A DNA stretch of 64,000 nucleotides, taken from contig JAYEKW010000062.1 in the NCBI GenBank assembly GCA_034716895.1, positions 17,885 through 81,884 on the forward strand. The letters run 5' to 3'. The DNA is from Fidelibacterota bacterium. Lineage in GTDB: Bacteria > Fidelibacterota > UBA8477 > JABMPR01. The position numbers and the translations under genes were made by a program. Shown here piece by piece: positions 1-64,000 of this stretch. Below the pieces are notes generated by a model. It did no database searches and was not told where the DNA came from. It worked only from the letters and a program-made list of their open reading frames with translations. Within the stretch, counting starts at the first letter, position 1. Every line of letters starts with the position of its first letter.

Positions 1-1489
1 TTTTCTCAAGACGGTTGGCGATCTGTATGTCAGAATAGCCCCGCCGCTTGTATTCCAAGATGCTTTCAGTAACCAGTTGAGGAGCAGGGTCGAGAGCAAG
101 TTCCTGGATCTGATACAGAAACCAGGGATCAATCCCGGTGATCTGATGCAAAGTGTCCAGATCTACGCCTTCTTCAAAAGCTTTCCAGATCTTTACTAAA
201 CGGAAAGCCGTAGCAAAGCGCATCTTGTTGAGATCAAGATCACGACCAGCAGTAGTTTTGGGCTCCAGGCCAATCAAGCCGGTTTCCAGAGAGCGAAACG
301 CTTTTTGAAGGCTTTCTTTGAAGGTCCGACCAATTGCCATGACTTCTCCCACCGATTGCATCTGAACACCCAGAATACCGTCGGCAGTGGGGAATTTCTC
401 AAAATCAAAGCGGGGAACTTTGGTTACGATGTAGTCAATGCTGGGTTCGAAAGCAGCCAGGGTCTTTCCGGTGATCTCATTGGGCAGTTCATCCAGATGA
501 TAGCCCACTGCCAGTTTGGCAGCAATCTTTGCAATAGGGAAGCCGGTGGCTTTGGATGCCAGAGCTGAAGAGCGGCTAACTCGCGGATTCATCTCTATGA
601 CGATCATTCTTCCAGAAATAGGATCAACCGCAAACTGAACATTGGAGCCACCTGTCTCAACTCCAATGACTCGCAGACATTGCAACGACCAGTTACGCAT
701 TTTTTGATATTCTTTGTCTGTGAGGGTCATGGCGGGGGCAACGGTAACCGAATCTCCAGTATGCACCCCCATGGGATCAATATTTTCAATGGAACAGACG
801 ATGATGGCGTTGTCGTTTTGGTCACGAACAACCTCCATCTCAAATTCCTTCCAGCCCAGTAATGATTCTTCAATAAGGACTTCCGAGATAGGGCTGGCAG
901 ATAATCCATTTTCTACCATTTCCCGGAATTCTTCATGATTGTAGGCGGTTGCGCCACCGGTGCCTCCCATGGTGAAAGAGGGTCTAATGATAGCTGGGAA
1001 GCCAGTAGTCTCAACAATGCTCAAGGCCGAGGGAACGCTATGGGCAAACCCGCCTTTGGCTGTATCGATACCCACTGTATCCATGATGGACTTGAATTTT
1101 TCCCGATCTTCGGCCTTCTTGATGGCATCCACATCAGCTCCGATGAGTTCGACTTCAAATTGGCTTAGAACCCCCTGCTCATCCAGCTTGATGGCCAGAT
1201 CCAAGGCGGTTTGTCCGCCAACAGTAGGTAGGATGGCATCTGGACGTTCTTTTTTGATGATGGATGCAACGATGGTTGGGGTCAGCGGCTCAAGGTAGGT
1301 GGCATCGGCCAGATCGCGATCCGTCATGATGGTAGCAGGGTTGGAATTCACCAGGATAATGCGATATCCCTCCTCCCGCAGAGCTCGACAAGCCTGGGTC
1401 CCGGAATAATCAAATTCGCAAGCTTGGCCGATCACAATGGGACCCGCCCCCAGGATCATGATCGAACGAAGATCAGTTCTTTTTGGCAT
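1..1489 (-). CDS. carB: Carbamoyl-phosphate synthase large subunit, N-terminal ~496 aa; the gene continues beyond the window start
   Basis: Reverse-strand translation from the ATG (complement of 1487-1489) reads [57 protein letters not shown]..., the canonical CarB ATP-grasp N-terminus. The +strand ORFs in the track at 305-1298 are antisense artefacts. Confidence 0.93.
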
Positions 1490-1603
1490 GGGCATCCATG
1501 AGTCTATTTATTAAACCGCGAATTACGCGAAAATACGCGAAGTGAAAAACAGGAGTAATAGTCTTTCTTAGATATAATTTTGCCAGTCAATGAGAGCCTT
1601 GGC

Positions 1604-2698
1604 TTAATCAAGAGCACCTTTCATCATATCGGTGAATTCTTTGAATAAATAACGGGAGTCATGGGGACCGGGACTGGCTTCCGGGTGATACTGGACCGAG
1701 AAGGCCGGGCTCTGATTACAGCGCACCCCTTCCAGGGTATTGTCATTTAGATTTACATGGGTGATCTCCAGGGTCGCTGGTAGAGAGGTCGGGTCGACGG
1801 CAAAACCATGGTTCTGACTGGTGATCTCAACCTTGTCGTTGAGTTTATTCTTTACCGGATGATTGCCACCACGATGACCGAATTTAAGCTTGTAGGTTTT
1901 TGCCCCCAGAGCCAGAGAGAGGATTTGATGTCCCAGACAGATTCCGAAGATCGGGAGCTTGCCAACCAGATTTGTAACTGTTTCTATGGCATAATCAACG
2001 GGCTCGGGGTCACCCGGACCATTTGAAAGAAAGATACCGTCAGGGTCTAATGCCAGAATATCATCAACTGGAGTATTTGCCGGAACAATGGTGATGTTGC
2101 AATGGTGCTCTGCCAGTTGTCGGAGAATATTGTATTTGATCCCAAAATCCAGGGCAACCACCCGATAGGATTTTGAGGCTGATTCCCCAGGCCAACTCCA
2201 GATACTTGAACACGTTACCTGTTTGACCAGATCTTGACCCGTCATGGGTGGAATCTGATCCAATTTTGCTTGCAGCGCCTGGTGGTCAAGAGACTCACTG
2301 CTGATGATTGCGTTCATGGCTCCCTCATTCCGCAGAATACGTGTTAAGGCACGTGTATCAATTCCCTGGATTCCCACGATCCCAGCCTGGTCTAGATATT
2401 CAGCTAAACTTTGGGTGGATCGGTAATTGGATGGAATAGGGCTGGCATCCTTAACAATAAAACCCTGGACCTGGATCCGGGCACTTTCAATATCTTCAGG
2501 GTTTACCCCGTAATTTCCAATTTGAGGGCTGGTCATGGTCACCATTTGACCACGGTAGGATGGATCCGTCAGGATCTCCTGGTAGCCGGTCATGCTGGTA
2601 TTAAAGCAAACCTCTCCACCGGTGGTGCCGGTAGCGCCAAAAGAAAATCCTTTAAAGTGGAGTCCGTTTTCCAGAAGCAGGATGGCGGGTGTTTTCAT
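1604..2698 (-). CDS. carA: Carbamoyl-phosphate synthase small subunit (glutamine amidotransferase)
   Basis: 364 aa. Has the CarA N-domain (MTGYQEILTDPSYRGQ) and a class-I GATase C-domain (GICLGHQ, HPEASPGPHD). Sits immediately upstream of carB on the same strand. Confidence 0.93.
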   Translation of the reverse strand: MKTPAILLLENGLHFKGFSFGATGTTGGEVCFNTSMTGYQEILTDPSYRGQMVTMTSPQIGNYGVNPEDIESARIQVQGFIVKDASPIPSNYRSTQSLAEYLDQAGIVGIQGIDTRALTRILRNEGAMNAIISSESLDHQALQAKLDQIPPMTGQDLVKQVTCSSIWSWPGESASKSYRVVALDFGIKYNILRQLAEHHCNITIVPANTPVDDILALDPDGIFLSNGPGDPEPVDYAIETVTNLVGKLPIFGICLGHQILSLALGAKTYKLKFGHRGGNHPVKNKLNDKVEITSQNHGFAVDPTSLPATLEITHVNLNDNTLEGVRCNQSPAFSVQYHPEASPGPHDSRYLFKEFTDMMKGALD

Positions 2699-2820
2699 TA
2701 AAGCCTAATGTCAACTTTAATGAGGGATGTGCAACCTCAAAATCAGTTATTAAAAAAATAGTAACCGCCAATTTCGCCAATTTCACAAATTGTTTTACAT
2801 GCAAATCACCTTAATTCCAT

Positions 2821-2960
2821 GGGATGGTCCTCTCCTCGGGGGGGTAGCCCTTAGGGCTGGAGGGGGTTCCTGGACGGATCCGAAATCTCATGAGTGATAA
2901 CAAAGCCAAATGCATGGAAGAACCCCTCCTTAATCCAGAAGGGCCGGCCCTGTCTTTCCC
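2821..2960. other. GC-rich structured element of unknown function in the carA 5' intergenic region; candidate small RNA, leader or repeat
   Basis: Several G/C runs can pair, e.g. ggagggggttcc (2866-2877) with ggaagaacccctcc (2917-2930). It lies in an otherwise AT-rich spacer and shares the cctc(t/c)cctcggggg motif with the hairpin at 47503-47540. Confidence 0.25.
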
Positions 2961-3059
2961 GGGGGAGGGAATATTCATGCCTGAAAAACTTTAGCTGCTT
3001 TCTTCAACGATTAACAAAAAAGCTGGATTAATGATAAATATTATCCTTTATTATCGTAG

Positions 3060-3485
3060 ATGAAAATAAGGGTTATGATGTCAATATTTAGCAACAGAAT
3101 GAACCGTGAAGCAGAAACCATCAAGGTCATGGTTGGAATCTATTGTGGTCATCACCATCAGTTGAAAGTCTCTGATTGTGAAACGTGTTCGGTGATTCAA
3201 AACTACGCCCTGGACCGACTCCATTTCTGTCCTTATCAGGAAGGTAAGACTTCGTGTAAAAACTGTCCGATCCATTGTTATAAACCCGCTATGAAAGATG
3301 AAGTTAAAAAGGTGATGCGGTTTGCTGGCCCAAGAATGGCCTTAAGGCACCCCATTCTCACAATATTTCATTTTATTGATGATCGTCGCAAGGAGCCTGT
3401 CGTAGCCCCTAAAAAGAGTAGAACTATCGGTGTAGATGAGGATTGCGACGTCTGTCCTGGTCCACTTAATTCATCTGCTTCTTAG
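3060..3485 (+). CDS. YgbA-like 'nitrous oxide-stimulated promoter' family protein (small Cys/His-rich protein)
   Basis: Has REAETIKVMVGIYCGHHH...CETC...CPYQEGKTSCKNCPIHCYKP, which resembles the YgbA_NO family. The true start may be an internal Met near 3075. Confidence 0.55.
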   Translation: MKIRVMMSIFSNRMNREAETIKVMVGIYCGHHHQLKVSDCETCSVIQNYALDRLHFCPYQEGKTSCKNCPIHCYKPAMKDEVKKVMRFAGPRMALRHPILTIFHFIDDRRKEPVVAPKKSRTIGVDEDCDVCPGPLNSSAS

Positions 3486-3774
3486 CAGAACCCAGCATCA
3501 CATAACCCTTTGCAAATGGTCACGGTTTTGTGAGTTTCCGCACATAACTCGGTTAATTCGTTGATTACTTTTCGTTTACCACCCCTGCTTATTGTGAGCA
3601 AACCTACTGGGGTTATACCATTTTCAGTTCGATCTGTCTGGTAGAGTTGTCATTGCCAGTCCCTTTGGGACGTAGCAATCTCCAGAATTATGGTAGGCTT
3701 CAGAGTTCGCCGCGCGTTGCTCGCGAAGACGAATACCGCGCATATTGAACTGTAATTGGGGTTAGACCTTGGAA

Positions 3775-5070
3775 TCATTGATCCCCTGCAGCGTGTTTAA
3801 TATGAATATCGTGTTGGGGAAACGGAATTTCGATATTGTTGGACTTTAGAGTATCCCAAATTTTAAAAAGGACTTCACTTTTAATGTTTCCAATGCCATT
3901 CTTGGGGTCACGAATCCAGATGCTCAAGGCAAAATCAATAGAACTATCTCCAAACCCAGTGAGTAAACACAGCGGTGGAGGGGTCTTTATGATTCGCGGC
4001 ATTCCCTTAATGGCCTGAAGCACCAATTTAGCAACCTGGTGAGGATCGGAACTATAGGCAACTCCGAAAGGGATTTTTAGACGAATACGTGTATTTGAGT
4101 AAGACCAGTTGATCACCTGTTGCGTGATCAGGTCTTCATTTGGTATGAGATGTTCATGGCCATCCCGGGTATCCACACTGATGTAACGGGCTTTCATGCG
4201 TGTAACCCAGCCATAGACATTCCCGATTTGGATGACATCACCCGGTTTTATTGAATGATCACTAAGCAAAATGATCCCGCTCAATAAATTTGAAGCCACC
4301 TTTTGTAATCCAAATCCGATACCAACCCCCAGCGCACCTCCAAATACGGTAAGAGCAGTAAAATTAACGCCAATGCTATTGAGTACTACCACGCCAATGC
4401 TAAAATAGACTACGCCACTAACAGTCTTGCTGATCAGAACTGAAGCCGAGGGGGTGAGACCAGGAATCTTCCCGATTTGTTTGCTTAGATACTTGCTGAA
4501 CCAGCTCCCTGCACGTAAAGCGACCAGCAAAAATAGACCCGCCTTAACCATGGATAAAATAGTTATTCGGATTGTACCGAATGTGAATCCCATTTGGTCT
4601 AGAAAGTTCAGCATGGGTTCCAGTACATCAAGAATGCTCAAAGCTGCTATAATCCATGCGGCAATAGAGACAGTGAGCGCCCAAAAATGATCCAACACAA
4701 CAGAGGTGACCAGCTTAATGGTTATCCACACAACAAGGAGAGTTAGTACCAGATTTATTAGTATGGGCGTCGTCCCAAACTCACTATAAATGAGGCTGGA
4801 GATTCCCAGGAGTACTGTCAGATGAGTTGCTGTGACCTGTTCAACCAGAGCATTGAGGAAATTGGTGAATAATTGTTGGGATGGAGGAATATTTTTGGTC
4901 TTGTCCAGGAAGAGGGGGCGCACCTGTCGGCTAATCAGGATACTTGCACCCAGAAGAATGAAAATTATGAATAGTTGAACCAGATTTTGTATGATGAACA
5001 CATTGTCTATAAACCAGGTTTTCCAAATATGAAACAGGTTGACTAACGTTTGAGAATCAAATTTTGGCAT
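3775..5070 (-). CDS. Mechanosensitive ion channel, MscS family
   Basis: 431 aa with multiple N-terminal TM helices and the MscS core PGDVIQIGNVYGWVTRMKARYISVDTRDGHEHLIPNEDLITQQVINWS. Confidence 0.85.
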   Translation of the reverse strand: MPKFDSQTLVNLFHIWKTWFIDNVFIIQNLVQLFIIFILLGASILISRQVRPLFLDKTKNIPPSQQLFTNFLNALVEQVTATHLTVLLGISSLIYSEFGTTPILINLVLTLLVVWITIKLVTSVVLDHFWALTVSIAAWIIAALSILDVLEPMLNFLDQMGFTFGTIRITILSMVKAGLFLLVALRAGSWFSKYLSKQIGKIPGLTPSASVLISKTVSGVVYFSIGVVVLNSIGVNFTALTVFGGALGVGIGFGLQKVASNLLSGIILLSDHSIKPGDVIQIGNVYGWVTRMKARYISVDTRDGHEHLIPNEDLITQQVINWSYSNTRIRLKIPFGVAYSSDPHQVAKLVLQAIKGMPRIIKTPPPLCLLTGFGDSSIDFALSIWIRDPKNGIGNIKSEVLFKIWDTLKSNNIEIPFPQHDIHIKHAAGDQ

Positions 5071-5469
5071 GATGTGAATAACTCAAATTTCAGGTTGGGT
5101 TTTAATTTCTTCGACTGCTTCACGGTGGGCTATTTCTCCGTGAAGCCCCTTTATCCGTTGATCCAGTTCACTGGACAAGCCGGTGATCGTCAAGGCGATG
5201 GCAGCAACCCGGGTCACCACTAATGAAAGTGTTCTGATGAGTAGAAGAGATAGGATTGAGATCATTGCGTGAGACTTAATTCCTTAATAATCAATAATAT
5301 GTACCGCTTAAGGCAGAGATTGAAATCTTATTTATCCTGTAGATATTTCACTGCCACCCAACGGACTACAAGATTACAATATACGCTACTAGATATTGAT
5401 ATTGAAGGTATTAAAAGTATTTATTATGAAATAATTGAATGTGTCTTTTAAGCAATAGGGAATTGTCAG

Positions 5470-7899
5470 ATGAGTGAACAAGAGCAGAAAGGTTTTGGTA
5501 CTTTTGGGGGCGTTTTTGTACCCAATATTTTAACGATTCTAGGTGTGATCATGTACCTACGGATGGGCTGGGTCGTTGGTAATGCCGGCTTATTCAACAC
5601 CATTATTATTATGCTTATTGCCCAGAGTATCACTTTATTCACGGCCCTTTCCATGAGTGCCATCGCCACCAACATGAAAGTTAAAGGCGGGGGTGCTTAC
5701 TTCATGATCTCTCGCTCGTTTGGCGCTGAGGCTGGTGGAGGGGTTGGAATTCCGCTCTACATTGCTCAAACAATTGGTATTGGGCTCTACATTGTTGGTT
5801 TTTCTGAATCCGTTATTTCCCTGTATCCAGATGCGAATCAACTTTTTGTGGGTATCCTTGCCCTTGTCATTCTCACTTCGATTGCATTGGTTAGTTCTAA
5901 TATTGTGGTCAAGATCCAATATGTCATATTTGGGGTCGTCATTTTATCCATCATATCCTTCTTCTCTGGTAAATCACCTGATCTGACAACGGTTTCCCTG
6001 GCTTCTAATTATGGAACAGGATATGGGTTCTGGGCTGTATTTGCTGTATTCTTTCCTGCGGTAACGGGCATTTTGTCAGGGGTGAGCATGAGTGGTGATC
6101 TCAAGAATCCCCAAAGAAGCATCCCGACCGGAACCTTATTAGCAGTGGGAGTGGGTTCAGTCATCTACCTGGCAATTGCTATTTGGCTTTCAGCTACTGC
6201 TTCCCCCTCTGAGCTGACCTCAAACAACGCTATTATGATCCAGCTTTCTCGTTGGAGTCCGCTGATCTATGCAGGTATCTGGGGCGCCACCCTTTCTTCT
6301 GCTATAGCAAACTTATTGGCCGCACCTCGTACCATGCAGGCCCTTTCCAGTGATGGGATTCTCTTAAAAATTCTCAAAAAGGGTCGAGGAGAAATGAATG
6401 AACCGGTCATAGCCACACTCATCACTTTTGTTTTTGCCGCAGGGGTGATTGCGATTGGTGATTTGAATGCAATCGCTCCTATTCTGACCATGTTCTTTTT
6501 GATTACTTATGGTTCTATTAACCTGATTTCCTTTATCGAGGGTTTGATCGATCGTCCCAGCTATCGGCCAACATTTAAGATTCATTGGGCATTTTCATTT
6601 ATGGGAGCCCTGGGAACGATTGCCGTTATGTTTATCATTAATGTGTGGGCATGTATCCTGGGCTTTGGCTTCGTTCTGGCTCTTTATATTATGATTAAAA
6701 AATCTCAGATGAAAAAGAATTGGGGAGATGTCCGGCGAGGGATCTGGAGTTCGGTTATCCAGTTTTCATTAAAGCAGCTGGATAATCATCTCGAACATCC
6801 CCAAAACTGGCGACCTAATATTCTACTCTTTTCAAAGAATAACGCTGCGAGGAGACAACTTGCTCATGTTGCTAATTCCTTGGCTAAACGCCGAGGGTTT
6901 ATAACCTTTATTAATTTATTGGAACAGGATCAGGAAGATATCAGCGATGCTGCTGAAGAGATGAAAGCTTTCAAGAAATTTCTTAAAGAAGAGGAAATAT
7001 CAGGTTTTGCCAATGTTGCCATAACCGACAATATGTTGATGGGACAATTAATGTCCGCTCAGGTTCACGGCATTGGACAATATAAACAAAACACGATCAT
7101 GCTGGAGTGGAGTGACACTGGTAGTAAATGGATGCTGTTCCAGAACAATGAAATGCGCCAGCTCTTTAAGTTATTGCGATTATATCGGAAATTAAATATG
7201 AGCCTCCTGTTTCTCTCCATCAGCAAGCGGTATACGATGATGAATAAGAAGCATCTGGTTATCTGGTGGGATCCAACTCAGGATAATGGGAGTTTTAGTT
7301 TATTACTGGCTCATCTCCTGGCCACCAGTGATGAATGGGAAGATGCTGAGATTCATTTGAAGTCAGTCGTGCTGAGGGACAAGGTACAGGAAACGCGCTT
7401 ATTGCTGGAAGAACTGGTTGAAAAATCACGGATTGAGGCCAGCATAGATGTCTACTATCCTGATCCTGAATTGATTGGGAGGATAGAGCACCAATCAGAC
7501 CTTGTAGACAAACTGACAGGAAAGGATGGCCTCTTGAAAATAAAAGATGCTATCAAATCAGCTTTTGTTTCAAACGATGATCAGGAGTATGCCAACGATG
7601 AGGACCTGGAACAGCAAGGTGAAGAGCTTGGTGAGCTTGATGAGGAGTCAGAAGAAGAAACTGAAATTAAACAACGAATTTCCGACCAGATCAATACCAC
7701 AGATGAGGAGTTACTCGATAGAACCATTAAGGATATTATTGTTAAAGAATCTGCGAATAGCGATTTGGTTATACTTGGGTTCAATTTACCTGATCAAGGT
7801 GGGGAAGTGGCCTATATTCGCAAGATGAATACGCTCCTTGAAGAATTACCAACTACGCTGCTGGTCAATAGTCCCTTTGATGTGGACTTGTTTGGATAG
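5470..7899 (+). CDS. Bacterial cation-chloride cotransporter (SLC12/CCC family, APC superfamily) with a large cytoplasmic C-terminal domain
   Basis: 809 aa. The N-terminus FGTFGGVFVPNILTILGVIMYLRMGWVVGNAGL matches the SLC12 signature. About 12 TM segments are followed by a ~370-aa soluble domain ending in a strongly acidic stretch (DEDLEQQGEELGELDEESEEETE). Confidence 0.8.
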   Translation: MSEQEQKGFGTFGGVFVPNILTILGVIMYLRMGWVVGNAGLFNTIIIMLIAQSITLFTALSMSAIATNMKVKGGGAYFMISRSFGAEAGGGVGIPLYIAQTIGIGLYIVGFSESVISLYPDANQLFVGILALVILTSIALVSSNIVVKIQYVIFGVVILSIISFFSGKSPDLTTVSLASNYGTGYGFWAVFAVFFPAVTGILSGVSMSGDLKNPQRSIPTGTLLAVGVGSVIYLAIAIWLSATASPSELTSNNAIMIQLSRWSPLIYAGIWGATLSSAIANLLAAPRTMQALSSDGILLKILKKGRGEMNEPVIATLITFVFAAGVIAIGDLNAIAPILTMFFLITYGSINLISFIEGLIDRPSYRPTFKIHWAFSFMGALGTIAVMFIINVWACILGFGFVLALYIMIKKSQMKKNWGDVRRGIWSSVIQFSLKQLDNHLEHPQNWRPNILLFSKNNAARRQLAHVANSLAKRRGFITFINLLEQDQEDISDAAEEMKAFKKFLKEEEISGFANVAITDNMLMGQLMSAQVHGIGQYKQNTIMLEWSDTGSKWMLFQNNEMRQLFKLLRLYRKLNMSLLFLSISKRYTMMNKKHLVIWWDPTQDNGSFSLLLAHLLATSDEWEDAEIHLKSVVLRDKVQETRLLLEELVEKSRIEASIDVYYPDPELIGRIEHQSDLVDKLTGKDGLLKIKDAIKSAFVSNDDQEYANDEDLEQQGEELGELDEESEEETEIKQRISDQINTTDEELLDRTIKDIIVKESANSDLVILGFNLPDQGGEVAYIRKMNTLLEELPTTLLVNSPFDVDLFG

Positions 7900-7970
7900 G
7901 TTGGTATAAAAAGGGTTGACCATTCGATCAACCCTTTTTTGTTGCTGAAAGCAATCAAGCCTGACAACTA

Positions 7971-8336
7971 TCAAGGTAGCTTGGATGGAAATATCCAGCT
8001 TCTAGCGGCCTCAACATTTTCAGGTTCAAAGTGTTGAATTTCTACTTCAAGAAATCGGTTGAATAAGTTCAATATTATTTCGTTAAAGCTGGAATCCGAT
8101 ACAATGGCCAGACGCTTTAAGTGGGTACTGTATTTCTTATAAAAGTCATAGTTAGTCAGCATAATTTTTAGAGCATAGGATTCTAAAGTCTGAGCATCAA
8201 ATAATACATGAATAGCATAATTCTGGGTGCATAATGACTCTAGTTGGTGGATGACCTGGATGAACTCATCATCAGTGATGGTACCACTTAATTGAAATTC
8301 AATTTTGCCAGTATCCTGCCATATGACTTGGTACAT
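7971..8336 (-). CDS. SpoIIAA/STAS-like small protein (DUF3478-like)
   Basis: 121 aa. Pattern W..GKIEFQLSGTITDDEF...LAIVSD...VEIQHFEPENVEAARSWI resembles SpoIIAA-like DUF3478 proteins. A paralog lies at 25875-26249. Confidence 0.5.
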   Translation of the reverse strand: MYQVIWQDTGKIEFQLSGTITDDEFIQVIHQLESLCTQNYAIHVLFDAQTLESYALKIMLTNYDFYKKYSTHLKRLAIVSDSSFNEIILNLFNRFLEVEIQHFEPENVEAARSWIFPSKLP

Positions 8337-8343
8337 ACATGAC

Positions 8344-8742
8344 CTACTTTACGATGAATGACTTTGTGGCAAGTGCATCACCATCTTCATTAATAATTCT
8401 GACCTTCCAGGCACCGCGAAGCTCACTATTCACCTTTTTACTGGTCCATGTACGCCACTTGCCAGACTTTTTAATGTTCAGCTCTTTGCGGAACACTTCT
8501 TCGCCTTCATATTTCCAGACATGAGTAATGTGTCTGCTAGTGTCCCCATTTGCGAAGGTAGTATGGCAGTAAAGCTTTTCTGCTGAAGCACTGAATACTG
8601 TATCTACACCCACAGCTTCTCGCTCAATCACATCCGTACAGATAGAGACTTTCAATACTTCAATTCCTTTTTCGGTCTGGGCGCTTACACTGATAGCAAG
8701 CACTCCAATTAAAACAATAAAGACGAATAGCGTTTTTTTCAT
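8344..8742 (-). CDS. Secreted hypothetical protein (DUF2914-like)
   Basis: 132 aa. Has a signal peptide (MKKTLFVFIVLIGVLAISVSAQ) and a Cys pair. No catalytic motif recognised. Confidence 0.5.
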   Translation of the reverse strand: MKKTLFVFIVLIGVLAISVSAQTEKGIEVLKVSICTDVIEREAVGVDTVFSASAEKLYCHTTFANGDTSRHITHVWKYEGEEVFRKELNIKKSGKWRTWTSKKVNSELRGAWKVRIINEDGDALATKSFIVK

Positions 8743-8921
8743 GTTGTTCCTTCTCTCTGTCCCTTGATTTGGACCTGGTTAATTTGTATTATCTAACGGT
8801 AATACTGCATTATGAGTAAAAAAACAAGGATAATGTATCAAAGCAGTACCGAAATAAATGACAGATTATTTCTTAAATTGGTCGATTGGAAACAAAATTA
8901 TCATTCAAGGAAAGTGAAAGC

Positions 8922-9314
8922 ATGAGGAAAAGAAAATACTCTCCTGACAAAATGGCAAAAATATTTGCCGATAGAAGTCCTGAATTATCTGTGCGAAAAG
9001 TTGCCGAACTGCATGGAATAAGTGAATCGACTTATTACCGATGGAAAAGAGATTACAGCAACATAAATGACTGTGGTGATCAACTTGTCAAACAAAAAGT
9101 AGAGTTGAAGTCCCAGCAAAAATCCATTGCTTTGCTATCCCTTGATAAAGCGATGCTACTGGATATCCTACAGGGTCTACAGATCAAACCTGGGCAGAAG
9201 CGTGTTCTCGTGGATTATTTGCGAAAAACTTATATGGTAAGTGAGCGTAGAGCTTGCAAGCTGCTTCAGCTTAGCAGAACCAGTTATCGATATCTGGGTA
9301 AAAAACCGAAGTAG
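8922..9314 (+). mobile_element. IS3-family transposase remnant: OrfA HTH fused in-frame to the first ~25 residues of OrfB, with the DDE core missing
   Basis: MRKRKYSPDKMAKIF...GISESTYYRWKRDY...leucine zipper...SERRACKLLQLSRTSYRYLGKKPK then a stop. The RRAC..L..SRS.YYY motif is the start of the IS3 OrfB integrase, which is absent. The ORF in the track starts at 8886, but Met-13 is the likely start. Confidence 0.7.
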
Positions 9315-9316
9315 AA

Positions 9317-10210
9317 TCAATCATTAAACCTGGTTTTTTTCAGCATGACCCCATTTTCCCCAATGCGGGTCCATAAACCAACTTTTTTTCCAGCCTTATA
9401 TGCTCCTGCGACTTTAGGTGAACCATTTTCCCACCAAGTGCTATAAAACCCTACTATGTTACCCATTCGATAGGCTTTTTCTTCCTTTATTTTGCCGCTG
9501 GGATACCAGGTTTTCCAGGCACCATCGAGCTTGCCAGCTATATAGGCGCATATTTTTTTCTTCTGTCCATTCTTGTACCAGTAGGTTTGGACTCCCTGTA
9601 AGATTCCATTCTTATAGCTGGTCCGCGATACTTCACATCCCTCAGAAGTCCACTCTTTCCAGATCCCTTCTTTTTTTCCGTGCAAGAAATTTCCGGCCAT
9701 TCTTTCCCTGCCATTATCATGATAAGTTATCCAAGAGCCACTTTTTAGCCCCTCAGAGTAGCTCGAGGTAGAGGATCTCTGAATACTTATTTGCCAGCTT
9801 GTCCAGATGCTGTCCTTTTTACCGAATCTGAAAAACCCATTTTCCGTAATTGAACCACCCTCTCCGAAGTAAATCCACTCCCCATGTTTGAGATTTTCTT
9901 TAAACTTCCCCTTTTTTTTCACTAATGTGCTATTCGCATGGTAGTATGTCCAAACCCCGTCTTTTTCTCCCGCCAGAATGTAGCCATCAAACTTCTTGTG
10001 ATGCTCTGTAAGGTTTTCTACGGACCCACTGTATGGAGTATCAGAACCCTGAACGAAAAATAATTTGTTTCTGATTTCCAGGCTGTCATACTGAGCTATT
10101 TCTTTTGCCTGTAAAGGAAAACTAAGTAGCAATAAAATTAAAGTGATATTTATAATCAAGATCGTTTCCAGTTTTTTAAAAATTAAATACTCATTCCAAT
10201 ACATGCTCAC
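9317..10210 (-). CDS. MORN-repeat protein (YwqK-like)
   Basis: 297 aa. N-terminal signal/TM followed by tandem G.W..W..nG..k..G.Y..Gk..G.W repeats. Confidence 0.75.
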   Translation of the reverse strand: MSMYWNEYLIFKKLETILIINITLILLLLSFPLQAKEIAQYDSLEIRNKLFFVQGSDTPYSGSVENLTEHHKKFDGYILAGEKDGVWTYYHANSTLVKKKGKFKENLKHGEWIYFGEGGSITENGFFRFGKKDSIWTSWQISIQRSSTSSYSEGLKSGSWITYHDNGRERMAGNFLHGKKEGIWKEWTSEGCEVSRTSYKNGILQGVQTYWYKNGQKKKICAYIAGKLDGAWKTWYPSGKIKEEKAYRMGNIVGFYSTWWENGSPKVAGAYKAGKKVGLWTRIGENGVMLKKTRFND

Positions 10211-10597
10211 GGAGCTCGGACAATTATTCCAGAATTAACCAAGGAAGATTGTCTTGCTAGATTCAGAAGCTCGAACAATCAAGCCATTGAAAATTAATTA
10301 TATCCACCATTATTTATGACAGTAATATTATTAAATATTGGTATCATCGAAAAACATAACCCTGCAGCAAGGTAAGCCAAAGAAGTAATTAGGCCAGACC
10401 TGGTAATAATTATGTGCCAGTGTTTGCTTTCAACGAGTAAGCTTAAGAATTATAGATTATGGCATATAAAATGGTACCGAATTGGTATAAAATGTGCATT
10501 TTATACAAGGGACGTACTTTTAGCTGGACAACTTGATGAAATAATCTTGAGTTGCCATTGAAGAAAAAATATTTGGACTGTTTAGGACGGAGAGAAA

Positions 10598-11266
10598 ATG
10601 AAACTATGGAAAAAAATGAGGGGTGGAGCTGCAGCTGTTGCAGCGCTGACGAAAACACAGGTCGAGGTTTCTGAAGTAAGCCAACTTCAGGCTGAAGTAG
10701 ATGAGTTACGGGCAGCTATTGGTGTAACATTTACTGGTCTGGGGAGCGCATATTATGACTATGCCAGCGAAAGTAAGGTGGAGGGGATTCCCAACGAAAT
10801 TGATGAACAGCTCAAGCTTTTATTTGACATGCATCATAAGTTGGCAGAGAAAGAACAACAACTCGCCGGAATAAAAGCAGAATATGAGGAACAGACCTTA
10901 TCATTGAGTCACTTTCGTGAATTCAAGGAGGCTCTTGATGAGGCGGGGGGCTCGATTGAATACGTCACCGTTGAGGAATCATCTCCCTTTTTGTACAGGA
11001 CCGTCAGTGAGATGGGATTCCCAGAGGATATTCTGGCTGGCATGATCATACGCATGGGCAACGCTTTGATTCCAGGGGGGGATACTCGCATCGAAGTAAA
11101 CGATAAAATTGTTCTCCTGGGCAAGAAGGAAGCTGTCGTCGGGCTACTGCATAAATTTAAAAGTGAAGGGGAACAGGAAATTGTTCCCGCCAAGAATGAT
11201 GAAAAAGATAAACCTACACCATCAACAAAGCCTGGCACAAAAAAAGCAACAGCAAAAAAGAGGTAG
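10598..11266 (+). CDS. Coiled-coil protein with a C-terminal TrkA-C (RCK_C) domain
   Basis: 222 aa. The C-terminal FLYRTVSEMGFPEDILAGMIIRMGNALIPGGDTRIEVNDKIVLLGKKEAV is a typical TrkA-C fold. It has an N-terminal coiled coil and a basic tail. Confidence 0.6.
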   Translation: MKLWKKMRGGAAAVAALTKTQVEVSEVSQLQAEVDELRAAIGVTFTGLGSAYYDYASESKVEGIPNEIDEQLKLLFDMHHKLAEKEQQLAGIKAEYEEQTLSLSHFREFKEALDEAGGSIEYVTVEESSPFLYRTVSEMGFPEDILAGMIIRMGNALIPGGDTRIEVNDKIVLLGKKEAVVGLLHKFKSEGEQEIVPAKNDEKDKPTPSTKPGTKKATAKKR

Positions 11267-11365
11267 AGGCAAAAACAGAAGGAATGAAAGCAGATGCTAA
11301 ATCTGAGTATCTAAAATAATTAGCTACTTTAAAAGATGGAAGAAAAGATCTTCAAAGCAAGTATG

Positions 11366-11513
11366 ACGCCACCGCAAAAAGTTCCTTACGGTTGGAAAAT
11401 CATGCAATATGCACGTACATCAATAATAATAACCAGATAGTATAATATTGACTATGTCTATAAATACCAATACTATGCGACCTCGCGGTTAGACTTTTTG
11501 CGAGGCCGTCAAT
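11366..11513 (-). repeat. MITE-like element, copy C (diverged, minus orientation)
   Basis: ccaccgcaaaaagttccttacggttggaaaatcatgcaatatgc matches the reverse complement of the 3' end of copies A and B. The far end (agactttttgcgaggccgtcaat) matches the rc of the 5' TIR. Confidence 0.7.
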
Positions 11514-11612
11514 ATTTGCCTTGTTATCGAAAAAAATCCCCGCGACTTTTTGCACATCTCATGCTTAACATAAGACTGGTTTAATTCAAGAAAGAGCACT
11601 AAATATCATTCG

Positions 11613-12500
11613 ATGAAAGAGAATAACATGAAAAAAAATGTATCATTAGTACTGTCTGGCGGAGGAGCGAGAGGAATCGCACATATTGGGGTAATTGAAG
11701 AACTGGAAAAGCAGGGCTATAATATTCACTCTATAACAGGGACCTCTATGGGCGCAGTGGTTGGTGGGGTATATGCTGCTGGAAAACTTAAGGAGTACAA
11801 GAGTTGGATAACATCACTCGATAAAATGGATGTGTTTAAACTGCTTGATTTTACGGTTGGTAAGCAAGGTTTTCTTAAGGGGAACAAGGTCTTTGAAGCG
11901 CTGAAAGAATTTATACCAGATTTGAGAATTGAGGATATGGAAATTAATTATTCTGCAACAGCTACTGATTTAACAAACAAAAAAGAAGTTCTTTTCACAA
12001 AGGGCAGTCTTTATGACGCAATGAGGGCGTCTGTTGCAATACCAAATGTCTTAACGCCAGTCAAATACAAGGGATCCATACTTGTAGATGGTGGAGTGGT
12101 AAATAATATTCCAATCAATTGTGCAAAACGAATTAAGAATGATATTTTAATTGCAGTTGATGTTAATGCTAACGTTCCTTTAATTAAAGTAAAAGACAAA
12201 CATGATAATTCTAAGGATAAAGACTCTTCATATTATCAGAAAGCACTAAGGAAAATTCAAAAGCAATTAAACATGGATATATCTTCTACAGATGAGGTTA
12301 GCTTAAGCTCTTTTGATATTATGAGTAAATCTTACGAAATGATGAGCGACAAAATAGTTGCCATGGCCCTTGATGTAAATCCACCTGATATTTTAATAGA
12401 AATATCAGGTGAGAGTTGTAGCATATATGATTTCTATGAGGCCGAAAGGTTGATCAGAATTGGACAAAAAGCCACAGTAAAAAGCGTGAATGGAAGTTAA
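11613..12500 (+). CDS. Patatin-like phospholipase (RssA-like)
   Basis: Has SLVLSGGGARGIAHIGVIEELEKQGY (oxyanion Gly-rich loop + R) and GTSMGA (GxSxG serine). Length 295 aa. The coding sequence is AT-rich. Confidence 0.85.
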   Translation: MKENNMKKNVSLVLSGGGARGIAHIGVIEELEKQGYNIHSITGTSMGAVVGGVYAAGKLKEYKSWITSLDKMDVFKLLDFTVGKQGFLKGNKVFEALKEFIPDLRIEDMEINYSATATDLTNKKEVLFTKGSLYDAMRASVAIPNVLTPVKYKGSILVDGGVVNNIPINCAKRIKNDILIAVDVNANVPLIKVKDKHDNSKDKDSSYYQKALRKIQKQLNMDISSTDEVSLSSFDIMSKSYEMMSDKIVAMALDVNPPDILIEISGESCSIYDFYEAERLIRIGQKATVKSVNGS

Positions 12501-12778
12501 TATTTAGTTTGAGTACTGTAGGCAAATCGAGGAGATGCATTTTATATGGGATGCAACGCAGAAGGAATTTAGCGAACTCAAAGAAGCCAGCGAAGAATCC
12601 TGGGAAGATCTTAAATCTGGAGTTGAGCTTTCGTGGAATTCACTCGGTAAGGCGGTGAGATCTGCCATTTCGAGGTTTAAATGAAATAGCCTAACAATCG
12701 CATGCACTCGGACATCAAAAAGCGTCGCTCCCCGTTCCTCGTCGCGTTGCTTTTTGCTGTCGATGATGGGCGTTATAC

Positions 12779-13099
12779 GTGAATGGATTAAATATGAAAA
12801 ATATTATTAAATGGATTATCGTATTACTCATAAGTAGTAGTTTTCTTGTTAATTGTGAGGGAAAAACAAAAAAACAAAAAAACCAATCAACGAATAAACC
12901 TATCGAAAAGATATCTCAGGATGCAAACATAAAAAAAGATAGCACTCCAAGTGGAAACCCTAGGATAATTCAAAAACAAATAAAATCTGTTGATGATATA
13001 GTAAAAATAGATGCGAAATTTGTAAAACCAATTGACTATACAAATGTGATTTCTCTAAATGAGTTAACTGTTCTGGAAAAAAAAGAAAAAATTTATTGA
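12779..13099 (+). CDS. Small lipoprotein, hypothetical
   Basis: Signal peptide with lipobox (LLISSSFLVNC). Lys-rich and extremely AT-rich coding sequence. Confidence 0.5.
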   Translation: MNGLNMKNIIKWIIVLLISSSFLVNCEGKTKKQKNQSTNKPIEKISQDANIKKDSTPSGNPRIIQKQIKSVDDIVKIDAKFVKPIDYTNVISLNELTVLEKKEKIY

Positions 13100-13253
13100 T
13101 TTAATACTGCCTGGGATTCTAATTGCTAAATATAAATATTCTCAATTACTCGAGAAAGTAAAAGTTATTTCTAAGAAGGAAACAAAGACGGCAAAAGAAC
13201 AAGAACACATAGATGAATTAATTAAAACATACAGTGCCAAGGATGTAGAAGAC

Positions 13254-13697
13254 TTGAAAAACCGTTTATTAACGCACCCAACAAGCATTATTTTGGCTCA
13301 AGCTTCTATAGAAAGTGGCTGGGGAACATCTCGCTTTTTTCTTCAAGGAAGAAATCTTTTTGGTGTTTGGTCTTTTAATAAAAATGAACAGAGAATTCAA
13401 ACTAAAGGAACCCGAGACGGGAAACATATGTATGTAAAAAAATATTCTACTATTTCTGAATCAATCGAAGATTATTTTAAAATATTAGCCAGAGGAGGAG
13501 CATATGTCCGATTCAGGGCAAGAAGAGCATCGACAAATAATCCTTATGAAATAATTAAGACTCTTGATAAATACTGTGAACTTAGAGAAAAATATGTTGT
13601 TAAATTAAAGAACCAAATTAGTTATAATAAATTTGAAAAATATGATGCGTATGAATTAGATCCTCAATACCTGCGCAATTTTCATTTGATGATGTAA
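13254..13697 (+). CDS. Glucosaminidase-domain protein (FlgJ/Bax-type mannosyl-glycoprotein endo-beta-N-acetylglucosaminidase family)
   Basis: ILAQASIESGWGTSRF is the family signature, and LFGVW follows it. The TTG start is uncertain. AT-rich. Confidence 0.65.
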   Translation: MKNRLLTHPTSIILAQASIESGWGTSRFFLQGRNLFGVWSFNKNEQRIQTKGTRDGKHMYVKKYSTISESIEDYFKILARGGAYVRFRARRASTNNPYEIIKTLDKYCELREKYVVKLKNQISYNKFEKYDAYELDPQYLRNFHLMM

Positions 13698-13836
13698 AAA
13701 GGGGAAATGTGCGCCAGCCAAGCGAAGCTGGTGCTTTCAAGCTGGACAATCCAGGCCACACAAAGGCTGGTAAGTAAGTGTGGTTATCTTAAAGTGAACA
13801 TTACCCCAACAAAAACGTTAGGACCCCCTGGAGGGG

Positions 13837-14448
13837 ATGATGAATACATTTGTTAATGTAATAATATTGATGTTGATGCTTTTGAACCCGTTTCTGTTGG
13901 TTGTTTATCTCACTGACATCATGAGAAATAAAAGTGACAGATATTTTGCAAGGTTAATGTTTTCATCAGGCCTGATTTCTATAACTGTATTTTCTCTATT
14001 TGCAGCAGTGGGTGATTATATATTTAGAACTGTACTGCAAGCTGAAATGGCTTCCTTTCAAATATTTGGTGGGATTATATTTCTCATTATTGCTTTAAAA
14101 TTTGTATTCAACAGCGAATCTGCAATGGACAGTTTGCGAGCCGATTCAAAACATCTAAGTACAAATATCGCTATGCCAATCATGGTTGGCCCCGGAACCA
14201 TTGGCGTGAGTATAATGGCTGGTGAAAGACTCGAGTTAAAGATGGCTATTCTTGCGGTTGTAGTGAGTGTAACCATATCAATCACTATCATCGTTCTTCT
14301 GAAGAAGCTATTTGATGTTATTGCCAGAAAACGAGAGTCCCTGATTGAGCAATACATCGCTGTTTCAGGTAAAGTAACCGCCTTGATCCTGGGGACTTAT
14401 TCTATTGATATGATAATGGCAGGATTAAAAATCTGGCTAAATAAATAG
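13837..14448 (+). CDS. MarC family (UPF0056/NAAT) integral membrane protein
   Basis: 203 aa with six hydrophobic segments. N-terminal NPF...Y motif typical of MarC. Confidence 0.7.
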   Translation: MMNTFVNVIILMLMLLNPFLLVVYLTDIMRNKSDRYFARLMFSSGLISITVFSLFAAVGDYIFRTVLQAEMASFQIFGGIIFLIIALKFVFNSESAMDSLRADSKHLSTNIAMPIMVGPGTIGVSIMAGERLELKMAILAVVVSVTISITIIVLLKKLFDVIARKRESLIEQYIAVSGKVTALILGTYSIDMIMAGLKIWLNK

Positions 14449-14613
14449 CAACGTAAGTAGCCCGTATATTTTATAAAGCAGTACTCTTTGACTTGTTATT
14501 CCAATTTCTGACTGCTTATGTCGGAATAAATCGGTCTTCAACGGTCATACCGTCCGTTTTCGGTTAATGGTAAAGCCAAACAAATCTAGAACAAAATTAA
14601 ATTACACAACTAT

Positions 14614-14849
14614 GATGGTCTCGCAAAAAGTACCTCTCGCCCGCCTGCGTATAACTTCGTGCGGGCAGGCAGAGCACGCAGAGCGTTGTATTGAGCCCTT
14701 CGGTTAAGCTCAGGAACCACCTGTCGAAATAGTGCAGAGTATTGATATTAATGGATATAGAAGTATTTGCGTTATGTGGTAAAGATTAAATGAGTTAGGG
14801 CGTATTTGATGATTTTTCAACCGTAAGGAACTTTTTGCGGTTTCGTCAA
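14614..14849 (+). repeat. MITE-like intergenic element, copy A (with a ~55-bp internal insertion relative to copy B)
   Basis: Near-identical to 17941-18121 apart from the extra block cgttgtattgagcccttcggttaagctcaggaaccacctgtcgaaatagtg. The termini tctcgcaaaaagtacc / ggaactttttgcggtttcg form terminal inverted repeats. Confidence 0.85.
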
Positions 14850-15236
14850 CTTTCAATCCAGATATAGTATGATCTAGTCATATACAACCGAATTTCGCGT
14901 TTTCCAGTCAGATCAGTGCAAACTCCAGTAAATACAAATCTCGCACACAGGAAGTCAAACACAATGACAGTGCTTGCATTTAAGCATGTGGCATGGTAAT
15001 ATATCGTGAACTAATCATTAGTGGACATATAGTAGCGCATGCTATTATTAGTATACTGTTATATTGTTTTGTAATAAGCAAAAAGAAAAGACGTGAAGGG
15101 GGATAGGGGACGAGCAAACTTCTGGAGCAACAACACCAGGTTATCCAATACAGTATACGACAGGTAATGGGTATGTTTAGGCTGGAGAAAACAAAAACTA
15201 AGAAAAAACCGATTATGGGACAGAATTTATAACATT

Positions 15237-15905
15237 ATGAAAGTACAAAAAAAAGAACCTCTGGTAATTAAGGATTGTGCGCTTATCGCCCTGGCAACTG
15301 GCAGGAAAGCTCGGACACTCAAAGAACTACGCGATAATCTTGAAATAATTGAATCGGAAAGTATTTACTACCATTTCTGGGGCAGTCTTCTGCGCCCCCG
15401 TTTTGAGGATGCGGAATATCATAATGATTTTGCTGCGTGGGCCGCTCATAGTTTGAATGATAAAAAAATGGCCGAACAACTCGGGGTGGTGGATCCTACA
15501 ACATTTACAACCATGGATAATCTGCGATTTGAGTTACTGGAAATTATTGATGAAAGAATAGATGAGTTAGATGTTTTGCCCACAGCAAGCCGGGATAAGC
15601 AATTTGAATTTATCAGCTCAGAGATTGTTGTGTTTACAACCATGCAGACAGTCATTGAACCTGAGATAATGAAAACGCTTGTGTTAGAACTATCACTGGG
15701 CAGTATTTTTTATCACTTTATCGATGCGCGACGCAGGACATCCGAATCAATTGATGATTTCAGCCATTGGCTCATGTCATTTGGTGATGAATATGAAGAT
15801 GCCATCAACGGCATCGCCGATATTGACCCATACTTTTCACCCCTCACCGATTTACGCAATCAGTTGAGTGAAACCCTAATGAACCAGATACAGGATAAAA
15901 AATGA
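15237..15905 (+). CDS. Conserved hypothetical protein, translationally coupled to treT
   Basis: 222 aa, acidic and soluble. Its stop overlaps the treT start (ATGA at 15902-15905). No recognisable catalytic motif. Confidence 0.6.
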   Translation: MKVQKKEPLVIKDCALIALATGRKARTLKELRDNLEIIESESIYYHFWGSLLRPRFEDAEYHNDFAAWAAHSLNDKKMAEQLGVVDPTTFTTMDNLRFELLEIIDERIDELDVLPTASRDKQFEFISSEIVVFTTMQTVIEPEIMKTLVLELSLGSIFYHFIDARRRTSESIDDFSHWLMSFGDEYEDAINGIADIDPYFSPLTDLRNQLSETLMNQIQDKK

Positions 15906-17143
15906 ATCGTTTGATATTTGATTACGCGCCGATAACAGGACTGGATGTAATTGAACAGCTCCAACAGTTAGCCAAACCGCTTAAAGGGTTGCGCGTTGTG
16001 CATGTCAATTCCACCAAAGCCGGGGGTGGGGTTGCAGAAATATTGGATAAAATGATCCCGCTCATGAACGATTTGGGAATTGATACGAGCTGGGAAGTTA
16101 TCAATGGAAATCCTGATTTTTATAGCTGCACCAAACATTTCCACAATGCTATTCAAGGCAATAATGTACAGATACCAGCGCGTTTGCTACAGGCTTACGA
16201 GAGGACAAACACGGAAAATGCCAGTCGTCTGGAAGCAAAACTCCGCGATGCAGATGTGGTCTTTATACATGATCCGCAACCGGCTCCACTGCTGCAAAAC
16301 ATTAAAGGCAGAAAGGGAAAATGGATCTGGAGATGTCACATCGATGCAAATAAACCTAACAGGCCAGTTTGGAAGTATTTGCGAAATTATATCGCTCAGT
16401 ATGATGCCAGTATATTCTCCCTGGCTGCTTTCGCCCAACCCATGCCGCATCCTGTTTATCTCATTCCTCCCAGTATTGATCCATTGAATGAGAAAAATAT
16501 TGAGTTGGATACCAATGAGATATCTTCAGTTTGTGATCAGTTCAATATCGACCGGGATGCCCCTTTGTTGGTGCAGATCTCTCGTTTCGATCGCTTTAAG
16601 GACCCCATTGGAGTCATTCAGGCTTTGAAGCATGCAAAAAAGTTTGTACCCAATCTGCAATTGGTTCTTGCAGGGGGTGGCGCCAGCGATGATCCTGAAG
16701 GTGAGGAAGTATTAGAGGAAGTGAGATTGGCCTCAAATGGTGATCCGGATATTCACATTTTAGAGCTTCCCAACGATGCTCATCGCCAAATAAACGCACT
16801 TCAATCAGCGGCTACCATCGTCATTCAGAAATCAATTAGGGAAGGCTTTGGCTTAACCGTTACTGAGGGTATGTGGAAGCAAAAACCAGTTATCGGGGGA
16901 GATACTGGTGGGATACGACTCCAAGTGATAAATCATCATACGGGTTTTTTGGTTAATTCTCCTGAAGGGGCTGCCTTGCGTATTCGACATCTTCTTGGTA
17001 ACCCACAAAAATTATCAGAAATGGGTGTGAAGGCAAAAAAGTTTGCGAGAGAAAACTTTTTAATCACAAGGCATATCCGTGAATACTTGACTCTCATGCT
17101 TTCGTTGGTAAGCGGCACAAAACACAGAATTGACCTAAAATAA
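15902..17143 (+). CDS. treT: Trehalose glycosyltransferring synthase TreT (GT4; NDP-glucose + glucose to trehalose)
   Basis: 413 aa. Collinear with archaeal/bacterial TreT blocks: VHVNSTKAGGGVAEIL, FHNAIQGN, HDPQPAPL, WIWRCHID, PPSIDPLNEKNIEL, QISRFDRFKDP, DDPEG, SIREGFGLTVTEGMWKQKPVIG, HTGFLV, AKKFARENFLITRH. Confidence 0.8.
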   Translation: MNRLIFDYAPITGLDVIEQLQQLAKPLKGLRVVHVNSTKAGGGVAEILDKMIPLMNDLGIDTSWEVINGNPDFYSCTKHFHNAIQGNNVQIPARLLQAYERTNTENASRLEAKLRDADVVFIHDPQPAPLLQNIKGRKGKWIWRCHIDANKPNRPVWKYLRNYIAQYDASIFSLAAFAQPMPHPVYLIPPSIDPLNEKNIELDTNEISSVCDQFNIDRDAPLLVQISRFDRFKDPIGVIQALKHAKKFVPNLQLVLAGGGASDDPEGEEVLEEVRLASNGDPDIHILELPNDAHRQINALQSAATIVIQKSIREGFGLTVTEGMWKQKPVIGGDTGGIRLQVINHHTGFLVNSPEGAALRIRHLLGNPQKLSEMGVKAKKFARENFLITRHIREYLTLMLSLVSGTKHRIDLK

Positions 17144-17166
17144 AACCATTACTGGAAGATTATTAT

Positions 17167-17940
17167 ATGAAGAGACTAAACAATGATATAGACCTGCGTA
17201 AATTTTATAAAAAGCTGGATTCGGATGGCCCAAAATTGCTCTTCTTGGATTATGATGGAACATTGGCACCTTTCTGCGATGACCCACAGTTGGCCTATCC
17301 ATATCCAGGTATAAAAAGTATGCTTGATGCAATCATCAGTAATCCCACAGTACGGCTAGTTATTATCACGGGAAGGTCTATTAGCGAACTGCAAGCTTTA
17401 CTTGACCTGAAACAGGATGTAGAGATATGGGGCACCCACGGTCATGAGCACCTGCTCCCCAATGGAGACTATTCCTTGGTTGATCTTAGCCCGAATCAAA
17501 ACATGGGTTTAAGCTTGGGTGTTGATGCGGCTTTGTCTGTAGAGCCTTTGCTCAGGGTAGAAGAGAAACCTGGTGCGGTTGCTTTTCATTGGCGAACTAT
17601 TCAAGCCAAAGATGTTGAGAGATTTCAAAACCAATTAACAATGAAACTTGAAAATATTTCCCAGCATCACGAGTTGGTACTTAAGAAATTTGATGGGGGG
17701 CTGGAGCTTATCTCACCAACAATGGACAAAGGTAGGGCTGTTCGAGAAGTGCTGCGAGAAGTAACCCCAAATACGACAGTGGCTTACCTTGGAGATGATC
17801 TTACGGATGAGGATGCTTTCTGGGAACTAAAATATAAAGGACTGACAGTACTTGTTAGAGATGAATTGCGTGAAACACAGGCGAACCTCTGGATACAACC
17901 ACCTGACGAGCTTCTTCAGTTTTTAGAAAAATGGAAATAG
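17167..17940 (+). CDS. otsB: Trehalose-6-phosphate phosphatase (HAD family)
   Basis: LLFLDYDGTLAPF (HAD motif I), LVIITGRS, and YLGDDLTDEDAF (motif III). 257 aa. Confidence 0.85.
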   Translation: MKRLNNDIDLRKFYKKLDSDGPKLLFLDYDGTLAPFCDDPQLAYPYPGIKSMLDAIISNPTVRLVIITGRSISELQALLDLKQDVEIWGTHGHEHLLPNGDYSLVDLSPNQNMGLSLGVDAALSVEPLLRVEEKPGAVAFHWRTIQAKDVERFQNQLTMKLENISQHHELVLKKFDGGLELISPTMDKGRAVREVLREVTPNTTVAYLGDDLTDEDAFWELKYKGLTVLVRDELRETQANLWIQPPDELLQFLEKWK

Positions 17941-18121
17941 GATGGTCTCGCAAAAAGTACCTCTCGCCCGCCTGCGTATAACTTCGTGCGGGCAGGCAGA
18001 GCACGCAGAGGCGCAGAGTATTGATATTTATGGATTTAGGGGTATTTGCGTTATGTGGTTAATATTAAATGGGTTAGGGCGTATTTGATGATTTTTAAAT
18101 TACTTTTTGCGGTTTCGTCAA
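17941..18121 (+). repeat. MITE-like intergenic element, copy B, inserted between otsB and otsA
   Basis: Begins at the base after the otsB stop codon. 181 bp, with the same TIRs as copy A. Confidence 0.85.
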
Positions 18122-18167
18122 ATAGAAGAAACTGAACGAAAAATTATCCAAGAGGTAAGCAAAAAAA

Positions 18168-19643
18168 ATGAATATGAAACGCCACAGATTAATTATCGTA
18201 TCAAATAGGTTGCCAGTTGTAGTAAATAAAAATATAAGTGGATCACTAGAGGTGAAGCCGGGATCGGGAGGACTGGTCACGGCGCTTGCCCCCGTTTTAC
18301 GTAACCGCGGAGGTGTTTGGCTTGGGTGGTCCGGACTAACTACAGAAAATCCTCGAAAGATTGGGAATTTGCTGTCTTCTCTCGATGACAGAATTGGGTA
18401 TTCACTGGAATCTGTAACATTGGATGAGAACGAGATTGAAAACTACTATAAGGGATTTTCCAATGAAACTTTATGGCCTCTTTTCCATGATCTGATTGAC
18501 CATTGTAAATTTAAACCAGAGTATTGGAAGACCTACCAAAGTGTCAATATGAAATTTGCTCAATCATTAAAAAAGATCATTAAAAAAGATGATTTTATCT
18601 GGATTCATGACTATCACCTGATAAGCATGATCCGTTTTCTAAGAGAGCTGGGTGTAAACAATAAAATTGGTTTCTTCCTGCATATACCCTTTCCGCCTAC
18701 AGATATCTATACACGCCTACCTTGGCGAGTTGATATCTTAGGTGATCTTCTGCAATATGACCTGGTTGGATTTCAATCAGCTCGCGATAGGAGGAATTTC
18801 ACAAGCAGTGTTCGGACACTGATCGACAAACCAAAAATTGAAGGGAAGGGGCAAGTCATTAACATCGTGCGAAAAACACGAACTATGAGGGCTGGAGTCT
18901 TTCCGATCAGCATAGATTATAAAGAATTCGACGACTCAGCAAGTTCAAAACCTGTGACACACAAGGTGGTGACGAAAGAAAAATATTTTGAGGAGCAAAA
19001 GGTAATACTGGGCGTTGATCGTTTAGATTACACAAAAGGTATCCCTGAGCGTCTGGAAGCATTCAGAGAGGCTCTCCGAAGGTATCCAGTCCTGTTGGGC
19101 AAGTTGAGCTTGATCCAAATTCTAGTCCCAAGTCGCAGAGATATACCACATTATGAGAACCTCAAAATTAAAATTGAAAGATTGGTTAGTGAGATAAATG
19201 GGGAGTTTTCACATTCCGGGTGGACACCAATTGAATACCACTTCCGAGCAGTCAGCCGAGATGCATTGTTATCCTATTATCGAATTGCTGAGATCGCGAT
19301 TGTGACTCCATTGAAGGATGGGATGAATCTGGTAGCAAAAGAGTACTGTGCATCAAATCCAGAAGGTATTCTCATCTTGAGTGAATTTGCCGGCGCGGCG
19401 GCTCAGCTAAAATCTGGAGCTTTACTTGTCAATCCACATGACTCGGTAGCGTGTGCTGAAGCAATTCAAAGAGCGGTGCACATGCCAGAATCCGAACGTA
19501 AGGTTAGGATGAAGAAACTCAGAAAAAATGTACATCGCTACGATATTTATTGGTGGGTAGAGAATTTCTTGGATGCCGCATTTGCATCGAAGTTGAGTGA
19601 GTTTTCTCTTATTGCAGACTATACCCCCCTCGCAGAAGGATGA
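18168..19643 (+). CDS. otsA: Alpha,alpha-trehalose-phosphate synthase (GT20)
   Basis: RLIIVSNRLPVVV...GSGGLVTALAPVLRNRGGVWLGWSG...IWIHDYHL...LGVDRLDYTKGI...NPHD are canonical OtsA motifs. 491 aa. Confidence 0.9.
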   Translation: MNMKRHRLIIVSNRLPVVVNKNISGSLEVKPGSGGLVTALAPVLRNRGGVWLGWSGLTTENPRKIGNLLSSLDDRIGYSLESVTLDENEIENYYKGFSNETLWPLFHDLIDHCKFKPEYWKTYQSVNMKFAQSLKKIIKKDDFIWIHDYHLISMIRFLRELGVNNKIGFFLHIPFPPTDIYTRLPWRVDILGDLLQYDLVGFQSARDRRNFTSSVRTLIDKPKIEGKGQVINIVRKTRTMRAGVFPISIDYKEFDDSASSKPVTHKVVTKEKYFEEQKVILGVDRLDYTKGIPERLEAFREALRRYPVLLGKLSLIQILVPSRRDIPHYENLKIKIERLVSEINGEFSHSGWTPIEYHFRAVSRDALLSYYRIAEIAIVTPLKDGMNLVAKEYCASNPEGILILSEFAGAAAQLKSGALLVNPHDSVACAEAIQRAVHMPESERKVRMKKLRKNVHRYDIYWWVENFLDAAFASKLSEFSLIADYTPLAEG

Positions 19644-19727
19644 ATAAGACAACGGTTAAATTTCATGAAACAACTGGAGCATGAAGCCCAGTTATCGTGA
19701 CGAAAACTTGACATCAAGGAGGAAAGC

Positions 19728-20471
19728 ATGTTACGTAGCGTAAAAGAAATTATGGCGTGTAGTCTAGAATCTAAGTCTGGGGAAATTGGTAAATCAAAAG
19801 ACTTATTATTTGATGATGACAAGTGGGTGATCCGATATTTAGTGGCGGATACGGGTAAATGGCTTCTGAGAAGGCAAATTCTTATTTCCCCGATTTCGTT
19901 GAAGGGAATAGATTGGGATACACAGCAATTACCCGTTGACCTTTCCAAAGAACAAATAGAGTCTGCACCCAGTATAGAAACAGATATGCCCGTTTCCAGG
20001 CAGTTTGAAATTGAATTGTCCAAGCATAACAATTGGCCTTATTACTGGACCGGTGAGCAGGCAATGGGAGCTATGCTGACACCGGGAGGCGCATACCCAA
20101 CTATCTTTGATAAAGACAAGTCGGAGGCTGATGTTAAACGTGATAAGCATCTCCGCTCAGTAAATGAGGTTACAGGCTACCATCTCTTAGCGGAAGATGG
20201 AGAGATCGGTCATGTTGAAGACTTTATTGTTGATGATGAGGCTTGGGCAATCCGCTATATCGTTGTGAATACTCGGAACTGGCTCCCCGGTAAAAAGGTT
20301 CTGGTTTCACCATTTTGGTCCAAAACAATTGATTGGGCTGAAAGGAAAATCCTGTTCGGGGTTACCATGGAGCAGATCAAAAACAGTCCAGAGTATGACC
20401 CAACAAAGTCTATCACTCCAGATTATGAGGATCTTCTGTTCGATTATTACGGAATACTGAAAGACATTTAA
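19728..20471 (+). CDS. Tandem PRC-barrel domain protein
   Basis: Two repeats of G..IG.V.DF..DD..W.IRY.V....W...K.L.SP. Confidence 0.65.
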   Translation: MLRSVKEIMACSLESKSGEIGKSKDLLFDDDKWVIRYLVADTGKWLLRRQILISPISLKGIDWDTQQLPVDLSKEQIESAPSIETDMPVSRQFEIELSKHNNWPYYWTGEQAMGAMLTPGGAYPTIFDKDKSEADVKRDKHLRSVNEVTGYHLLAEDGEIGHVEDFIVDDEAWAIRYIVVNTRNWLPGKKVLVSPFWSKTIDWAERKILFGVTMEQIKNSPEYDPTKSITPDYEDLLFDYYGILKDI

Positions 20472-21031
20472 GAGCATGAGTAACATCTGTATCAAATAAA
20501 AGTATGTTCATTTAACAACAATCTGAGAATATACCGGACCATAGATCAAGACAGATTAGCATAGCTGCAATTAATAATAATGGTTCATCATAATAATGCG
20601 TACCTGGATACAATCATTAAGATTGGGGGTCAATAAAATATTCTGGGGTACAAAGGTATAAGGGTTATAAAGACTGTGTGAGAATAGGGCAACTCTTACC
20701 CCATGCTTCAGCTTGGGGTTTAACCGACCACAAGAAATTCGGGGGGGGCTATAGCCCAACTGTGTAGCTGATTAATCTTGGGCTAAAGCCCTTTTTTGTG
20801 TGGATTCTAGATCCCCAAGCTGCATTTCGATAAACTCAATAACCAGCATAGGGTAATTGATAAGTTATTGTTATTCATGTCATTGCATAAGCTCAGTGTA
20901 TCATAATCGTTGTAACTGACTCAAATACAGGTGATTACAGATTTTCGTGAGAAACTTCTGTTGTTAATGTCCCTCCCGTTGGCGAGGAGTATACAAACCG
21001 TAAGAGTCCAAGAAAAATTAATATAGTAATA

Positions 21032-21045
21032 GTTAGTGCACTAAC
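21032..21045. promoter_or_regulatory. Perfect 14-bp palindrome GTTAGTGCACTAAC, candidate MarR-family operator
   Basis: Located ~80 bp upstream of the marR-like gene start. MarR dimers bind such palindromes. Confidence 0.4.
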
Positions 21046-21123
21046 AACTTGTGTAGAGATGATTCGTTTGATATATTCAGCCGTGACTTAAAGAAATAAA
21101 TCAAACGTGAAGAGTAAATTAAA

Positions 21124-21639
21124 ATGACCAAAACAACTGATTCAAAACCCGAAGATAGACAGCTCCCATTTGATCTTCAAATCTTGCAGGCGTTACGTCA
21201 AATTATTCGTGCCATTGATATTCATTCACGGAAACTTAAATCCACCTACAATACCACGACCCCCCAGCTCATTTGCCTGGGTATTATTAAAGATCACGGT
21301 TCTTCCACAGTTACTCGAATTGCCGGGCAAGCCTATTTGAGCACAAGTACGGTAGTGGGAATCCTGGATCGTCTGGAAAAAGAAAGCTTGATATTGAGGG
21401 AAAGAGATAAAAAGGATCGTCGGCTCTGGAATGTCATTCTCACAGAAAAAGGGAAAGCACTTTTAAAGCAGATTCCGTCCCCGTTGCACGATGGTTTACT
21501 CAATGCTTTGCAAAATCTTCCAGAGCGTGAGCAAGCCAATATTGCAGTCTCCCTGTTAAAGATCGTTAATCTGATGGGTGCTGAATCAGTAGAAGCTGCT
21601 CCTATTTTGGAGACCGCACAGATACTCCCCGTAAAATAA
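21124..21639 (+). CDS. MarR-family transcriptional regulator
   Basis: 171 aa with a winged HTH (ITRIAGQAYLSTSTVVGILDRLEKESLILRERDKKDRR). Confidence 0.8.
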   Translation: MTKTTDSKPEDRQLPFDLQILQALRQIIRAIDIHSRKLKSTYNTTTPQLICLGIIKDHGSSTVTRIAGQAYLSTSTVVGILDRLEKESLILRERDKKDRRLWNVILTEKGKALLKQIPSPLHDGLLNALQNLPEREQANIAVSLLKIVNLMGAESVEAAPILETAQILPVK

Positions 21640-21766
21640 AATACATCTATGAATAATACCAATAACCCACAATAACCATTATGCTGAGAACCAAATTTAT
21701 TCTATAACAATCAACTGTTTTACCTCTTGTTACCATCATACCAATTATTTTTTCAGGAAAGCGAAG

Positions 21767-22045
21767 GTGAACATGTTTTCCATATCGGAAACTGCAAAAA
21801 CACGCTTATCAGAAGCTAAAAAAGAACTAAAAGGTCATGCAGGAATGGTCGTGCGGCTCGATGCTTCAACTGATCACAAGGGAGCATTCAAACTATACAT
21901 TGATACAATCCACCCAGGCGATTATAAAATCTATGGTGATGATGAAGAACCAATCCTGGTTTTAGAGGAAACCCTTTTACCCAAACTGGCAAAAACTGGA
22001 CTAGAGTACGATGAACAGTTCTCGTTCGTTCATGTGAGTGACTAG
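21767..22045 (+). CDS. Small hypothetical protein, probably co-transcribed with the downstream symporter
   Basis: 92 aa, soluble. Only 20 bp separate it from the SSS gene. Confidence 0.45.
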   Translation: MNMFSISETAKTRLSEAKKELKGHAGMVVRLDASTDHKGAFKLYIDTIHPGDYKIYGDDEEPILVLEETLLPKLAKTGLEYDEQFSFVHVSD

Positions 22046-22065
22046 GTCTACATAAAGGAGTTCTT

Positions 22066-23493
22066 ATGGCTTTTCTAGATTATGTAATTTTCGTCATCTA
22101 TATGTTGATCATCCTGGGGGTTGGCTATTATTTCTATCGTAAAAATGAATCAGCTGAAGATTACTTCGTAGGTGGTCGTAGCATTTCTCCAACTCATATT
22201 GGTTTGTCAATTGCTGCTACAGATGTTGGTGGTGGCTTTTCAATCGGTTTGGGGGGTCTTGGATATCTGATGGGACTCTCAGGAAGCTGGTTATTATTTA
22301 CAGGGTTATTGGGAGCTTGGTTATCGGCTGTTTTTATTATTCCTCGACTAAAAACTTTGGATTTAGAGCAAGGTTTTATGACTTATCCTGACTTTCTACG
22401 TCATCGGTACAATGGAAAAGTCGCCATGGTAGCAGCTGTGATCTCAGGTGTTGGGTATCTGGGATTTACCAGTGGTCAAATCCTGGCAGGAGCGAAGCTC
22501 ATGTCTGGTTCAGTGATCTCAACAGCACCCTGGGGACTTGAACCACTCACATTCTCTATCTATGTCATCGGGTTTATCATCGTGGCTTACACAGCTCTCG
22601 GTGGTTTGAAGGCAGTTATTTACACCGATACTGTACAATGGATCATCTTAATTAGTGGTCTTATCCTGTTTGCCATCCCCTTTGCCATCATGGAAACTGG
22701 TGGTCTTGGGGCCTTGCGTGAGCAACTCCCTGTGGAATATTTTTCTTTCTCGAACATACAGCCAATTACATTTATCAACTGGCTCCTGACCATCGTACCA
22801 ATTTGGTTGGTAGCCATGACTTTGTATCAACGGGTCTTTGCCAGTCGCTCGGTTAAAGATGCTCAAAAAGCCTGGTATATTGCCGGTGCTTTTGAATATC
22901 CCGTCATGGCTTTTACCGGTGTCATCCTGGGTATGATTGCCCGGGTATTATTCCCTGGTGTTGAAGCGGAAATGGGAGTGCCCATTCTGTTAAGGGAAGT
23001 ACTGCCAATAGGAATTACGGGAATTGTAATTGCGAGTTACTTCTCCGCTATAATGTCCACAGCAGATAGCTGCATACTTGCTTCATCCGGAAATTTTGTA
23101 AATGATTTAATCGAGAAATTGAGTCCCAAATCATATAATGTAAAACAGCTGATCCATATTTCGCAGCTTGTAACCTTAGCAGTTGGAATAATTGCCATTC
23201 TTTTGGCCAGCTCTTTCACCACGGTTCTGGAAACCATACTGTATGCCTATCAGTTCATGGTTGCCGGGCTTTTTATACCAACTCTGGCTGCATTCTTCTG
23301 GAAAAAAGCAACTCCGCTAGCTGCATTATGGGCTATGATTGGTGGTGGCACGTCTGCCCTGACTATGATTATTACCCAGGTCGATTTGCCTTTGGGCTTG
23401 GATCCCACGTTTTATGGTATGCTAATTTCCGCAGTTACACTCGTTGCAGTTTCATATTTAAGGAAGGATGAGGTGAACCATCTCCAAGACTGA
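22066..23493 (+). CDS. Sodium:solute symporter family (SSS) transporter
   Basis: 475 aa, ~13 TM. The N-terminus DYFVGGRSISP...GLSIAATDVGGGFSIGLGGLGY is typical of PutP/PanF-type SSS carriers. Confidence 0.85.
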   Translation: MAFLDYVIFVIYMLIILGVGYYFYRKNESAEDYFVGGRSISPTHIGLSIAATDVGGGFSIGLGGLGYLMGLSGSWLLFTGLLGAWLSAVFIIPRLKTLDLEQGFMTYPDFLRHRYNGKVAMVAAVISGVGYLGFTSGQILAGAKLMSGSVISTAPWGLEPLTFSIYVIGFIIVAYTALGGLKAVIYTDTVQWIILISGLILFAIPFAIMETGGLGALREQLPVEYFSFSNIQPITFINWLLTIVPIWLVAMTLYQRVFASRSVKDAQKAWYIAGAFEYPVMAFTGVILGMIARVLFPGVEAEMGVPILLREVLPIGITGIVIASYFSAIMSTADSCILASSGNFVNDLIEKLSPKSYNVKQLIHISQLVTLAVGIIAILLASSFTTVLETILYAYQFMVAGLFIPTLAAFFWKKATPLAALWAMIGGGTSALTMIITQVDLPLGLDPTFYGMLISAVTLVAVSYLRKDEVNHLQD

Positions 23494-23557
23494 CATCACA
23501 ATTAACTATAAAACCTGTCAACTTCAACATGGTCCGTTAAGCGATCGGGTCTATATC

Positions 23558-24328
23558 ATGAAAATTGTACCAGAAAGAGTACAGGACGTACTGGCATTGG
23601 CGGAATCGTTGGCTCTTGAGCATCATTACTCCAAGATATTTGCCAAGATACCCATAGCTCTCATACCAGAGTTTATGGCCCAGGGATATGAGGAAGAAGC
23701 ACGCATTCCAGGTTTAGGTGAAAAGCCCAAAGGAATCGCTTTTATGTCAAACTTTATTACCAAGAAACGTAAAAAGCCACATAAAACGAGCGAGATAATG
23801 AAAGTAAAGTCTGCCACACTTACACAGGGGCTTTCACGAAAAAGCACAATACTTTCAAAGGATTATTCAATTAAAGAAGCTGAAATAAAAGATAGCCCAG
23901 GCTTGGCATTACTCTACCGTGAGATTTTTGCGAGCTATCCGTTTCCAATTACGGATCCAATTTTTGTCGCTCAAAGCATGGCTGAAAATGTGCGTTATTT
24001 TGTGATCAGACACAAACGGGAAATTGTGGCTGTAGCTGCGGCCGAAATGGACTATGATTGTCGAGCTGTGGAAATGACTGATTTTGCTACAATTCCAGCC
24101 TATAGAGGAAATCAGCTGGGACAAATGCTTTTGGATCACATGGAAACAGCTATGCTTACAGAACCCATAGATACAGCCTATACCATTGCCAGGGCTGTGT
24201 CTTACGGAATGAATATTACCTTTGGACGGGCAGATTACGAATTCGCCGGCACGCTAATTAATAATACTCATATCGGCGGATCCATCGAAAGCATGAATGT
24301 CTGGTATAAACAACTCATCCATATTTAA
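23558..24328 (+). CDS. ablB: GNAT acetyltransferase, putative beta-lysine N6-acetyltransferase
   Basis: 256 aa. Has a C-terminal GNAT fold (AAAEMDYDCRAVEMTDFATIPAYRGNQLGQMLL). It lies immediately upstream of a lysine 2,3-aminomutase in the same orientation, the arrangement known for N-epsilon-acetyl-beta-lysine synthesis. Confidence 0.65.
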   Translation: MKIVPERVQDVLALAESLALEHHYSKIFAKIPIALIPEFMAQGYEEEARIPGLGEKPKGIAFMSNFITKKRKKPHKTSEIMKVKSATLTQGLSRKSTILSKDYSIKEAEIKDSPGLALLYREIFASYPFPITDPIFVAQSMAENVRYFVIRHKREIVAVAAAEMDYDCRAVEMTDFATIPAYRGNQLGQMLLDHMETAMLTEPIDTAYTIARAVSYGMNITFGRADYEFAGTLINNTHIGGSIESMNVWYKQLIHI

Positions 24329-24351
24329 TCAACAAAAACTGGAGTCTTCTT

Positions 24352-25839
24352 ATGCATGGAAAACTACATTCAAACAAAGAATTTAATAAATATCAAACTG
24401 CTGAGACTATTGATGATCTACCTGACCTCGTGACTGATCATTCTGAACTTGATGAAATTAGCGAGATTGAGATACCGGATGCTATTAAAGATCCAGTAAC
24501 TCTGCAGGATCTAGCGCACCGAGACTTTTCGTCAGATTTGTTTTGGCAGAAAATCCCAGCTTTTAAAAATGTAGACCGCGAAACTTTTATGGACGTGAGC
24601 TTCCAAAATAGCAATTCTGCAACAAAAGTAGATCATCTTGATGAGCTTTTGGAAGATTTGGTTCCCGCAGCTTTCCTTGATGATGTGCGTGAAGGAATGA
24701 GGTTGGCGCCCATGAATCTGCGCCTTTCCCCCTATGTTATTAGTCTCATCGATTGGGATAACCCCTATGATGATCCGCTTCGGATTCAATTTATTCCGGT
24801 GGCATCCACGCGTTTGGCTGATCATCCAAAATTGTCATTAGATTCCCTGGAGGAGCAGGCGGATTCTCCTACATCGGGTCTGGTGCATCGATATTTTGAT
24901 AAAGTGCTTTTTCTACCCACTGATGTGTGTCCGGTCTATTGTCGGTTCTGTACGCGCAGTTATGCCATTGGGAGTGATACAGATCAGGTGACAAAAATGA
25001 GTTTTAAGGCGGTCCCCAATACTTGGAATAAGGCGTTTGCCTACATTGCTTCGAGACCGGAAATTGAAGATGTCGTCATTTCTGGTGGAGATACTTACAT
25101 GTTAAAACCTCACCGCATTAAACAAATCGGTGAAACACTATTAGCCATACCCCATGTACGACGGTTGCGCTTTGCCACAAAAGGGCCAGCAGTGATGCCC
25201 ATGAAAATTATTTCTCAACCGGAGTGGACAAATGCCATAATCGACATTGTCAATCAGGGACGGGAAATGAGCAAAGAGGTGGTCGTTCATACTCATTTCA
25301 ATCATAGCAGCGAGATTACGTCCATTACCCGAGAAGCCATGGATCTGTTTTTTAAAGCCGGTGTTACGGTACGCAATCAGAGTGTGCTCTTACGGGGTGT
25401 TAACGATACACCAGAAGCAATGATCAACCTGGTAAGACAATTATCACTCATGAATGTTCAGCCCTACTATGTCTATCAACATGATATGGTTCAAGGGACT
25501 GAAGAATTGAGGACCACGCTAAAAGATGGTCTAGAGCTGGAACGCCACGTGAGAGGTGCGACTGCTGGATTTAACACCCCCACATTTGTAACGGATGCGC
25601 CTGGTGGTGGTGGGAAGAGAGATATCCATAGTTATGATTATTATGACGAGGTAACGGGAATTTCTGTTTACCGCAGCCCCAGTGTTGAAGATGAAATGGT
25701 CTATCTCTATTATGATCCCATTCACCTGTTGTCAGAAAAAGGTCAAAAACTCTGGGAGGATCCTTCGATGCATGAAAAAATGATCCTGGATGCCATTGAG
25801 AAGGCGGGTTACCAGGATTTTTCACAGGCTTATGAATAG
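24352..25839 (+). CDS. ablA: Lysine 2,3-aminomutase (radical SAM, KamA/AblA family)
   Basis: Has CPVYCRFCTRSYAIG (CxxxCxxC) and the KamA N-terminal SPYVISLIDWDNPYDDPLRIQFIP. The ORF carries a ~50-aa N-terminal extension, and the true start may be an internal Met. Confidence 0.85.
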   Translation: MHGKLHSNKEFNKYQTAETIDDLPDLVTDHSELDEISEIEIPDAIKDPVTLQDLAHRDFSSDLFWQKIPAFKNVDRETFMDVSFQNSNSATKVDHLDELLEDLVPAAFLDDVREGMRLAPMNLRLSPYVISLIDWDNPYDDPLRIQFIPVASTRLADHPKLSLDSLEEQADSPTSGLVHRYFDKVLFLPTDVCPVYCRFCTRSYAIGSDTDQVTKMSFKAVPNTWNKAFAYIASRPEIEDVVISGGDTYMLKPHRIKQIGETLLAIPHVRRLRFATKGPAVMPMKIISQPEWTNAIIDIVNQGREMSKEVVVHTHFNHSSEITSITREAMDLFFKAGVTVRNQSVLLRGVNDTPEAMINLVRQLSLMNVQPYYVYQHDMVQGTEELRTTLKDGLELERHVRGATAGFNTPTFVTDAPGGGGKRDIHSYDYYDEVTGISVYRSPSVEDEMVYLYYDPIHLLSEKGQKLWEDPSMHEKMILDAIEKAGYQDFSQAYE

Positions 25840-25874
25840 TCCTGAGTTAAATGCGATACTAAATAGGAGCATAT

Positions 25875-26249
25875 ATGCCATTTCAATTTAGTGTTGAATA
25901 TCCACTGGATATTGTGATTGGAAGAGTTGTGGGAGAAGGGAACTTTTCAGAAACCTTTGGTGAGATCAAGAAATCAATTATTACCAAGCAAGGGGAGGGA
26001 ATAACCAGACGTTTGTATGATTTCCAAGATAGTGACTTCTTTTTTGATATTGATAAGGCTATCCAACTCGTTAACATTATTCAGCATACTGGCAAAATGT
26101 TAAACTCTAAAAAGATAGCCCTCCTTTTTCAGGAAATCCCTGAGACATTCGATCTGGAGCAATTAGCCCCACACTTGGAGTCAGAAGATGTTTCCATCGG
26201 AATTTTTATCGAACAGGCTAAAGCAGTAGAATTCCTAAATCAAAAATAG
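25875..26249 (+). CDS. SpoIIAA/STAS-like small protein (DUF3478-like), paralog of 7971-8336
   Basis: 124 aa, collinear with the other small protein (..G..SETF..I...L.YDF.D...V.I.EQAKAVEFL). Confidence 0.45.
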   Translation: MPFQFSVEYPLDIVIGRVVGEGNFSETFGEIKKSIITKQGEGITRRLYDFQDSDFFFDIDKAIQLVNIIQHTGKMLNSKKIALLFQEIPETFDLEQLAPHLESEDVSIGIFIEQAKAVEFLNQK

Positions 26250-26465
26250 AAAGGAGTCTGATTCCACCTGGCAGATTATAAGGAGAATTTAGGGATATAG
26301 TTCATTATGTTTTTTTGCCATACATAATGGTAAGAAAATTAGCACTAAAAGGGCGAGGATATACAATCTTGACGAAACCGCTAGAAGTATCTGAAAATTC
26401 ATGAAATGTGCCCTAAAACCATTAAATACAACCACATATAGTGAATGCTCCTAATCCATATATAT

Positions 26466-26560
26466 CAACACTTTGCGTCATTTCGATGAACTCAATACAA
26501 CGCTCTGCGCGCTCTGCGCCCTGCGAGAGGGACTTTTTGCGAAGGCGTCAATCTTAAAAG
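26466..26560 (-). repeat. Partial MITE-like element (5' portion, minus orientation)
   Basis: The rc reads attgacgccttcgcaaaaagtccctctcgcagggcgcagagcgcgcagagcgttgtattgag, collinear with the 5' end of copy A but lacking its internal hairpin. Confidence 0.65.
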
Positions 26561-26571
26561 AAGGATTAAGT

Positions 26572-27222
26572 ATGAAAATTAAAAGAGGGAAACAGCTTGG
26601 TTTATTCGTCATCATATTAAGTATGTTTATGCTTATAGCTTGTGAACCGGGGAATCAGGAAAATGTCGATATCAAAACAAGTCAACAGGCATTGGTTGAG
26701 CAAGATGAAATTAAAGAAGTCATCAAACGAGCTGAGGCCGCTGAAGCTCGGATGGCAGAACTGGTGAGCAGACTTGAGAACATTGAAGATCAGTTGGGCG
26801 AAAGAGATCAAAAGGTCTCAGAGCTAAAGCAGCAATTGGTTAACTACAAGAGAGCTATAACTGTTTTTGTCATAATTGTTTTTGTATTACTACTAATTAT
26901 TCTCTACAGTATGCGTGAAAATATCCAAAGCCTCAAATCATTTCCTATGGAATTCACCAGGTTTGGTCAGCGTTTGAGGAAAGCAACAAAACGCAGTTCT
27001 GGTAGGAGCGGTCGTGGAAAAGAAAAGTCTGGGGAGAAAATAAAAAAAGCACAACCAGGTTCTTCTCGATCAGCCAGAAAGAAGATGAGCAGGAAGCCAG
27101 GAAAAACAGATGAACCCAAATCAAAAGCTGAACCAAATTCAACCCGGACCAGCACCAGGAAAACCAAAGATATTGGGAAAAAGACAGTCCCAAAGCCTGC
27201 TTCAGGAAAACCTAAAAAATAG
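26572..27222 (+). CDS. Coiled-coil lipoprotein with a second TM segment and a basic Lys/Arg/Ser-rich tail
   Basis: Start MKIKRGKQLGLFVIILSMFMLIAC (lipobox), preferred over the ORF-track start at 26473, which lies inside the repeat. Confidence 0.55.
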   Translation: MKIKRGKQLGLFVIILSMFMLIACEPGNQENVDIKTSQQALVEQDEIKEVIKRAEAAEARMAELVSRLENIEDQLGERDQKVSELKQQLVNYKRAITVFVIIVFVLLLIILYSMRENIQSLKSFPMEFTRFGQRLRKATKRSSGRSGRGKEKSGEKIKKAQPGSSRSARKKMSRKPGKTDEPKSKAEPNSTRTSTRKTKDIGKKTVPKPASGKPKK

Positions 27223-27239
27223 ATTGGGATGGAACTGAG

Positions 27240-27914
27240 ATGAAAGTTCAAAAATTTATTGTTCGAATATTACTCGGGATGAGCCTGCTATTGTTTATGA
27301 GCTGTTTTGGGAACAATAGCGAATTGCTTCAGGAAAAGGACAAGGAGCTTGACCAACTTCGGGCGGAACTTGAGCAGTTGGATAAACAGCTGGAAGACGA
27401 GAACAAACAAGTTCAAAGGTTTAAAGATGAGCTTGAGAAAAAAAATGAGGATATTACTCAGGAGATACTACGAAGTCAGGCCTATAAAAAAGAAGTAGAA
27501 AAACTAGAAAAGGAACTGAGAGGGACCTTTGTTCTAAGTAATCGTATTCTATTGCCCAACTCAGTATTGTTTAAGTCGGGGAGCGCAGAGTTAAGCGAGA
27601 GAGGACAGCAATTTATTGCTGAAATTGGCGAGACTTTAAGTAGCCATCCACATCGGGAAATCCTAGTTGAGGGGCATAGTGATACGGTTCCAATTAGCTC
27701 AAAATATCGTTGGAAATATACCAGTAACTGGGAACTGTCTTCGGCTAGGGCGTTGGCTGTGCTTCATTATCTTCAGGATGAGGGGCAGATTGCTCCAAAA
27801 CGCTTAGGGGCAGTCTCATACGGAGAATACCACCCTATCACCAGTAATGCCAGATCAGCAGGACGGGCTCAAAATCGTCGGGTAGAAATTGTCATTGGGC
27901 GTCCGCTTAAATAG
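27240..27914 (+). CDS. OmpA-family lipoprotein with an N-terminal coiled coil
   Basis: Lipobox (LLFMSC), then a coiled coil, then a C-terminal OmpA-like domain (SNWELSSARALAV..., NRRVEIVI). Confidence 0.8.
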   Translation: MKVQKFIVRILLGMSLLLFMSCFGNNSELLQEKDKELDQLRAELEQLDKQLEDENKQVQRFKDELEKKNEDITQEILRSQAYKKEVEKLEKELRGTFVLSNRILLPNSVLFKSGSAELSERGQQFIAEIGETLSSHPHREILVEGHSDTVPISSKYRWKYTSNWELSSARALAVLHYLQDEGQIAPKRLGAVSYGEYHPITSNARSAGRAQNRRVEIVIGRPLK

Positions 27915-28110
27915 TTAGTAACAGCTTCGAGCGCTCCACGGTTGTCTCAAAAACCCTAAAAGCCGTCTCAAAGTCAACGTGTCATCGTTTTAGACAATTT
28001 GAGACAGGTCGGATCATTTACAAAATTTTCCGAGCTACTTTTCTCCAACTGATTGTAGTAGCGGTTTATTTTTTCGGATCTCAAGCTTCTTATTTTGCCA
28101 TTAAAATGTG

Positions 28111-28183
<73 letters not shown>

Positions 28184-28430
28184 ATTAAATTTTCAAGCTA
28201 TCCTTTCAGCTAAATCTGATTCTTCGCATCTCGACTCCACTCGATGTGACGATTAAGGATATATTTCAAAATTCTACAGTTTGCAATCTTGCCTGTGTTT
28301 AAAAAAGCTGGTGAATATAGAATTTGCCACATGCTGCTGCAAGTCTTGAGGAAAATGTTAGTTTGTTTTCACTTAATTGGCAGCAATTTTGTTGCTTAAG
28401 AATACTAATGACACGCAAGGGGAAAATAGA

Positions 28431-31400
28431 ATGCATCTGAATATCCGTAAAACATCAATAGTCGTTTTATTCCTAATAGCTGCGATCAGCCAGGTCAACG
28501 CTTTGGAACTGACTTTTCAAAATGATAAAACTGAAATTCGGCTTAGCCAATTAGATCAGAATACAGCTAAATTTGAAATAAGTATTCAGAACATCTCGAT
28601 CGAAGCCATCACCTTACCACAAGGGGAGTTCACCCAGCTCAATATACCCGGATTTCACCGCACTCTGGAAACAGGCGTCCCGCAACTGCCCAGTATGAAC
28701 CGTCTCATCGAATTGCCTCAGGGCGATAATTTTCAAGTTTCACTGATCTATTCAGAAACAGAGACCCTCAATTTGCGAGCATTAGGCTTTGATGCGCCCG
28801 TTTTTCCAGCTCAACCTTCCCTGGCCAAAAATATTGATCCCAACACCGTCCCCTTTCTTATGAATGATGATCTTTACACAGAAGATAATTATCTGGATCA
28901 AGAGCAACTCCAGCTGGACATGCTGGGACAAATGCGAGATGCCAATATTGGACTGCTGAAAATTCAGCCTGTTGAGTATAATCCGGTGACTGGTGAATTA
29001 CGGATACATCATCGACTTAAGCTCCAAATCGACCTCTCTCAGTCTGATTGGCCATTAACCCAGACCAGAAAATCTCAAAAACAAACCGCTGTCTTTTCAG
29101 TATTGCATCGCCAGATCACTTCCCTGGTTCAGCAAGATGGTGTTCGTGAAGATCTGGTCACAGCACCGATCAAAATGGCTATTGTTGCTCACAGCATGTT
29201 CAGCGACGCCCTCCAACCATTTATCCAATGGAAACAGCGGCAAGGCTATACCATCATTGAAGGTTATCTGGGAGAAGGTGACCTGGGAAGCACTTCTACA
29301 TCGATTGAAAACTGGCTGACAGACCTATATAATGGCGGAACGGCTGAAGACCCGGCCCCCAGTTTCGTTCTCCTGGTTGGAGACCGGGCTCAAGTACCGG
29401 CACCCAATGGAAATCACGGATCCCATGTAACGGATCGATATTACGCAGAGGTGACGGGTGACATGCTTCCCGATATGTATTTGGGACGTTTTCCTGCTGC
29501 TTCGGTCAGTCAGCTGGAAGCTATGATCGCTAAGACCCTCATGTATGAGCAATACACAATGACCGACCCCAGCTATTTGGGCGAAGTGGTTATGATCGCC
29601 GGTATGGACGGTACCTTCGGTCCTACTCACGGTAACGGTCAGATCAATTATGGCACGCAGCATTATTTTAATCCCGAACATGGGATTCTTTCGCATACCT
29701 ATCTTTATCCGGTCTCTGGTTCCAGTGCCGCAGCCATCAGAGCGGATTTGTCAGCAGGAGTCGCTTTTGCTAATTATACTGCACACGGAAGCGCCACTAC
29801 CTGGCATGACCCCTATTTATCTATTTCTAATGTCAATGCCTTGACCAACAGCCAGGCATATTTCACCGCCATTGCCAATGCCTGTCTTACTGCAAAATTT
29901 GACACACCTGAATGCATTGGCGAAGCCTTTCTCAGGGCTCCTGACAAAGGAGCCATTGGCTACATCGGCGGTACCAACAGCACATATTGGGATGAAGATT
30001 ATTATTGGGGTGTTGGAAATGGTCCCGTAGTACCATCAGGTGCCACCTATGAACAAACCAGCTGGGGCATGTATGATGGTCTGTTTCATGATCATGGTGA
30101 ACCGGAATCAGAATGGACCATCACCAATTCCGCCATGGTCTATCGTGGCAATCTGGCTGTCACCGAAAGTTCGTCTTCCCGAGCCAATTATTATTGGGAA
30201 ATTTACCAGTTGTTTGGGGATCCCTCTCTTATGACCTATATGGGTGTCCCTGAAACTGCAAGTGTCAGTGTTCCAGATGCAGTTGTCATGGGCAGCAGTG
30301 AAATTGTTATTTCAGCGCCTCCATTTTGCTATGCTTCACTGAATATCAATAATGCAAATATCACAGCTGTGCAAGTTGATGGCATGGGGAATGCCACATT
30401 GTTCTTTGATCCCACTGACCTGATACCAGGTGTCGCTGAACTAGTGGTTACCGGGCAAAATCTGCAACCCTGGTTTGGGGAGATCAATATCATTACGCCA
30501 GATGGTGCCTACCTTATTGTAGATCATATCATACTGGACGATTCACCACAGGGCAATGGTAATGGACAGGCTGATTTTGGTGAAACATTGGATATCTATT
30601 TTACCCTTCATAATGTTGGTGTTGATACGGCGTATAATGTCATTGGTGATCTGAGTACCTGGGATCCCTATGTAACCACTCTGATACAAGCGGCTCAAGT
30701 GGATCTCTTGGCACCTGATTCTACAGTTGCCCAGGGACCCTTCACGATCATGGTCGGATCAGATTGTCCGGATAACCATCTGGCTGAGTTATCTCTTTCG
30801 CTGATGGCTGGTCTGGGACAGTGGACAGCAGATTTTGAGCTTCTGCTACGGGCTCCCCATGTGGTGATGAGCGATATCCTCGTGAATGATGATGATAATC
30901 ACCGACTGGATATTGGTGAAAGCACTATTTTGACCCTATCAATGGAGAACCAGGGAGGCAGCGATCTTTCTACCCTCCAGGTGACCCTCTCTTCTGATGA
31001 TGGATACATCACGTTGCCAGATGCTCCAGTAATTCTATATGATCTGCTGAGTAGTGAGTTACAGGTGGCAGATTTTGCTATTTCTGTTATTCCAGCCACC
31101 CCGGTAGAGCATAACATTACCTTTAACTGGCTGGCAACCGGGGATCTGGGATATACTGCCCAGGGACAATTCAGGTTAGTAGCCGGTCTTATTGTAGAAG
31201 ATTTTGAAAGTGGTAATTTTTCGGCTTTTGATTGGGAATTGGCAGGTCACGTAGATTGGCTGGTTCAATCCCAAGATGTTTTCGAAGGTAACTATGCAGC
31301 CTACTCAGGCAATGTTGGTGATAGTCAGAATGCTGAACTCAGTCTCATTCTGGATGTAACTGAACCAGGTGATCTTTCCTTCATGTACAAGGTCTCTTCC

Positions 31401-31865
31401 GAATCCAGTACATCAGGATATTATGATGGACTTAAATTTTTCATGGATGGGGCGCTTGTGGAACAATGGCAGGGCGAAATATCATGGACAGAAGCAAGCT
31501 ATGCGGTGACCCCTGGATTGCATGAATTCAGCTGGAAATATGAAAAAGACGGATCCGTTTCTCACGGAAGTGACTGCGCCTGGATCGATTTTGTGATCAT
31601 GCCACCCACTTCAAGTTCCGGTGGCGGTTTGGGTGACCTTAACTCAGACGGACAGGTCAATATCCAGGATGTTGTCCGTTTGGTCAATATCATTTTAGGT
31701 CAAGGGGCTGAGCCCACCGATCTGGAATTATTTTATGCCGATCTAAATGGTGATGATAGGGTAGATATTGGAGATCTCGTTTCCATGGTGAATATCATTA
31801 TTGGCGGGAATCAAACTGTGGCAGTGGAGCTCATAAACAAAAGTGCTGAAATTCGAATCAAATAG
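28431..31865 (+). CDS. Secreted gingipain-like cysteine peptidase (peptidase family C25) with a C-terminal dockerin-type Ca-binding repeat pair
   Basis: Has a signal peptide (MHLNIRKTSIVVLFLIAAISQVNA). The C25 catalytic region includes ANYTAHGS (His) and AIANACLTAKFD (Cys). Ig-like middle domains follow. The C-terminus DLNSDGQVNIQDVVRLVNIILG...DLNGDDRVDIGDLVSMVNIIIG is dockerin-like. Confidence 0.75.
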   Translation: MHLNIRKTSIVVLFLIAAISQVNALELTFQNDKTEIRLSQLDQNTAKFEISIQNISIEAITLPQGEFTQLNIPGFHRTLETGVPQLPSMNRLIELPQGDNFQVSLIYSETETLNLRALGFDAPVFPAQPSLAKNIDPNTVPFLMNDDLYTEDNYLDQEQLQLDMLGQMRDANIGLLKIQPVEYNPVTGELRIHHRLKLQIDLSQSDWPLTQTRKSQKQTAVFSVLHRQITSLVQQDGVREDLVTAPIKMAIVAHSMFSDALQPFIQWKQRQGYTIIEGYLGEGDLGSTSTSIENWLTDLYNGGTAEDPAPSFVLLVGDRAQVPAPNGNHGSHVTDRYYAEVTGDMLPDMYLGRFPAASVSQLEAMIAKTLMYEQYTMTDPSYLGEVVMIAGMDGTFGPTHGNGQINYGTQHYFNPEHGILSHTYLYPVSGSSAAAIRADLSAGVAFANYTAHGSATTWHDPYLSISNVNALTNSQAYFTAIANACLTAKFDTPECIGEAFLRAPDKGAIGYIGGTNSTYWDEDYYWGVGNGPVVPSGATYEQTSWGMYDGLFHDHGEPESEWTITNSAMVYRGNLAVTESSSSRANYYWEIYQLFGDPSLMTYMGVPETASVSVPDAVVMGSSEIVISAPPFCYASLNINNANITAVQVDGMGNATLFFDPTDLIPGVAELVVTGQNLQPWFGEINIITPDGAYLIVDHIILDDSPQGNGNGQADFGETLDIYFTLHNVGVDTAYNVIGDLSTWDPYVTTLIQAAQVDLLAPDSTVAQGPFTIMVGSDCPDNHLAELSLSLMAGLGQWTADFELLLRAPHVVMSDILVNDDDNHRLDIGESTILTLSMENQGGSDLSTLQVTLSSDDGYITLPDAPVILYDLLSSELQVADFAISVIPATPVEHNITFNWLATGDLGYTAQGQFRLVAGLIVEDFESGNFSAFDWELAGHVDWLVQSQDVFEGNYAAYSGNVGDSQNAELSLILDVTEPGDLSFMYKVSSESSTSGYYDGLKFFMDGALVEQWQGEISWTEASYAVTPGLHEFSWKYEKDGSVSHGSDCAWIDFVIMPPTSSSGGGLGDLNSDGQVNIQDVVRLVNIILGQGAEPTDLELFYADLNGDDRVDIGDLVSMVNIIIGGNQTVAVELINKSAEIRIK

Positions 31866-31877
31866 GAAAGCGTGTGA

Positions 31878-33080
31878 TCAAGGGCTTGTTGGAATATAGA
31901 CATAGCTATCAGCGTTTTTTTCTGCTTTGATCACTACTGTCAGACCAGTAGGATCCTGTCCTTTTAAATACGTATCAAAAAAGTAAACCGTGCTACGCCT
32001 GATAAGACTATTTAGCCTTATGGGATCCCGGGTGGCAGTGTATCCGATATAGAGTGAAAAAGGGGTAAAGAGGGGCATGTCTGTATAATCAGTGTGTTGA
32101 GTACCGGGAATTAGCAATTTAAAGATCGCCCCACTGCTATTAGCCAACAAGCGGTCCATCCGTTGATAATTTATTGGATCGCCCCATTCCTTTTGTCCCA
32201 GATGAAAGATCGGTTGATCAACACCCTGTGAGATCACTGTATCCGGAACCGGAATGTACCAGCCATCCAAAACCATAATAGCCCCGATTCTTGGATCGAT
32301 AGCTGCTGCATTAACAATGGCAGCTCCGCCCAAAGAATGGCCGATCACACCAATTCTACTAAAGTCATAAGGAAGCCCGTTGAGGAATGATCTGGAGTCA
32401 CCAGCATTGACCTTATCCAGGATAAAACTCAGATCTTCAACGATGATTGAAAGTTGGCTGAGATCAATATTTTCCAACCGATCTCCCTTTAGTACGCGAC
32501 GTTTACCTGCTCGATATTCAGCCGTTTCTCCGTTTTCAAAGATTGTGATATTGGCTTCATAACTATGATCAGCGGCAAAGACCACATAGCCCTGGCTGGC
32601 TAATTCTTCCATGAGGGAGGTGTTTTGGAAGCGCATTCCACTCAATCCATGGGAAAAGAGGACTACCGGGAAGACAGTCTGGAATTCATTTATGTGAACT
32701 GCAGTATCGGAATGGGTCTTTACTCTATCAAAGTGCTTGAAGAGTACGACTGGAAGTCTCAACTGTTTGGCAATTGCCGGTAGACGGTGGACCGGGTCAT
32801 CGATATACAGGTTGGGAACCCCCCTATTTGTTTCCTTGGTTGGATACCAGACCTGTACCACAATTCTGCGGTAATCCTGTTCTTTGGTAAAGGTCTCCTC
32901 CCGGGAACTATCAGTCCAGGTAACTGTCCGAGTTGCCACGTAGTAGGAGCCAGTCGGCTCAGGCAGGTCAGCAAAAGGAGCAATCACAGGGAAGACCACA
33001 GAGCAATTTCCCAGGAAAATCAGACCCAGAAAAAAGGGGATTAAAAAAAATATGTGACTGAATCGGATGCTGATCAACAT
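31878..33080 (-). CDS. Secreted alpha/beta-hydrolase of the PAF-acetylhydrolase-like lipase family
   Basis: Has FSHGLSG (oxyanion) and GHSLGG (nucleophile elbow), plus an N-terminal signal/TM. Confidence 0.7.
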   Translation of the reverse strand: MLISIRFSHIFFLIPFFLGLIFLGNCSVVFPVIAPFADLPEPTGSYYVATRTVTWTDSSREETFTKEQDYRRIVVQVWYPTKETNRGVPNLYIDDPVHRLPAIAKQLRLPVVLFKHFDRVKTHSDTAVHINEFQTVFPVVLFSHGLSGMRFQNTSLMEELASQGYVVFAADHSYEANITIFENGETAEYRAGKRRVLKGDRLENIDLSQLSIIVEDLSFILDKVNAGDSRSFLNGLPYDFSRIGVIGHSLGGAAIVNAAAIDPRIGAIMVLDGWYIPVPDTVISQGVDQPIFHLGQKEWGDPINYQRMDRLLANSSGAIFKLLIPGTQHTDYTDMPLFTPFSLYIGYTATRDPIRLNSLIRRSTVYFFDTYLKGQDPTGLTVVIKAEKNADSYVYIPTSP

Positions 33081-33132
33081 GCGAACAAAGTAGTCAGTAC
33101 TGATCCAGCTGGAAATATTTATCTCAGAAGGG

Positions 33133-34632
33133 TTGTCCTGCGTGATAGCCGTTCAGGTACCTCAAATATTTTATGATTCGAAGTGTCTTGGAGTCTTTGT
33201 GACAATTGATTTCCGATTATCTTCAATGCGTATGATTAGTCGAATTCCCAAGAATATTCTCAGCGTCCTGCATGCTGCCGGTCGTTTGGCTCAAGAGTCA
33301 GATCTGGAATGCTATACTGTGGGTGGCTTTGTCCGGGATCTTATTCTTAATGTTCCCAGTAAAGATGTGGATATTATGGTCATAGGCGATGGTGTGGCCT
33401 TTGCCCGGAAATTAGGGAAGCATCTTGAGGTGCCTGAAATAGTTGAGTACGGGGAATTCGGGACAGCTCTGATTCCCTATGGTGAATTTCTGATCGAAGT
33501 GGCTTCGGCTCGTACTGAAACTTACGAAGCTGATTCCCGGAAACCCAAGGTGGTATATACCGACCTTAAAGGCGATCTCAGTCGACGAGATTTCACGGTG
33601 AATGCCATGGCTCTGAACCTTGCTCCAGATCATTTTGGTGATCTGATAGATGAATACGGAGGAATTCAGGATATCCAGGATAAGATCTTGCGGACACCCC
33701 TGGATCCCGTAAAAACCTTCGATGATGACCCCTTGCGCATGATGCGAGCAGCTCGTTTTTCAGCTCAATTGGAATTCGATCTGGTGCCGGAAGCTTTGGA
33801 AGCCATGCAGGGTTTGGTGGAGAGGATCAAGATCGTTTCACAGGAACGGGTGACGGATGAGTTGATCAAAACACTGAGAACTAAAGTGCCATCAATTGGT
33901 TTTTATGTGATGCAGGCTGCTGGTCTGCTTCCGTTGGTTTTTCCAGAGATCGCTGTATTGGGGGGCGTAGAAGATCGCGATGGACAAAGTCACAAGGATG
34001 TTTTTCACCATACTTTGAAGGTGGTGGACAATACAGCAGAACGCACGGATAAAATGCAGTTGCGTTTTGCTGCTCTGGTGCATGATATTGGAAAACCAGC
34101 GACCAAAAAATTCATTCCTGGTACAGGCTGGAGTTATCATGGTCATGAAGAACTGGGTCGTATGATGCTCAAGGAAATTGGTCCGCGTCTGCGTCTTTCG
34201 CGCAAGTTAACTGCTTATCTGAAACGGATGACTCGACTTCACCTAAGACCCATCGCTCTGGCTCAGACTGAGGTCACTGATTCTGGAATTCGCAGACTCA
34301 TTGTGGAAGCTGGAGAAAATCTGGATGACCTGATGATTTTAGTACGAGCTGATGTTACCTCCAAGGATCCCCGTCGCGTAAAACGTTATTATGGTAATTT
34401 CGATCGGGTCATGGAACGGATTGAAGTAGTTGTGGAGAAGGATGCTTTACGCGCTTTTCAGTCGCCCCTGCGTGGAAATGAGATCATCGAATTGTTGGGT
34501 ATACCACCGGGTCCTGTAATTGGTCGCATTAAAACAGCGATTGAGGAAGCGATCCTGGATGGTGAGATTCCCAACGAGTATGAAGCCGCGAAAGCATATT
34601 TTTTTAAGATTAAAAACGATTTTCTGGACTAG
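33133..34632 (+). CDS. cca: CCA-adding tRNA nucleotidyltransferase / poly(A) polymerase family with an HD domain
   Basis: Head domain GGFVRDLIL..DVDIM, RDFTVNAMA, and HD motif LVHDIGKP. The start is probably an internal Met near 33226. Confidence 0.8.
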   Translation: MSCVIAVQVPQIFYDSKCLGVFVTIDFRLSSMRMISRIPKNILSVLHAAGRLAQESDLECYTVGGFVRDLILNVPSKDVDIMVIGDGVAFARKLGKHLEVPEIVEYGEFGTALIPYGEFLIEVASARTETYEADSRKPKVVYTDLKGDLSRRDFTVNAMALNLAPDHFGDLIDEYGGIQDIQDKILRTPLDPVKTFDDDPLRMMRAARFSAQLEFDLVPEALEAMQGLVERIKIVSQERVTDELIKTLRTKVPSIGFYVMQAAGLLPLVFPEIAVLGGVEDRDGQSHKDVFHHTLKVVDNTAERTDKMQLRFAALVHDIGKPATKKFIPGTGWSYHGHEELGRMMLKEIGPRLRLSRKLTAYLKRMTRLHLRPIALAQTEVTDSGIRRLIVEAGENLDDLMILVRADVTSKDPRRVKRYYGNFDRVMERIEVVVEKDALRAFQSPLRGNEIIELLGIPPGPVIGRIKTAIEEAILDGEIPNEYEAAKAYFFKIKNDFLD

Positions 34633-34837
34633 ACCAGGATTTGATCCTTGTCTGGATGAAAATAGTTGTAATTTCTCATGCAGTTTTGAAGTCCAATTGG
34701 TATAAGTACTTGCAGAGAAAAAAAGTCAAACTCAAGCATAATTCTTCAATGAATTGCCGTCATGGCAATACATATTAAAAGGTTATGGATCATAAAGTTG
34801 TAATATGGCAATGATATCAAAGTTAGGGTAGTTAAGA

Positions 34838-36232
34838 ATGCTTAGGTCTGAAATTGACAATTCAATCAATAAATTAATTAGGTCTATTGAAGAGTGTGAG
34901 CTGGTTGAGGTCTTCACTGCAATTTTGGAGAATGAGGGCGAGACGAATCCAACAGTTGCGCTTCATTCTTTTAGCAAATTTCTGGAAATAACCCAGTCGT
35001 ATAATGCCTTTGAGCATAAGCTGTTAAAGATGTTTGAGTTGGAAAAGCTCAAAGATACTGCCTTTTGGGCAGCAATATTAAAACCGGACGGCCAGGATCT
35101 TAAGCGGGATATTGAAAAAGTTTGTGCTTCGATCAGATTTACGCTTGATTACCTCCCAAAAGTCCTCTCGCTAACTGGAGAGAATTTAGAAAAGATCACA
35201 TCAACAGCAGTAGAAGAGGGTAAAAAAAGTGGACTGCAATACGTAAGGTTATCGGTTGTGGTGATCGAGGAACAGGAGCTTTCATCACCCAAACGTCTAA
35301 TATTGATGTTAGAAGCGATTCAGGGACTATACGAAGTTGTGGGGCGAATTAAGAATTTGCCAGTGCGTGATCTGATTGTCACAGCATGTGATTCAGGTAA
35401 TGACAAAAAGTTTGATTTTCTAGGATCATCTGAGGCTATTGAGGGCGTAAAAGCCATCATTCTCAGTTTATGGGATGGCATCATGTTCTACAGAGATGAC
35501 AAGACGGGCAAACAAATCGAACTTATTGCTCAATCATTGCCAGTATTAGATGAGATCAATGATCTGGAAAAGACTGGCGCTTTTGGGCAGGAAGAAGCAG
35601 AGATTCTTAGACGGCGGACAATTCTATCTGTAAATAAGTTTTCACAAGCAGGAGTAACCATTCCTGAGATGGAGGATTTTACCAGATATGACCCGCGGGA
35701 GCTAATGCGTCCTGATCAAAAAATCTTGACAGCATCCAGTGAACTTGAGACATCTTCTGAACAGGAGAAATTCGCTGAACAAGTCGAGTCACCCGAACCT
35801 GCAGCGCGTGTTGAGTCGGATGGATTCGCTGAGCAAGTTGATCAACCTGAACCGGTTGCATCTGTCAAACCTGAGGAGTCAGTTGAATTAGATGACTTTA
35901 CCGCACCTGCCGCTCCGACTCAGCCAGAGCAATCACTTGAATTGGTGGACTTCACTGAATCGGATGAAACCGATGAGTTAGTGGATTTTGCCAAGCCTGA
36001 GACATCGGCTCAATCGGATGAAGCAGCTGAGTTGGTGGACTTCACTGAACCTGCTGATTCTCCCGAGCAGGAAGAAGCAACTGAATCAGATGATTCTCCT
36101 GAATCCACACCAGAATCAACCAAAGAAAAACAGTCCATTGCCCCAGTGGAAAGTGACTCTGATGAGGATAGTATCTTTAAGCGTATGGCTGCAGGCTATT
36201 TAGAGGCAAATCGCAAGACAACAAAAAAGTAG
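34838..36232 (+). CDS. Hypothetical protein with an acidic C-terminal tandem-repeat region
   Basis: 464 aa. The C-terminus carries ~4 imperfect repeats of ...E(L)VDFTEP..(S)DE.... Confidence 0.5.
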   Translation: MLRSEIDNSINKLIRSIEECELVEVFTAILENEGETNPTVALHSFSKFLEITQSYNAFEHKLLKMFELEKLKDTAFWAAILKPDGQDLKRDIEKVCASIRFTLDYLPKVLSLTGENLEKITSTAVEEGKKSGLQYVRLSVVVIEEQELSSPKRLILMLEAIQGLYEVVGRIKNLPVRDLIVTACDSGNDKKFDFLGSSEAIEGVKAIILSLWDGIMFYRDDKTGKQIELIAQSLPVLDEINDLEKTGAFGQEEAEILRRRTILSVNKFSQAGVTIPEMEDFTRYDPRELMRPDQKILTASSELETSSEQEKFAEQVESPEPAARVESDGFAEQVDQPEPVASVKPEESVELDDFTAPAAPTQPEQSLELVDFTESDETDELVDFAKPETSAQSDEAAELVDFTEPADSPEQEEATESDDSPESTPESTKEKQSIAPVESDSDEDSIFKRMAAGYLEANRKTTKK

Positions 36233-36464
36233 GCTAGTAATCCTTCTGGAGCATTCTGATACCTCGCCCGAGGTGCTCTTGAAGCATGACACATAACGCC
36301 CCTCATAAATCAAAATAACAAGTCAGGTTGTGCTGTCTCATGAAATATGTGGGCAAAATGGTATTTCATCATCCCGGTGTGACGAGGAGTGTTTTTTTCA
36401 GCAACAAATGCTTTGTGTGTCCTGCGACCTCTGTGGTTGAAAAAAGTTCTTGCAAAACCAGTTG

Positions 36465-36496
36465 TGTTGGTGTTATAGTAATGTAGAACACCAATA
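36465..36496. promoter_or_regulatory. Inverted repeat TGTTGGTGTT-N12-AACACCAATA overlapping the gntR promoter; candidate autoregulatory operator
   Basis: 9/10 inverted repeat, 15-45 bp upstream of the GntR start. Confidence 0.35.
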
Positions 36497-36510
36497 GAGG
36501 TGAAAGAACT

Positions 36511-36879
36511 ATGAATTTTGATCAAAAAACACCGATCTACCAACAGCTGGCTGAGTCTATTCGCCAGGATATACTCGCAGGGACGCTACCAGAGGGGATT
36601 GCAATTCCCTCCATCCGGCAGATCTCAAGTGAGTATAGCCTGAACCCCCAGACCGTATTAAATGCCACTCAATTATTAATTCAGGAGGGTCTCTTGGAAA
36701 AACGCAGAGGATTGGGCTTGTTTGTACAAAAGAATGCCCCCAAACAGCTCAGCAGGATTGCCTGTGAACGGTTTAAGAATGAAACTATTCAAGCATTGAT
36801 AGAAGAGGCTCAGCTGCTTTCCATATCAGAGAAAGATCTGATCAAACTCATTCAGAAAAATTATGGAGAGGAAGTCTAA
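36511..36879 (+). CDS. GntR-family transcriptional regulator, YtrA-like short subfamily
   Basis: 122 aa. Winged HTH TPIYQQLAESIRQDILAGTLPEGIAIPSIRQISSEYSLNPQTVLNATQLLIQEGLL. The stop overlaps the ABC ATPase start. Confidence 0.85.
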   Translation: MNFDQKTPIYQQLAESIRQDILAGTLPEGIAIPSIRQISSEYSLNPQTVLNATQLLIQEGLLEKRRGLGLFVQKNAPKQLSRIACERFKNETIQALIEEAQLLSISEKDLIKLIQKNYGEEV

Positions 36880-37736
36880 TGTCTGCACTGATCGAGTTAA
36901 AGAATATTGGTAAAACCTATGGAAAGCTGCAGGCACTGGATGGGGTGAGCCTGGAGATTCCTGCTGGTCGTATTGTCGGCCTGGTAGGACCCAACGGAGC
37001 CGGGAAGACCACGCTTCTGCGGGCACTGACCGGTGAGTTGGATTATACAGGAAGTGCCAAGGTTTTAGGCTATGAACCCCGTTCCCACAGAGCACAGCTC
37101 ATGCTTAAAACAGGCGTGATTCAGGATATCTCAGTTTTACCCTCCTGGATGAAAGTTAGTGAACTTCTGGCATTCATGGTTGGAATACACCCCAATTTTG
37201 ATTGGAACAAAGCGGAAGCCTTTCTAAAAACCACCACCATTCCCATGGAAAAAAAGATTAAAACACTCAGTAAGGGAATGAAAACCCAACTGCATCTGGC
37301 AATTACTTTGGCCACCGATACTAAACTATTGATCCTGGATGAACCCACTCACGGCCTGGATATTCTATTTCGAAAACAACTCTATAGCAGTGTGCTGGAG
37401 GATTATTTCGATGAAGAAAAATCCATATTGATTTCTACTCACCAGATCGAAGAAGTGGAGCATATCCTCAGTGATGTTATCTTTATTAATAAGGGGAAGA
37501 TCCTCTTGTACGCCAGTATTGAAGAACTGGGAGAGCGCTTTACGCAATTGACCATTCCTGCTGACCAGGCGGATGAACTCCGTGAAAAACTGAAACCAAT
37601 GAGTGAATATGGTATTCTCGGATCACGGGTCTTTTTATTGGAGCATGCTGATCAAAAAGCGTTAGTGAATCAGGGTGATATTCAAACACCCTCTGTGGCA
37701 GATATTTTTGTAGCGCTCATGGGAGGTGCAGCATGA
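36879..37736 (+). CDS. ABC transporter ATP-binding protein
   Basis: Walker A GPNGAGKTT, signature LSKGMK, and Walker B LLILDEP. Confidence 0.9.
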   Translation: MSALIELKNIGKTYGKLQALDGVSLEIPAGRIVGLVGPNGAGKTTLLRALTGELDYTGSAKVLGYEPRSHRAQLMLKTGVIQDISVLPSWMKVSELLAFMVGIHPNFDWNKAEAFLKTTTIPMEKKIKTLSKGMKTQLHLAITLATDTKLLILDEPTHGLDILFRKQLYSSVLEDYFDEEKSILISTHQIEEVEHILSDVIFINKGKILLYASIEELGERFTQLTIPADQADELREKLKPMSEYGILGSRVFLLEHADQKALVNQGDIQTPSVADIFVALMGGAA

Positions 37737-38728
37737 AACCAATGATGATCTTATTGAAACGCGAATGGCTGGAATGGAAACGAGTGATTATCGGAACTAT
37801 CCTGGTTATCACTTTCCTGAATCTATTAATGCTTCTGTCAGTCTCACGTGGTTCAAACTGGTTTCATGAAACCCTAGAGCGTGATGGTGAGATCAAGATG
37901 GAAGACATCAAGATCAATAATGAGGAAGTTGGTGATGTAACCATTCACATGCAGGGTGAAGACTTCGAAATCCAATTTGAGGGAGATGGACCTACCAAAT
38001 CAGTTGATAAAGCGCTAAAAAAGGCAGCTCAACCAATTGCATTTGGGCTGCAACTGGGGATGCAGACCACTTTCGCGTTCGTTCTGTTTCTCAGTCTATT
38101 CTATTTTTCCGATGCCATTTATAAAGAACGAGCAGATAACAGTACCCTGTTCTTCCGCAGTTTACCAGTAAGTGATCATATACTATTGGGGTCAAAGATC
38201 TTAGCCGGATTAGTGGGCGTTATAGGGTTAACGCTCTTTCTCTCAATCGAATATCTGCTTTTCGCACGTATAGCTATCATGATTATGGGGGAACCTCTCT
38301 ATACCATGGCATCCGCTGTGTTTGACCAGATCTCCTTTATTGGTCTCATCTGGAGATGGTTCTCATATCTTCTATATGCAGCCATTCGCATGGCACCTCT
38401 GGCACTATTTCTCATGCTGGTGGGAACATACGTCAAGGGAAGACCTCTTCTCATTGGGATCGGTGGACCTTTTTTGTTTGCCATAAGTTGGGCGATCATT
38501 TTCAAGAGTGGAGCACTGTTCAAGCTTATAGGAAAATTTTTCTGGGGTTTCAACCTGGCCAAGATCGACCCCTTATCAAAAATGCTTAATGACGCAGATG
38601 GAGGGCTTTCTTATGGAAATCCGTGGGAATATATTTTCAACCTGGAAACCCTCACAATTTTGTTGGTATCGGGATTGCTTTACTATGGGCTATGGATGAT
38701 TTACAAAAAGAACATACCCACCGGATAA
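37733..38728 (+). CDS. ABC-2-type transporter permease
   Basis: 331 aa polytopic membrane protein. Its start overlaps the ATPase stop. Confidence 0.65.
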   Translation: MKPMMILLKREWLEWKRVIIGTILVITFLNLLMLLSVSRGSNWFHETLERDGEIKMEDIKINNEEVGDVTIHMQGEDFEIQFEGDGPTKSVDKALKKAAQPIAFGLQLGMQTTFAFVLFLSLFYFSDAIYKERADNSTLFFRSLPVSDHILLGSKILAGLVGVIGLTLFLSIEYLLFARIAIMIMGEPLYTMASAVFDQISFIGLIWRWFSYLLYAAIRMAPLALFLMLVGTYVKGRPLLIGIGGPFLFAISWAIIFKSGALFKLIGKFFWGFNLAKIDPLSKMLNDADGGLSYGNPWEYIFNLETLTILLVSGLLYYGLWMIYKKNIPTG

Positions 38729-38760
38729 GTGTAAAGTCTCCGGAGAAAAGGAAAGAAGTC

Positions 38761-39585
38761 ATGAAAACCAAAACAGCCTTAACACTAGCCGTGATTCTGG
38801 GACTGATTACTTACAGTTTGCCCCTTTATGCAGCTACCAACAAGGCCTACCATGTTGAAGAGCGTACGGTGATTGAAATTCCGGTTGTCGGAAAGATCAC
38901 AACTCTTACCAGTAGCTATCTCTCCGGCTGTAAGCTCAAAGAAACAACCCTGATCAAAATGCATAACACCTTGGTCAAAATGATCAGTGATTCTGATGGA
39001 AAAAGCCAGGAGATTTTGCTCTCTGATCTGTGTGATAAGATCAGGTGGCGCTATGATGAGAACAAACAGGTTTACAGTAGTGTTTCTTTTGAGGAAGTGA
39101 GGCAGGAACGAGTTCGTCAGGAAGCAGAAAATGAACTTCAGATTGATATGGAGTCAGATCAAAATGATATAGATGACTCGCCTCGCTTGACTCACGAGAT
39201 AATGGGCTATGAAAAAAATATAAATGGCTTTAAAGCTCGTAAAGTAGTGACCAGGGTTTATGTCAAAAGTATTGATAATCCGATAATCATCGAAGAGTAT
39301 TATGCTGCTGATACCAAACCGCTGAAGAAGATTACTGTTGCCAGGGAAAAAGTGGCGCAGGAAATGGGGGCAGGTGACAATCATATTGATGGGGTTCCCG
39401 GTTTCATCATGGCTGCATATGATGGTATGCGTCAGGATAAGGAATTAGCCCGTCCTGAGGGTGAGGTCGTTCGCTTTGTGATCAGTTTACTTGATAATGA
39501 TGATGACCCCATCTTTTCGATGAAGTATGATGTACTTAAAGCTGAAAAAATTGCGTATCAGCCGGATCATTTTGCTTTGAAGTAA
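38761..39585 (+). CDS. Secreted hypothetical protein
   Basis: MKTKTALTLAVILGLITYSLPLYAA signal peptide. The ORF-track start at 38623 overlaps the permease and is rejected. Confidence 0.55.
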   Translation: MKTKTALTLAVILGLITYSLPLYAATNKAYHVEERTVIEIPVVGKITTLTSSYLSGCKLKETTLIKMHNTLVKMISDSDGKSQEILLSDLCDKIRWRYDENKQVYSSVSFEEVRQERVRQEAENELQIDMESDQNDIDDSPRLTHEIMGYEKNINGFKARKVVTRVYVKSIDNPIIIEEYYAADTKPLKKITVAREKVAQEMGAGDNHIDGVPGFIMAAYDGMRQDKELARPEGEVVRFVISLLDNDDDPIFSMKYDVLKAEKIAYQPDHFALK

Positions 39586-39706
39586 GTTCGCTATTATGTA
39601 GAGAAAATAAAGTTAGGGAAATAGCATAAATAATTGCGTGGCATATTGATTGCCATTGAATAGAATAGTCTTTGTGGGTTGGATCGGCTCATGATAACTA
39701 TAAGAA

Positions 39707-40543
39707 ATGACACCTATACCGATTCTCAAGTATTCGAGGGATATCCTAATGGGAAACACATCACGTTTACAACGCTTTATAGATTTATTCTTTGTTCCAA
39801 GTCGAGCCTTTGATGATTTTGTTAATGGTGTTTCATTCAAAGACTGGTTAATCCCACTACTCATTGTTACAGCTGCCATTGTAATTTTACCTTTTTTCTT
39901 CAGGGATGTGAGTTTTTATGAGGCAGAGCAACGGTTAATAAAAACCGAACAATCAATAGCCAACAATCCAGATATCCCGGATGACACCAAGGAAATGATA
40001 TCAGAACGCATGCATGATGCCCGGGAAAAGATCAACGACTCACGTGAAAATCCATTAGCCTTAAGAAATTTATGGGGTTACCCGTTAATTCCCATAATGC
40101 TGTTTATAATGGCCGCTTTCTTTTCAGCGATCCTTTTGCTTGTTGGTAATTTTGGGTTGGGTGGTCAGGTGAAGTTTTTCCAGATATTCAGTATGGTGAT
40201 GATGACTTATCTCATTAGTGGAAATGGATTCTTCATGAATATGATTCCTGGTGTAGGAACCCTGGAGCTGCTTGTTAAAACGCCCTTGATTATGATCAAG
40301 GAATCAACGGATATGATATTTAGCCCCGGACTAATTTTCGATGATATAGATTCATTTTTTAAACAATTTTTAAACCAGCTGGATATCTTTCGCATTTGGG
40401 GTATGGTGGTAATGGGATTTGGATTTGCCAAACTCTATAACAAGCCCACTGCAACTGGCATGATCGCAGTAGGCATCCCCTGGTTGATCCTGGTCTCTCT
40501 TGGTGCTGCTCTCCTCCAGGCTAATTCTGTTGGAATGGGCTAG
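39707..40543 (+). CDS. Yip1-domain-like integral membrane protein
   Basis: An N-terminal cytoplasmic segment is followed by 5 TM. The start is possibly Met at 39749. Confidence 0.5.
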   Translation: MTPIPILKYSRDILMGNTSRLQRFIDLFFVPSRAFDDFVNGVSFKDWLIPLLIVTAAIVILPFFFRDVSFYEAEQRLIKTEQSIANNPDIPDDTKEMISERMHDAREKINDSRENPLALRNLWGYPLIPIMLFIMAAFFSAILLLVGNFGLGGQVKFFQIFSMVMMTYLISGNGFFMNMIPGVGTLELLVKTPLIMIKESTDMIFSPGLIFDDIDSFFKQFLNQLDIFRIWGMVVMGFGFAKLYNKPTATGMIAVGIPWLILVSLGAALLQANSVGMG

Positions 40544-40599
40544 GTTCTTCCAACTTACCAGACAATTAATCAATAATTTTTAAAACTACAGGACTATCA

Positions 40600-41868
40600 A
40601 TGCTCTATAGACCAGGCAAATTATTCATATTCATCCTTCTAAATATCCCCATGCTTGCCTTTAGCCAGGGTCAAAAAACGCTGAACCTGGATGAGTGTAT
40701 TGAGTTAGGATTGAAGCAAAACCAATCCTTACAGATCAACCGCTTTGAGACTGATCGGAGTGTTTCTCAGGCTAAAAGTAATATCGGTATGATATTACCC
40801 AGCGTGAATTATTCTCTCTCAGGTTCTTCCACTGATATTGGAGGCTTGGGCTGGAACGAGCGTTACAGTACTTCCCTAAGTATTTCGCAGAATATCTGGG
40901 ATGGTGGTCGCTGGTGGAACACCCTGAAATCAGCTGAAGTGGCTCAGGATCTGGCTGATATTCAGTTGACCAGCTACGAATTGAGTACCGTTTACCAGGT
41001 CAAGGTGGCGTTCTATAACTATCTCTCAACCCTGAAATTATTGGATGTGTATCGCGAAAATCGTGCGACTAGTGAATATCAACATCAATTAACTCTGGAA
41101 CGCTTCAAGCTTGGAGCAGCTTCACAAAATGATACTCTGAAAACCAGGGTGAACATAGAACAATCAAGATTGCAAATAATCAATGGAGAAGCTGACCTGC
41201 AAGCAAAGGCTCGTGATATGAATATAATTCTGGGCCGCGAGTGGGATACTGAGTTAACGCTTCTGGAACCTGCATGGGTGGCAGTGAAAGTTCCCGAATT
41301 ACAGAATATACTTGAAGATGTATTGGCGGCGAATCCTCAATTAAAATTGCTGGATCGAAATAAGGAAGTTTCCGGTTATAATGTAAAAATAGCCAGAGCC
41401 GGCTATATCCCCTCGTTGGGAATGAACGCATCCTACACCAATGGAGGTTCAGAATTCGGGGATGTATTTGGTGATAACACTGCCTCGCTTTCAACTGGTT
41501 TGAATCTGACCTGGAACTTGTTTAATGGAACGCGTACTCGGCGGAGTGTTGAGCAAAGTAAGATCAGTGCAAAGATTGCTGTTGAGAACTATGATCTGGC
41601 AGAGCGAAATTTGAGAAAAAATTTGGCGCAAACGTTGGAGAGTATGGAAACCCTTGGGACATCAGTAGAAATATCACAATTGATCCTGAATGCTTCTGAA
41701 CAGGATTTGCTCCTGGCTCAGGAACAATATAAAATTGGGTCGCTCTCAATTTTAGACGTTTTGCGCATCACAGCTAGCTACGAGGATGCCAGATTAAGCT
41801 TGATCAGGGCTCAATATAATTTGAAAATAGCCGAAGCAGGACTCCACCAGCTCATGGGAAAACAATAA
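40600..41868 (+). CDS. TolC-family outer membrane efflux protein
   Basis: 422 aa with signal peptide. Has two repeated OEP-type segments. Confidence 0.8.
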   Translation: MLYRPGKLFIFILLNIPMLAFSQGQKTLNLDECIELGLKQNQSLQINRFETDRSVSQAKSNIGMILPSVNYSLSGSSTDIGGLGWNERYSTSLSISQNIWDGGRWWNTLKSAEVAQDLADIQLTSYELSTVYQVKVAFYNYLSTLKLLDVYRENRATSEYQHQLTLERFKLGAASQNDTLKTRVNIEQSRLQIINGEADLQAKARDMNIILGREWDTELTLLEPAWVAVKVPELQNILEDVLAANPQLKLLDRNKEVSGYNVKIARAGYIPSLGMNASYTNGGSEFGDVFGDNTASLSTGLNLTWNLFNGTRTRRSVEQSKISAKIAVENYDLAERNLRKNLAQTLESMETLGTSVEISQLILNASEQDLLLAQEQYKIGSLSILDVLRITASYEDARLSLIRAQYNLKIAEAGLHQLMGKQ

Positions 41869-41877
41869 GAGGAAATC

Positions 41878-43122
41878 ATGACCAAAAAGAAAATAATTAT
41901 AATCGTTGTTGCAGTGGTCCTCCTGGGAGTCATTGGATATTTTGCAGTCAATAAGGAAAAAGGAAGCAGCAAGGATGTTCAGGCAGCCAGGGTTGAAAGA
42001 GGAGAGGTTGTCCACAAGGTAGCTGCCTCTGGTAAGATTCAACCTGTGGTAGAGGTTGCTGTTAGTGCCGATGTTGCTGGTCGCGTAATTAAAATGGCGG
42101 TTAAAGAAGGTGACTGGGTCAAAAAAGGACAATTCCTGGCACAACTGGATGCGACTCGTTACAAAGCAGATGTCGATCGGGCTGAACAAGTGCAGGCATC
42201 GGCTGATGCATCGCTTTCCCTGGCAGCCCTGGAAAAAAATCAACAATATAAACTTTATCAAAAGCAGATGGTGAGTGAGCTGATCTTTCAAAGCGCTATG
42301 GTTCGTTACCAACAAGCCCTGTCATCTACAAAACAAGCCCAGGCCGCTCTGACTCAATCGCGTGATAATTATAATAAAACCATAATGTTTGCTCCTATGT
42401 CAGGTACGGTAACACTGGTCAACAAGGAAGTTGGGGAGATGGCTCTGGGGTCAGCATTCAGTCGTGATATCATTATGGTTATTGCGGATCTAAACGATAT
42501 GGAAGTATTAGTTGATGTCAACGAGAATGATGTTGTTGATGTGACTCTAGGAGATACCACTGAGATCGAAATAGATGCTTTACAGGACACCATGTTTACG
42601 GGGATTGTCACTGAGATAGCCCATAGTGCCCAAAACAGTAATCTGGGGAGCCTGGACCAAGTAACCAATTTTAAAGTACATATCCGCTTAATGGATCCGC
42701 CCGATGAAATACGTCCCGGAATGTCTGCTGCAGTGGATATTCGGACGAATGTTCAACGGGATGTCTTATTTGTGCCTATTCAAAGTGTAACCATGCGGAA
42801 ACCACGGCAACTTGAAGAAAAACAGGATAAAGAGTTAAGCCGGGCGGATAGCAGCATGGATAATGAGGATGAAGACCTTGACCCAGTTGAGGTTGTATTT
42901 GTGATAGTGGATAATGAGAAGGGTAAGGGTCAGAAAGTCGAACAACGGGAGATCATCACTGGAATCATAGGTGAGCGTGATTTTGAGATCATCTCTGGTT
43001 TGGAGCTTGATGACCAGATCATTACCGGACCGTATAAACAAATCAGTCGTGGTCTCAATGATGGTGATAAGGTAAAGATAACCAAGCGGAAGAAGTTTAA
43101 TGCAGGGAAAGAAGAAAAATAG
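41878..43122 (+). CDS. macA: Efflux membrane-fusion (periplasmic adaptor) protein, MacA/HlyD family
   Basis: N-terminal TM, coiled-coil hairpin, lipoyl and beta-barrel regions (GKIQPVVEVAVSADVAGRV, LDATRY...), and a MacA-type C-terminus. Confidence 0.8.
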   Translation: MTKKKIIIIVVAVVLLGVIGYFAVNKEKGSSKDVQAARVERGEVVHKVAASGKIQPVVEVAVSADVAGRVIKMAVKEGDWVKKGQFLAQLDATRYKADVDRAEQVQASADASLSLAALEKNQQYKLYQKQMVSELIFQSAMVRYQQALSSTKQAQAALTQSRDNYNKTIMFAPMSGTVTLVNKEVGEMALGSAFSRDIIMVIADLNDMEVLVDVNENDVVDVTLGDTTEIEIDALQDTMFTGIVTEIAHSAQNSNLGSLDQVTNFKVHIRLMDPPDEIRPGMSAAVDIRTNVQRDVLFVPIQSVTMRKPRQLEEKQDKELSRADSSMDNEDEDLDPVEVVFVIVDNEKGKGQKVEQREIITGIIGERDFEIISGLELDDQIITGPYKQISRGLNDGDKVKITKRKKFNAGKEEK

Positions 43123-43138
43123 AATTCAGAATTCAGAA
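43121..43138. repeat. Left inverted repeat AGAATTCAGAATTCAGAA of the four-helix-bundle cassette
   Basis: Perfect 18-bp inverse complement of 43565-43582. Confidence 0.85.
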
Positions 43139-43152
43139 GACAGTAGACGAGA

Positions 43153-43503
43153 ATGCTGACTCCAGCAAGAAAATTTGAAGATTTACTGGTTTGGCAAAAA
43201 GCTCATGCGTTTGTACTATCAATCTATACCTTGTCCAAAACTTTTCCAAAAACAGAACAATTTGGTCTTACCAGTCAGTTTCGCCGAGCTGCAGTTTCAG
43301 TTCCTGCAAACATTGCAGAGGGCTGGAAGCGTAAAGGGAAAGCGGATAAGAAGCGGTTTTATAATATTGCACAGGCCTCCCTCGAAGAATGCCGTTACTA
43401 TCTATTACTCACTCATGACTTGGGATATGGTGAAACTGAAAATGCAAATTCACTTTGTATAGAAGTTTCAAAACTGCTCACTTCATATAACAGTAAAATC
43501 TGA
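43153..43503 (+). CDS. Four-helix-bundle protein (23S rRNA intervening-sequence protein family)
   Basis: 116 aa. FEDLLVWQKAHAFVLSIYTLSKTFPKTEQFGLTSQFRRAAVSVPANIAEGW...IAQASLEECRYYLLL is diagnostic of the family. It is inserted between macA and macB. Confidence 0.85.
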   Translation: MLTPARKFEDLLVWQKAHAFVLSIYTLSKTFPKTEQFGLTSQFRRAAVSVPANIAEGWKRKGKADKKRFYNIAQASLEECRYYLLLTHDLGYGETENANSLCIEVSKLLTSYNSKI

Positions 43504-43564
43504 TAAAATGACGATGATTAAAAAAACGATAAATGATTCTGACAAGAATTCTAACTACTGGATT

Positions 43565-43582
43565 CTGAATTCTGAATTCTTA
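43565..43582. repeat. Right inverted repeat TTCTGAATTCTGAATTCT of the four-helix-bundle cassette
   Basis: Perfect inverse complement of 43121-43138. Extra GAATTC/TTCTGA motifs lie at 43537-43560. Confidence 0.85.
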
Positions 43583-43593
43583 AAGGAATATCC

Positions 43594-44289
43594 ATGCCCC
43601 TAATCCAAGTCAAAGACCTCCATAAGATATATCAAATGGGAATTACTGAAGTTCGCGCATTGGATGGTGTTTCTATTAACATTGAATCCAATGAATATAT
43701 ATCAATCATGGGACCCTCAGGTTCAGGGAAATCCACGCTTATGAACTTGATCGGTTGCCTGGATACTCCTACCTCAGGTGATTTCTTTATGGATGGTGTG
43801 AATGTAGCCACCATGACAGATGATGAATTAGCTCATATCAGAAATAAGCAGATCGGTTTCGTTTTTCAAACTTTTAACCTGCTGTCCAAATCAACCAGTC
43901 TCAGGAATGTTGAACTGCCTTTGATCTACAATGGATCCATCAAAGCCGCTGATCGTAAAGGAATGGCCATCGCTGCTCTTGAGCGGGTGGGATTGGGTGA
44001 TCGGACTCATCACAAACCGAATGAATTATCTGGAGGACAGCGCCAGCGTGTGGCCGTAGCCAGAGCTCTGGTAAATGATCCCGCTATCATCCTGGCTGAT
44101 GAACCGACTGGAAATCTGGACTCGAAAACAGGTGAGGAGATCATGGCTCTGTTTGATGATCTACACGAACAGGGTAATACCATCATTTTGGTTACCCATG
44201 AAGAACACATTGCCGCTCACGCCAACCGGGTTGTCAGGCTTCTGGATGGTAAAATTGCTGTGGATGAATCAACACAACGAGCGAAGTAA
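43594..44289 (+). CDS. macB: ABC transporter ATP-binding protein, MacB/LolD type
   Basis: Has [12 protein letters not shown] and [15 protein letters not shown], plus [11 protein letters not shown]. Confidence 0.9.
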
Positions 44290-45510
44290 ATGAAAAGCTT
44301 CTTCTGGGAGAATTTACGCATCGCTCTGTCCGAACTTTGGGCACACAAGACTCGGACCATCTTGACCGGGACAGGTATTGTCATTGGCATCATTGCTGTG
44401 TCGCTTATGTCGACCCTGATCAGTGGTGTGGACGGTTTATTTGAAGACAGCATGAAATTTTTAGGTCGTGGAAACCTGTATGTTGAGAAATGGCCCTGGT
44501 TTGGTGATGAGGATTGGTGGACCTTAAGAAATAGACCGCGAATTGAACTTGATATGGCTGATGATATTCGAAACCGTTCTGAATATGCTCTGGAAGTTGC
44601 CACAGAAAGAGGACGCTCAGCGAACCTTAGTTATCAAGAATACTCTGCTGAGAATATTTTTATTCATGGAGTAACCTCAAATTACCCTGAAGTATCCACT
44701 GTAGATGTGGAATTTGGCCGATTTTTTACTGATTCTGAAGATCGAACAGGAGCCCAGATCATCCTGCTTGGCTCAGAAGTAGCCAAAACTCTTTTTCCCC
44801 AGGAAAACCCTCTTGATAAACTAATATTTGCTGGTTCAAAGCGTTTCAGGGTTATCGGGGTGCTGGCGGAGATGGGCAAGTTTATGGGCGCGTTTTCTCA
44901 AGATACCCAGGTTTTGATTCCCATGGAAACCTTTAATAAAATCTTTCACGGTCCCTGGGGGATGCGTCGTATTACCGTTAAAGTTCCTGAGGAACATGTT
45001 GAAGATGCCAAGGAAGAACTCCGTGGAGTTGTGCGAGTATTGCGGGGCTTGAAACCTGAAGAAAAAGATGATTTTGCAGTTAATCAACAGGATTCTTTCC
45101 GCCAAACTTACCAAGGGATCAAGATGGCCATTGGGGGAACGGGTCTAATCATTACGGCACTATCACTGTTAGTTGGGGGTATTGGTATAGCAAATATCAT
45201 GTTTGTCTCTGTTAAAGAACGTACCCGTGAGATTGGTGTACGCAAAGCGTTGGGGGCTACGCGCTCGCAGATTCAGGGGCAGTTTATGATCGAAGCCATG
45301 TTGATCACTGCTACTGGTGGCCTGGTTGGACTTCTGGTATCTACTGCTGCCAGTTTGGCTATCAGCAAATTTCTATTTCCAGCCAGCATGTCTTTCGGAA
45401 TCGCTTTCGGAGCAATTGCCCTGAGTATTGCAGTAGGACTTTTTGCCGGCCTTGCCCCTGCCAGAAAAGGAGCCAAGCTGGATCCGATCGAGGCACTTCG
45501 CTATGAATAA
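44290..45510 (+). CDS. ABC transporter permease, FtsX/MacB-like
   Basis: N-terminal TM, a large periplasmic domain, and a C-terminal FtsX-type 3-TM bundle (IGIANIMFVSVKERTREIGVRKALGA). Confidence 0.85.
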   Translation: MKSFFWENLRIALSELWAHKTRTILTGTGIVIGIIAVSLMSTLISGVDGLFEDSMKFLGRGNLYVEKWPWFGDEDWWTLRNRPRIELDMADDIRNRSEYALEVATERGRSANLSYQEYSAENIFIHGVTSNYPEVSTVDVEFGRFFTDSEDRTGAQIILLGSEVAKTLFPQENPLDKLIFAGSKRFRVIGVLAEMGKFMGAFSQDTQVLIPMETFNKIFHGPWGMRRITVKVPEEHVEDAKEELRGVVRVLRGLKPEEKDDFAVNQQDSFRQTYQGIKMAIGGTGLIITALSLLVGGIGIANIMFVSVKERTREIGVRKALGATRSQIQGQFMIEAMLITATGGLVGLLVSTAASLAISKFLFPASMSFGIAFGAIALSIAVGLFAGLAPARKGAKLDPIEALRYE

Positions 45511-45534
45511 AACAACAGTTATTACTATTTCTAC

Positions 45535-45563
45535 TTGCCACAAAGGCACAAAGACACGAAGCG
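45535..45563. repeat. Left inverted repeat of the GxxExxY cassette
   Basis: tgccacaaaggcacaaagacacgaag is the perfect 26-bp inverse complement of 46090-46115. Confidence 0.85.
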
Positions 45564-45606
45564 AATTAAGTAGATATTGTTGAAGTAGAGGTAGTTTATC
45601 AACGCG

Positions 45607-46020
45607 TTGGCATACAAAGGATTTCACGAGAGATATGAATCTCTTACAGAAAGAGAAGAGTCTATAGCAGAACAAATTGTAGATGCTGCTTTTACTGTTC
45701 ATAAAAGATTAGGACCAGGGTTACTAGAAAATATTTATGAAGTTTGCTTCTGCTATGAGCTGGAAAAACGTGGTTTGATAATCAAAAGGCAAGTAAATAT
45801 TCCAATCAAATATGATGGATTGGTATTTGATAAAGGACTACGTCTAGATGTCTTGGTCGATGACTTGATAATTTGCGAATTGAAGGCTGTTGACAAAATG
45901 AATCCAGTATGGAAGGCTCAAATTCTCAGCCACCTAAGAATGTTAAATAAAAGACTGGGGTTCTTGATAAATTTCAATGTTCCAACCATAAAAAATGGTA
46001 TCAAAAGAATTATTTTGTAA
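45607..46020 (+). CDS. GxxExxY protein (PD-(D/E)XK nuclease-fold family)
   Basis: 137 aa. Has the GPGLLENIYEVCFCYEL (GxxExxY) motif. It is inserted between two permease genes. Confidence 0.85.
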   Translation: MAYKGFHERYESLTEREESIAEQIVDAAFTVHKRLGPGLLENIYEVCFCYELEKRGLIIKRQVNIPIKYDGLVFDKGLRLDVLVDDLIICELKAVDKMNPVWKAQILSHLRMLNKRLGFLINFNVPTIKNGIKRIIL

Positions 46021-46087
46021 GGATTCGAAAGTGTTCATAGACATAGCCAACCAAGAGCCTATCCGTTGTTCAATTACTTTTATTAAA

Positions 46088-46116
46088 ACTTCGTGTCTTT
46101 GTGCCTTTGTGGCAGG
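46088..46116. repeat. Right inverted repeat of the GxxExxY cassette
   Basis: cttcgtgtctttgtgcctttgtggca is the inverse complement of 45537-45562. It lies ~30 bp upstream of the next permease start. Confidence 0.85.
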
Positions 46117-46137
46117 TAAAACAACTGACAAAAAGGG

Positions 46138-47406
46138 TTGATTCGAATGTATATTAGAACATCAATTAAAACCTTAAGTGATGCTTTCTTTATGGCTCTG
46201 GAAGCGATTCGGGACAATCTTTTGCGGTCCATTTTAACCTTGTTGGGTATTGTTATTGGTGTATTTGCCATCATTGCGGTGATGACAGCTATCCGTACCC
46301 TGGAATCATCCATTAATTCCGGCTTAAACGTATTTGGTTCGGATGTGATCTTTGTCCAAAAATCGCCGGTGATTCAAATGGGTGATCATAGCAGTCGCCG
46401 CAAATACTGGCGTAGACCGAACATTACCTATGATATGGCTTTGGAACTGAAAGAGCGCATGGTCGGAGCAGAGTTTGTCAGTGTTGCAGATGGTAGTGGA
46501 GGAAAGACCCTGCGCTATCAAAAAGAGAAAACCAACCCGAATGTGGGAGTACAGGGAGTTGATGAATGGGGTTTGGAAGCATCCAGCTACTCTCTGGACT
46601 ATGGCCGTAATTTTATCCCGGAGGATATAGAATATAATCGCCGGGTTGTGGTGCTTGGGACGGATGTAATTGAAAAGCTTTTCCCTTATATGAATCCCAT
46701 GGATCAAACCGTTACCATCAACGGGATCGGATTTAATGTGGTGGGAGTAATGAAGCGCAAGGGGGAAATGTTCGGCCAAAGTCAGGATAATTTTGTGGTG
46801 ATTCCCATTACCACTTACCTGCAACACTTCAGTAGTCGTTGGACATCTTTGGGCATATCTATCAAAGCACCGGATGCGGAAGGTTTTGATACAGTCAAGG
46901 AAGAAGTTATCGATCAGATGCGTATCGTCAGGGGTTTGGGTCCTGATGAGGAAAATGATTTTGAAGTTACATCAAATGATGCGCTTATCGAAACTTTTGG
47001 CTCATTTACAGCAGGGATTAAAATGTTTGCCGGAGCAGTAAGCGTGATTGCATTGGTGGTTGCGGGAATAGGTATCATGAACATCATGTTGGTTTCTGTC
47101 AGCGAGCGCATCAAGGAAATCGGAATTCGCAAAGCCATCGGCGCCACTCGGAACAACATTCTGTTTCAGTTTCTCTTGGAGGCAGTTTTTCTGTCACTGA
47201 TCGGGGGTGTGATCGGTGTGTTGCTGGGGGTTGGGGCAGGGAATATGATTACCCTGGTTCTTAAGAGTGTGGATACCGTGATTCCTATTGATTGGGTCTT
47301 TATCGGACTCTTTACCTGTTCTTTCATCGGGATCGTTTTTGGTATTTATCCAGCTTACAAAGCCGCTGCACTGGATCCCATTGAATCCCTCAGACATGAA
47401 AAGTAA
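46138..47406 (+). CDS. ABC transporter permease, FtsX/MacB-like (second copy)
   Basis: Same architecture as 44290-45510 (GIMNIMLVSVSERIKEIGIRKAIGA). The true start is probably the ATG at 46147. Confidence 0.85.
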   Translation: MIRMYIRTSIKTLSDAFFMALEAIRDNLLRSILTLLGIVIGVFAIIAVMTAIRTLESSINSGLNVFGSDVIFVQKSPVIQMGDHSSRRKYWRRPNITYDMALELKERMVGAEFVSVADGSGGKTLRYQKEKTNPNVGVQGVDEWGLEASSYSLDYGRNFIPEDIEYNRRVVVLGTDVIEKLFPYMNPMDQTVTINGIGFNVVGVMKRKGEMFGQSQDNFVVIPITTYLQHFSSRWTSLGISIKAPDAEGFDTVKEEVIDQMRIVRGLGPDEENDFEVTSNDALIETFGSFTAGIKMFAGAVSVIALVVAGIGIMNIMLVSVSERIKEIGIRKAIGATRNNILFQFLLEAVFLSLIGGVIGVLLGVGAGNMITLVLKSVDTVIPIDWVFIGLFTCSFIGIVFGIYPAYKAAALDPIESLRHEK

Positions 47407-47740
47407 ATCACCAAGCTTCGCTTAAGAGCTTTACCCCGGTAAACTTGATTAAACATTTTTTGTGCAATAAAAGCAATCGCGAATTTCGCTAATTGCACGA
47501 ATAATCCTCCCTCGGGGGAGGTGCTCCGCAGGAGCGGAGGGAGTTTGCAGGCAAAGCTACAGATTTAAAAAAAGTCCCACTATTCCTGACAGGGGCAGCT
47601 GATATCAAAACCTGTTTTCAAGCGCTCCTGGCTTCGTTTTTTTACTTCGCCGTAACAAGTAGAACTCAAACAGGCTTAAGCACCCCCAAAAAATGTCCCC
47701 TGAAACCAGTTTGGCTTCGCTGGAAACTAGTTTCGGAATA

Positions 47741-49222
47741 TCAATACGCCTTCGCGAAAATCACCAACTGCGAACCCTCCTCACCGGTATAGACACAACT
47801 CCCACTTTCAGCAGGCTGGTCAAACGGAATACAGCGAATGGTAGCTTTGGTCTCATTCTTGATCTTTTCCTCAACTTCTGCTGACCCATTCCAGTAGGCT
47901 TTGATAAATCCACCCTTATTCTCGAGAACGTCTTTGAATTCATCCCAGCTGTCAACTGTATGAGTATTTGATTCACGGAAATCCAGAGCCCGTTGAAAAA
48001 GCTCATCCTGAACCGTAATTATTTGTTCACTGAGGAAATTTACCAGTTCACTTAATTGAATGAAGTGCTTCTCTCCAGAATGTCTGATGACAATCACTGC
48101 CTGACCCTTTTCAATGTCTTTCGGTCCCAGCTCAACTCGCATGGGCACACCACGCATTTCCCATTCATTGAACTTGAAACCAGGTGAAGCTTTTTCATCA
48201 TCATCAACATGGACGCGAACATCAGCATGACGCAAATCAGCAACCAGCTCATCCACTTTACTCATAACCAATTCTTTTGTGTTGTTCCGGAATATGGGAA
48301 TAATGACGACTTGATAAGGAGCAATCTTAGGTGGTAAAATCAAACCCTTATCATCACCATGAGACATGATCAGACCACCAACCAGGCGAGTACTGACCCC
48401 CCAGCTGGTGGCGTAAACCAGTTCTTCTTTATTATCTTTATTCTGAAAGGTTACTTCGAAGGCTTTAGCGAAATTCTGTCCCAGATTATGGCTAGTTCCA
48501 GCCTGCAATGCTTTGGTATCACGCATCATGGCTTCGATGGAATAGGTGCTCACCGCCCCAGCAAATTTTTCAGATTCAGTTTTCTTGCCTGTGATAACTG
48601 GCATAGCCATGTATTCTTCCGCAAATCGGCGATAAACATTCAACATGGTGAGGGTCTCTTCCTGAGCCTCCTTCTCTGTCGCATGAGCAGTATGACCTTC
48701 CTGCCATAAGAACTCAGTCGTCCGCAGGAATAAGCGCGTACGCATCTCCCAACGAACAACATTGGCCCACTGATTGATCAATAGGGGAAGATCCCGATAG
48801 GATGAGATCCATTTTTTGTACATGTGCCAGATGATGGTTTCTGAAGTAGGGCGTACAACCAAGGCTTCATCCAGTTTTTTACCACCAGCATGGGTAACTA
48901 CAGCAACTTCAGGGGCAAAACCCTCAACATGCTCAGCTTCCTTTTTTAAAAAGTGTTCAGGGATGAACATGGGGAAGTAAGCATTTACATGACCGGTGTC
49001 TTTAAACATTTGATCCAGGACGCCTTGAAATTTCTCCCAAATAGCATATCCATACGGTCGAATAACCATGGTTCCTTTGACTGGACCATAATCAGCCAGT
49101 TTGGCTTGTCTAACCACATCAGTATACCATTTTGAAAAATCTTCGCTTTGTTTTGTTACCCCTTTTGACACAACGGGCATCCTTTCTATAACTGAGAACC
49201 GCTCATTCGGCACAGACTGCAA
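47741..49222 (-). CDS. proS: Prolyl-tRNA synthetase, archaeal/eukaryotic-type class II
   Basis: Class II motifs and a ProRS C-terminal domain. ~490 aa without a YbaK insertion. The start may be Met at 49180. Confidence 0.85.
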
Positions 49223-49398
49223 TCATAACATGTACACCCCCCCAACACAATGAGGAAAAGTACTATCTGGAGGCTGAGCACAGTCGAAGCCCTGGTTCAT
49301 ATCGTACATGGGGATTAGACATTTCGATGAACTCAATGTCCTTGATCTACAAGTGACCCTGCGCAAAGCCTGAAATTCAGGGACAATCAAATCTTGTC

Positions 49399-50862
49399 TT
49401 GAACACCAGCAAGTACTACAATATCGGCCAATACGGAAAGGTCATTCAGATCAGAAAAATAATTTTCATAGTTGCGCTGTACAGCTTAACCAATCTGGGA
49501 TTTTCGGCTTCTGAACCGGATACTACAAAATTTGACAGGGAAACCCGTGGTCGCCCCTTTAGTCTTGAAGATTTTTCGCAAAAACCGACTCCGAAAAAAC
49601 TTAAATCGAATCCCGATGGGGTTCCCGCATGGGTTCGTTCCGGTGAACTTCAATCTGATACAGCTTACTATGGAATTGGGAGATCCACCATTTCAGCAGA
49701 TGAAGCTGACGACGATGCCCGTCTCCGATTTGCTCAATATGTTGAAGTAAGTGTTCAAAGTATTGCTACCCAGCAGATTGCTGAGAATCGGGATCGCCTG
49801 GAAGAAAATTATAACTATGAGTCATTGGTATCTACCAATATGAATCTGCGCAGTATTAAGATTAGTGAGCGCTATCTTAGCAAAGATTCAACCTTTTATA
49901 GTTTGATCAAATATGGGAAGTCGGAATACCATGCTTTGGTCACTCAGGAGATCCAAATATCCCTGGAAACTGATATTCGCAAACAGGAACTGGCTCATCA
50001 GGCAGCAGAAGCCTTGAGTGCTGATTCTCTTCGTCATAAGCTGATGATGGACAGCCTGACTTTGGGTCGTAGGCAGGCTGTCATTGACTCTCTGGATCAT
50101 ATCCTCAAGCTGGAAGAAGCCCGGCAGCGTCAGGAACAAGACCGCATTGATCTGGTCAAAAACCAGTATTCAGCTTTTCTCAAAATCATTCCGCGCTATC
50201 AATTAATAGACGTACCCAGCGCTGTTACTCCGCAGAGTTGGTTCCACATTTCCAGTCGTTGGAATCCAGATACGCAGGATATCAGGCAGGTCAAAGTCGG
50301 AGGATCAGTTAGTCTTGTCAGCATTGAAACCAGTTTTTGGGCAACCGAGTCCACCATTGATCAGGGTGATCTGTCCCTTAAACTTCAGATTCTTCCAGAA
50401 CGAGGTGAAATATACCCGGTTAGCCTGGCTCTGGGCTGGGTCGGATATCTCGCAGCTTTTTCACCCGATAACCTGATCAATCTGAGAGAAAGTCCGACCA
50501 CCGATCAAATATGGGAAGCACTAAACGATGAACTCTCTGATCCCTCTTCACAAGGATCTAGTTTTTTTCTTACTGCTACGGTTGGAGTTCCACAGGTCAA
50601 CAATCATATTTCAGTCTATGCCGATAAACGAAAAGTATCTCTAGCCGGCATCTGGTATCCTTTCCCGCGTCACATGGGGGAGGCGATCAGCATTATCAAT
50701 CAGATCGATTACATCAGTGCTGATGAATACCACAACAGATTTGGTGACCAATTTCAGTGGCAGTTTGGTCTGAGATTGATAGCCATCTCAAATCGCTTTG
50801 CCACCATGATTAGCTATGAGGATCATGAGGTCTGGATGCTGAATTTTGAATTTCAGTATTAA
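49399..50862 (+). CDS. Secreted hypothetical protein, possibly outer membrane (LPP20-like N-terminal region, C-terminus ends in aromatic residues)
   Basis: 487 aa. TTG start, hydrophobic signal-like N-terminus, ends ...NFEFQY. Confidence 0.4.
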   Translation: MNTSKYYNIGQYGKVIQIRKIIFIVALYSLTNLGFSASEPDTTKFDRETRGRPFSLEDFSQKPTPKKLKSNPDGVPAWVRSGELQSDTAYYGIGRSTISADEADDDARLRFAQYVEVSVQSIATQQIAENRDRLEENYNYESLVSTNMNLRSIKISERYLSKDSTFYSLIKYGKSEYHALVTQEIQISLETDIRKQELAHQAAEALSADSLRHKLMMDSLTLGRRQAVIDSLDHILKLEEARQRQEQDRIDLVKNQYSAFLKIIPRYQLIDVPSAVTPQSWFHISSRWNPDTQDIRQVKVGGSVSLVSIETSFWATESTIDQGDLSLKLQILPERGEIYPVSLALGWVGYLAAFSPDNLINLRESPTTDQIWEALNDELSDPSSQGSSFFLTATVGVPQVNNHISVYADKRKVSLAGIWYPFPRHMGEAISIINQIDYISADEYHNRFGDQFQWQFGLRLIAISNRFATMISYEDHEVWMLNFEFQY

Positions 50863-51131
50863 AATGAAACCACGGATTTCACTGAACAGGGATAATCGCG
50901 AATTACGCTAATTACACGAAATCTTTTCTCGCGCAGACGAGACGCAGAGAACGTGAAGGTTTATAGTCTAAAGATTTCAAAATTCTACATTTGTTAATCG
51001 ATGTTCAGAATGAAAATCCTCAACATTCAGATCAATTGTTTCTGAATCCTGTCCCCCTCTATGTTTATATATTTACGTTTCACTACGATGCACAATTCAA
51101 ATTATCATGGGTAAACTTCTGAATTCTGATT

Positions 51132-52304
51132 TTAAATCTTCACAAAAATTTTCTTATAATACAGATACCACAGAATCCCCAGCCAGAACAGGATAAAGGT
51201 AATTGCAAACAGGAGTGAGCCATTCAATTCACCTGCCAGTGGAACAAAGAAACCGTTGTATAGCGCGTGTTTGATCGAAATGATGGCTCCTTCTGAATCA
51301 GTGGTTTTTATCCGATACATCAATCGTCCAATGATTCCAGATCCCACAAATACCACCAGGGGATTGCTGCCGAAAACAATGGCAGGTTTGGTCCAGAAAG
51401 TCATTTTTTTTACATCGATAAGGTAAGAGGAAATAACGATCATCAGGATTGCCAGTCCATCCATGACGATAACATAGGAAACCGTCCACAATTGTTTATT
51501 AATTGGTTCTATCAGGCTGAGCAGTGATCCTGCAATAAAAAGGATGATTCCAATTACAGTCAGATTTGTCAATTTCTCCTGATGGCCAATTGGACGACGT
51601 AGATATTCACCCAGCCAAAAGCCACTCATGAGTGTTACCGCTGCCGGCAGGGTGGATAACAGGCCCTCTGGATCAAATGGCAATCCCATACCGCCGTATA
51701 TATGAGCTTCACCCAGAATGAGGATATCCAGATAACGGACAAAATTATATTCCAGCTCAAAACTACCGGCACCCCAACCTTCAATTAGCGGAACCCGCAT
51801 AAAGAACTCGTAGATCAGGATGAGTACTGCAACGGACAGAATCCTATCCCTGTTTTTCGGGAAGTAAAGAATGATCAATCCACCGATCAGATAGCTCAAG
51901 CCAATTCTTTGCAAGACGCCCACAAAACGCAATGTTTCAAATCGGCGGAATATGTCGAGGAATTCAAAATCAGCAGCCATTTGAGCATTAAGCGGGATGT
52001 TGAATGGGAAACCATTCAAAAACAAACCGAATCCGATGATGATAGCAGTCCGGGACCAGACTTTTTTCTTCAAATCCCTTACATCAGCACCAGCTTCCAC
52101 CCGTTTTCCGAAACTGAGCGCCATGGCTACACCCACAATAAACAGGAAGAAAGGGAATACCAGATCTGTTGGTGTCCAACCGTGCCATTTGGCGTGTCGA
52201 AGCGGACCATATATGTGGGACCAGCTACCCGGATTGTTGACCAGGATCATGAGACCAACTGTCAATCCCCGAAAAACATCCAACGATATCATCCGACCTT
52301 TCAT
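51132..52304 (-). CDS. DUF1624/HGSNAT-like integral membrane acyltransferase
   Basis: N-terminal RMISLDVFRGLTVGLMILVNNPG is typical of DUF1624 (heparan-alpha-glucosaminide N-acetyltransferase-like) proteins. ~10 TM. Confidence 0.65.
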   Translation of the reverse strand: MKGRMISLDVFRGLTVGLMILVNNPGSWSHIYGPLRHAKWHGWTPTDLVFPFFLFIVGVAMALSFGKRVEAGADVRDLKKKVWSRTAIIIGFGLFLNGFPFNIPLNAQMAADFEFLDIFRRFETLRFVGVLQRIGLSYLIGGLIILYFPKNRDRILSVAVLILIYEFFMRVPLIEGWGAGSFELEYNFVRYLDILILGEAHIYGGMGLPFDPEGLLSTLPAAVTLMSGFWLGEYLRRPIGHQEKLTNLTVIGIILFIAGSLLSLIEPINKQLWTVSYVIVMDGLAILMIVISSYLIDVKKMTFWTKPAIVFGSNPLVVFVGSGIIGRLMYRIKTTDSEGAIISIKHALYNGFFVPLAGELNGSLLFAITFILFWLGILWYLYYKKIFVKI

Positions 52305-52827
52305 ACACTCTCCTTTAAAGCTTTATTAATTGCCACAAAGACACCAAGTCACAAAGACGCATATTGGGAAGCCATTGCGTGGTTTAGTATTTTCAAGATA
52401 GTTTGGTATCTATGCACTCATATAGGATCCAAAATAGGGTTAAAGTGAAAAATAGCCACATTAGATTTTGGAAAAGTCATGCAAACAGCCAATTGCTTGC
52501 TTCGCAAGAATTCATATGATGCAAGACATCTCTCCCCTCCAAGAGAGATACCCACAGAGGAGGGGGGGTTCAAAAGTCCAACATTTTGATTTCAGCCCTC
52601 AAAACATCGATGAGTGAGAATAATATCAGAATTCTCAGGATGAAAATAATCCCTCCAATCACATCAAACTGGTTTAATATTTGCTTCGAGCAATCATGAA
52701 TAATCCACATCAGTTAGCTAAATGGTAAATTGATGCAGTGAGTTCACACTTGAAATTTGGACTGGGAAGTTGTTATTTATCCCGTGTTTGATCAACTTAG
52801 CCTTAACCATAGATTGGAGCTAGTATC

Positions 52828-53616
52828 GTGACAGGTATTGATACTGAACTATACCCGAAAGCAGAAACTCGCCATAGTCAGCAGAGCAGTGCTTTTAAAA
52901 AAGCCAAAAGAGCTTTGCTGGATGAACGCATCAGTGCTCTAACTGGAGCCTTTTTGGCATTTTTTATTCTAGGTCACCTCATACTGGAAAGCAGTATTCT
53001 GGTGAGCGCCCAACTATATGAAGATATTGCATATTTCATGGAACATACTGTTCCCATGGCGCAGCCCCTGATCTTTATCGTAACCATCGTCTTTTTTGTT
53101 CACTTTGTCTGGGCCGGAAGGAAAATCCCGGGCAAATTACGGGATCGCAAAATAATGTTGGAATTGGGTAATAAACTAGAGACTTCTCGTAAGGGTTGGC
53201 AGCAAGATCCCAAATCTGCAATAAAGCTACGCTCTCATTTTGAGACCTCACTGTGGATCACACAGGTCCGAACCGGCATGATCGTTCTGGCTACCGGAGC
53301 TTTTCACCTCTTCCTGGTTATGTGGAATATTTTCACTGATATGGGAATCGTTGGACAAACCGTTGGGTTGACCATGGAAGTTGCTACTTCCCGTGTGGAA
53401 AGTGGGCTCTGGATTTTGTATGCAATTCTTATGATCAGTGTTGTTGCTCACATGGCCATTGGCGTTTACCGGCTGTTGGTCAAATGGCTGGCTGACACCT
53501 GGTTTGTCCGCAACTATGCCAAAGCACTTTTCTACTTACTGTTTTGGTTCTACACGATCTTGGGAACTGCTACTGTACTGGCTATGGCCGGTTCACTGAA
53601 AGGAATTCTCTCATGA
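52828..53616 (+). CDS. sdhC: Succinate dehydrogenase/fumarate reductase cytochrome b membrane anchor (single large type-B subunit)
   Basis: 262 aa, 5 TM with conserved His residues. It lies directly upstream of sdhA with a 4-bp overlap. Confidence 0.7.
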   Translation: MTGIDTELYPKAETRHSQQSSAFKKAKRALLDERISALTGAFLAFFILGHLILESSILVSAQLYEDIAYFMEHTVPMAQPLIFIVTIVFFVHFVWAGRKIPGKLRDRKIMLELGNKLETSRKGWQQDPKSAIKLRSHFETSLWITQVRTGMIVLATGAFHLFLVMWNIFTDMGIVGQTVGLTMEVATSRVESGLWILYAILMISVVAHMAIGVYRLLVKWLADTWFVRNYAKALFYLLFWFYTILGTATVLAMAGSLKGILS

Positions 53617-55562
53617 AAGTCATAACCACAGAAGTACTTATTATAGGTGCAGGTCTAGCGGGTGAGCGAGCAGCAATTGCCAGCGCTCAGGCTGGACTTG
53701 ATGTAACCATGTTATCCCTGGTTCCCCCAAGAAGAAGTCATTCAGCTGCTGCGCAAGGTGGTATGCAGGCCTCTTTAGGTAACTCAATTAAGGGAAAAGG
53801 TGATAATGCCACTATTCACTGGCTGGATACTGTAAAAGGCTCGGATTGGGGTGCAGATCAGGAAGTGGCTCGAATTTTTGCTGACAATGCGCCCATCGCC
53901 ATGCGCGAAATGGCCCATTTTGGGGTACCCTGGAATCGGGTCGAGGGTGGTCCTCGTGATGTTTTTATCAAGGGCAAGAAAACAACTATTGTTGAAGATT
54001 TTGATAAAGAAGGCCTCATTACTGCCCGTAGTTTTGGTGGAACTGCCAAATGGCGAACCTGCTATACTGCAGATGGTACAGGCCATACTGTCTTATACGC
54101 TATGGATAATTTGGCAGTGCAATTGGATATCACTATTCATGACCGAATGGAAGCTCTCAGCCTGATTCACGAGGATGGCATCTGTATGGGTGCCATTGTA
54201 CGTTCCCTGAGAACGGGTGAAATCATGGCCTACATGTCCAAAGCTACAGCCATTGCCACAGGTGGTTATGGCCGGATCTATGGTGAATCAACCAACGCAA
54301 TTATTAATGAAGGCACTGGCTCCTGGATTGCCTTGCAAACCGGTATCGTTCCTTTAGGTAATATGGAAGCAGTCCAGTTTCACCCAACAGGAATTGTTCC
54401 TACGGACATTTTGGTAACGGAAGGTTGCCGTGGTGACGGTGGTTTACTTCTTGATGTTGATGAATATCGCTTTATGCCCGATTATGAGCCTGTTGCTCAG
54501 GAGCTTGCTTCCCGGGATGTGGTTTCACGACGGATGAAGGAACACATGCTTAAGGGTAAAGGTATTAAAAGTTCCTACGGAGAACATCTTTGGCTGGATC
54601 TGCGGCATCTTGGTGCTGACCATCTACACACTAAGCTACGTGAAGTATATGATATTTGTATGTACTTTGTTGGCGTAGACCCCATTAAGGAACTAATTCC
54701 CGTAAGACCCACACAACACTATTCCATGGGAGGTATCAGAGTCAATAAGGACGGACACGCTTATGGTTTAAAAGGTTTATTCGCTCTGGGTGAAGTATCG
54801 AATTGGGATATGCACGGCTTTAACCGTTTGGGCGGTAACTCGCTGGCGGAAACAGTGGTTGCCGGTATGATTGTTGGTAAAAAAGTTGCTGCTTATGCCC
54901 AATCTGCTGAGTTGAATGCAAATGGAACATTAGCGGAACAATTTGCCAAACAGCAAACTGATAAAATCGCTCATTTGATGAACAATACAGGTAAAGAAAA
55001 CGTCTATAAAATTCGTGATGAGATAGCTTATTTCCTCAGAGAAGATGTTCATATTTTCAGAACTGGTGAAAAACTGCAAAATGCTGTTAATGGTCTTAAG
55101 GATATCCTGGGTCGCATTGATCAGATAAAAGTTCAATCAACTGCTCCTGGCATGAATCCTGAACTTTCACAAGCGCTTCGTATCGAAGGTATGGCCAAGC
55201 AAGCTTATATTATCGCCAAGGGTGCTTTGTTAAGAACAGAATCTCGTGGAGCTCACACCCGTGAGGACTATCCTGCTCGTGATGATAAGAACTGGTTGAA
55301 TAGAACCCTGACTACCTGGCCAGTGGGGGCAGACGAGCCTGAATTCAATTATGAACCTGTGGGTCAGTTGGACCTACCTCCGGGTGATCGTGGCTACGGT
55401 GGGGGGCAAATGGTTGAAATGGATTTGACTTTGGAGGAATACAATGCCAAGGTCGATGCGGCACAAACCGCATTTGGTAAACACCCAACGTCTGAACCCA
55501 TGGGAACTCGTATCCCAAAAGAAGCCTGGCGTGAGGAATCACCCTATAAGGATGCAAAATAA
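53613..55562 (+). CDS. sdhA: Succinate dehydrogenase/fumarate reductase flavoprotein subunit
   Basis: MKVITTEVLIIGAGLAGERAA (FAD Rossmann) and SHSAAAQGGMQA (FAD histidine region). The ORF-track start at 53544 is rejected. Confidence 0.9.
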   Translation: MKVITTEVLIIGAGLAGERAAIASAQAGLDVTMLSLVPPRRSHSAAAQGGMQASLGNSIKGKGDNATIHWLDTVKGSDWGADQEVARIFADNAPIAMREMAHFGVPWNRVEGGPRDVFIKGKKTTIVEDFDKEGLITARSFGGTAKWRTCYTADGTGHTVLYAMDNLAVQLDITIHDRMEALSLIHEDGICMGAIVRSLRTGEIMAYMSKATAIATGGYGRIYGESTNAIINEGTGSWIALQTGIVPLGNMEAVQFHPTGIVPTDILVTEGCRGDGGLLLDVDEYRFMPDYEPVAQELASRDVVSRRMKEHMLKGKGIKSSYGEHLWLDLRHLGADHLHTKLREVYDICMYFVGVDPIKELIPVRPTQHYSMGGIRVNKDGHAYGLKGLFALGEVSNWDMHGFNRLGGNSLAETVVAGMIVGKKVAAYAQSAELNANGTLAEQFAKQQTDKIAHLMNNTGKENVYKIRDEIAYFLREDVHIFRTGEKLQNAVNGLKDILGRIDQIKVQSTAPGMNPELSQALRIEGMAKQAYIIAKGALLRTESRGAHTREDYPARDDKNWLNRTLTTWPVGADEPEFNYEPVGQLDLPPGDRGYGGGQMVEMDLTLEEYNAKVDAAQTAFGKHPTSEPMGTRIPKEAWREESPYKDAK

Positions 55563-56308
55563 TGGCTCGTATACTAACGTTTAAAATATTCAGATATAAT
55601 CCAACCAAAGATAATGATGAACCACATATTGAAAGTTATGAGCTGGAAGAAACGCCTCGGTTAAATGTGTTTACAGCATTGCATCGGATTCGTGAGCAGC
55701 AAGCACCAGATATGATGTTTGACTTTGTCTGTCGAGCTGGTATCTGTGGGTCCTGTTCCATGATGATCAATGGTCGTCCGACATTAGCATGTCGCACTTT
55801 GACATCTGATCTGACTGATACTATTGAGCTTTTTCCACTACCATTTTTTAAATTGCTGGGCGATTTGTCTGTGGATACAGGAGTTTGGTTTCATGATATG
55901 GCCAAAAGGGTGGAATCCTGGATTCATACTCAAAAAGAATTTGATCCTGAAGCCATTGAAGAAAAAATGGATAACGCCACTGCGATCAAAATATATGAAG
56001 CTGATCGCTGTATCGAATGTGGATGTTGTATTGCTGGTTGTGCTACGGCCCAGGTTTACCCTGATTTTCTCGGAGCCACTGGCCTTAATCGGATTGGTCG
56101 CTTTATGTTTGATCCTCGGGACCAACGAGGTGAGCAGGAATGGTTTGAGTTGGTCTCAACCGATGTCGGTGTTTTTGGATGTATTGGAATGATGGCTTGT
56201 GACGATGTCTGTCCCAAGGATCTGCCATTACTGGAGGTTTTTGCTTACATTCGCCGTAAGATGAATTCCGGTGTTCAAGTTGCTGTGAAGGATCTTGAGC
56301 TTACATAG
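55562..56308 (+). CDS. sdhB: Succinate dehydrogenase/fumarate reductase iron-sulfur subunit
   Basis: CRAGICGSC (2Fe-2S), CIECGCCIAGC (4Fe-4S), and the C-terminal Cys cluster for 3Fe-4S. Confidence 0.9.
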   Translation: MARILTFKIFRYNPTKDNDEPHIESYELEETPRLNVFTALHRIREQQAPDMMFDFVCRAGICGSCSMMINGRPTLACRTLTSDLTDTIELFPLPFFKLLGDLSVDTGVWFHDMAKRVESWIHTQKEFDPEAIEEKMDNATAIKIYEADRCIECGCCIAGCATAQVYPDFLGATGLNRIGRFMFDPRDQRGEQEWFELVSTDVGVFGCIGMMACDDVCPKDLPLLEVFAYIRRKMNSGVQVAVKDLELT

Positions 56309-56436
56309 CGCGTTGCATGTTTGGGTTAGGAGATTCCTGAACTTGTCGAAGAGGCAGTAAAGGATTTGCAACTATCCTAACATAATCTGAAATATGTTTG
56401 GCTACGCGAAAACAGGTTTCATGTACAATAAGATTC

Positions 56437-56475
56437 AAAACTCAGGGCTGACAATTGTCAGCCCTGAGTTTTTTT
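56437..56475. terminator. Bidirectional rho-independent terminator
   Basis: aaaa-ctcagggctgaca-att-tgtcagccctgag-ttttttt: a ~12-bp perfect stem with an A-run 5' and a T-run 3'. It lies between the convergent sdhB and FG-GAP genes. Confidence 0.8.
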
Positions 56476-56551
56476 AGCCAAAACCTGTTTTCAGGGAGCA
56501 GAACGAGACAAACAGGTTTCAGGATTTTATTCCTCCGGAAACGGGTTGGAT

Positions 56552-58513
56552 TTACTGTAAATATACCATCTTAATCACATCACTTAACCTGCCAGCTGTG
56601 AATCTGGCAAAGTACACACCAGTACTGACCTGGAGATTGGCGTTGTTCAAGCCGTTCCACCTCACGGTGTGCTGACCAGCAGATCTATCAGCTTTCAGAA
56701 GATTCTTTACCACGTGACCCTGGACATCATAGATAATGATTGATACATCAGCGCTTTCCAGTAGATCATACTTGATCGTAGTGGTCGGGTTAAATGGATT
56801 TGGGAAAGCTGGATATAGTTTGACCTGCTGTGGTTGAACAGGAGACTCATCAATACTCACGATCGCTAGATTTTCATAATAATTAAAGGTGCCGTCGTAG
56901 TTTCCAATAGCCAGGTCCAGATCCCCATCACCGTTCAGATCCACCAGAGCTGGTGTGGCATTTTGACTGGCAGTTAACCCGGCAACCTCATCTGGATACT
57001 CTACCCAACTACCGCTTTCATAACTAAAGAATTGAATTTCATGAAACAGATCACCTGTGATCATATCTAAATTACGATCCAGATTTACATCACCCAAAGT
57101 CAGGATCGCATTACTGCCCACATCGAAACCGCTGAACAGACCGAGGTTTTCAGTCCATTGGGCATCAGCGGCCGTACCAGTGTTTTCAAAATAGGATATG
57201 CCGCCATCTTCCCGGCCAATGAACAGATCCAGATCATGGTCAAGATCAAAATCATATAACCGGGGACTGGACCATCCACCAGCATTGATCCCGGAGAACA
57301 TCCCGGACTGGTAGCTAAACCCGTTCTCAGTATTATGATGATAGTAAAGGTTACCACTGAGATCACCCACAACCAGATCGATCAGACCATCATCATCCAG
57401 ATCACCGGCAGCAACAGCTGAATAAATGGAATGATCAATACTGCTAAAGATACTGTGATCGGCGCTCCAGGCTGGTCCGTACATATTACCAGTATTTTCA
57501 AAGTATTTTAGGTCACCCATCTGACTACCACTGACCAGGTCCAGGTCTCCGTCCCCATCAAAATCAATGAATACGGGATTACTGGCACCACCCACATCCA
57601 GGACCCCGCCAAATAGCGAGGTGACGGCTGTCCAACTGGCTGAGCTATTGGTACCGCTATTTTCGTAGTATTGCAGTGGACCTGAAGCAGATCCATGCAC
57701 CAGATCAGGCTTGCCATCTCCGGTGAGATCGACCAGGCAGGGAGAGTTCCAATAAGTGGTTTGACCCACACTGGAAAACTGCGTGCTGGCATCACTCCAG
57801 TTCCAATTCGATTCATCACCATCGTTACGATAATAATAAAAACCATAGCCATCCCGACCAACAAGCAGATCAGTATCTCCGTCAGAATCCAGGTCAGAGA
57901 ACCAGGGATAAGCGTACAAGCCAACATCGAACCAGGTTTCAGACTCACTCTCCAGGAAAATGGCACTCTCTGACGTTCCCAAGTTTTGGTAATAGCGCAC
58001 ATTGCCGCTTTCACTGTAGCCAACCACCAGGTCATTGTCTCCATCATTGTCCAAATCAGCAAAATGGGGGACGGGGTTGGTGCCCACACTGAGATCGACG
58101 AAAAAATCATCAATTCGAACAAAATCTCCATTTACTGCATCACCGATATTGTCATAGAGTTGGAGCCCGGTAAACCCACCAGAAATAAAATCCAGGTCAC
58201 CATCTGCATCCAGATCGATACACACACCCACCTCACAGTCCAGCTCCTCAACCTCAGCAAACAGGTCTGCACCAGGTTGAAAATGAGGGCTGCTTGCTGA
58301 TCCAGTATTTTCAAAATAGCGGGGTGCAGCACTGATACTCCCCAGGATCAGGTCCTGATCACCATCACCATCCAAATCAGCAAAACGCGGTTGTGAGAAT
58401 GGCAGGGACGGAATGCCACTGGGGTTAAAGATATTATCATTCTGTTGCCACATCTGGGCATATCCCAGACTTGTTAAAAGCAAGGTGCTGATCAGATATT
58501 TAATAAATGGCAT
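56552..58513 (-). CDS. FG-GAP/VCBS repeat beta-propeller protein with a T9SS-type C-terminal sorting domain
   Basis: Has a signal peptide and many DLDGDGDQDL / DLDNDGDNDL FG-GAP Ca-binding repeats. The last ~80 aa (...GVYFARFTAGRLSDVIKMVYLQ) resemble a Por-secretion CTD. Confidence 0.7.
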   Translation of the reverse strand: MPFIKYLISTLLLTSLGYAQMWQQNDNIFNPSGIPSLPFSQPRFADLDGDGDQDLILGSISAAPRYFENTGSASSPHFQPGADLFAEVEELDCEVGVCIDLDADGDLDFISGGFTGLQLYDNIGDAVNGDFVRIDDFFVDLSVGTNPVPHFADLDNDGDNDLVVGYSESGNVRYYQNLGTSESAIFLESESETWFDVGLYAYPWFSDLDSDGDTDLLVGRDGYGFYYYRNDGDESNWNWSDASTQFSSVGQTTYWNSPCLVDLTGDGKPDLVHGSASGPLQYYENSGTNSSASWTAVTSLFGGVLDVGGASNPVFIDFDGDGDLDLVSGSQMGDLKYFENTGNMYGPAWSADHSIFSSIDHSIYSAVAAGDLDDDGLIDLVVGDLSGNLYYHHNTENGFSYQSGMFSGINAGGWSSPRLYDFDLDHDLDLFIGREDGGISYFENTGTAADAQWTENLGLFSGFDVGSNAILTLGDVNLDRNLDMITGDLFHEIQFFSYESGSWVEYPDEVAGLTASQNATPALVDLNGDGDLDLAIGNYDGTFNYYENLAIVSIDESPVQPQQVKLYPAFPNPFNPTTTIKYDLLESADVSIIIYDVQGHVVKNLLKADRSAGQHTVRWNGLNNANLQVSTGVYFARFTAGRLSDVIKMVYLQ

Positions 58514-58730
58514 GAGTCTCTCCCTAAGGGTTTGTTTTTCAGATCAAACGTATAATACTAAATTGGATTTCAAAAGTGCATCATAAAGTTAAAACATTTT
58601 TACTTCACCTAAGAAATGGGTAAAGTGCTTGAGCATAAATCAAGTTTGATGGGATTTATTCTGACTGGCCTATTCAATGCTTTGTTTGATATCCACGAAA
58701 CACCCCGGCTTGTCCTGACAGAGTAAGATA

Positions 58731-59966
58731 TCACTCAAAAGTTGAGGCCTTCACCAACAATTCCTCCCACTCACCTTGCCAGTCAGAATCAATAGTAATA
58801 CCGCCTCCACTTCCCAGGCTTAGCCTGGATCCTTGCTGGACCAACGTGCGGATCGCAATATTAAAGCTGAAATCACCATCCGGGTGAAAATACCCCATGG
58901 AACCAGTGTAGATCTCTCGTGGAGAATTCTCCAGCTCATCGATCACTTCTAAGGCACGCCGTTTGGGACACCCGGTAATTGAGCCACCGGGAAACATGGA
59001 CAATAAAGCCTCGATCGGCTGGAGTCCCGCGTTTAGTTTGCCGGAAATTCGTGAATAAGTGTGCCATACCCTGGGTAGTTTTCTCAGTTTCTTTATCGCC
59101 TCAAGCTTGATGCTGTTTATCTCGCAGACTTTCCCCAGGTCATTGCGCAATAGATCAGTAATCATGAATAGTTCTGCCTGTTCCTTTTCACTATTCAGCA
59201 ATTCAAGTCTAAGGATATTGTCCTCGGTCTCATCCTTGCCTCGGGGACGGGTGCCCTTGATTGGCTCAGTTGTCAGAATTCCATCAGCATAGTGTAAAAA
59301 CAATTCAGGTGAGAGTGAATGGATCGCCAAATTGTCCTGTTGAAAATAACAGGCATGTGCGGCGGGGTGATGTCTGATCATTTTCGAGTACAAAGCTCTA
59401 GAGGCAGTCTCGGTCTCAGCATGGAGCCGTTGGGTGTAATTGATCTGATAGAAATCCCCGGCTCGTATATAATTGTGGATGAGTCCAATATTCTGAGCGT
59501 ATTCGTTCTGCCTGACCGAGGACTCAAAGTGCAGGGGAAGATATTCACTCAGTGGATCTGGATCTTTATTAAGTAATTGTATAAGTGTTTCTTTAAAAAT
59601 GCTGTTTGAACCAATGATATTTACAGTTTCTGGCTCAATTTCCAACCAGTTCTCGAAGACATGAAAAATGGCCAGGGGCATTTGTCTTGAGTGTCTTGAA
59701 GGAAGTTGATGCAGGTTGAGTCCCAGATCATAGCTCAGATAACCGGCACACAATTTATCCCGATGCTCATGCAGAAATGATCGGAAGTCAGGCAGTTGTG
59801 TTATTTTTTCAAGGATGAATGTTTGGGATGGATTGAAAGCCATTAGCTGCCGCCAGGTACTCCTGTCATTACCATCGGTTCTAAATATTGCCTGTGTGTC
59901 CTGAGGTAGGCGTGACCACAGGTCGGCAAGTTGATCATGGGTCAGATAGCCTGTAATGTCGGTCAT
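58731..59966 (-). CDS. pabB: Aminodeoxychorismate/anthranilate synthase component I (chorismate-binding; size fits PabB)
   Basis: C-terminal chorismate-binding motifs (GGSITGCPKRRALEVIDELE, PREIYTGSMGY). 411 aa. A GATase gene lies immediately upstream. Confidence 0.75.
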   Translation of the reverse strand: MTDITGYLTHDQLADLWSRLPQDTQAIFRTDGNDRSTWRQLMAFNPSQTFILEKITQLPDFRSFLHEHRDKLCAGYLSYDLGLNLHQLPSRHSRQMPLAIFHVFENWLEIEPETVNIIGSNSIFKETLIQLLNKDPDPLSEYLPLHFESSVRQNEYAQNIGLIHNYIRAGDFYQINYTQRLHAETETASRALYSKMIRHHPAAHACYFQQDNLAIHSLSPELFLHYADGILTTEPIKGTRPRGKDETEDNILRLELLNSEKEQAELFMITDLLRNDLGKVCEINSIKLEAIKKLRKLPRVWHTYSRISGKLNAGLQPIEALLSMFPGGSITGCPKRRALEVIDELENSPREIYTGSMGYFHPDGDFSFNIAIRTLVQQGSRLSLGSGGGITIDSDWQGEWEELLVKASTFE

Positions 59967-59967
59967 T

Positions 59968-60528
59968 CTAAAGTACCAGGAAATTGCTGATTATCTGATC
60001 GCCGATAGGATCCATCAGGAAGGATTCCGGGTGAAATTGAAGACCAAAAAGGGGCAGAGATTGATGCTCCATGGACATGATATCGCCTGACTCATCCGTG
60101 GAAGTAATGGTGAACCCTTCTGGAACACCATCGATGGCCAATGAGTGATACCGGGCAGCTTGAAATGTTTCGGGAAGCCCCTTCAATAATCTGGAGCCGG
60201 TTTGAGTGACAGCTGTGGTTTTTCCAAAGATCAGTTTTTTGGCAGATGTGATGTGCTGACCAAATGCAAGCGCCAGACACTGATGACCCAGGCAGATTCC
60301 CAAAATGGGTGTTGATCGATGGAAAGATTGAATCACAGGGATACAAACACCAGAGTCCAGTGGTGTTCTGGGGCCAGGACTAATGACAATTTTATCCGGT
60401 TTAAGGGCTTGAATTTGCTCCAGGTCAAGCTCATTATTCTTGATGATCTCACTTTCACCACCCAATCGGGCTATCTGTTGATACAGGTTATAAGTAAAAG
60501 AGTCGTAGTTGTCGATAAGAAGTATTAT
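59968..60528 (-). CDS. pabA: Glutamine amidotransferase component II (PabA/TrpG); start codon is non-canonical or uncertain
   Basis: Has GICLGHQ and HPES. The conserved N-terminus IILLIDNYDSFTYNLYQQ lies upstream of any ATG/GTG/TTG in frame. The only ATG (60548) is in another frame and hits a stop after 7 codons. Confidence 0.7.
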   Translation of the reverse strand: MILLIDNYDSFTYNLYQQIARLGGESEIIKNNELDLEQIQALKPDKIVISPGPRTPLDSGVCIPVIQSFHRSTPILGICLGHQCLALAFGQHITSAKKLIFGKTTAVTQTGSRLLKGLPETFQAARYHSLAIDGVPEGFTITSTDESGDIMSMEHQSLPLFGLQFHPESFLMDPIGDQIISNFLVL

Positions 60529-60821
60529 TTGTGAATCCTAATTAGCATTACATAATAATTTTGGAATTTTTAGTTACCGATATCAAATTATTGGGAAAAT
60601 TAAGCAATTCACAAGCAATGTACGCCAACAGAACATGCCAGGGAACAATTAATAATACCAACCGTCAGGAAAGGACACATGAAACAAGTTTCAATCACTC
60701 AGCGCCACCAGCAAGGAGCCAATTGGTTGCTTGTCATCTATTTGGACTTCGGATTTCCTGAAAATGATCTGGCAAACCCAGACGATGGAAAACCAACCCT
60801 GATCTTTTCCCAGGGTTTGTA

Positions 60822-61454
60822 ATGCGGACACTCCCAACGTTGCTGATACTAATCTCTCTCACCGTCTCCGGGCAGGAGCTAACTCCCCTGGATTCTTTAT
60901 ACGCAGGTGATTCACTTGGTCTTGGAATGCAGATTATCCTCAAACCCATTCAATGGTGGCAGCATTTCAGTTACTCTCAGCCTGCTCTGAACTGTCAATT
61001 TGAAAGTTCCTGTTCCAATTTTATGGTTGAAGCGCTTCAACAGAAGGGTCTCATTTCCGGATTGATCGTTGGCACTGATCGGATCGTCCGTTGTAATCCT
61101 GCTGCTCGACATTACCATTTGCAACAACCCCATTCACAGATCAATTATGATGGTCGCTTATTAGATCCAGTTGATTGGACTGCAGTGGAAAAACCAGGTA
61201 AAAGCCCTGGGTTGGCCGTTGCTCTATCCATTGTTCCCGGGTTGGGCAGAACCTACGCAGGACATCCCATGGACGGATTTTTCAGTTTGCTTTTGGTGGG
61301 TGGATTCGCTTTTAATACCTATAACCAAAGTCTGGCCGAAAACCCAATCCGGACAGGACTTAACGCCGGGTTCATGACCCTGTTCTGGGTCGCTGATATC
61401 TATGGCGCTTACCGGACTGCCAAAATGGCACCGTCAGATAATTCCACACCTTGA
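60822..61454 (+). CDS. YidD-like (membrane protein insertion efficiency factor / haemolytic domain) protein with a hydrophobic C-terminal extension
   Basis: CQFESSCSNFMVEALQQKGLISGLIVGTDRIVRCNP fits the YidD C.F.PSCS.Y...R..RC.P pattern. Signal peptide at the N-terminus and ~100 extra C-terminal aa with hydrophobic segments. Confidence 0.55.
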   Translation: MRTLPTLLILISLTVSGQELTPLDSLYAGDSLGLGMQIILKPIQWWQHFSYSQPALNCQFESSCSNFMVEALQQKGLISGLIVGTDRIVRCNPAARHYHLQQPHSQINYDGRLLDPVDWTAVEKPGKSPGLAVALSIVPGLGRTYAGHPMDGFFSLLLVGGFAFNTYNQSLAENPIRTGLNAGFMTLFWVADIYGAYRTAKMAPSDNSTP

Positions 61455-61937
61455 TATTTCATTTGACTACAAATTATTGAAAAGAACAAACGCCCATTAA
61501 TCAAGGTCCTGATGTGTGAAAAGCTATTCTGAGTCCCAAGTTGGTATTCTATCAATTGGTCTTTAAAACACGCACTTTGCGTCTTCGAGAGAGTGTAACG
61601 AACGTGGCGATCTCCAAATATCAATTGCATTTCCAAAGTGCACGATAAATTCAAGGGATCACCCTACACTTTGCAAGTTACGGGAGACAAGGTTTTTCCA
61701 GCAACGAATAGAACACGCACTTCGAAGTGAAATTGGCATTGTCGTTCCCCTCAGTTTTATCCGCGAAAATCTGCGAATATCTACGGCTAAAATGAAAGGG
61801 CTTGAAACACCTGCAAAAATGGTTTGAAAAAATTTGCAGTATTGAATTGGCAGCCACTTTACAATAGATTAATCGTCTTAAACAAAGAATGAAATCCGGT
61901 CTCAAATTGGGTAGACCATAAGCTCGTTAGGGGAATT

Positions 61938-63200
61938 ATGAAAAAGATTAAATTTGCACTTCTTACCCTGATCATCCTGGCCTTGGCCGGTATTGTCATC
62001 ACTTGCAGCAGCAATCCGTACGTTCAAGAAATTCCGAAAGAACAGTACGTTGTGATGCTCTCCCTGGATGGGTGTCGTTGGGATTATCCCCAGATGGCCG
62101 ATATGCCCAATCTGGAATCCATTGCTCGCCGGGGTGTGAAATTGGAGTCGTTACAACCTTCCTTTCCCAGTAAAACCTTTCCCAATCACTATAGTATTGC
62201 CACAGGACTTTACCCGGATCATCATGGAATTGTCCAAAATTCATTCTATGACCCCAACATGGATGCGTACTATAAAATTCGAGATCGTGAAGCAGTAGAG
62301 AATGGTGATTTTTATGGTGGTGAGCCAATTTGGGTAACCGCCGAAATGCAAGGACTTAAAACAGCCTCTTTCTTCTGGGTGGGTAGCGAAGCACCGGTAA
62401 AAGGTGTTTATCCTTCTCGCTGGAAACGATACGATCACAATTTCCCATACGAAGCCAGGGTCGATAGTGTCATAGCCTGGCTGCAATTACCAAAATCCGA
62501 ACGACCCCGCCTGATTACCTGGTATTACCCAGAGCCAGATGGTGTCGGTCATCGCTATAGTCCGGAAAGTCAGGAAGTGATAGATCAGGTAGAGTACCTT
62601 GACAGTTTGATCGGTGATTTTCTCACAAAATTGGCAAAATTACCCATCGCCGATCAGGTCAATGTTATCGTGACTTCAGATCATGGCATGGCCCGCATTT
62701 CAGGTGATAAAGCCATTTATTTTGATGACTATCTCCAGACTACCTGGCTGGATACCTCATTAGGCTCAAATCCAGTGTGGATGTTTGATGCCAAAGAGGG
62801 TTTTGTTGACTCTGTTTATCTAAACCTTAAACGGGTTGACCATCTGCAAGTCTGGAAAAAAGACAGCATCCCTGAGAATCTCCATTACGGTTGTAATCCC
62901 CGAGTTATGGATATAGTCGCTACTCCGGATATCAACTGGAGTATTGGCTGGCGTAAGCGTGAATTACCGCCAGATTTTGTAGGTGGCACCCACGGTTATG
63001 ATCCCCATTATAAAGAAATGCATGCCATCTTTTATGCAGCTGGTCCGGCTTTTAAAACTGGCTTTGTGCATCCTCAGGTTGAAAATGTGAACATTTATCC
63101 GCTTATTGCCAAGATTCTTGATCTGAAACCAGCCAAGACTGATGGTAAGCTTGAGAATATAAGCCGAATACTGAAACCTAAACTGCTGCTGGATGACTAG
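61938..63200 (+). CDS. Ectonucleotide pyrophosphatase/phosphodiesterase (type I phosphodiesterase, alkaline-phosphatase superfamily) lipoprotein
   Basis: Lipobox (IVITCSS). VMLSLDGCRWDY...FPSKTFPNHYSIATGLYPDHHGIVQN...TSDHGM are NPP-family metal-site motifs. Confidence 0.85.
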   Translation: MKKIKFALLTLIILALAGIVITCSSNPYVQEIPKEQYVVMLSLDGCRWDYPQMADMPNLESIARRGVKLESLQPSFPSKTFPNHYSIATGLYPDHHGIVQNSFYDPNMDAYYKIRDREAVENGDFYGGEPIWVTAEMQGLKTASFFWVGSEAPVKGVYPSRWKRYDHNFPYEARVDSVIAWLQLPKSERPRLITWYYPEPDGVGHRYSPESQEVIDQVEYLDSLIGDFLTKLAKLPIADQVNVIVTSDHGMARISGDKAIYFDDYLQTTWLDTSLGSNPVWMFDAKEGFVDSVYLNLKRVDHLQVWKKDSIPENLHYGCNPRVMDIVATPDINWSIGWRKRELPPDFVGGTHGYDPHYKEMHAIFYAAGPAFKTGFVHPQVENVNIYPLIAKILDLKPAKTDGKLENISRILKPKLLLDD

Positions 63201-63304
63201 GTATGTTTGATCTGGTCTTCCCAGGTGGACTCTATTTTTTTGGGGGAGTGGTCGTGATCTTACTGACTGTTTATCGTTGGATAAATAAGGCGAACAAGTG
63301 AGGA

Positions 63305-64000
63305 TGAGAGCTTCAGGATCTGTTCAACGCATGTTGTTTCTCACAGCCCTCCTTGTGGGGCTCAACTCCTGCTATTTACCGGACATCCATTTACATGAAA
63401 CCCTCCGGCCTCTCCGCAAATTATTCAATCAGGAACGAAATTATTGGACGGATAGAATGGAGCTTAAAGGGGTAACGGGGATAGAACTGGTCTATTATAA
63501 AAATGGTCGACCTGCCCTCCAACGTTATTTCAATAAAGCCGGACTGTTGGAAACAGTGACCTATCTGGGCCGCAATGGTGCGCCGATCAGGCTGGACTCC
63601 CTGGCTTATTCAAAGGGTCAGCTGATCGCTGGTTATTATTACTCAGAACCGGGTCACAGTCTGAGCTTGCGTTTTCTGAACTACAAACAACAAGGTCAGC
63701 TTAGTCAACGATCCTGGTTCGGTAGTGCAGGAGAACTGCTAAGTCGTGAATTCTTTCTATTTGATCGCAATGGTCATCGTCGCACTCGCATGATCTTCGA
63801 TGAAAATGATGTACTGCTCTATTCTGAAACCTATAACCCCAAGCTTGATCAACTCGATGTTCAGAATACTTATGCGGACAATGGAGCCTTGGTGAGTCAG
63901 GTACGGTATGAACCGAATCAGTCAGCGTATCGCTATGATTTTGATGCTTTTGAAAGGGTGATCAAGATAACTGATCTGAATCATGCTGACATTCCGCTTT
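63305..64000 (+). CDS. Hypothetical lipoprotein (5' part; continues beyond the window end)
   Basis: MRASGSVQRMLFLTALLVGLNSC (lipobox). The frame is open to the end of the window. Confidence 0.5.

Follow-up and report, generated by a model that had tools for sequence, protein, structure and literature searches.

The spacer between a TrkA_C gene and a patatin gene in the window (the whole 64,000-nt stretch of DNA analysed here) contains an old insertion of a repeated element, which is very probably a non-coding, non-autonomous DNA transposon (MITE) of approximately 141 to 236 nt. The MITE label is based on terminal inverted repeats, a family-level 4-bp duplication, multi-copy dispersal and lack of coding capacity. 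Judged as Correia, RUP and ERIC (PMC2229807) and MITEAba12 (PMC6382973) were, the element is a MITE of known type, an ordinary genomic parasite, and it differs from these examples in sequence, host, end structure and duplication length. A profile was built from 19 aligned full copies and run by nhmmer with filters off on the window and all loci. Exactly four members were found in the window at 17941-18120 (+), 26550-26370 (-), 14613-14848 (+) and 11511-11364 (-), and each match spans essentially the whole 151-position model. The initial annotation had put the family at five or more members in the window, all of them intergenic: the number is reduced to four, and the intergenic location is confirmed for all four. 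The copies, the terminal repeats of copy C and the family end sequence are listed below.

11364 to 11511, minus strand: copy C, complete 148-nt minimal-form MITE, the most diverged member, both terminal repeats intact
11364 to 11382, minus strand: right terminal inverted repeat of copy C, ACTTTTTGCGGTGGCGTCA in element orientation (TGACGCCACCGCAAAAAGT on the plus strand)
11493 to 11511, minus strand: left terminal inverted repeat of copy C, TGACGGCCTCGCAAAAAGT in element orientation
14613 to 14848, plus strand: copy A, 236 nt, with a GC-rich hairpin module (GCCCGC..GCGGGC), an expanded ATTGAG..TCGAAAT module and the 9-nt CCGTAAGGA indel
17940 to 18120, plus strand: copy B, 181 nt, between the otsB stop codon and otsA
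26370 to 26550, minus strand: copy D, complete copy of 181 nt, containing the 18-nt ATTGAGTTCATCGAAATG module
MITE family end sequence, longer form: TGACGNNNNCGCAAAAAGT

Copy C was recovered by the profile over model positions 1-151 of 151 (11511-11364, minus strand, E=8e-25, 83.9 bits, nhmmer --max). It shows 58-70% identity to every other copy, in good agreement with the earlier description of a third, diverged copy in opposite orientation to A and B. The 44-mer quoted at that time as a match to the reverse complement of the 3' end is found at 11369-11412, inside a 76-nt inverted repeat between 11364-11439 and 14773-14848 (the 3' end of copy A) that is 76% complementary by repeat finder. The same program also paired 11473-11516 with 26512-26555. 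The far end of copy C (11493-11511) is indeed the other terminal repeat, and it is able to pair with GCGAGGTCGCA located about 13 nt further inside the element. The interior was correctly described as diverged and AT-richer: its GC content is 34.5%, compared with 39.2% for the entire copy and 43.1% for the window. Also as described, copy C lies downstream of the TrkA_C gene (10598-11266), at a distance of 97 nt; the patatin gene follows about 101-116 nt away and both neighbours are on the same strand. The flanking 4-mers are ATAT and TACT in element orientation (agta/atat on the plus strand) and match at one of four positions, so that the transpositional origin of copy C rests on its family membership. 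The 9-nt indel CCGTAAGGA is common to copies C, A and L003. Copy C therefore probably belongs to their lineage, although it is much older, and its great age fits the lost duplication and the lower GC content. As a minimal form it is not truncated. It was concluded that copy C is an old minimal-form insertion in which the terminal repeats were kept and the duplication and the interior decayed. Most likely it now does nothing beyond filling the TrkA_C-patatin spacer.

Ends, modules and target duplication

All copies end in TGACGnnnnCGCAAAAAGT ... ACTTTTTGCGnnnnCGTCA, and the 22 that were aligned, copy C among them, all have this feature. At both ends of each copy there is a bipartite terminal inverted repeat of 19-20 nt which consists of TGACG, a 4-nt variable spacer and then CGCAAAAAGT. 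Some 25 nt in from the left end there is a second CGCAAAGTG-like motif. In its minimal form the element measures about 150 nt. The left part of this form reads, in order, tip TGACG, the 4-nt variable spacer, CGCAAAAAGTCCCTCTC, GCAGAGnnCGCAGAG and ACGCARAGTGTTGATAWTTA; the right part has a variable centre, TAGGG..ATT..ATG, ACTTTTTGCG, a spacer and CGTCA. Element length is 141-236 nt across the family and 148-236 nt in the window. Within the window, length varies because some copies have discrete optional modules placed between left end and core, and because of the 9-nt indel that precedes the right repeat. No truncated copy was found among the window members, and the suggestion that partial copies stop at an internal hairpin did not hold up. 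The segment 26466-26560, previously taken for a 5' half only, is part of the complete copy D. Six-frame translation detected no coding capacity, with no conserved ORF, no conserved ATG and no frame staying open beyond the element.

The inserts of the longer copies are at fixed positions. A GC-rich hairpin insert sits after CCCTCTCGC, as GCCCGC..GCGGGC in A, B, L003 and L013 and as GCCAG..CTGGC in L002 and L004; a second hairpin, GCCTGC..GCAGGC, is found in L004 and L015. A 24-nt module, ATTGAG-N4-TCGAAATGA, is present in D, L008, L013, L016 and L022 and itself expanded in A. The hairpin modules are missing from the minimal form, which is the commonest one. In A/B, L002, L003, L004, L012, L013 and L015 the optional GC-rich hairpins occupy the same two sites within the element; their stems differ, and an ACTTCG/CTTCG motif is common to the loops. 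Such hairpins could be either mini-insertions nested in the element or a stem that varies.

For the duplication test the ends were fixed at TGAC..GTCA and the flanks were compared at k = 2, 3, 4, 5, 6 and 8. In the first set, the 4-nt flanks were identical in 10 of 17 copies and only k = 4 was enriched. The larger set gave a perfect 4-bp duplication in 12 of 23 copies and at least three of four matching positions in 20 of 23, as compared to a mean of 1.1 and a maximum of 7 perfect cases in 5000 shuffled flank pairings. Duplications of 2, 3, 5, 6 or 8 bp showed no enrichment. A TA dinucleotide duplication (Correia/RUP type or IS630-type) was also rejected, with one perfect 2-bp case vs 2.8 expected. 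The duplicated 4-mers are AT-rich and specific to each site (AGAT, AATT, TAAT, ATTT, TGAT, ATAA, TTAT, TATT, AATA and AGTT). In the window, copy B has a perfect AATA duplication (17936-17939 and 18121-18124), copy D has a perfect AGAT duplication (atct on the plus strand at 26366-26369 and 26551-26554), and the flanks of copy A (ACTA and ACTT) match at three of four positions.

Each of the 25 copies examined is placed between ORFs; where a copy and an ORF overlap, as happens in a few cases, this stems from mechanical extension of ORFs to upstream starts. Three copies abut a stop codon. Insertion can occur at or beside stop codons inside operons, as seen for copy B between otsB and otsA. The first base of copy B is G where the family has T, and this G completes the otsB TAG stop codon. 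The canonical T would give TAT, and otsB would then run about 27 codons into the element; the same T-to-G change takes away the terminal TG of copy B. Judged from these bases, the G suggests a post-insertion substitution that restored the otsB stop and may have immobilised copy B. In two other loci (L008 850-1060 and L015 790-1010) the insertions are within short low-complexity AT-rich direct repeats (ttttcaattttcaattt and aattattaattattaat), which suggests a preference for low-complexity AT-rich spacer DNA. The L015 site fits a 5-bp duplication (ATTAT) better than a 4-bp one.

Subfamilies and distribution

A search with a 19-base left-end pattern in one genome per species found 22 loci, 21 of which belong to four MAGs (JAUVKO01, JAOZSM01, JAJRSW01 and JAYEFL01); the label is Candidatus Neomarinimicrobiota for three of them and Bacteroidota for the fourth. 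For the window patatin protein, a counterpart with 100% identity is present in a 'Candidatus Marinimicrobia bacterium' MAG. The profile found two to three copies in single 8-kb loci and more than 25 copies in the fetched loci from four MAGs and one metagenome contig. A metagenome scan added one further family member, L032 (40% GC). Copies in CSMAG_482 are 99% identical, and GMC6 has two subfamilies with 80-94% identity. Copies A, B and L003 share 89-91% identity and copy D clusters with L032, L005 and L020 at 78-82%; between subfamilies the identity is 60-80%. The family is present in at least four Marinimicrobia-type MAGs, in intergenic DNA and in both orientations. Each genome has its own recently amplified subfamilies, and 99% identity between copies demonstrates recent transposase activity in these uncultured lineages. 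The species-specific subfamilies could serve as a strain marker. One apparent left end of a longer element (L010 5062-5138) turned out to be a truncated copy that gives way to ordinary intergenic sequence and genes of the host.

Many pattern matches are within about 150 nt of a contig end. A contig of an independent Logan assembly (L036, run SRR26901924), with sequence identical to the window, extends from 14820, inside copy A, to 17970, inside copy B. It breaks inside both copies, as expected where a repeat breaks the assembly graph. The ends of two other window-identical Logan contigs from this run, L034 and L035, are at window positions 61662 and 3697. The elements explain where contigs of Marinimicrobia-type MAGs break, and they are also a source of short, spurious ORFs whose C-terminal peptides read, for example, DFLRDRQ or TFCETVK. 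The value of the family is mainly practical, for annotation, and the understanding of how MITEs work is unchanged. In the literature we found nothing on MITEs in Marinimicrobia or on this end sequence. Conserved MITEs were surveyed in 2024 in the RefSeq repository, with the aim of leaving out putatively contaminated MAGs (PMC11602168).

Short motifs and alternative readings

Two segments previously assigned to the family were not recovered by the sensitive profile search that recovered copy C, and the profile was blank at both at E<=10. The supposed extra terminal repeat fragment at 11543-11560 shares with the element only the 10-mer GACTTTTTGC (11544..11553, plus strand); alignment of 11512-11612 with copy C scores 20, within the range of shuffles, which reach 27-33. 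This 10-mer occurs four times in the window vs 0.2 expected, in copies C and D, in one coding gene and at 11544. A weak likeness of 11583-11611 to the right part of the element was rejected as well, with a score of 24 that equals the shuffle maximum and with an order and orientation unfit for one element. By inspection, this stretch resembles the patatin upstream sequence of relatives that do not have the element. The other segment, 49300-49380, has in common with the family only the 18-nt motif ATTGAGTTCATCGAAATG (49320..49337, minus strand), and the likeness stops where the motif stops.

A second solo copy of this motif is located at 20823-20840 (minus strand) with one mismatch. Aligned with copy D, the solo sites match for 18-19 nt and then stop, and they score 31-36 against a shuffle maximum of 24-26. 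With up to three mismatches allowed, four sites were found in the window vs 0.15 expected by chance. The motif is half-palindromic (ATTGAGTT(C/T)ATCGAAATG, i.e., CATTTCGAnnnnCTCAATG). It stands alone in two intergenic regions of the window, one of them between the divergent proS and an LPP20-like gene; it is also present in copy D (26479-26496) and, split by an insert, in copy A (14690-14730). In MITE copies of other MAGs (L008, L013, L016 and L022) it is an optional module. On this sequence comparison, the 18-nt motif is a real but separate short sequence which is also an optional module in some copies. Possibly it is bound by a protein, or it represents a very small nested element. Since some internal blocks are kept across species and the 18-nt module is found outside the element, parts of the element may have a role at host level.

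In metagenome contigs of 54-66% GC, the left end of the family, TGACGGnnTCGCAAAAAGTCCCTC, recurs in three short elements, opposite a right end that can be recognised as its partner (GACTTnTTGCG...TCA); their interiors are unrelated and carry long GC-rich hairpins:

L028, minus strand, from reverse-complement offset 751: short element of 145 nt
L029, 2520 to 2726: short element of 207 nt
L030, 2077 to 2179: short element of 103 nt

These ends indicate that the end class is wider than the Marinimicrobia family. That the bipartite end TGACGG-N2-TCGCAAAAAGTCCCTC is an uncatalogued cross-phylum transposon-end class, and that the Marinimicrobia elements are possibly carriers of small host-relevant modules (e.g., the 18-nt motif CATTTCGAnnnnCTCAATG or the GC-rich hairpins with the ACTTCG loop), is a reading we consider unlikely. 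If it were true, the element would spread a regulator's binding site.

Other repeats were observed in the window. A 23S_rRNA_IVP gene (four-helix-bundle, bAvd-like; 43153-43503) lies between 26-nt arms that are 92% complementary (43121-43580), and a PDDEXK_3 nuclease-fold gene (45607-46020) lies between 33-nt arms that are 94% complementary (45529-46121). Both genes sit in an HlyD / ABC ATPase / FtsX-permease operon, the arms are near-perfect low-complexity inverted repeats, and the two small genes have the appearance of single-gene cassettes that were inserted. An arm sequence of similar type, GGCACnAAGnCACnAAG, is found again at 52327-52356 and beside a MITE in L005. An in-frame tandem repeat with a 54-nt period (35757-36053) is present in a 464-aa ORF (34838-36232) with no Pfam match. 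Repeated FG-GAP units (56912-58390) are present in a 653-aa secreted protein (56552-58513, minus strand) with a Por_Secre_tail domain.

After arriving as a MITE, copy C could have been co-opted, either as a terminator for the TrkA_C gene or to serve the patatin gene as promoter or operator. Such a role would account for its intact ends beside a decayed remainder. Copy C fills the spacer between two same-strand genes, and weak sigma-70-like hexamer matches are found inside it on both strands. However, these promoter-like matches reach only 9/12 (four found vs 1.7 expected) and there is no terminator-like site within copy C. Where relatives carry this patatin gene, its upstream region is free of the element, and by inspection the patatin-proximal block that the locus has in common with them appears to be outside the element. 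In the nearest relatives of the locus (66-79% amino acid identity of the patatin protein) no copy is present and the spacers are unalignable. We regard co-option of copy C as improbable.

That selection maintains the whole family as an immobile host repeat with a cis-regulatory or structured-RNA function (operator, promoter, terminator or small-RNA module) is, in our view, quite improbable. The core blocks GTGTTGATAWTTA and TAGGG..ATT..ATG do persist across subfamilies at 60-80% identity, copies are often just upstream of gene starts, and the left end is self-folding: it pairs with its own subterminal inverted copy (TGACGGTCTCGC with GCAGAGATCGCA) in 85% of cells, compared with 28-61% when the partner is slid. 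Covariation at this hairpin, however, is not above shuffles (65-376 of 500 shuffles reach the same level), and the hairpin therefore counts as a conserved inverted repeat, from which a selected fold does not follow. The RNAalifold consensus of 22 copies shows end-to-end pairing only (14 pairs) and no interior helix. Rfam 15 gave no family match at the gathering threshold, nor at E<=1 around copies C and A; the only Rfam match in the window is a tRNA at 28111-28183. Among 13 copies with plus-strand ORFs on both sides, five are oriented with the genes and eight against, with no clear bias. A 4-bp duplication of unrelated target at each site is unexpected for a static site.

An element of the palindrome-associated REP/REPIN or IS200/IS605 type, which a Y1 (HUH) transposase and not a DDE enzyme would move in single-stranded form, would be in keeping with the GC-rich hairpins near the left end of some copies (GCCCGC..GCGGGC, GCCAG..CTGGC and GCCTGC..GCAGGC) and with the subterminal inverted copy of the tip within the left end, but the hairpins are optional and the terminal inverted repeats and the duplication are statistically clear, which makes this reading very improbable. 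Like those elements, the family consists of short intergenic repeats with GC-rich hairpins in some copies; REP/REPIN and IS200/IS605 elements are not known to have terminal inverted repeats or to make a target duplication.

Candidate mobilising enzymes and comparison with known systems

The sequences show the outcome of cut-and-insert transposition: ends tipped by TG..CA, a 4-bp stagger, and 4 bp of AT-rich target duplicated at insertion. With the element read as a MITE, a transposase encoded elsewhere would bind the CGCAAAAAGT part of the ends, cleave at the TG..CA tips and insert the element with a 4-bp staggered cut. The TG-ended families with 4-bp duplications are IS3 (IS407, IS150, IS3 and IS51 groups), IS21 and IS481. 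By analogy, the TG..CA ends together with the 4-bp duplication suggest a DDE transposase of the IS3, IS21 or IS481 type. No autonomous parent IS with matching ends was detected in the window, the 36 fetched loci, plasmids, phages or viral contigs. Solo ends were sought in the 36 loci and the window and led to no parent. Plasmids searched with the 47-nt left end gave chance-level matches only, plasmids and phages searched with whole copy D gave no match, and the end pattern had no match in viral contigs.

IS3, IS21 and IS481 are elements of 1-2.6 kb that encode DDE transposases. They have 5'-TG..CA-3' ends and short duplications that include 4 bp (3-5 bp or 4-8 bp), and IS21-type ends carry repeated subterminal binding motifs. 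The element described here resembles them in its TGAC..GTCA ends, its 4-bp duplication and its second CGCAAAGTG-like subterminal motif. It differs in that no transposase gene or full-length element with these ends was seen; the likeness is a lead on the enzyme and not a membership.

Among described MITEs, MITEAba12 of Acinetobacter/Moraxellaceae is 113 bp long, with 16-bp repeats, 9-bp duplications and ISAba12 as the proposed parent (PMC6382973). It was identified by the same features: small size, imperfect terminal repeats, a core without coding sequence and duplication on insertion (PMC6382973). The element here differs from it in the 4-bp duplication, in the bipartite 19-20-nt repeats and in that no parent was found. 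The Correia/NEMIS (Neisseria), RUP (S. pneumoniae) and ERIC/IRU families have 5'-TA-3' at their termini (PMC2229807). With these families the element shares a size of about 100-200 bp, the lack of coding sequence, terminal inverted repeats, a target duplication, a multi-copy and mostly intergenic distribution and end-to-end folding. Unlike them, it has TGAC..GTCA ends and a duplication of 4 bp rather than 2 bp, and its sequence and host phylum are unrelated to theirs.

Follow-up and report, generated by a model that had tools for sequence, protein, structure and literature searches.

Among the miniature mobile elements described in bacteria, RUP of Streptococcus pneumoniae and Nezha of cyanobacteria are MITEs derived from IS630 that duplicate the dinucleotide TA. 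The Correia repeat-enclosed elements of Neisseria also duplicate TA, are restricted to one genus, insert both between and within operons and are co-transcribed, with terminal inverted repeats (TIRs) that pair in the RNA and with functional effects that have been shown; they are orphan MITEs for which, to our knowledge, no transposase has been described. For the IS3 (IS407 or IS150 groups), IS21 and IS481 families, the ISfinder family tables give TG...CA termini and duplications of 3-5 bp. REPINs and palindrome-associated derivatives of IS200/IS605 are short, intergenic and hairpin-forming; we know of no members of the REP/REPIN and IS200/IS605 classes in which TIRs end the element or in which the target site is duplicated.

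We analysed a 64,000-nucleotide stretch of DNA, hereafter the window, from a Candidatus Marinimicrobia MAG. The element family that it contains resembles bacterial MITEs such as RUP and Nezha in its size range (100-300 bp), TIRs, target-site duplications (TSDs), absence of an ORF, intergenic location, multiple copies and indel variants, but differs from these two, which duplicate TA and originate from IS630, in that no TA duplication is seen and the only IS630 transposase adjacent to its TIR is a nested insertion. With the Correia elements, it shares the orphan status, insertion at operon genes, probable co-transcription and TIRs that pair in RNA, in this case according to a predicted fold; however, the sequences are unrelated, and whereas Correia elements belong to a single genus, the TIR of the window family occurs in MAGs labelled as several phyla. 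The family is thus new but of a known kind, representing fairly ordinary bacterial mobile DNA.

The first-pass annotation of the window had described two near-identical intervals, both of which are present, with end positions within 1 nt of those given. Copy A (14613..14848, plus strand, 236 bp) is located 388 bp upstream of the DUF5752-treT-otsB genes, and copy B (17940..18120, plus strand, 181 bp) separates otsB from otsA, sitting at the stop codon of the former. Pairwise alignment of the two copies yields 169 matches over 181 aligned bases (93.4%), a likeness reaching far beyond short motifs: the 5' 70 bases and the 3' 20 nt are identical, and an 87-nt block is 91% identical. A 32-nt probe from the 5' part had no matches in shuffled sequence. 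The count of two copies proved too low, as nhmmer searches, in which A itself scored an E-value of 9.5e-57, recovered two more in the window. Copy C (11364..11511, minus strand, 148 bp; E-value 2e-35), the most diverged, is found between a gene for a TrkA_C-domain protein and a patatin-like gene, and copy D (26370..26550, minus strand, 181 bp; E-value 5e-53) between ORFs 25875-26249 and 26572-27222. In agreement with the initial description, all four copies (148-236 bp) are intergenic and non-coding, the longest stop-free stretch of each spanning 36-57 codons without conservation between copies.

The difference between A and B, originally read as a single 55-bp indel, resolves into two indels in the alignment: a 48-nt block (14684..14731, plus strand) with the direct repeat GCAGAG at its borders, and a 7-nt segment at about 14823-14829, both present in A. 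Within this pair, the extra sequence is indeed confined to A. However, about half of the 48-nt block is kept in D and in the related locus L074, the copy in which is 94.7% identical to D over 150 bp, and the 7-nt segment is kept in C, indicating that B lost sequence rather than that A simply gained it. The inner part of the 48-nt block is a hairpin module that is found also in loci L077 and L045, and a further GC-rich internal hairpin is apparent from folds and alignment at 14639..14670 in A and 17966-17997 in B (plus strand). Overall, the left half of the family is pieced together from hairpin modules, and the right-hand ~125 bp are well conserved among hosts.

The ends of the elements are inverted repeats, as had been noted, but extend beyond the 10-nt core initially recognized, to 19 nt (TGAYGNNNYCGCAAAAAGT). 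This TIR is present at both ends of every copy, with 13-16 of the 19 bases matching within each copy, and its core, CGCAAAAAGT, is perfect in A, B and C. The left TIR of A (14613..14631; TGATGGTCTCGCAAAAAGT) matches the right TIR (14830..14848; ACTTTTTGCGGTTTCGTCA) at 14 of 19 bases, and TIR comparison places those of B at 17940..17958 and 18102..18120 (all on the plus strand). Comparison of the flanks, given here on the plus strand, revealed duplications. The sequence AAATAG at 17935..17940, which comprises the last sense codon and the stop codon of otsB and includes the 4-bp core AATA (17936-17939), recurs on the other side of B at 18120..18125; copy D is bounded by AATCTT at 26365..26370 and 26550..26555; and the flanks of A, AACTAT (14608..14613) and AACTTT (14848-14853), match at five of six positions. 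The flanks of copy C contain no recognizable TSD. Across 24 elements with TIR pairs from the window and other genomes, the 4-bp core is perfectly duplicated in nine, against 0.48 expected, and three of the four positions agree in seven more. A TA duplication is excluded, given that 2-bp flank identity is observed in two of the 24 elements versus 1.96 expected.

The TSD is either 4 bp long, with TG..CA termini and a target of the form A/NNNN/T (slashes marking the borders of the duplicated segment), or 6 bp long (ANNNNT), with GA..TC termini. In B, the first base of which is G rather than the T of the other copies, as well as in loci L056 and L080, the non-consensus first base is mirrored in the far flank, favouring the 6-bp duplication and GA...TC termini. 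Provided that the TSD comprises 4 bp and the element includes the outer T and A, the TGA...TCA ends of the family fit those of IS3, IS21 and IS481, although no such element with the TIR of the window family was found; with a 6-bp TSD and GA...TC termini, this comparison fails.

Further evidence of movement comes from other assemblies. Locus L059 is syntenic to positions 31959-39551 of the window (72-81% identity) and carries an intergenic copy of the family, flanked by the TSD TTTT, whereas the corresponding region of the window is empty; because the intergenic DNA is too diverged for a nucleotide-exact alignment of the empty site, the case is limited to presence versus absence within the region. 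Furthermore, in an independent assembly of the source organism, the Logan assembly of run SRR26901924 (99.96-100% identity to the window), repeat-induced breaks occur within A and D and at either end of B, and the copies explain the fragmentation of short-read assemblies of the source organism at these sites. Taking into account the TIRs, TSDs, dispersal in both orientations, lack of coding capacity, presence or absence at orthologous sites and assembly breaks, we conclude with high confidence that A and B represent a MITE (a non-autonomous DNA transposon) of 148-236 bp with 19-nt TIRs and no gene. All testable hallmarks of a MITE, as which the elements had already been annotated, are thus in evidence but one, an autonomous transposase-bearing partner. 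A DDE-type transposase encoded elsewhere would bind the TIRs and excise or copy the element, which would then be inserted where AT-rich intergenic DNA has received a staggered cut, and repair of this cut would produce the short TSD.

Copies of the family were identified in other MAGs (loci L045, L047, L048, L059, L074 and L077). The same TIR also bounds unrelated interiors of 100-285 bp in MAGs of several other phyla, the labels of the MAGs with such elements being Marinimicrobia, Verrucomicrobia, Deltaproteobacteria, Proteobacteria, Lentisphaeria and Bacteroidota. When metagenomes were scanned with the left-end motif TCGCAAAAAGTNCCTCTCGC, the seven loci returned were all chance matches without an element, so that the family looks rare in public data. 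A scan of viral contigs with the right TIR gave 21 loci, none of which has an element or a convincing TIR pair, and nothing relevant emerged from BLAST searches of plasmids, for which the TIR, copy A and the element from Deltaproteobacteria served as queries. Likewise, no paper naming both Marinimicrobia and MITEs was found by full-text literature search, and literature searches by TIR sequence and by ISDol1 yielded nothing relevant.

The insertion of copy B deserves particular attention. The gene otsB, encoding trehalose-phosphatase (17167..17940, plus strand; Pfam PF02358), ends with a stop codon that lies inside the TSD and at which B begins, as first described, and the gap to otsA, encoding trehalose-6-phosphate synthase (18168..19643, plus strand; Pfam PF00982, E-value 6e-140), measures 227 nt. 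The proposed displacement of otsA by B, amounting to ~185 bp, is borne out by relatives in which the two genes abut or overlap: in three relatives with the gene order DUF5752-treT-otsB-otsA, the distance between otsB and otsA is 14, 2 or -4 nt, and the element is lacking. B inserted exactly at the last codon and stop codon of otsB, leaving OtsB unchanged because the duplication regenerated the stop codon, and thereby converted a junction of 14 to -4 nt, as in the relatives, into the 227-nt spacer. This spacer is probably co-transcribed and could fold via TIR pairing, the TIRs of B being predicted to form, as RNA, a stem of 12 plus 5 bp. None of the four copies contains a terminator-like site, and otsA retains its own ribosome-binding site. 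The possibility that A, B and the enclosed genes constitute a composite transposon was rejected: separate duplications flank A and B, their outer flanks differ, and the operon of relatives natively includes the genes enclosed.

Beyond being a MITE, copy B might have been co-opted by the host, either as an RNase III processing site or as an internal promoter uncoupling the expression of otsA from that of otsB. The Correia elements of Neisseria do both, the predicted TIR stem of B would suit the former role, and in D, the right-terminal TTGACG has a promoter-like score when combined with an A-rich hexamer downstream of it. However, the region contains 43 promoter-like matches compared to 42.7 in shuffled sequence, and the candidate promoter points inward, in B antisense to otsB. 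Accordingly, we regard such co-option as improbable.

Turning to the source of the transposase, no autonomous element with these TIRs was detected in the loci covered (81 from genomes and 21 viral), throughout which all TIR pairs are 100-285 bp apart. The ORFs beside solitary TIR matches encode ArgJ, terminase, YqaJ and similar proteins, and no transposases. In locus L033, a remnant of a DDE_3 (IS630) transposase adjoins the TIR, the pseudogene ending in ...CACGGCAC/TA/G, as in ISPna1 and ISMae29. An IS630 parent was nevertheless rejected: annotated IS630 relatives end in CTAG/T..GTCA, and the CTAG site that the L033 copy interrupts is intact at the matching position of the element in L028, indicating that the IS630 copy is nested in the element rather than being its parent. 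A truncated orfA of IS3 type (8886-9314; HTH_Tnp_1), located in the window 2 kb from copy C, offered no route to a parent either, as it has no matching TIR upstream and no close homologues beyond itself. It is the only IS3-type gene in the window, and no full IS3-type element, with orfA and an rve-domain orfB, carrying this TIR was found. It is conceivable, albeit unlikely in our judgement, that the 19-nt end, (T)GAYG-N3-YCGCAAAAAGT, defines a cross-phylum superfamily of orphan miniature elements mobilized by a transposase not so far linked to these ends, either from an IS family or domesticated and encoded by the host, with A-NNNN-T as the target rule.

The truncated orfA near copy C, along with the internal indels that differ among copies, could also be taken to mean that each copy is what an independent internal deletion left of a full-length IS once resident at that site. 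Yet the copies have the same interior and junctions, even across genomes, which implies a single deleted ancestor that subsequently spread, and no such TIR adjoins the IS3 remnant. We therefore consider independent decay at each site very improbable.

Little speaks for the copies being a structured cis-regulatory RNA or small-RNA gene, such as an attenuator, terminator or riboswitch-like element, placed by duplication near osmolyte genes. All four copies fall within 15 kb of DNA that is rich in genes for osmoadaptation, folds of individual sequences show moderate stability, with a z-score of -2.7 for B, and the conservation of the right-hand ~125 bp among hosts could reflect RNA function. However, the z-score for A is only -1.3, the RNAalifold consensus amounts to -4.03 kcal/mol with a compensatory change in one of 11 pairs and hence essentially no covariation, and Rfam gave no match, whether at the gathering threshold or at E-values of 1 or below. 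Moreover, two copies run in the same direction as the flanking genes and the other two against it, relatives have the same operon without the element, and none of the copies has the terminator-like site that such a role might involve. The duplicated flanks, for their part, mark insertion events and argue against placement as a cis-regulatory RNA, a reading to which we assign a minimal probability. Finally, movement in single-stranded form by a tyrosine transposase (Y1/RAYT or TnpA), as for REP/REPIN- or IS200/IS605-type palindromic elements, is scarcely credible, because the features shared with these classes (short, intergenic, hairpin-forming repeats with no nearby transposase) are general ones, whereas the 19-nt TIR at the very ends and the duplications far above chance are at odds with it; among the ORFs scanned, there was no Y1 transposase.

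The identification of A-D as MITEs leaves the current understanding of how such elements act unchanged. It does add a MITE family with defined ends, duplication and consensus for Marinimicrobia, a phylum of which only uncultured genomes are known, and the wide distribution of one TIR with different interiors provides a lead toward the responsible transposase. Copies A and B are direct repeats with 70 identical bp, and recombination between them could delete DUF5752-treT-otsB. Copy B itself represents a natural case in which a mobile element splits the translationally coupled otsB-otsA pair while the upstream stop codon is preserved.

Pairwise alignment of copies A (14613-14848) and B (17940-18120), both on the plus strand, showed 169 matches among the 181 aligned bases (93.4%). 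The near-identity reported in the first-pass annotation is not a matter of short motifs, as these bases fall into three aligned blocks, namely, a 5' block of 70 identical bases, a middle block of 87 nt with 91% identity and the final 20 bases, which are again identical. A 32-nt 5' probe had zero matches in shuffled sequence. The difference between the two copies, previously attributed to a single 55-bp block, resolves into two indels, one of 48 nt (A 14684-14731) with the direct repeat GCAGAG at its borders and another of 7 nt near the right end. Given that about half of the 48-nt block is kept in copy D and in the relative L074, and the 7-nt block in copy C, the difference stems from deletion in B and not from insertion in A. 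Both copies described initially are real, but they are not the only ones: a right-end probe detected two additional sites in the window, which repeat finding and profile search identified as complete but diverged minus-strand copies, C (11364-11511; E-value 2e-35) and D (26370-26550; E-value 5e-53). Pairwise identity among the four copies ranges from 76 to 93%.

The inverted-repeat ends are present as a 19-nt terminal inverted repeat (TIR), TGAYGNNNYCGCAAAAAGT, which bounds all four copies; the two ends within one copy agree at 13-16 of the 19 bases. In the family alignment, conservation is high over the right-hand ~125 bp, and GC-rich hairpin modules make up a patchwork on the left. At columns 113-131 of family alignment A4, an internal CGCAGAGT/CGCAAAGT motif follows GA(C) and is similar to the TIR core; in the consensus fold it forms pairs with the right TIR, and it may represent a further transposase-binding half-site or a remnant of an older end. 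As annotated originally, the elements are intergenic and non-coding: all four copies sit between co-directional genes, two in the same and two in the opposite orientation, and none contains a conserved ORF.

The initial assignment to miniature inverted-repeat transposable elements (MITEs) holds, with TIRs, target-site duplications (TSDs), differing presence at orthologous sites and assembly breaks all observed. Copies B and D are flanked by duplications (AAATAG/AAATAG and AATCTT/AATCTT, respectively), A by AACTAT/AACTTT, and C by no duplication. The window and other genomes together supplied 24 elements with this TIR. A perfect 4-bp core duplication occurs in nine of them, versus an expectation of 0.48 based on mismatched flank pairs, and three of the four positions agree in another seven; TA duplication in the same set is at chance level. 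A locus from a Candidatus Neomarinimicrobiota MAG (L059), syntenic with window 31959-39551 (72-81% nucleotide identity), carries a 151-bp family copy with the TSD TTTT, and the corresponding intergenic region of the window is element-free. An independent Logan assembly (run SRR26901924), 99.96-100% identical to the window and represented by contigs equivalent to 14820-17970, 18092-20607 and 20636-26393, has its interruptions within A and D and at either end of B, a pattern to be expected of a repeated element. The contig ends at 14820, 17970, 18092 and 26393 all lie within MITE copies; the 28-nt gap at 20608-20635 (ends 20607/20636) lies outside them, without an obvious repeat. In a further locus, L077 (CAZVSF010000235.1, 3800-3995), a perfect 16-bp palindrome, GCTTCAAATTTGAAGC, is split exactly at its centre by a family copy, and the palindrome's central AAATTT is the duplicated target.

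The flanks follow the pattern A-NNNN-[T GAYG...CRTC A]-NNNN-T, which in most copies would be accommodated equally well by a 4-bp duplication with TG..CA termini and the target preference A|NNNN|T or by GA..TC termini and a duplication of 6 bp (ANNNNT). In B (G) and in the elements at L056 (A) and L080 (A), a non-T first base has its counterpart at the fifth base of the right flank, which favours the longer duplication; the deviant last bases in L059 and L056 have no such mirror, and either length may apply. The target AATCTT is common to three independent insertions (D, L029 and, with one mismatch, L045).

We propose that the element is non-autonomous and would be mobilised in trans, by a cut-or-copy-and-paste mechanism, by a DDE transposase recognising the 19-nt ends. 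The position of B at the otsB stop, noted at first pass, corresponds to insertion on the last codon and stop codon (AAA TAG); the duplication regenerated the stop codon, so OtsB is unchanged and has the same ...FLEKWK C-terminal motif as its relatives. A consensus T as the first base of B would let OtsB read 27 codons into the element. Displacement of otsA by B is borne out by three element-free relatives, in which otsB-otsA spacing is 14 nt (L115, GCA_013203185.1), -4 nt (L116, labelled Marinisomatota UBA8477) and 2 nt (L117/L118), versus 227 nt in the window; without B and one duplication copy, the latter gap would be about 42 nt. The OtsA proteins of these relatives are 64-66% identical to that of the window, which a GenBank name assigns to a Candidatus Marinimicrobia MAG; the gene order MarR-DUF5752-TreT-OtsB-OtsA-PRC is found in all three, with no element in ~13 kb. 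In the window, the formerly coupled junction has become a 227-nt spacer, in which a TIR stem is predicted and a terminator-like site is absent; otsA keeps its own AAGAGG ribosome-binding site. Copies A and B are direct repeats, sharing 70 identical bases, on either side of DUF5752-treT-otsB, and recombination between them could delete these genes.

The MITE copies fall among osmoadaptation genes, which, besides DUF5752-TreT-OtsB-OtsA, encode a K-Cl cotransporter, a TrkA_C-domain protein, a sodium/solute symporter and a lysine-2,3-aminomutase-like enzyme. The MarR regulator, directly upstream of DUF5752-treT-otsBA in the relatives, lies downstream of the operon in the window (21124-21639), and synteny is broken in the 14449-15236 region, at the position of copy A. 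A 52-nt inverted match (14460-14511 versus 36303-36354; 71% complementary), located just 3' of two unrelated genes, the first site adjoining copy A, may be due to chance or to another repeat family.

As for a parent element, an IS630-type DDE_3 remnant adjoins the TIR at L033. The annotated IS630 relatives ISPna1 and ISMae29 have CTAG|T...GTCA ends, and the L033 copy has the same end type, at a CTAG left intact in the L028 element, indicating that it is a nested insertion; IS630 was accordingly rejected as the parent. This copy (JAISCZ010000046.1, L033 6600-7362) is a frameshifted pseudogene in the CTAG site of a deltaproteobacterial same-TIR element, with a second IS630-like fragment just upstream on the other strand. 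No convincing TIR pairs more than 300 bp apart were found, ORFs adjoining solitary TIR matches are ordinary genes, and nothing relevant came from BLAST against plasmids, from scanning metagenomes or from the literature. TG..CA termini with a 4-bp duplication would presumably fit the IS3 (IS407 group), IS21 or IS481 types of the ISfinder tables, a lead rather than a test. The window contains a truncated IS3-type orfA (HTH_Tnp_1; 8886-9314) that retains the start of the orfB helix-turn-helix and lacks the catalytic domain; it has no MITE-type TIR upstream, and a search of the protein collection with its product returned no homologue other than itself. The elements do not read as an RNA gene: single-sequence folds (z-scores -2.7 and -1.3) consist mostly of TIR pairing and one GC hairpin, the sole Rfam match in the window is a tRNA elsewhere (11200-18300 is empty even at E-value <= 1), and a consensus fold of ten sequences reaches -4 kcal/mol with almost no covariation. 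None of the four copies contains a terminator-like site, and promoter-like matches occur at background frequency. A composite transposon comprising A, B and the genes between them is rejected, as A and B are each flanked by a separate duplication and the intervening genes belong to the operon natively.

Scanning the genome collection with the right TIR yielded 81 loci, against an estimated ~70 expected by chance. An inverted partner within 400 bp was seen in more than 20 cases, versus an estimated 0.1 or so over all loci. Profile matches place in the same family loci from contigs labelled Candidatus Neomarinimicrobiota (L047, L048 and L059), Bacteroidota MAG274 (L045 and L074) and Lentisphaeria (L077), the labels of the short contigs calling for caution. 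Unrelated interiors of 100-285 bp are bounded by the same TIR in MAGs labelled as Deltaproteobacteria (about ten loci, near-identical copies), unclassified bacterium (eight loci), Verrucomicrobia and Proteobacteria. The elements in Verrucomicrobia-labelled MAGs (L056 3547-4163; L083 4108-4584; L072; L075), 103-145 bp long, are nested in a larger non-coding repeat (~480-650 bp) recurring within and between genomes.

Other repeats in the window include 26-nt inverted repeats (AGAATTCAGAATTCAGAAGACAGTAG) on both sides of a 23S_rRNA_IVP (four-helix-bundle) ORF (43153-43503 within 43121-43580; Pfam E-value 1.6e-37), located between the RND-adaptor and MacB-type ABC ATPase genes and resembling, by its layout, an inverted-repeat-bounded cassette dropped into the operon. 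In the same efflux operon, between two MacB-like permease genes, a GxxExxY/PD-(D/E)XK (PDDEXK_3) ORF (45607-46020 within 45529-46121) is flanked by inverted repeats of 33 nt (94% complementary; ...GCCACAAAGGCACAAAGACACGAAG), whose CAnAnAG-unit style also occurs inside several TIR elements. The minus-strand gene at 56552-58513 encodes an FG-GAP-repeat protein carrying a Por secretion tail, and the five 42-nt repeats inside this gene, at 56912-58390, are ordinary protein-repeat periodicity.

RUP, Nezha and Correia elements are classical bacterial MITEs, and the window element behaves like them; to our knowledge, it is unrelated to them in sequence. It does not pass the IS630 and TA tests, and the elements constitute a new MITE family, without a parent element found so far. 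The finding is solid and helps in annotating and assembling genomes from this lineage, and the otsBA insertion and the spread of the TIR across phyla are of mild interest, the result as such not being surprising.

Follow-up and report, generated by a model that had tools for sequence, protein, structure and literature searches.

A trehalose-synthesis locus of a Marinimicrobia bacterium combines an orfY-treT pair with otsB-otsA genes separated by a MITE

The closest described counterpart of the locus analysed here is the orfY-treT pair of Thermoproteus tenax (compared through PDB entries 4cso, 6zj4, and 2x6q), in which the TreT gene is immediately preceded by a DUF5752/OrfY gene. Kouril et al. 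reportedly found in 2008 that the two genes form an operon. The otsBA genes of E. coli have an osmoprotective role; they are arranged with otsB ahead of otsA and overlap by 26 nt. A second T. tenax operon, msc-gt-tpsp, clusters a mechanosensitive channel with a GT4 protein and a GT20 synthase fused to its phosphatase (TPSP), and the proposed logic is that trehalose is synthesised under stress and let out by the channel once the stress is over (PMC3634074). A single organism often operates several trehalose pathways side by side, as T. tenax does with TreT and TPSP; for this archaeon, the literature describes TreT alongside OtsAB-type synthesis and also connects trehalose synthesis with a mechanosensitive channel (PMC3634074; PMC7688234). 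A preliminary description of the present DNA had presented TreT and OtsA/OtsB as normally alternative solutions, a premise contradicted by the frequency of such parallel routes (PMC7688234; PMC3634074).

The window (the whole 64 kb stretch of DNA analysed) carries four co-oriented reading frames between 15237 and 19643, at the positions given in the preliminary description:

15237-15905, + strand: orfY homologue, an internally duplicated DUF5752 protein of 222 aa, overlapping treT by 4 nt
15902-17143, + strand: treT, GT4 trehalose glycosyltransferring synthase homologue of 413 aa (PF21269 and PDB matches)
17167-17940, + strand: otsB, trehalose-6-phosphate phosphatase (HAD-IIB) of 257 aa (TIGR00685, PF02358, PDB)
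18168-19643, + strand: otsA, full-length GT20 trehalose-6-phosphate synthase of 491 aa (PF00982, TIGR02400, PDB)

The treT-otsB spacer is 23 nt long. The family assignments agree with the original proposal of two biochemically independent trehalose routes, TreT and OtsA/OtsB, in a single block. The orfY-treT-otsB-otsA cluster is real, assembled from known parts, and common among uncultured bacteria.

On sequence grounds, the GT4 protein is a bona fide TreT-family enzyme. PF21269 (TreT_GT1), the TreT-specific N-terminal domain, scores 198.5 bits for a cutoff of 27, and the GT4 C-terminal domain PF00534 scores 82.7 bits. Searches of the PDB return the crystallised TreT 6zj4 (E 1.3e-126, 426 bits, 49.9% identity over 391 columns; the enzyme of Thermoproteus uzoniensis) and the crystallised TreT 2x6q (E 1.3e-108, 366.7 bits), whereas the best non-TreT GT4 structure reaches only 45.9 bits (E 3e-11). 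The E-x7-E motif is intact (EGFGLTVTE). With the NCBIfam model NF041139, whose cutoff is 775, the protein scores 385.9 bits, a shortfall to be expected of a bacterial homologue since the model is named for Thermococcales. The original naming as TreT is thus upheld: the protein matches characterised TreT enzymes (EC 2.4.1.245) and not sucrose-phosphate synthase or other GT4 enzymes such as GlgM, BshA, and MshA.

OtsB scores 103.7 bits with TIGR00685 (cutoff 68.05) and 78.4 bits with PF02358, its best PDB matches are solved trehalose-6-phosphate phosphatases (from E 1e-12), and it displays HAD motifs I (DYDGT) and IV (GDDLTDE). OtsA covers positions 2-470 of the 473 of PF00982 (467.5 bits) and matches solved trehalose-6-phosphate synthases in the PDB with E-values from 4e-102 to 2e-92. 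It contains the motifs SGGLVTAL, WIHDYHL, GVDRLDYTKG, and KDGMNLVAKEY, which we take to hold the catalytic residues by reference to the E. coli structure. The best model for OtsA, TIGR02400, gives 547.8 bits, 17 bits under the cutoff of 564.85, and the protein also matches the model of the glucosylglycerol-phosphate synthase GgpS (326.9 bits). The GT20 and HAD pair could on that account be GgpS/GgpP-like and make another solute such as glucosylglycerol, the locus then serving trehalose and a second osmolyte. This is highly improbable, as the OtsA model stands 221 bits above the GgpS model, the top solved relatives of the GT20 protein are all trehalose-6-phosphate synthases, and the phosphatase exceeds the equivalog cutoff for trehalose phosphatases. 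The order of the two genes had been called the inverse of that in E. coli; it is in fact the same, and the two enzyme families are those of E. coli otsBA. This likeness does not imply RpoS-type regulation here.

The 222-aa protein, initially listed as unknown, belongs to the DUF5752 family (254.7 bits with the Pfam model) and is a homologue of T. tenax OrfY (PDB 4cso, E 2.7e-19), an entry labelled as a transcription factor. OrfY has a unique fold with an internal duplication, and the motif [YF]-Y-H-F ... R ... [ND]-D-F-x2-W is repeated in it. TreT directly follows OrfY in all 67 related loci that could be evaluated (at least 700 nt of downstream sequence), the frames usually abutting or overlapping. 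In some lineages, OrfY is joined to the C-terminal end of maltokinase, and possibly of TreZ, with treT still directly downstream. This constant adjacency, together with the maltokinase fusions, suggests that OrfY is a protein-level partner of TreT. A bolder and tentative reading would make it an obligate TreT partner at the protein level and, more generally, a module of the trehalose pathway, for instance a regulatory subunit sensing sugars or nucleotide sugars, and not a transcription factor. Were that so, orfY-treT-otsB-otsA(-MscS) would constitute a regulated unit that makes trehalose from two acceptors and is widespread among uncultured bacteria of marine and sediment habitats.

The arrangement is not a singular one, as had been implied, but recurs in many metagenomic lineages. 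A census was made of the 80 loci most similar to the query, a choice that biases its frequencies toward relatives; 32 of these had enough flanking DNA to be evaluated. Contiguous OrfY-TreT-OtsB-OtsA was found in 12 of the 32, homologues of both the trehalose-6-phosphate phosphatase and the GT20 synthase in the same locus as orfY-treT in 20, and orfY-treT with neither OtsA nor OtsB nearby in eight. In Marinimicrobia, the conserved order is MarR-OrfY-TreT-OtsB-OtsA-PRC-MscS, and as in E. coli, otsB and otsA of these relatives overlap or abut: 3581-4372 and 4369-5898 in locus L002, 9919-10695 and 10683-12260 in L003. A Zixibacteria genome shows the order OrfY-TreT-OtsB-MscS-OtsA. In other lineages, LEA_2 or Usp genes adjoin orfY-treT, both being stress contexts. 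Co-orientation and short or overlapping spacers are found across genomes, as expected of an operon, the exception being a 227-nt, MITE-containing spacer in the present locus (see below).

Taken together, these data indicate that the block is probably a Marinimicrobia operon for stress-responsive trehalose synthesis, joining two known modules. The first, orfY-treT, originally seen in T. tenax, would convert NDP-glucose and free glucose directly into trehalose. In the second, otsB-otsA, OtsA would form trehalose-6-phosphate from NDP-glucose and glucose-6-phosphate, and OtsB would dephosphorylate it. The two routes would draw on a common donor pool and use different acceptors, so that trehalose could be made from free glucose or glucose-6-phosphate, whichever is available. 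The ancestral unit of the lineage was probably MarR / orfY-treT-otsB-otsA-PRC-barrel-(MscS), and its overlapping or abutting reading frames point to a single transcript. Judging by synteny, MarR would be the likely transcriptional regulator and the mechanosensitive channel a release valve. Scans for sigma-70 promoters and terminators gave background levels and are uninformative for this phylum. Compared with T. tenax orfY-treT, the present pair occurs in a bacterial host, presumably mesophilic and marine judging by its source, and is physically joined to otsB-otsA.

The direction of TreT is assumed in this scheme, since the enzyme is reversible in some archaea, such as Pyrococcus horikoshii, and its reaction is called reversible (PMC13597711). 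TreT working mainly in reverse (trehalose + NDP to NDP-glucose + glucose) would turn the operon into OtsAB synthesis accompanied by a salvage or mobilisation enzyme. Such a role would fit the lack of trehalase, TreP, and TreS among the annotated genes of the window, which make up a minor part of its 64 kb. It is unlikely, though: the closest solved relative is a Thermoproteus enzyme, and TreT of T. tenax is reported as unidirectional (PMC3634074; PMC7688234). Furthermore, no sugar uptake system adjoins the block, and its neighbours in other lineages (LEA_2, Usp, MscS) are stress-protective or release functions, not catabolic ones.

The resemblance to msc-gt-tpsp raises another alternative, in which OrfY and TreT would be partners or activators of OtsA/OtsB in a GT-TPSP-like complex and would provide no independent route. 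In both organisms the GT4, GT20, and phosphatase genes are clustered, with a mechanosensitive channel in the relatives of the present bacterium, and in T. tenax the GT4 protein forms a complex with the GT20 synthase and thereby activates it (PMC3634074). That activator, however, is PimA-like and without trehalose-forming activity (PMC3634074), whereas the present protein is a true TreT homologue, about 50% identical to a catalytically characterised TreT and with its E-x7-E motif preserved. Activation in T. tenax also required the fused TPSP, while synthase and phosphatase are separate proteins here. Finally, the eight loci with orfY-treT alone imply that the pair functions by itself. We therefore hold a purely accessory role to be quite unlikely and retain the two-module operon.

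The preliminary description had otsA split from otsB by a MITE, and this is borne out by the terminal inverted repeats (TIRs) and target-site duplication (TSD) of the element and by the contiguity of the two genes in relatives. Four intergenic copies, in both orientations, were found within the 64 kb searched:

11365-11510, - strand: copy C, 146 nt, diverged, intergenic (TIR matches with two mismatches, alignment)
14614-14847, + strand: copy A, 234 nt, 389 nt upstream of orfY (TIR matches, alignment with the other copies)
17941-18119, + strand: copy B, 179 nt, directly after the otsB stop codon (alignment, TIRs, perfect 6-bp TSD)
26371-26549, - strand: copy D, 179 nt, diverged (TIRs, alignment, perfect 6-bp TSD)

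The terminal inverted repeats, GATGGTCTCGCAAAAAGT and, as the reverse complement of the other end, GACGAAACCGCAAAAAGT, match at 13 of 18 positions with a perfect 10-nt core. Copy B is flanked by AAATAG (17935-17940 and 18120-18125) and copy D by AATCTT (26365-26370 and 26550-26555), both perfect duplications; the 6-mers around copy A are AACTAT (14608-14613) and AACTTT (14848-14853), and copy C is degraded. Non-coding elements of 146-234 nt with imperfect TIRs, internal deletions, 6-bp TSDs differing by copy, and several intergenic copies in both orientations are in keeping with bacterial MITEs. An independent Logan assembly (L001) reproduces both repeat junctions. No MITE was found between otsB and otsA in L002, L003, L005, or L007, nor in 83 related loci. 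The 179-nt element inserted at the otsB stop codon, duplicating AAATAG and leaving otsB and otsA intact.

After copy B, 42 nt are left to the otsA ATG, and the otsB-otsA spacer has grown from 42 to 227 nt. The RNA of the element has the potential to fold back on its inverted repeats into a long hairpin (-62 kcal/mol, z -1.96) that might attenuate otsA expression. Carried to its end, this effect would uncouple or silence otsA, making TreT the sole working route in this strain and leaving OtsB idle; the directly repeated copy lying 3.3 kb upstream, which renders the segment deletion-prone, also speaks for this view. We regard the loss of otsA function as unlikely. The gene runs its full length without a frameshift and keeps every conserved GT20 motif, and the z-score of the fold is unremarkable. 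In or after copy B, the terminator scan, which performs at chance level and is uninformative for the phylum, predicted no terminator-like hairpin followed by a run of T residues. The identical arrangement in an independent sequencing run indicates that it is stably maintained. With no intrinsic terminator predicted, the insertion is probably neutral or mildly polar only.

Downstream of otsA, the + strand carries the following genes:

19728-20471, + strand: tandem PRC-barrel protein of 247 aa (PF05239; 51% identity to the L003 orthologue at the equivalent position)
21124-21639, + strand: MarR-family regulator (PF01047; 63% identity to the L002 MarR)
22066-23493, + strand: sodium:solute symporter, PutP-like (PF00474, 157.4 bits; best NCBIfam model a Na/proline symporter, below its cutoff)
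23558-24328, + strand: ablB-like beta-lysine N-acetyltransferase (TIGR03827, 273.2 bits, cutoff 205.1)
24352-25839, + strand: ablA-like KamA-family radical-SAM aminomutase (TIGR00238, 239 bits, cutoff 199.2)

The PRC-barrel gene, directly downstream of otsA, is conserved in Marinimicrobia relatives; together with the MITE and the upstream orfY-treT, it distinguishes the locus from E. coli otsBA. In relatives, the orthologue of the MarR gene directly precedes orfY, so that the gene has been relocated downstream in the present locus. No MscS was found in the window, a further difference from msc-gt-tpsp. With MarR not adjoining orfY and MscS missing from the window, regulation may differ from that of the relatives. 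The suggestion of a compatible-solute island stands in a functional sense, given the conserved MarR and PRC-barrel genes, the symporter, and the ablB/ablA-like pair downstream and MscS in relatives. It does not hold compositionally, the GC content of the block (0.425) being close to that of the window (0.431) and the gene order being inherited within Marinimicrobia.

Taken with the symporter and the ablB/ablA-like genes, the trehalose block has the look of a neighbourhood for osmoadaptation, the symporter being a possible osmoprotectant uptake system. AblA and AblB synthesise N-epsilon-acetyl-beta-lysine in methanogens and some bacteria. As in that system, a GNAT protein scoring above the AblB equivalog cutoff adjoins a KamA-family aminomutase, which is likely a lysine 2,3-aminomutase: it matches PDB 2a5h (E 1.6e-64), contains the CxxxCxxC motif, and conserves both Asp at the positions equivalent to D293 and D330 of that structure, which makes lysine specificity plausible. 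The AblA equivalog model gives 268.2 bits, below its cutoff of 525.4, hence the name ablA-like rather than AblA. The present pair further differs from ablA/ablB in its order, ablB preceding ablA, and in an N-terminal extension of ~70 residues carried by the aminomutase.

The preliminary description had listed four co-oriented genes in the window, and all four open reading frames (ORFs) are found on the forward strand exactly at the position given:

15237-15905, + strand, ORF, orfY homologue (DUF5752), 222 aa
15902-17143, + strand, ORF, treT (GT4), 413 aa, overlapping orfY by 4 nt
17167-17940, + strand, ORF, otsB, 257 aa, starting 23 nt past treT
18168-19643, + strand, ORF, otsA, 491 aa, starting 227 nt past otsB

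In the treT product, an N-terminal domain specific to TreT (PF21269, 198.5 bits) precedes a C-terminal GT4 domain. Its best solved relative is the TreT of Thermoproteus uzoniensis (PDB ID: 6zj4; E 1.3e-126, 49.9% identity), and Pyrococcus horikoshii TreT (PDB ID: 2x6q) matches with an E-value of 1.3e-108, whereas a sucrose-phosphate-synthase-like protein and GlgM, next among the GT4 structures, reach only ~1e-11. Homology comparison thus places the protein with TreT and not with other glycosyltransferases, as had been proposed. It scores 385.9 against the NCBIfam TreT equivalog, a model named for Thermococcales with a cutoff of 775. OtsB displays the HAD motifs and exceeds the cutoff of the trehalose-phosphatase equivalog (103.7 vs 68.05). 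The otsA product is a GT20 protein of full length (467.5 bits). It fits the OtsA model best, at 547.8 bits (17 short of the cutoff), compared with 326.9 for the model of glucosylglycerol-phosphate synthase, and its top solved relatives are all trehalose-6-phosphate synthases. That this GT20 and HAD pair should lead to another solute is very improbable.

The block is likely a stress-responsive operon producing trehalose by two routes that share an NDP-glucose donor. TreT would use free glucose as the acceptor, and the OtsA/OtsB route glucose-6-phosphate. The four genes would be transcribed together and induced under stress, with the enzymes active as annotated and TreT running toward trehalose. 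TreT might instead act as a reversible salvage enzyme, an unlikely option. Scans for sigma-70 promoters and intrinsic terminators returned counts at shuffle level and are hence uninformative on operon structure. An Rfam scan of 14300-21300 (E <= 1) gave 0 matches: neither the long spacers nor the MITE described below carries a known riboswitch or small RNA.

TreT and OtsAB had been presented as normally alternative solutions, which the literature contradicts: bacteria and archaea often possess several trehalose routes in parallel, and T. tenax harbors a TPS/TPP route besides TreT (PMC7688234, PMC3634074). TreT and OtsA are also widely found together in anaerobic alkane-oxidising archaea and in the sulfate-reducing bacteria partnering them (PMC13597711). 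The gene order, described as inverse to that of E. coli otsBA, is in fact the same: otsB precedes otsA in E. coli K-12 as well, the two genes sharing a strand and overlapping by 26 nt.

A genome-collection scan with a single-protein query returned two close relatives (L002 and L003, Neomarinimicrobiota MAGs). Both display the order MarR-OrfY-TreT-OtsB-OtsA-PRC-barrel-MscS, supplemented in L003 by an AblB gene after MscS. The MarR protein of the window is orthologous to theirs (63% identity), as is the PRC-barrel protein (51%). Further loci were taken from a metagenome profile scan as the best 80 matches to the query profile, so that the fractions are biased toward relatives, and were annotated by tblastn. 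All 67 loci having at least 700 nt downstream have TreT directly after OrfY. The 32 loci with at least 2.4 kb past TreT show the following arrangements.

Arrangement of trehalose genes around OrfY-TreT in 32 loci
Contiguous OrfY-TreT-OtsB-OtsA: 12/32
OtsB and OtsA with inserted genes: 4/32
OtsB and a divergent, genuine GT20 gene: 3/32
OtsB and a divergent GT20 homologue (25% identity to OtsA), located upstream and divergently oriented: 1/32
OtsB only: 1/32
Divergent GT20 only: 3/32
Neither OtsB nor GT20: 8/32

Synteny comparison shows that the arrangement is not special: L002 and L003 share it, and both routes are combined in one locus in 20 of the 32 loci of this relative-biased sample. Three of the shorter loci (L024, L077, and L079) have the order OtsA-OtsB-OrfY-TreT. 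In a Zixibacteria/Zixibacteriota genome (L085, 86-5419) the order is OrfY-TreT-OtsB-MscS-OtsA, the MscS gene between otsB and otsA echoing the T. tenax msc-gt-tpsp operon. Shorter combinations are found in Calditrichia (LEA_2-OrfY-TreT, L086) and Desulfatiglandales (Usp-OrfY-TreT, L087). In the relatives, the cluster would be coupled to a mechanosensitive release valve, following the logic proposed for T. tenax msc-gt-tpsp (PMC3634074), and the conserved MarR protein is the probable regulator of the operon. The "archaeal/thermophile" TreT route, with OrfY always alongside, is thus widely hard-wired to OtsBA and often to a mechanosensitive channel, and for Marinimicrobia and several other uncultured phyla the locus would provide a concrete and conserved genetic basis of protection against stress by trehalose. 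Two known trehalose modules are joined in it, a combination that is widespread and well conserved, and here a MITE is present as well. Since every part is already known, the locus itself amounts to an annotation-level result, not to a discovery; no explicit account of an orfY-treT-otsB-otsA cluster was found in the literature.

The first gene, previously listed as unknown, is not an orphan. Its 222-aa product belongs to Pfam DUF5752 (254.7 bits) and matches PDB ID: 4cso ("OrfY protein, transcription factor", Thermoproteus tenax) with an E-value of 2.7e-19; an identical protein from a Candidatus Marinimicrobia MAG is recorded under the name DUF5752 family protein. The fold is OrfY-specific, with 4cso as sole counterpart, and contains nothing resembling a known DNA-binding domain. 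Its two halves are homologous (residues ~42-110 vs ~154-218, 30% identity, E 2e-4), revealing an internal duplication, and share a motif, SI[YF]YHF ... R ... [ND]DF..W, which shows no variation within the family. A profile search of a 50%-clustered library of 1.84 billion representatives yielded 986 DUF5752 proteins, mostly about 220 residues long, together with several fusions. Two of these carry a C-terminal DUF5752/OrfY domain behind a maltokinase (TreS_Cterm/Mak): P0218 (745 aa; L088, 3354-5591) and P0231 (713 aa; L089, 1528-3669; 8 contigs from several runs). Maltokinase-DUF5752 fusions also occur in L090 and L091. In each case, treT directly follows the fusion gene with a 4-nt overlap. 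The P0218 cluster also includes a TreS-like amylase, a GT4/GT5 gene, and a small MscS-like gene, and an MscS gene is present in the P0231 cluster and in L090. Another protein, P0230, joins TreZ to a partial DUF5752 domain and may be an artefact.

From these sequence features, OrfY may tentatively be viewed as a partner of TreT at the protein level, perhaps as a subunit that senses a ligand. Such a role fits better than that of a classical transcription factor with its position always before treT, the orfY-treT translational coupling, its fusion to another trehalose-pathway enzyme, and its duplicated fold with aromatic, His, Asp, Arg, and Trp motifs. All these observations are also compatible with DNA binding by OrfY. 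A T. tenax-like complex of TreT/OrfY with OtsAB is decidedly improbable. No paper naming DUF5752 was found, nor any description of T. tenax OrfY or 4cso in the accessible literature. With 986 representatives and a solved structure, the function of this family is the main question raised by the locus.

The MITE reported between otsB and otsA is confirmed by its terminal repeats, copy-specific duplications, and the presence of four copies, two of which (C and D, diverged, in opposite orientation, and intergenic) were retrieved by a terminal-repeat search:

14614-14847, + strand, copy A, 234 nt, 389 nt upstream of orfY; flanking 6-mers AACTAT / AACTTT
17941-18119, + strand, copy B, 179 nt, in the otsB-otsA spacer; flanking 6-mers AAATAG / AAATAG
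11365-11510, - strand, copy C; flanking 6-mers degraded
26371-26549, - strand, copy D; flanking 6-mers AATCTT / AATCTT (perfect)

The ends are imperfect inverted repeats (13/18 positions matching) with the core CGCAAAAAGT. The flanking 6-mers vary between copies, which would be expected of target-site duplications but not of sequence belonging to the element. The otsB stop codon (TAG, 17938-17940) falls within the left duplication of copy B, so that the element sits immediately after otsB and neither gene is disrupted. Without copy B, the spacer would measure 42 nt; the two genes overlap or abut in the Marinimicrobia relatives, and the MITE is absent from all 83 loci compared. An independent Logan contig (L001, run SRR26901924) covers window positions 14820-17970 with one mismatch. 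It spans the segment between copies A and B and breaks about 30 nt inside each, confirming both junctions, as expected of assembly breaks at a repeat. A duplicated regulatory region was rejected as an alternative to a MITE: the target duplications differ from copy to copy, and two inverted copies lie elsewhere. The MITE contains no terminator-like site and no Rfam family, and its predicted RNA fold is unexceptional (z -1.96). A polar effect of the insertion silencing otsA is doubtful, and copy B is probably a neutral passenger. Copy D extends over the TTG that mechanical calling assigned as the start of an ORF (26473-27222); the true start of this ORF is probably an ATG near 26573.

Downstream of otsA, the window harbors the following features:

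19728-20471, tandem PRC-barrel gene, directly after otsA here and in L002, L003, and L007
20472-21123, 650-nt gene-free spacer between the PRC-barrel gene and marR
21124-21639, MarR gene, relocated relative to relatives
between the MarR gene and the symporter, 92-aa ORF
22066-23493, PutP-like sodium:solute symporter
23558-24328, GNAT scoring above the TIGR03827 beta-lysine N-acetyltransferase (AblB) cutoff
24352-25839, KamA-family radical-SAM aminomutase, lysine-2,3-aminomutase-like

Relatives carry MscS at the position of the spacer, and neither MscS nor a remnant was detected in the window at E <= 1e-3. A GGGCTATAGCCC palindrome lies within the spacer, as does a GGGCTAAAGCCC hairpin with a T run behind it near 20780-20800. 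The CxxxCxxC motif is present in the aminomutase, and so are two Asp aligned to D293 and D330 of Clostridium lysine 2,3-aminomutase, residues linked to substrate specificity. Judged by homology, the AblB-like GNAT and the aminomutase probably make N-epsilon-acetyl-beta-lysine, a second compatible solute. In functional terms, the suggested "compatible-solute island" therefore gains support, a second predicted route adjoining the trehalose genes. In the sense of a horizontally acquired island it is rejected: the GC content of the block (0.425) equals that of the window (0.431; 4.4-kb windows, mean 0.428 +/- 0.022), giving no sign of recent acquisition, and the gene order is common to relatives. 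The observation made in the preliminary description is thus confirmed and its interpretation partly supported.

Two palindromes with common ACTAA/TTAGT half-sites, candidate MarR operators, lie upstream of orfY (ACTAATCATTAGT, ~15010-15022) and of marR (GTTAGTGCACTAAC, ~21032-21045). They are not kept in relatives, whose upstream regions do not align; a conserved MarR operator was dropped for this reason, and the resemblance may be due to chance. Elsewhere in the window, a 42-nt unit recurs in five diverged copies (56912-58390, 61-79% identity) inside a 653-aa ORF (56552-58513, - strand), the product of which is probably a repeat-containing, Asp/Gly-rich protein.

Follow-up and report, generated by a model that had tools for sequence, protein, structure and literature searches.

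A gene cluster in a Candidatus Marinimicrobia MAG probably encodes a MarR-regulated cassette that makes the compatible solute N-epsilon-acetyl-beta-lysine (NeABL), as judged from its sequence. The chemistry is already known; what is new is a non-classical branch of aminomutases within a cassette that keeps a sodium:solute symporter (SSS) and an apparently EctR-type regulator.

Layout and surroundings of the locus

We analyzed a window of 64,000 nt, by which we mean the whole stretch of DNA. All of the ORFs named in the original prediction are present, on the + strand, in the following order: a MarR-family regulator, presumably of EctR/CosR type (21124..21639; PF01047, E 3e-13), an orphan ORF of 92 aa (21767..22045; an ORF call, annotated as a 90-aa hypothetical protein), the SSS (SSS/SSF; 22066..23493; PF00474, E 6.5e-46), an AblB-type GNAT (23480..24328, with the canonical ATG at 23558; TIGR03827) and a KamA-family radical-SAM/PLP aminomutase of 495 aa (24352..25839; TIGR00238). 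As predicted, the SSS and the small protein lie directly upstream of the GNAT-KamA pair, and the KamA homologue directly follows the GNAT. The gap between these last two genes is 23 nt, with GGAG 8 nt before the KamA ATG, and the CxxxCxxC motif of the [4Fe-4S]/SAM cluster was found as CPVYCRFC at residues 193–200 (24928..24951, + strand; by alignment to 2a5h). The MarR gene lies outside the interval first described (21767-25839) but is part of the module.

Upstream of the cassette are genes for OtsA (18168-19643), OtsB (17167-17940) and a TreT-like glycosyltransferase (15902-17143), with a DUF5752 gene (15237-15905) among these trehalose genes. Other osmotic or ion-related neighbors in the window are MscS, an SLC12-like transporter and a TrkA_C protein. 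These surroundings argue for an osmolyte function and agree with the osmolyte-related neighborhood originally proposed. That proposal also placed a MarR gene and a trehalose locus nearby; both are present, but the MarR gene proved to be a conserved member of the cassette rather than an incidental neighbor. We detected no promoter, terminator or riboswitch signals above background at the locus, which counts against the osmolyte reading.

The aminomutase lies outside the AblA clade

We compared the aminomutase to family models. It passes the KamA family model TIGR00238 (239 bits, cutoff 199.2) and fails the AblA model TIGR03820 (268.2 bits, cutoff 525.4), on which a true AblA member, P0171, scores 638 bits. 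On the glutamate and arginine aminomutase models it scores 220 and 207 bits, and on the EpmB model TIGR03821 it scores 183.1 bits (cutoff 369.3), the lowest among six KamA-type models. The protein is thus about equally far from the AblA, glutamate and arginine models, and sequence models alone leave its substrate unfixed.

We built a neighbor-joining tree with E. coli EpmB as the outgroup. In it the window family formed a clade apart from classical AblA; this clade was monophyletic in 100/100 bootstraps, and in none of them did a classical sequence fall inside it. The C. subterminale enzyme grouped with Methanolobus AblA and Clostridium KamA, so the contrast originally drawn between AblA and fermentation KamA enzymes is not a phylogenetic one. 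The window aminomutase, which is only about 36% identical to Methanolobus vulcani AblA, grouped neither with these sequences nor with EpmB, and the combination of family scores and a separate clade effectively rules out an EpmB identity. By model scores and tree position, the aminomutase is not the AblA orthologue that had been predicted but a deep non-classical branch of the lysine aminomutase family. We found no characterized members of this clade in the literature. One 53%-identical member adjoins an AMP-binding-like ORF, so a link to NeABL does not hold for the wider clade as a whole.

Despite this placement, the active site is conserved. C. subterminale lysine 2,3-aminomutase (LAM; 2a5h), the only solved relative, aligned to the window protein with a phmmer E-value of 1.6e-64 and 35% identity, and it was the top Foldseek match of the AF2 model (pLDDT 84.9; E 2e-28, TM 0.63/0.75). 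The alignment places CPVYCRFC, which is invariant across 52 family members, on the cluster ligands C125/C129/C132, and DAPGGGGK on the PLP-binding K337; R134, D293 and D330 are also kept. Asp293, Asp330 and Arg134 are present in 10/10 family members and in 31/33 other members of the clade, the remaining two having gaps. We take Asp293 and Asp330 to hold the epsilon-ammonium group of lysine and Arg134 to bind its carboxylate. The conservation of the cluster cysteines, Arg134, the PLP lysine and the two aspartates argues for lysine 2,3-aminomutase activity, and the KamA-family enzyme is presumably a lysine 2,3-aminomutase.

The window protein differs from 2a5h in three regions. The zinc ligand Cys268 is replaced by Thr (T, N, S or D across the family), and the only three cysteines of the protein are all within CPVYCRFC, so the C-terminal zinc-binding cysteines of the clostridial enzyme have no counterpart. 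At the N terminus, residue 71 aligns to residue 9 of LAM, which gives an extension of about 60 aa; an acidic extension of about 50 aa had been predicted, and residues 1–55 indeed contain 14 acidic and 4 basic residues. This extension is present without gaps in 120/120 close homologues and is predicted to be folded (pLDDT 85-92). The C terminus carries a different domain of 70 residues.

The GNAT is very probably a true AblB

The GNAT scored 273.2 bits on TIGR03827 (GNAT_ablB; cutoff 205.1) over profile positions 16–266 of 266. AblB of Methanolobus vulcani shares 48% identity with it; the range is 42-48% for AblB across Methanolobus, Clostridium and Prosthecochloris, and 37-43% for the GNATs in cassettes of its own type from other phyla. 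As the original prediction had it, the protein is related to AblB: it is a true member of that family and very probably a beta-lysine N-epsilon-acetyltransferase. Passing the equivalog model effectively rules out a generic, unrelated acetyltransferase, and together with the identities to known AblB proteins it argues for NeABL as the product. The pair very probably carries out the proposed AblA/AblB chemistry, given the AblB-family GNAT and the conserved active-site residues, but the aminomutase does not belong to the AblA clade.

The start of the GNAT gene is unusual. In-frame codons in 23477-23557 encode the family-invariant residues D6, H18, G19, R24 and Y26, yet this interval contains no ATG, GTG or TTG, and ATC or ATT are the only possible starts. 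The true start probably lies upstream of 23558, with the conserved N terminus encoded from about 23480. Because no canonical start precedes this N terminus, the GNAT of this genome may be truncated or may not be functional.

The cassette is conserved across phyla

To count conserved neighbors we used 50 species loci from about 15 phyla, in each of which the KamA gene is flanked by 3.5 kb or more on either side. A GNAT was present in 44 of them and an SSS in 32; a MarR homologue (30-71% identity) immediately precedes the KamA gene in 32. At these frequencies the adjacency is not due to chance, and MarR and SSS are core parts of the cassette; the pairing of aminomutase and GNAT in 44 of 50 loci further argues for the NeABL pathway. 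The cassette occurs in at least three gene orders that vary by lineage. Its cultivated carriers include Fulvitalea axinellae DSM 100852, Thermithiobacillus tepidarius DSM 3134 and a Reichenbachiella sp. In a Gemmatimonadota locus (L003), it likewise sits among trehalose, MscS and ion-transport genes.

The SSS scored 157 bits on PF00474 (gathering score 22.8) and fell below every NCBIfam equivalog cutoff, including substrate-defined ones such as PutP (168 vs 515). Its nearest solved structures are SGLTs and SiaT (E 1e-16 to 1e-23). It is 53-79% identical to the SSS proteins in cassettes of other phyla, while its identity to other plasmid-encoded SSS proteins does not exceed 32%; Chondrinema litorale has a solitary copy that is 51% identical. 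The SSS presumably represents a cassette-specific subfamily and couples uptake of the solute or of lysine to Na+. The 92-aa ORF had no Pfam or NCBIfam match even at E<=10 and matched only itself among 5.8 billion proteins, although a 34%-identical ORF occupies the equivalent position in the closest Marinimicrobia locus (L062). It is a lineage-specific orphan, and its membership in the module is uncertain.

We found matches to the MarR protein in only 41 of 72,556 plasmid records (E<1e-8). All four of the non-cassette plasmid matches inspected (32.9-37.6% identity) flank ectABC(-D)-ask clusters, and this association of its nearest non-cassette relatives argues for an osmolyte cassette. The EctR/CosR-like label reflects similarity and gene context, as the libraries contain no curated EctR model; the protein is presumably a repressor of the cassette. 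About 80 bp 5' of its start is a perfect 14-bp palindrome, GTTAGTGCACTAAC (21032..21045), and the 220 bp preceding marR contain none that is longer. No further exact copies were found within the window, nor did we find a shared operator motif among the other cassette loci. We speculate that this palindrome could be a MarR operator.

Comparison with known systems

The methanogen ablA-ablB operon, known from Methanosarcina and Methanococcus and represented here by Methanolobus vulcani (L087), resembles the window in having an adjacent, co-directional KamA-family aminomutase and AblB GNAT, and the aminomutase catalytic residues are common to both. In the window, however, the GNAT comes first, and the aminomutase is zinc-free, belongs to another clade and is extended at both termini. 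The Methanolobus locus lacks SSS and MarR genes and has a gene for an AsnC-type regulator downstream.

In the B. subtilis yodP-kamA pair, which we take to lie within a longer operon and to encode a classical KamA, the acetyltransferase gene also precedes the aminomutase gene. The acetyltransferase-first order had been put forward as a distinguishing feature; it is one of several orders and was already known from this pair. When overexpressed, yodP-kamA leads to NeABL formation (Muller et al., 2011, as cited in PMC9049628), which supports the NeABL reading of the window. NeABL is, however, reported not to be involved in osmoprotection in B. subtilis (work cited in PMC9049628), so a role in stress defense does not follow automatically.

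The most telling parallel is in Prosthecochloris sp. GSB1 (L099), where the same four functions form one co-directional block. Its SSS, GNAT and MarR are orthologous to those of the window (59%, 43% and 32% identical, respectively), and the order is MarR, aminomutase, SSS, GNAT. Its aminomutase, in contrast, is a classical AblA, 69% identical to that of Methanolobus. This argues that one aminomutase was swapped for a paralogue, and that two aminomutase types occupy the same slot of one cassette. Accumulation of NeABL has been reported for green sulfur bacteria (Triado-Margarit, 2011, as related in citing papers). Ectoine clusters are well known to combine an EctR/CosR repressor with the SSS-type importer EctI (PMC13342039). 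Their design matches that proposed for the window, in which a MarR-type repressor and a Na+ symporter accompany the biosynthetic genes; the solute and the enzymes differ.

Proposed function and alternatives

For the substrate and product, the substrate and direction of the transporter and the response to salt, we infer the following scheme. The KamA-family enzyme would convert L-lysine to beta-lysine by radical-SAM/PLP chemistry, and the AblB-type GNAT would then acetylate the epsilon-amino group of beta-lysine with acetyl-CoA to give NeABL. The co-transcribed SSS would use the Na+ gradient to import or recapture NeABL, or to import the precursor lysine. The EctR/CosR-like MarR protein would repress the cassette until osmotic or ionic stress relieves repression.

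We consider it unlikely that the locus is instead an uptake-and-modification or catabolic module, in which the SSS would import lysine or a lysine-derived compound and acetyl-beta-lysine would be an intermediate or nitrogen store rather than an osmolyte. The sporulation-linked yodT-kamA operon of B. subtilis would be a comparable case, and the reported absence of an osmoprotective part for the yodP-kamA products is in its favor; an SSS that is the most conserved accessory gene and also occurs alone would fit a nutrient importer. However, no aminotransferase, deacetylase or CoA-transferase gene lies beside the cassette in the inspected loci, the regulator appears to be of the type tied to ectoine clusters, and the window and Gemmatimonadota cassettes are both embedded among trehalose, MscS and ion-transport genes.

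It is more improbable still that the aminomutase acts on a different substrate, for example another basic amino acid (ornithine or arginine), and that the GNAT acetylates the resulting beta-amino acid to a related solute. The enzyme does fall outside every substrate-defined NCBIfam equivalog, with close scores on the AblA, glutamate and arginine models, and it differs in its terminal parts and lacks the zinc site. Against this, the family shows no variation at Asp293, Asp330, Arg134 and Lys337, the gene occupies the operon slot of classical AblA beside orthologous SSS and AblB genes, and the GNAT resembles methanogen AblB no less than it does the GNATs of its own cassette type. An EpmB-type enzyme supplying beta-lysine for elongation factor P, accompanied by a generic GNAT, is effectively refuted by family scores and gene context: EpmB, too, belongs to the KamA family as a lysine 2,3-aminomutase and lacks the C-terminal zinc domain, but its model gave the lowest score, there is no epmA or efp within 21000-28000, the GNAT passes the AblB equivalog, and the two aminomutases belong to separate clades.

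Beyond NeABL synthesis in this organism, a broader reading is possible, though doubtful: bacteria would share a mobile four-gene NeABL cassette (EctR-like MarR, aminomutase, SSS and AblB) into which an aminomutase was recruited on two occasions, classical AblA in green sulfur bacteria and a deep, zinc-free paralogue with three cysteines elsewhere. Carriers of the latter belong to Marinimicrobia, Bacteroidota, Gemmatimonadota, Planctomycetota and further phyla, and aerobes occur in several of these. If this reading is true, the paralogue would be a lysine 2,3-aminomutase that tolerates oxygen, and the SSS of the cassette would be the first transporter dedicated to NeABL.

A gene block encoding an aminomutase, an acetyltransferase, a symporter and a regulator

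Five co-directional ORFs occupy 21124–25839 on the + strand: a MarR regulator (21124–21639), a 92-aa ORF (21767–22045), a 475-aa sodium:solute symporter (SSS; 22066–23493), a GNAT acetyltransferase (23558–24328 from the called ATG) and a 495-aa KamA-family radical-SAM protein (24352–25839). The intergenic gaps are 127, 20, 64 and 23 nt, and the KamA ATG is preceded by GGAG at 8 nt. All but the 92-aa ORF were assigned to Pfam and NCBIfam families, and an identical copy of the window's KamA protein has been recorded in a Candidatus Marinimicrobia MAG. The 92-aa ORF between MarR and SSS is an orphan, its sole relative being the ORF that occupies the equivalent position in the closest related locus, L062 (34% identity). 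A HesB/IscA-like pattern seen by eye had made it a candidate Fe-S carrier; we dropped this idea, as it contains no cysteine and has no Pfam match at E≤10. A 124-aa ORF (25875–26249) with an AGGAG ribosome-binding site begins 35 nt downstream of KamA and has neither a family match nor a homologue among 86 related loci.

The original prediction had placed a trehalose locus near the cassette, and both the cassette ORFs and this neighbourhood were confirmed. DUF5752, a TreT-like glycosyltransferase, OtsB and OtsA all lie upstream; the DUF5752 and TreT-like GT1 genes (15237–17143) overlap by 4 nt, adjoin OtsB and OtsA, and may form a second sugar-solute route. Further upstream are an MscS-type channel (3775–5070, minus strand), an 809-aa AA_permease/SLC12-like transporter (5470–7899) and a TrkA_C-domain protein (10598–11266). 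In a Gemmatimonadota locus, L003, the cassette likewise has an AA_permease-Usp gene and a gene for an MS channel immediately upstream. At 12001–14000 the GC content drops to 0.34, compared with about 0.43 in the rest of the window. Downstream, a tRNA gene (28111–28183, minus strand) is followed by a dockerin-containing, gingipain-like C25 peptidase of 1162 aa (28377–31865).

The aminomutase belongs to a non-classical clade

The window aminomutase scored 268 bits on the AblA model TIGR03820 (cutoff 525), 220 on the glutamate aminomutase model, 207 on the arginine aminomutase model, 242 on AblA_like_2 and 183 on EpmB. A genuine AblA scored 638, 509, 424, 324 and 259 bits, respectively. Because of how these scores compare, we place the window enzyme outside the entire classical cluster; it is not an AblA orthologue. 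A neighbour-joining tree with E. coli EpmB as its root put the window family and its relatives in a clade of their own and grouped Methanolobus AblA, Clostridium KamA and 2a5h, the C. subterminale lysine 2,3-aminomutase structure, together elsewhere. Among 100 bootstraps the window family was monophyletic in 99 and the wider clade in 100, with a classical sequence inside the clade in none.

The only solved relative of the window protein is 2a5h (E 1.6e-64; Foldseek E 2e-28). The three cluster cysteines, Arg134, the PLP lysine, Asp293 and Asp330 (2a5h numbering) are kept in the window protein, its family and the wider clade. We take Arg134 to bind the carboxylate, and Asp293 and Asp330 the epsilon-ammonium group of lysine, the roles reportedly assigned in the 2005 structure paper. 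The zinc ligand Cys268 is replaced by Thr, and the whole window protein contains just three cysteines. The acidic N-terminal extension, originally put at about 50 residues, amounts to about 60, is common to all 120 close homologues and is predicted to be folded in the structure model. The C-terminal domain (70 residues) is conserved and differs from that of the classical enzyme.

The genomic context of more distant clade members was read from short contigs. At 1161–4450 of locus L097, clade member P0122 (53% identical) is flanked by an MFS transporter and an ORF carrying an AMP-binding-like motif. As a caution, this neighbour suggests that part of the wider clade probably also serves natural-product pathways.

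The acetyltransferase is of AblB type

The GNAT scored 273 bits on the NCBI AblB equivalog model (cutoff 205) and is 42–48% identical to named beta-lysine N-acetyltransferases of Methanolobus, Clostridium and Prosthecochloris, in agreement with the original view that it is an AblB-type rather than a generic enzyme. No related solved structure was found at E≤0.01. From the called ATG it is 256 aa long, and most homologues have about 280 aa. The 27 in-frame codons ahead of ATG 23558 (23477–23557) encode the family-invariant residues D6, H18, G19, R24 and Y26 (GNAT alignment A1). Since this conserved N-terminus sits in a stretch with no ATG, GTG or TTG codon in the GNAT frame, translation probably begins at a non-canonical codon, either ATC (23480) or ATT (23501); a damaged gene is the alternative. 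A start at ATC 23480 would overlap the end of the SSS gene (stop codon 23491–23493), an overlap that our analysis recorded for both candidates. A close homologue, P0273, starts with leucine, one codon past the position of the window's ATC.

Distribution and gene order of the cassette

We scanned one genome per species and found 218 relatives. The best 80 of the 218 (58–85% identity) came from lineages including Marinimicrobia, Calditrichota, Bacteroidota, Gemmatimonadota, Planctomycetota, Acidobacteriota, Eisenbacteria, Krumholzibacteriia, Fibrobacterota, Bdellovibrionota, Armatimonadota, Sumerlaeota and Thermithiobacillus. Where at least 3.5 kb was available on both sides (50 loci), GNAT was present at 44, SSS at 32 and MarR at 32. 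The genes are arranged in at least three ways. Most common is MarR-KamA-SSS-GNAT, found chiefly in Bacteroidota and Calditrichota; Planctomycetota and others have MarR-KamA-GNAT(-SSS); and the window type, SSS-GNAT-KamA, is that of Marinimicrobia and Gemmatimonadota. Because these orders follow lineage, the acetyltransferase-first arrangement is a lineage trait and not the distinctive reversal that it was first taken for; B. subtilis yodP-kamA has the acetyltransferase gene first as well (PMC9049628).

A whole MarR-KamA-SSS-ablB cassette lies at 7852–11822 of locus L093, on the 62-kb plasmid pFA9 of Fulvitalea axinellae, a cultivated sponge-associated Bacteroidota strain, which suggests that the cassette moves horizontally. 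In the PGAP annotation its genes are called 'KamA family radical SAM protein', 'sodium:solute symporter family protein' and ablB.

Across cassettes, conservation is higher for the symporter than for the GNAT (53–79% versus 26–73% identity). On plasmids its subfamily was found at 47–54% identity in a few Bacteroidota and at 32% or less beyond them. On a Chondrinema litorale plasmid a 51%-identical, cassette-type copy occurs by itself (L096, 5001–6446), flanked by an ABC-type gene and an AraC regulator, with neither aminomutase nor GNAT. In Halobacteriovorax sp. JY17 (L089, 6001–9165) an SSS and an MscS-type channel follow an AblB-like GNAT, with no aminomutase gene nearby; we rejected this locus as independent evidence linking GNAT and SSS, as its SSS, just 27% identical, is from a different subfamily.

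The regulator resembles those of ectoine clusters

The window MarR was matched at E<1e-8 by 41 of 72,556 plasmid records, and all four non-cassette matches inspected lay beside ectABC(-D)-ask clusters. Given these neighbours, its sequence relatives mark it as an EctR/CosR-type regulator. Documented ectoine clusters pair an EctR-type repressor with an SSS importer, EctI (PMC13342039). A perfect 14-bp palindrome, GTTAGTGCACTAAC (21032–21045), is located some 80 bp upstream of marR, has no second copy in the window and is a possible MarR operator. Palindromes vary per locus, and no common operator motif was found upstream of marR across loci. An Rfam search of 14500–28500 (E≤1) for riboswitches and other RNA regulators returned the tRNA alone. 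Promoter and terminator scans gave counts equal to shuffled controls and were not used.

A proposed route to N-epsilon-acetyl-beta-lysine

Prosthecochloris sp. GSB1, a green sulfur bacterium, carries MarR, a 437-aa aminomutase, SSS and AblB in one block. Its symporter, GNAT and MarR resemble those of the window (59%, 43% and 32% identical), but its aminomutase is classical, sharing 69% identity with Methanolobus AblA and 36% with the window enzyme. One cassette thus exists with either aminomutase type in the same slot, and this is the strongest of our arguments for the window enzyme as the source of beta-lysine for AblB. N-epsilon-acetyl-beta-lysine (NeABL) is reported to build up in green sulfur bacteria.

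We infer, with good confidence, that KamA and GNAT make NeABL: the aminomutase would convert lysine to beta-lysine, and the GNAT would acetylate the epsilon-nitrogen. More tentatively, the symporter may perform Na+-coupled uptake of the solute or its precursor. MarR would repress the genes at low osmolarity. A catabolic or nutrient role for the cassette seems unlikely to us, and it is quite improbable that the aminomutase, with the lysine-binding residues named earlier retained, acts on a different amino acid. Modification of EF-P by an EpmB-type enzyme, one refutation foreseen for the original prediction, is effectively excluded by the 183 bits on the EpmB model.

The chemistry and broad bacterial spread of kamA with ablB are already known (PMC11337218), and automatic annotation already assigns the name ablB here. 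In the open literature we found no description of AblA replacement by a deep zinc-free paralogue, of an EctR-like regulator in abl clusters or of a conserved symporter there; a non-open 2011 paper on green sulfur bacteria could mention a symporter.

NeABL is usually treated as a solute of archaea and anaerobes, made by ablA-ablB. If our reading is true, surveys based on AblA-specific equivalog models, TIGR03820 among them, would not count the window enzyme as AblA, and the symporter and EctR-like regulator would be the candidate transporter and regulator of NeABL. Cultivated carriers, namely Fulvitalea axinellae with its plasmid, Thermithiobacillus tepidarius and Reichenbachiella, would allow direct testing, and a zinc-free, three-cysteine enzyme may interest radical-SAM aminomutase research or beta-lysine production. 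A second, uncharacterised aminomutase lineage would then appear to do the job of AblA in many bacterial phyla, including Marinimicrobia, an abundant marine group.
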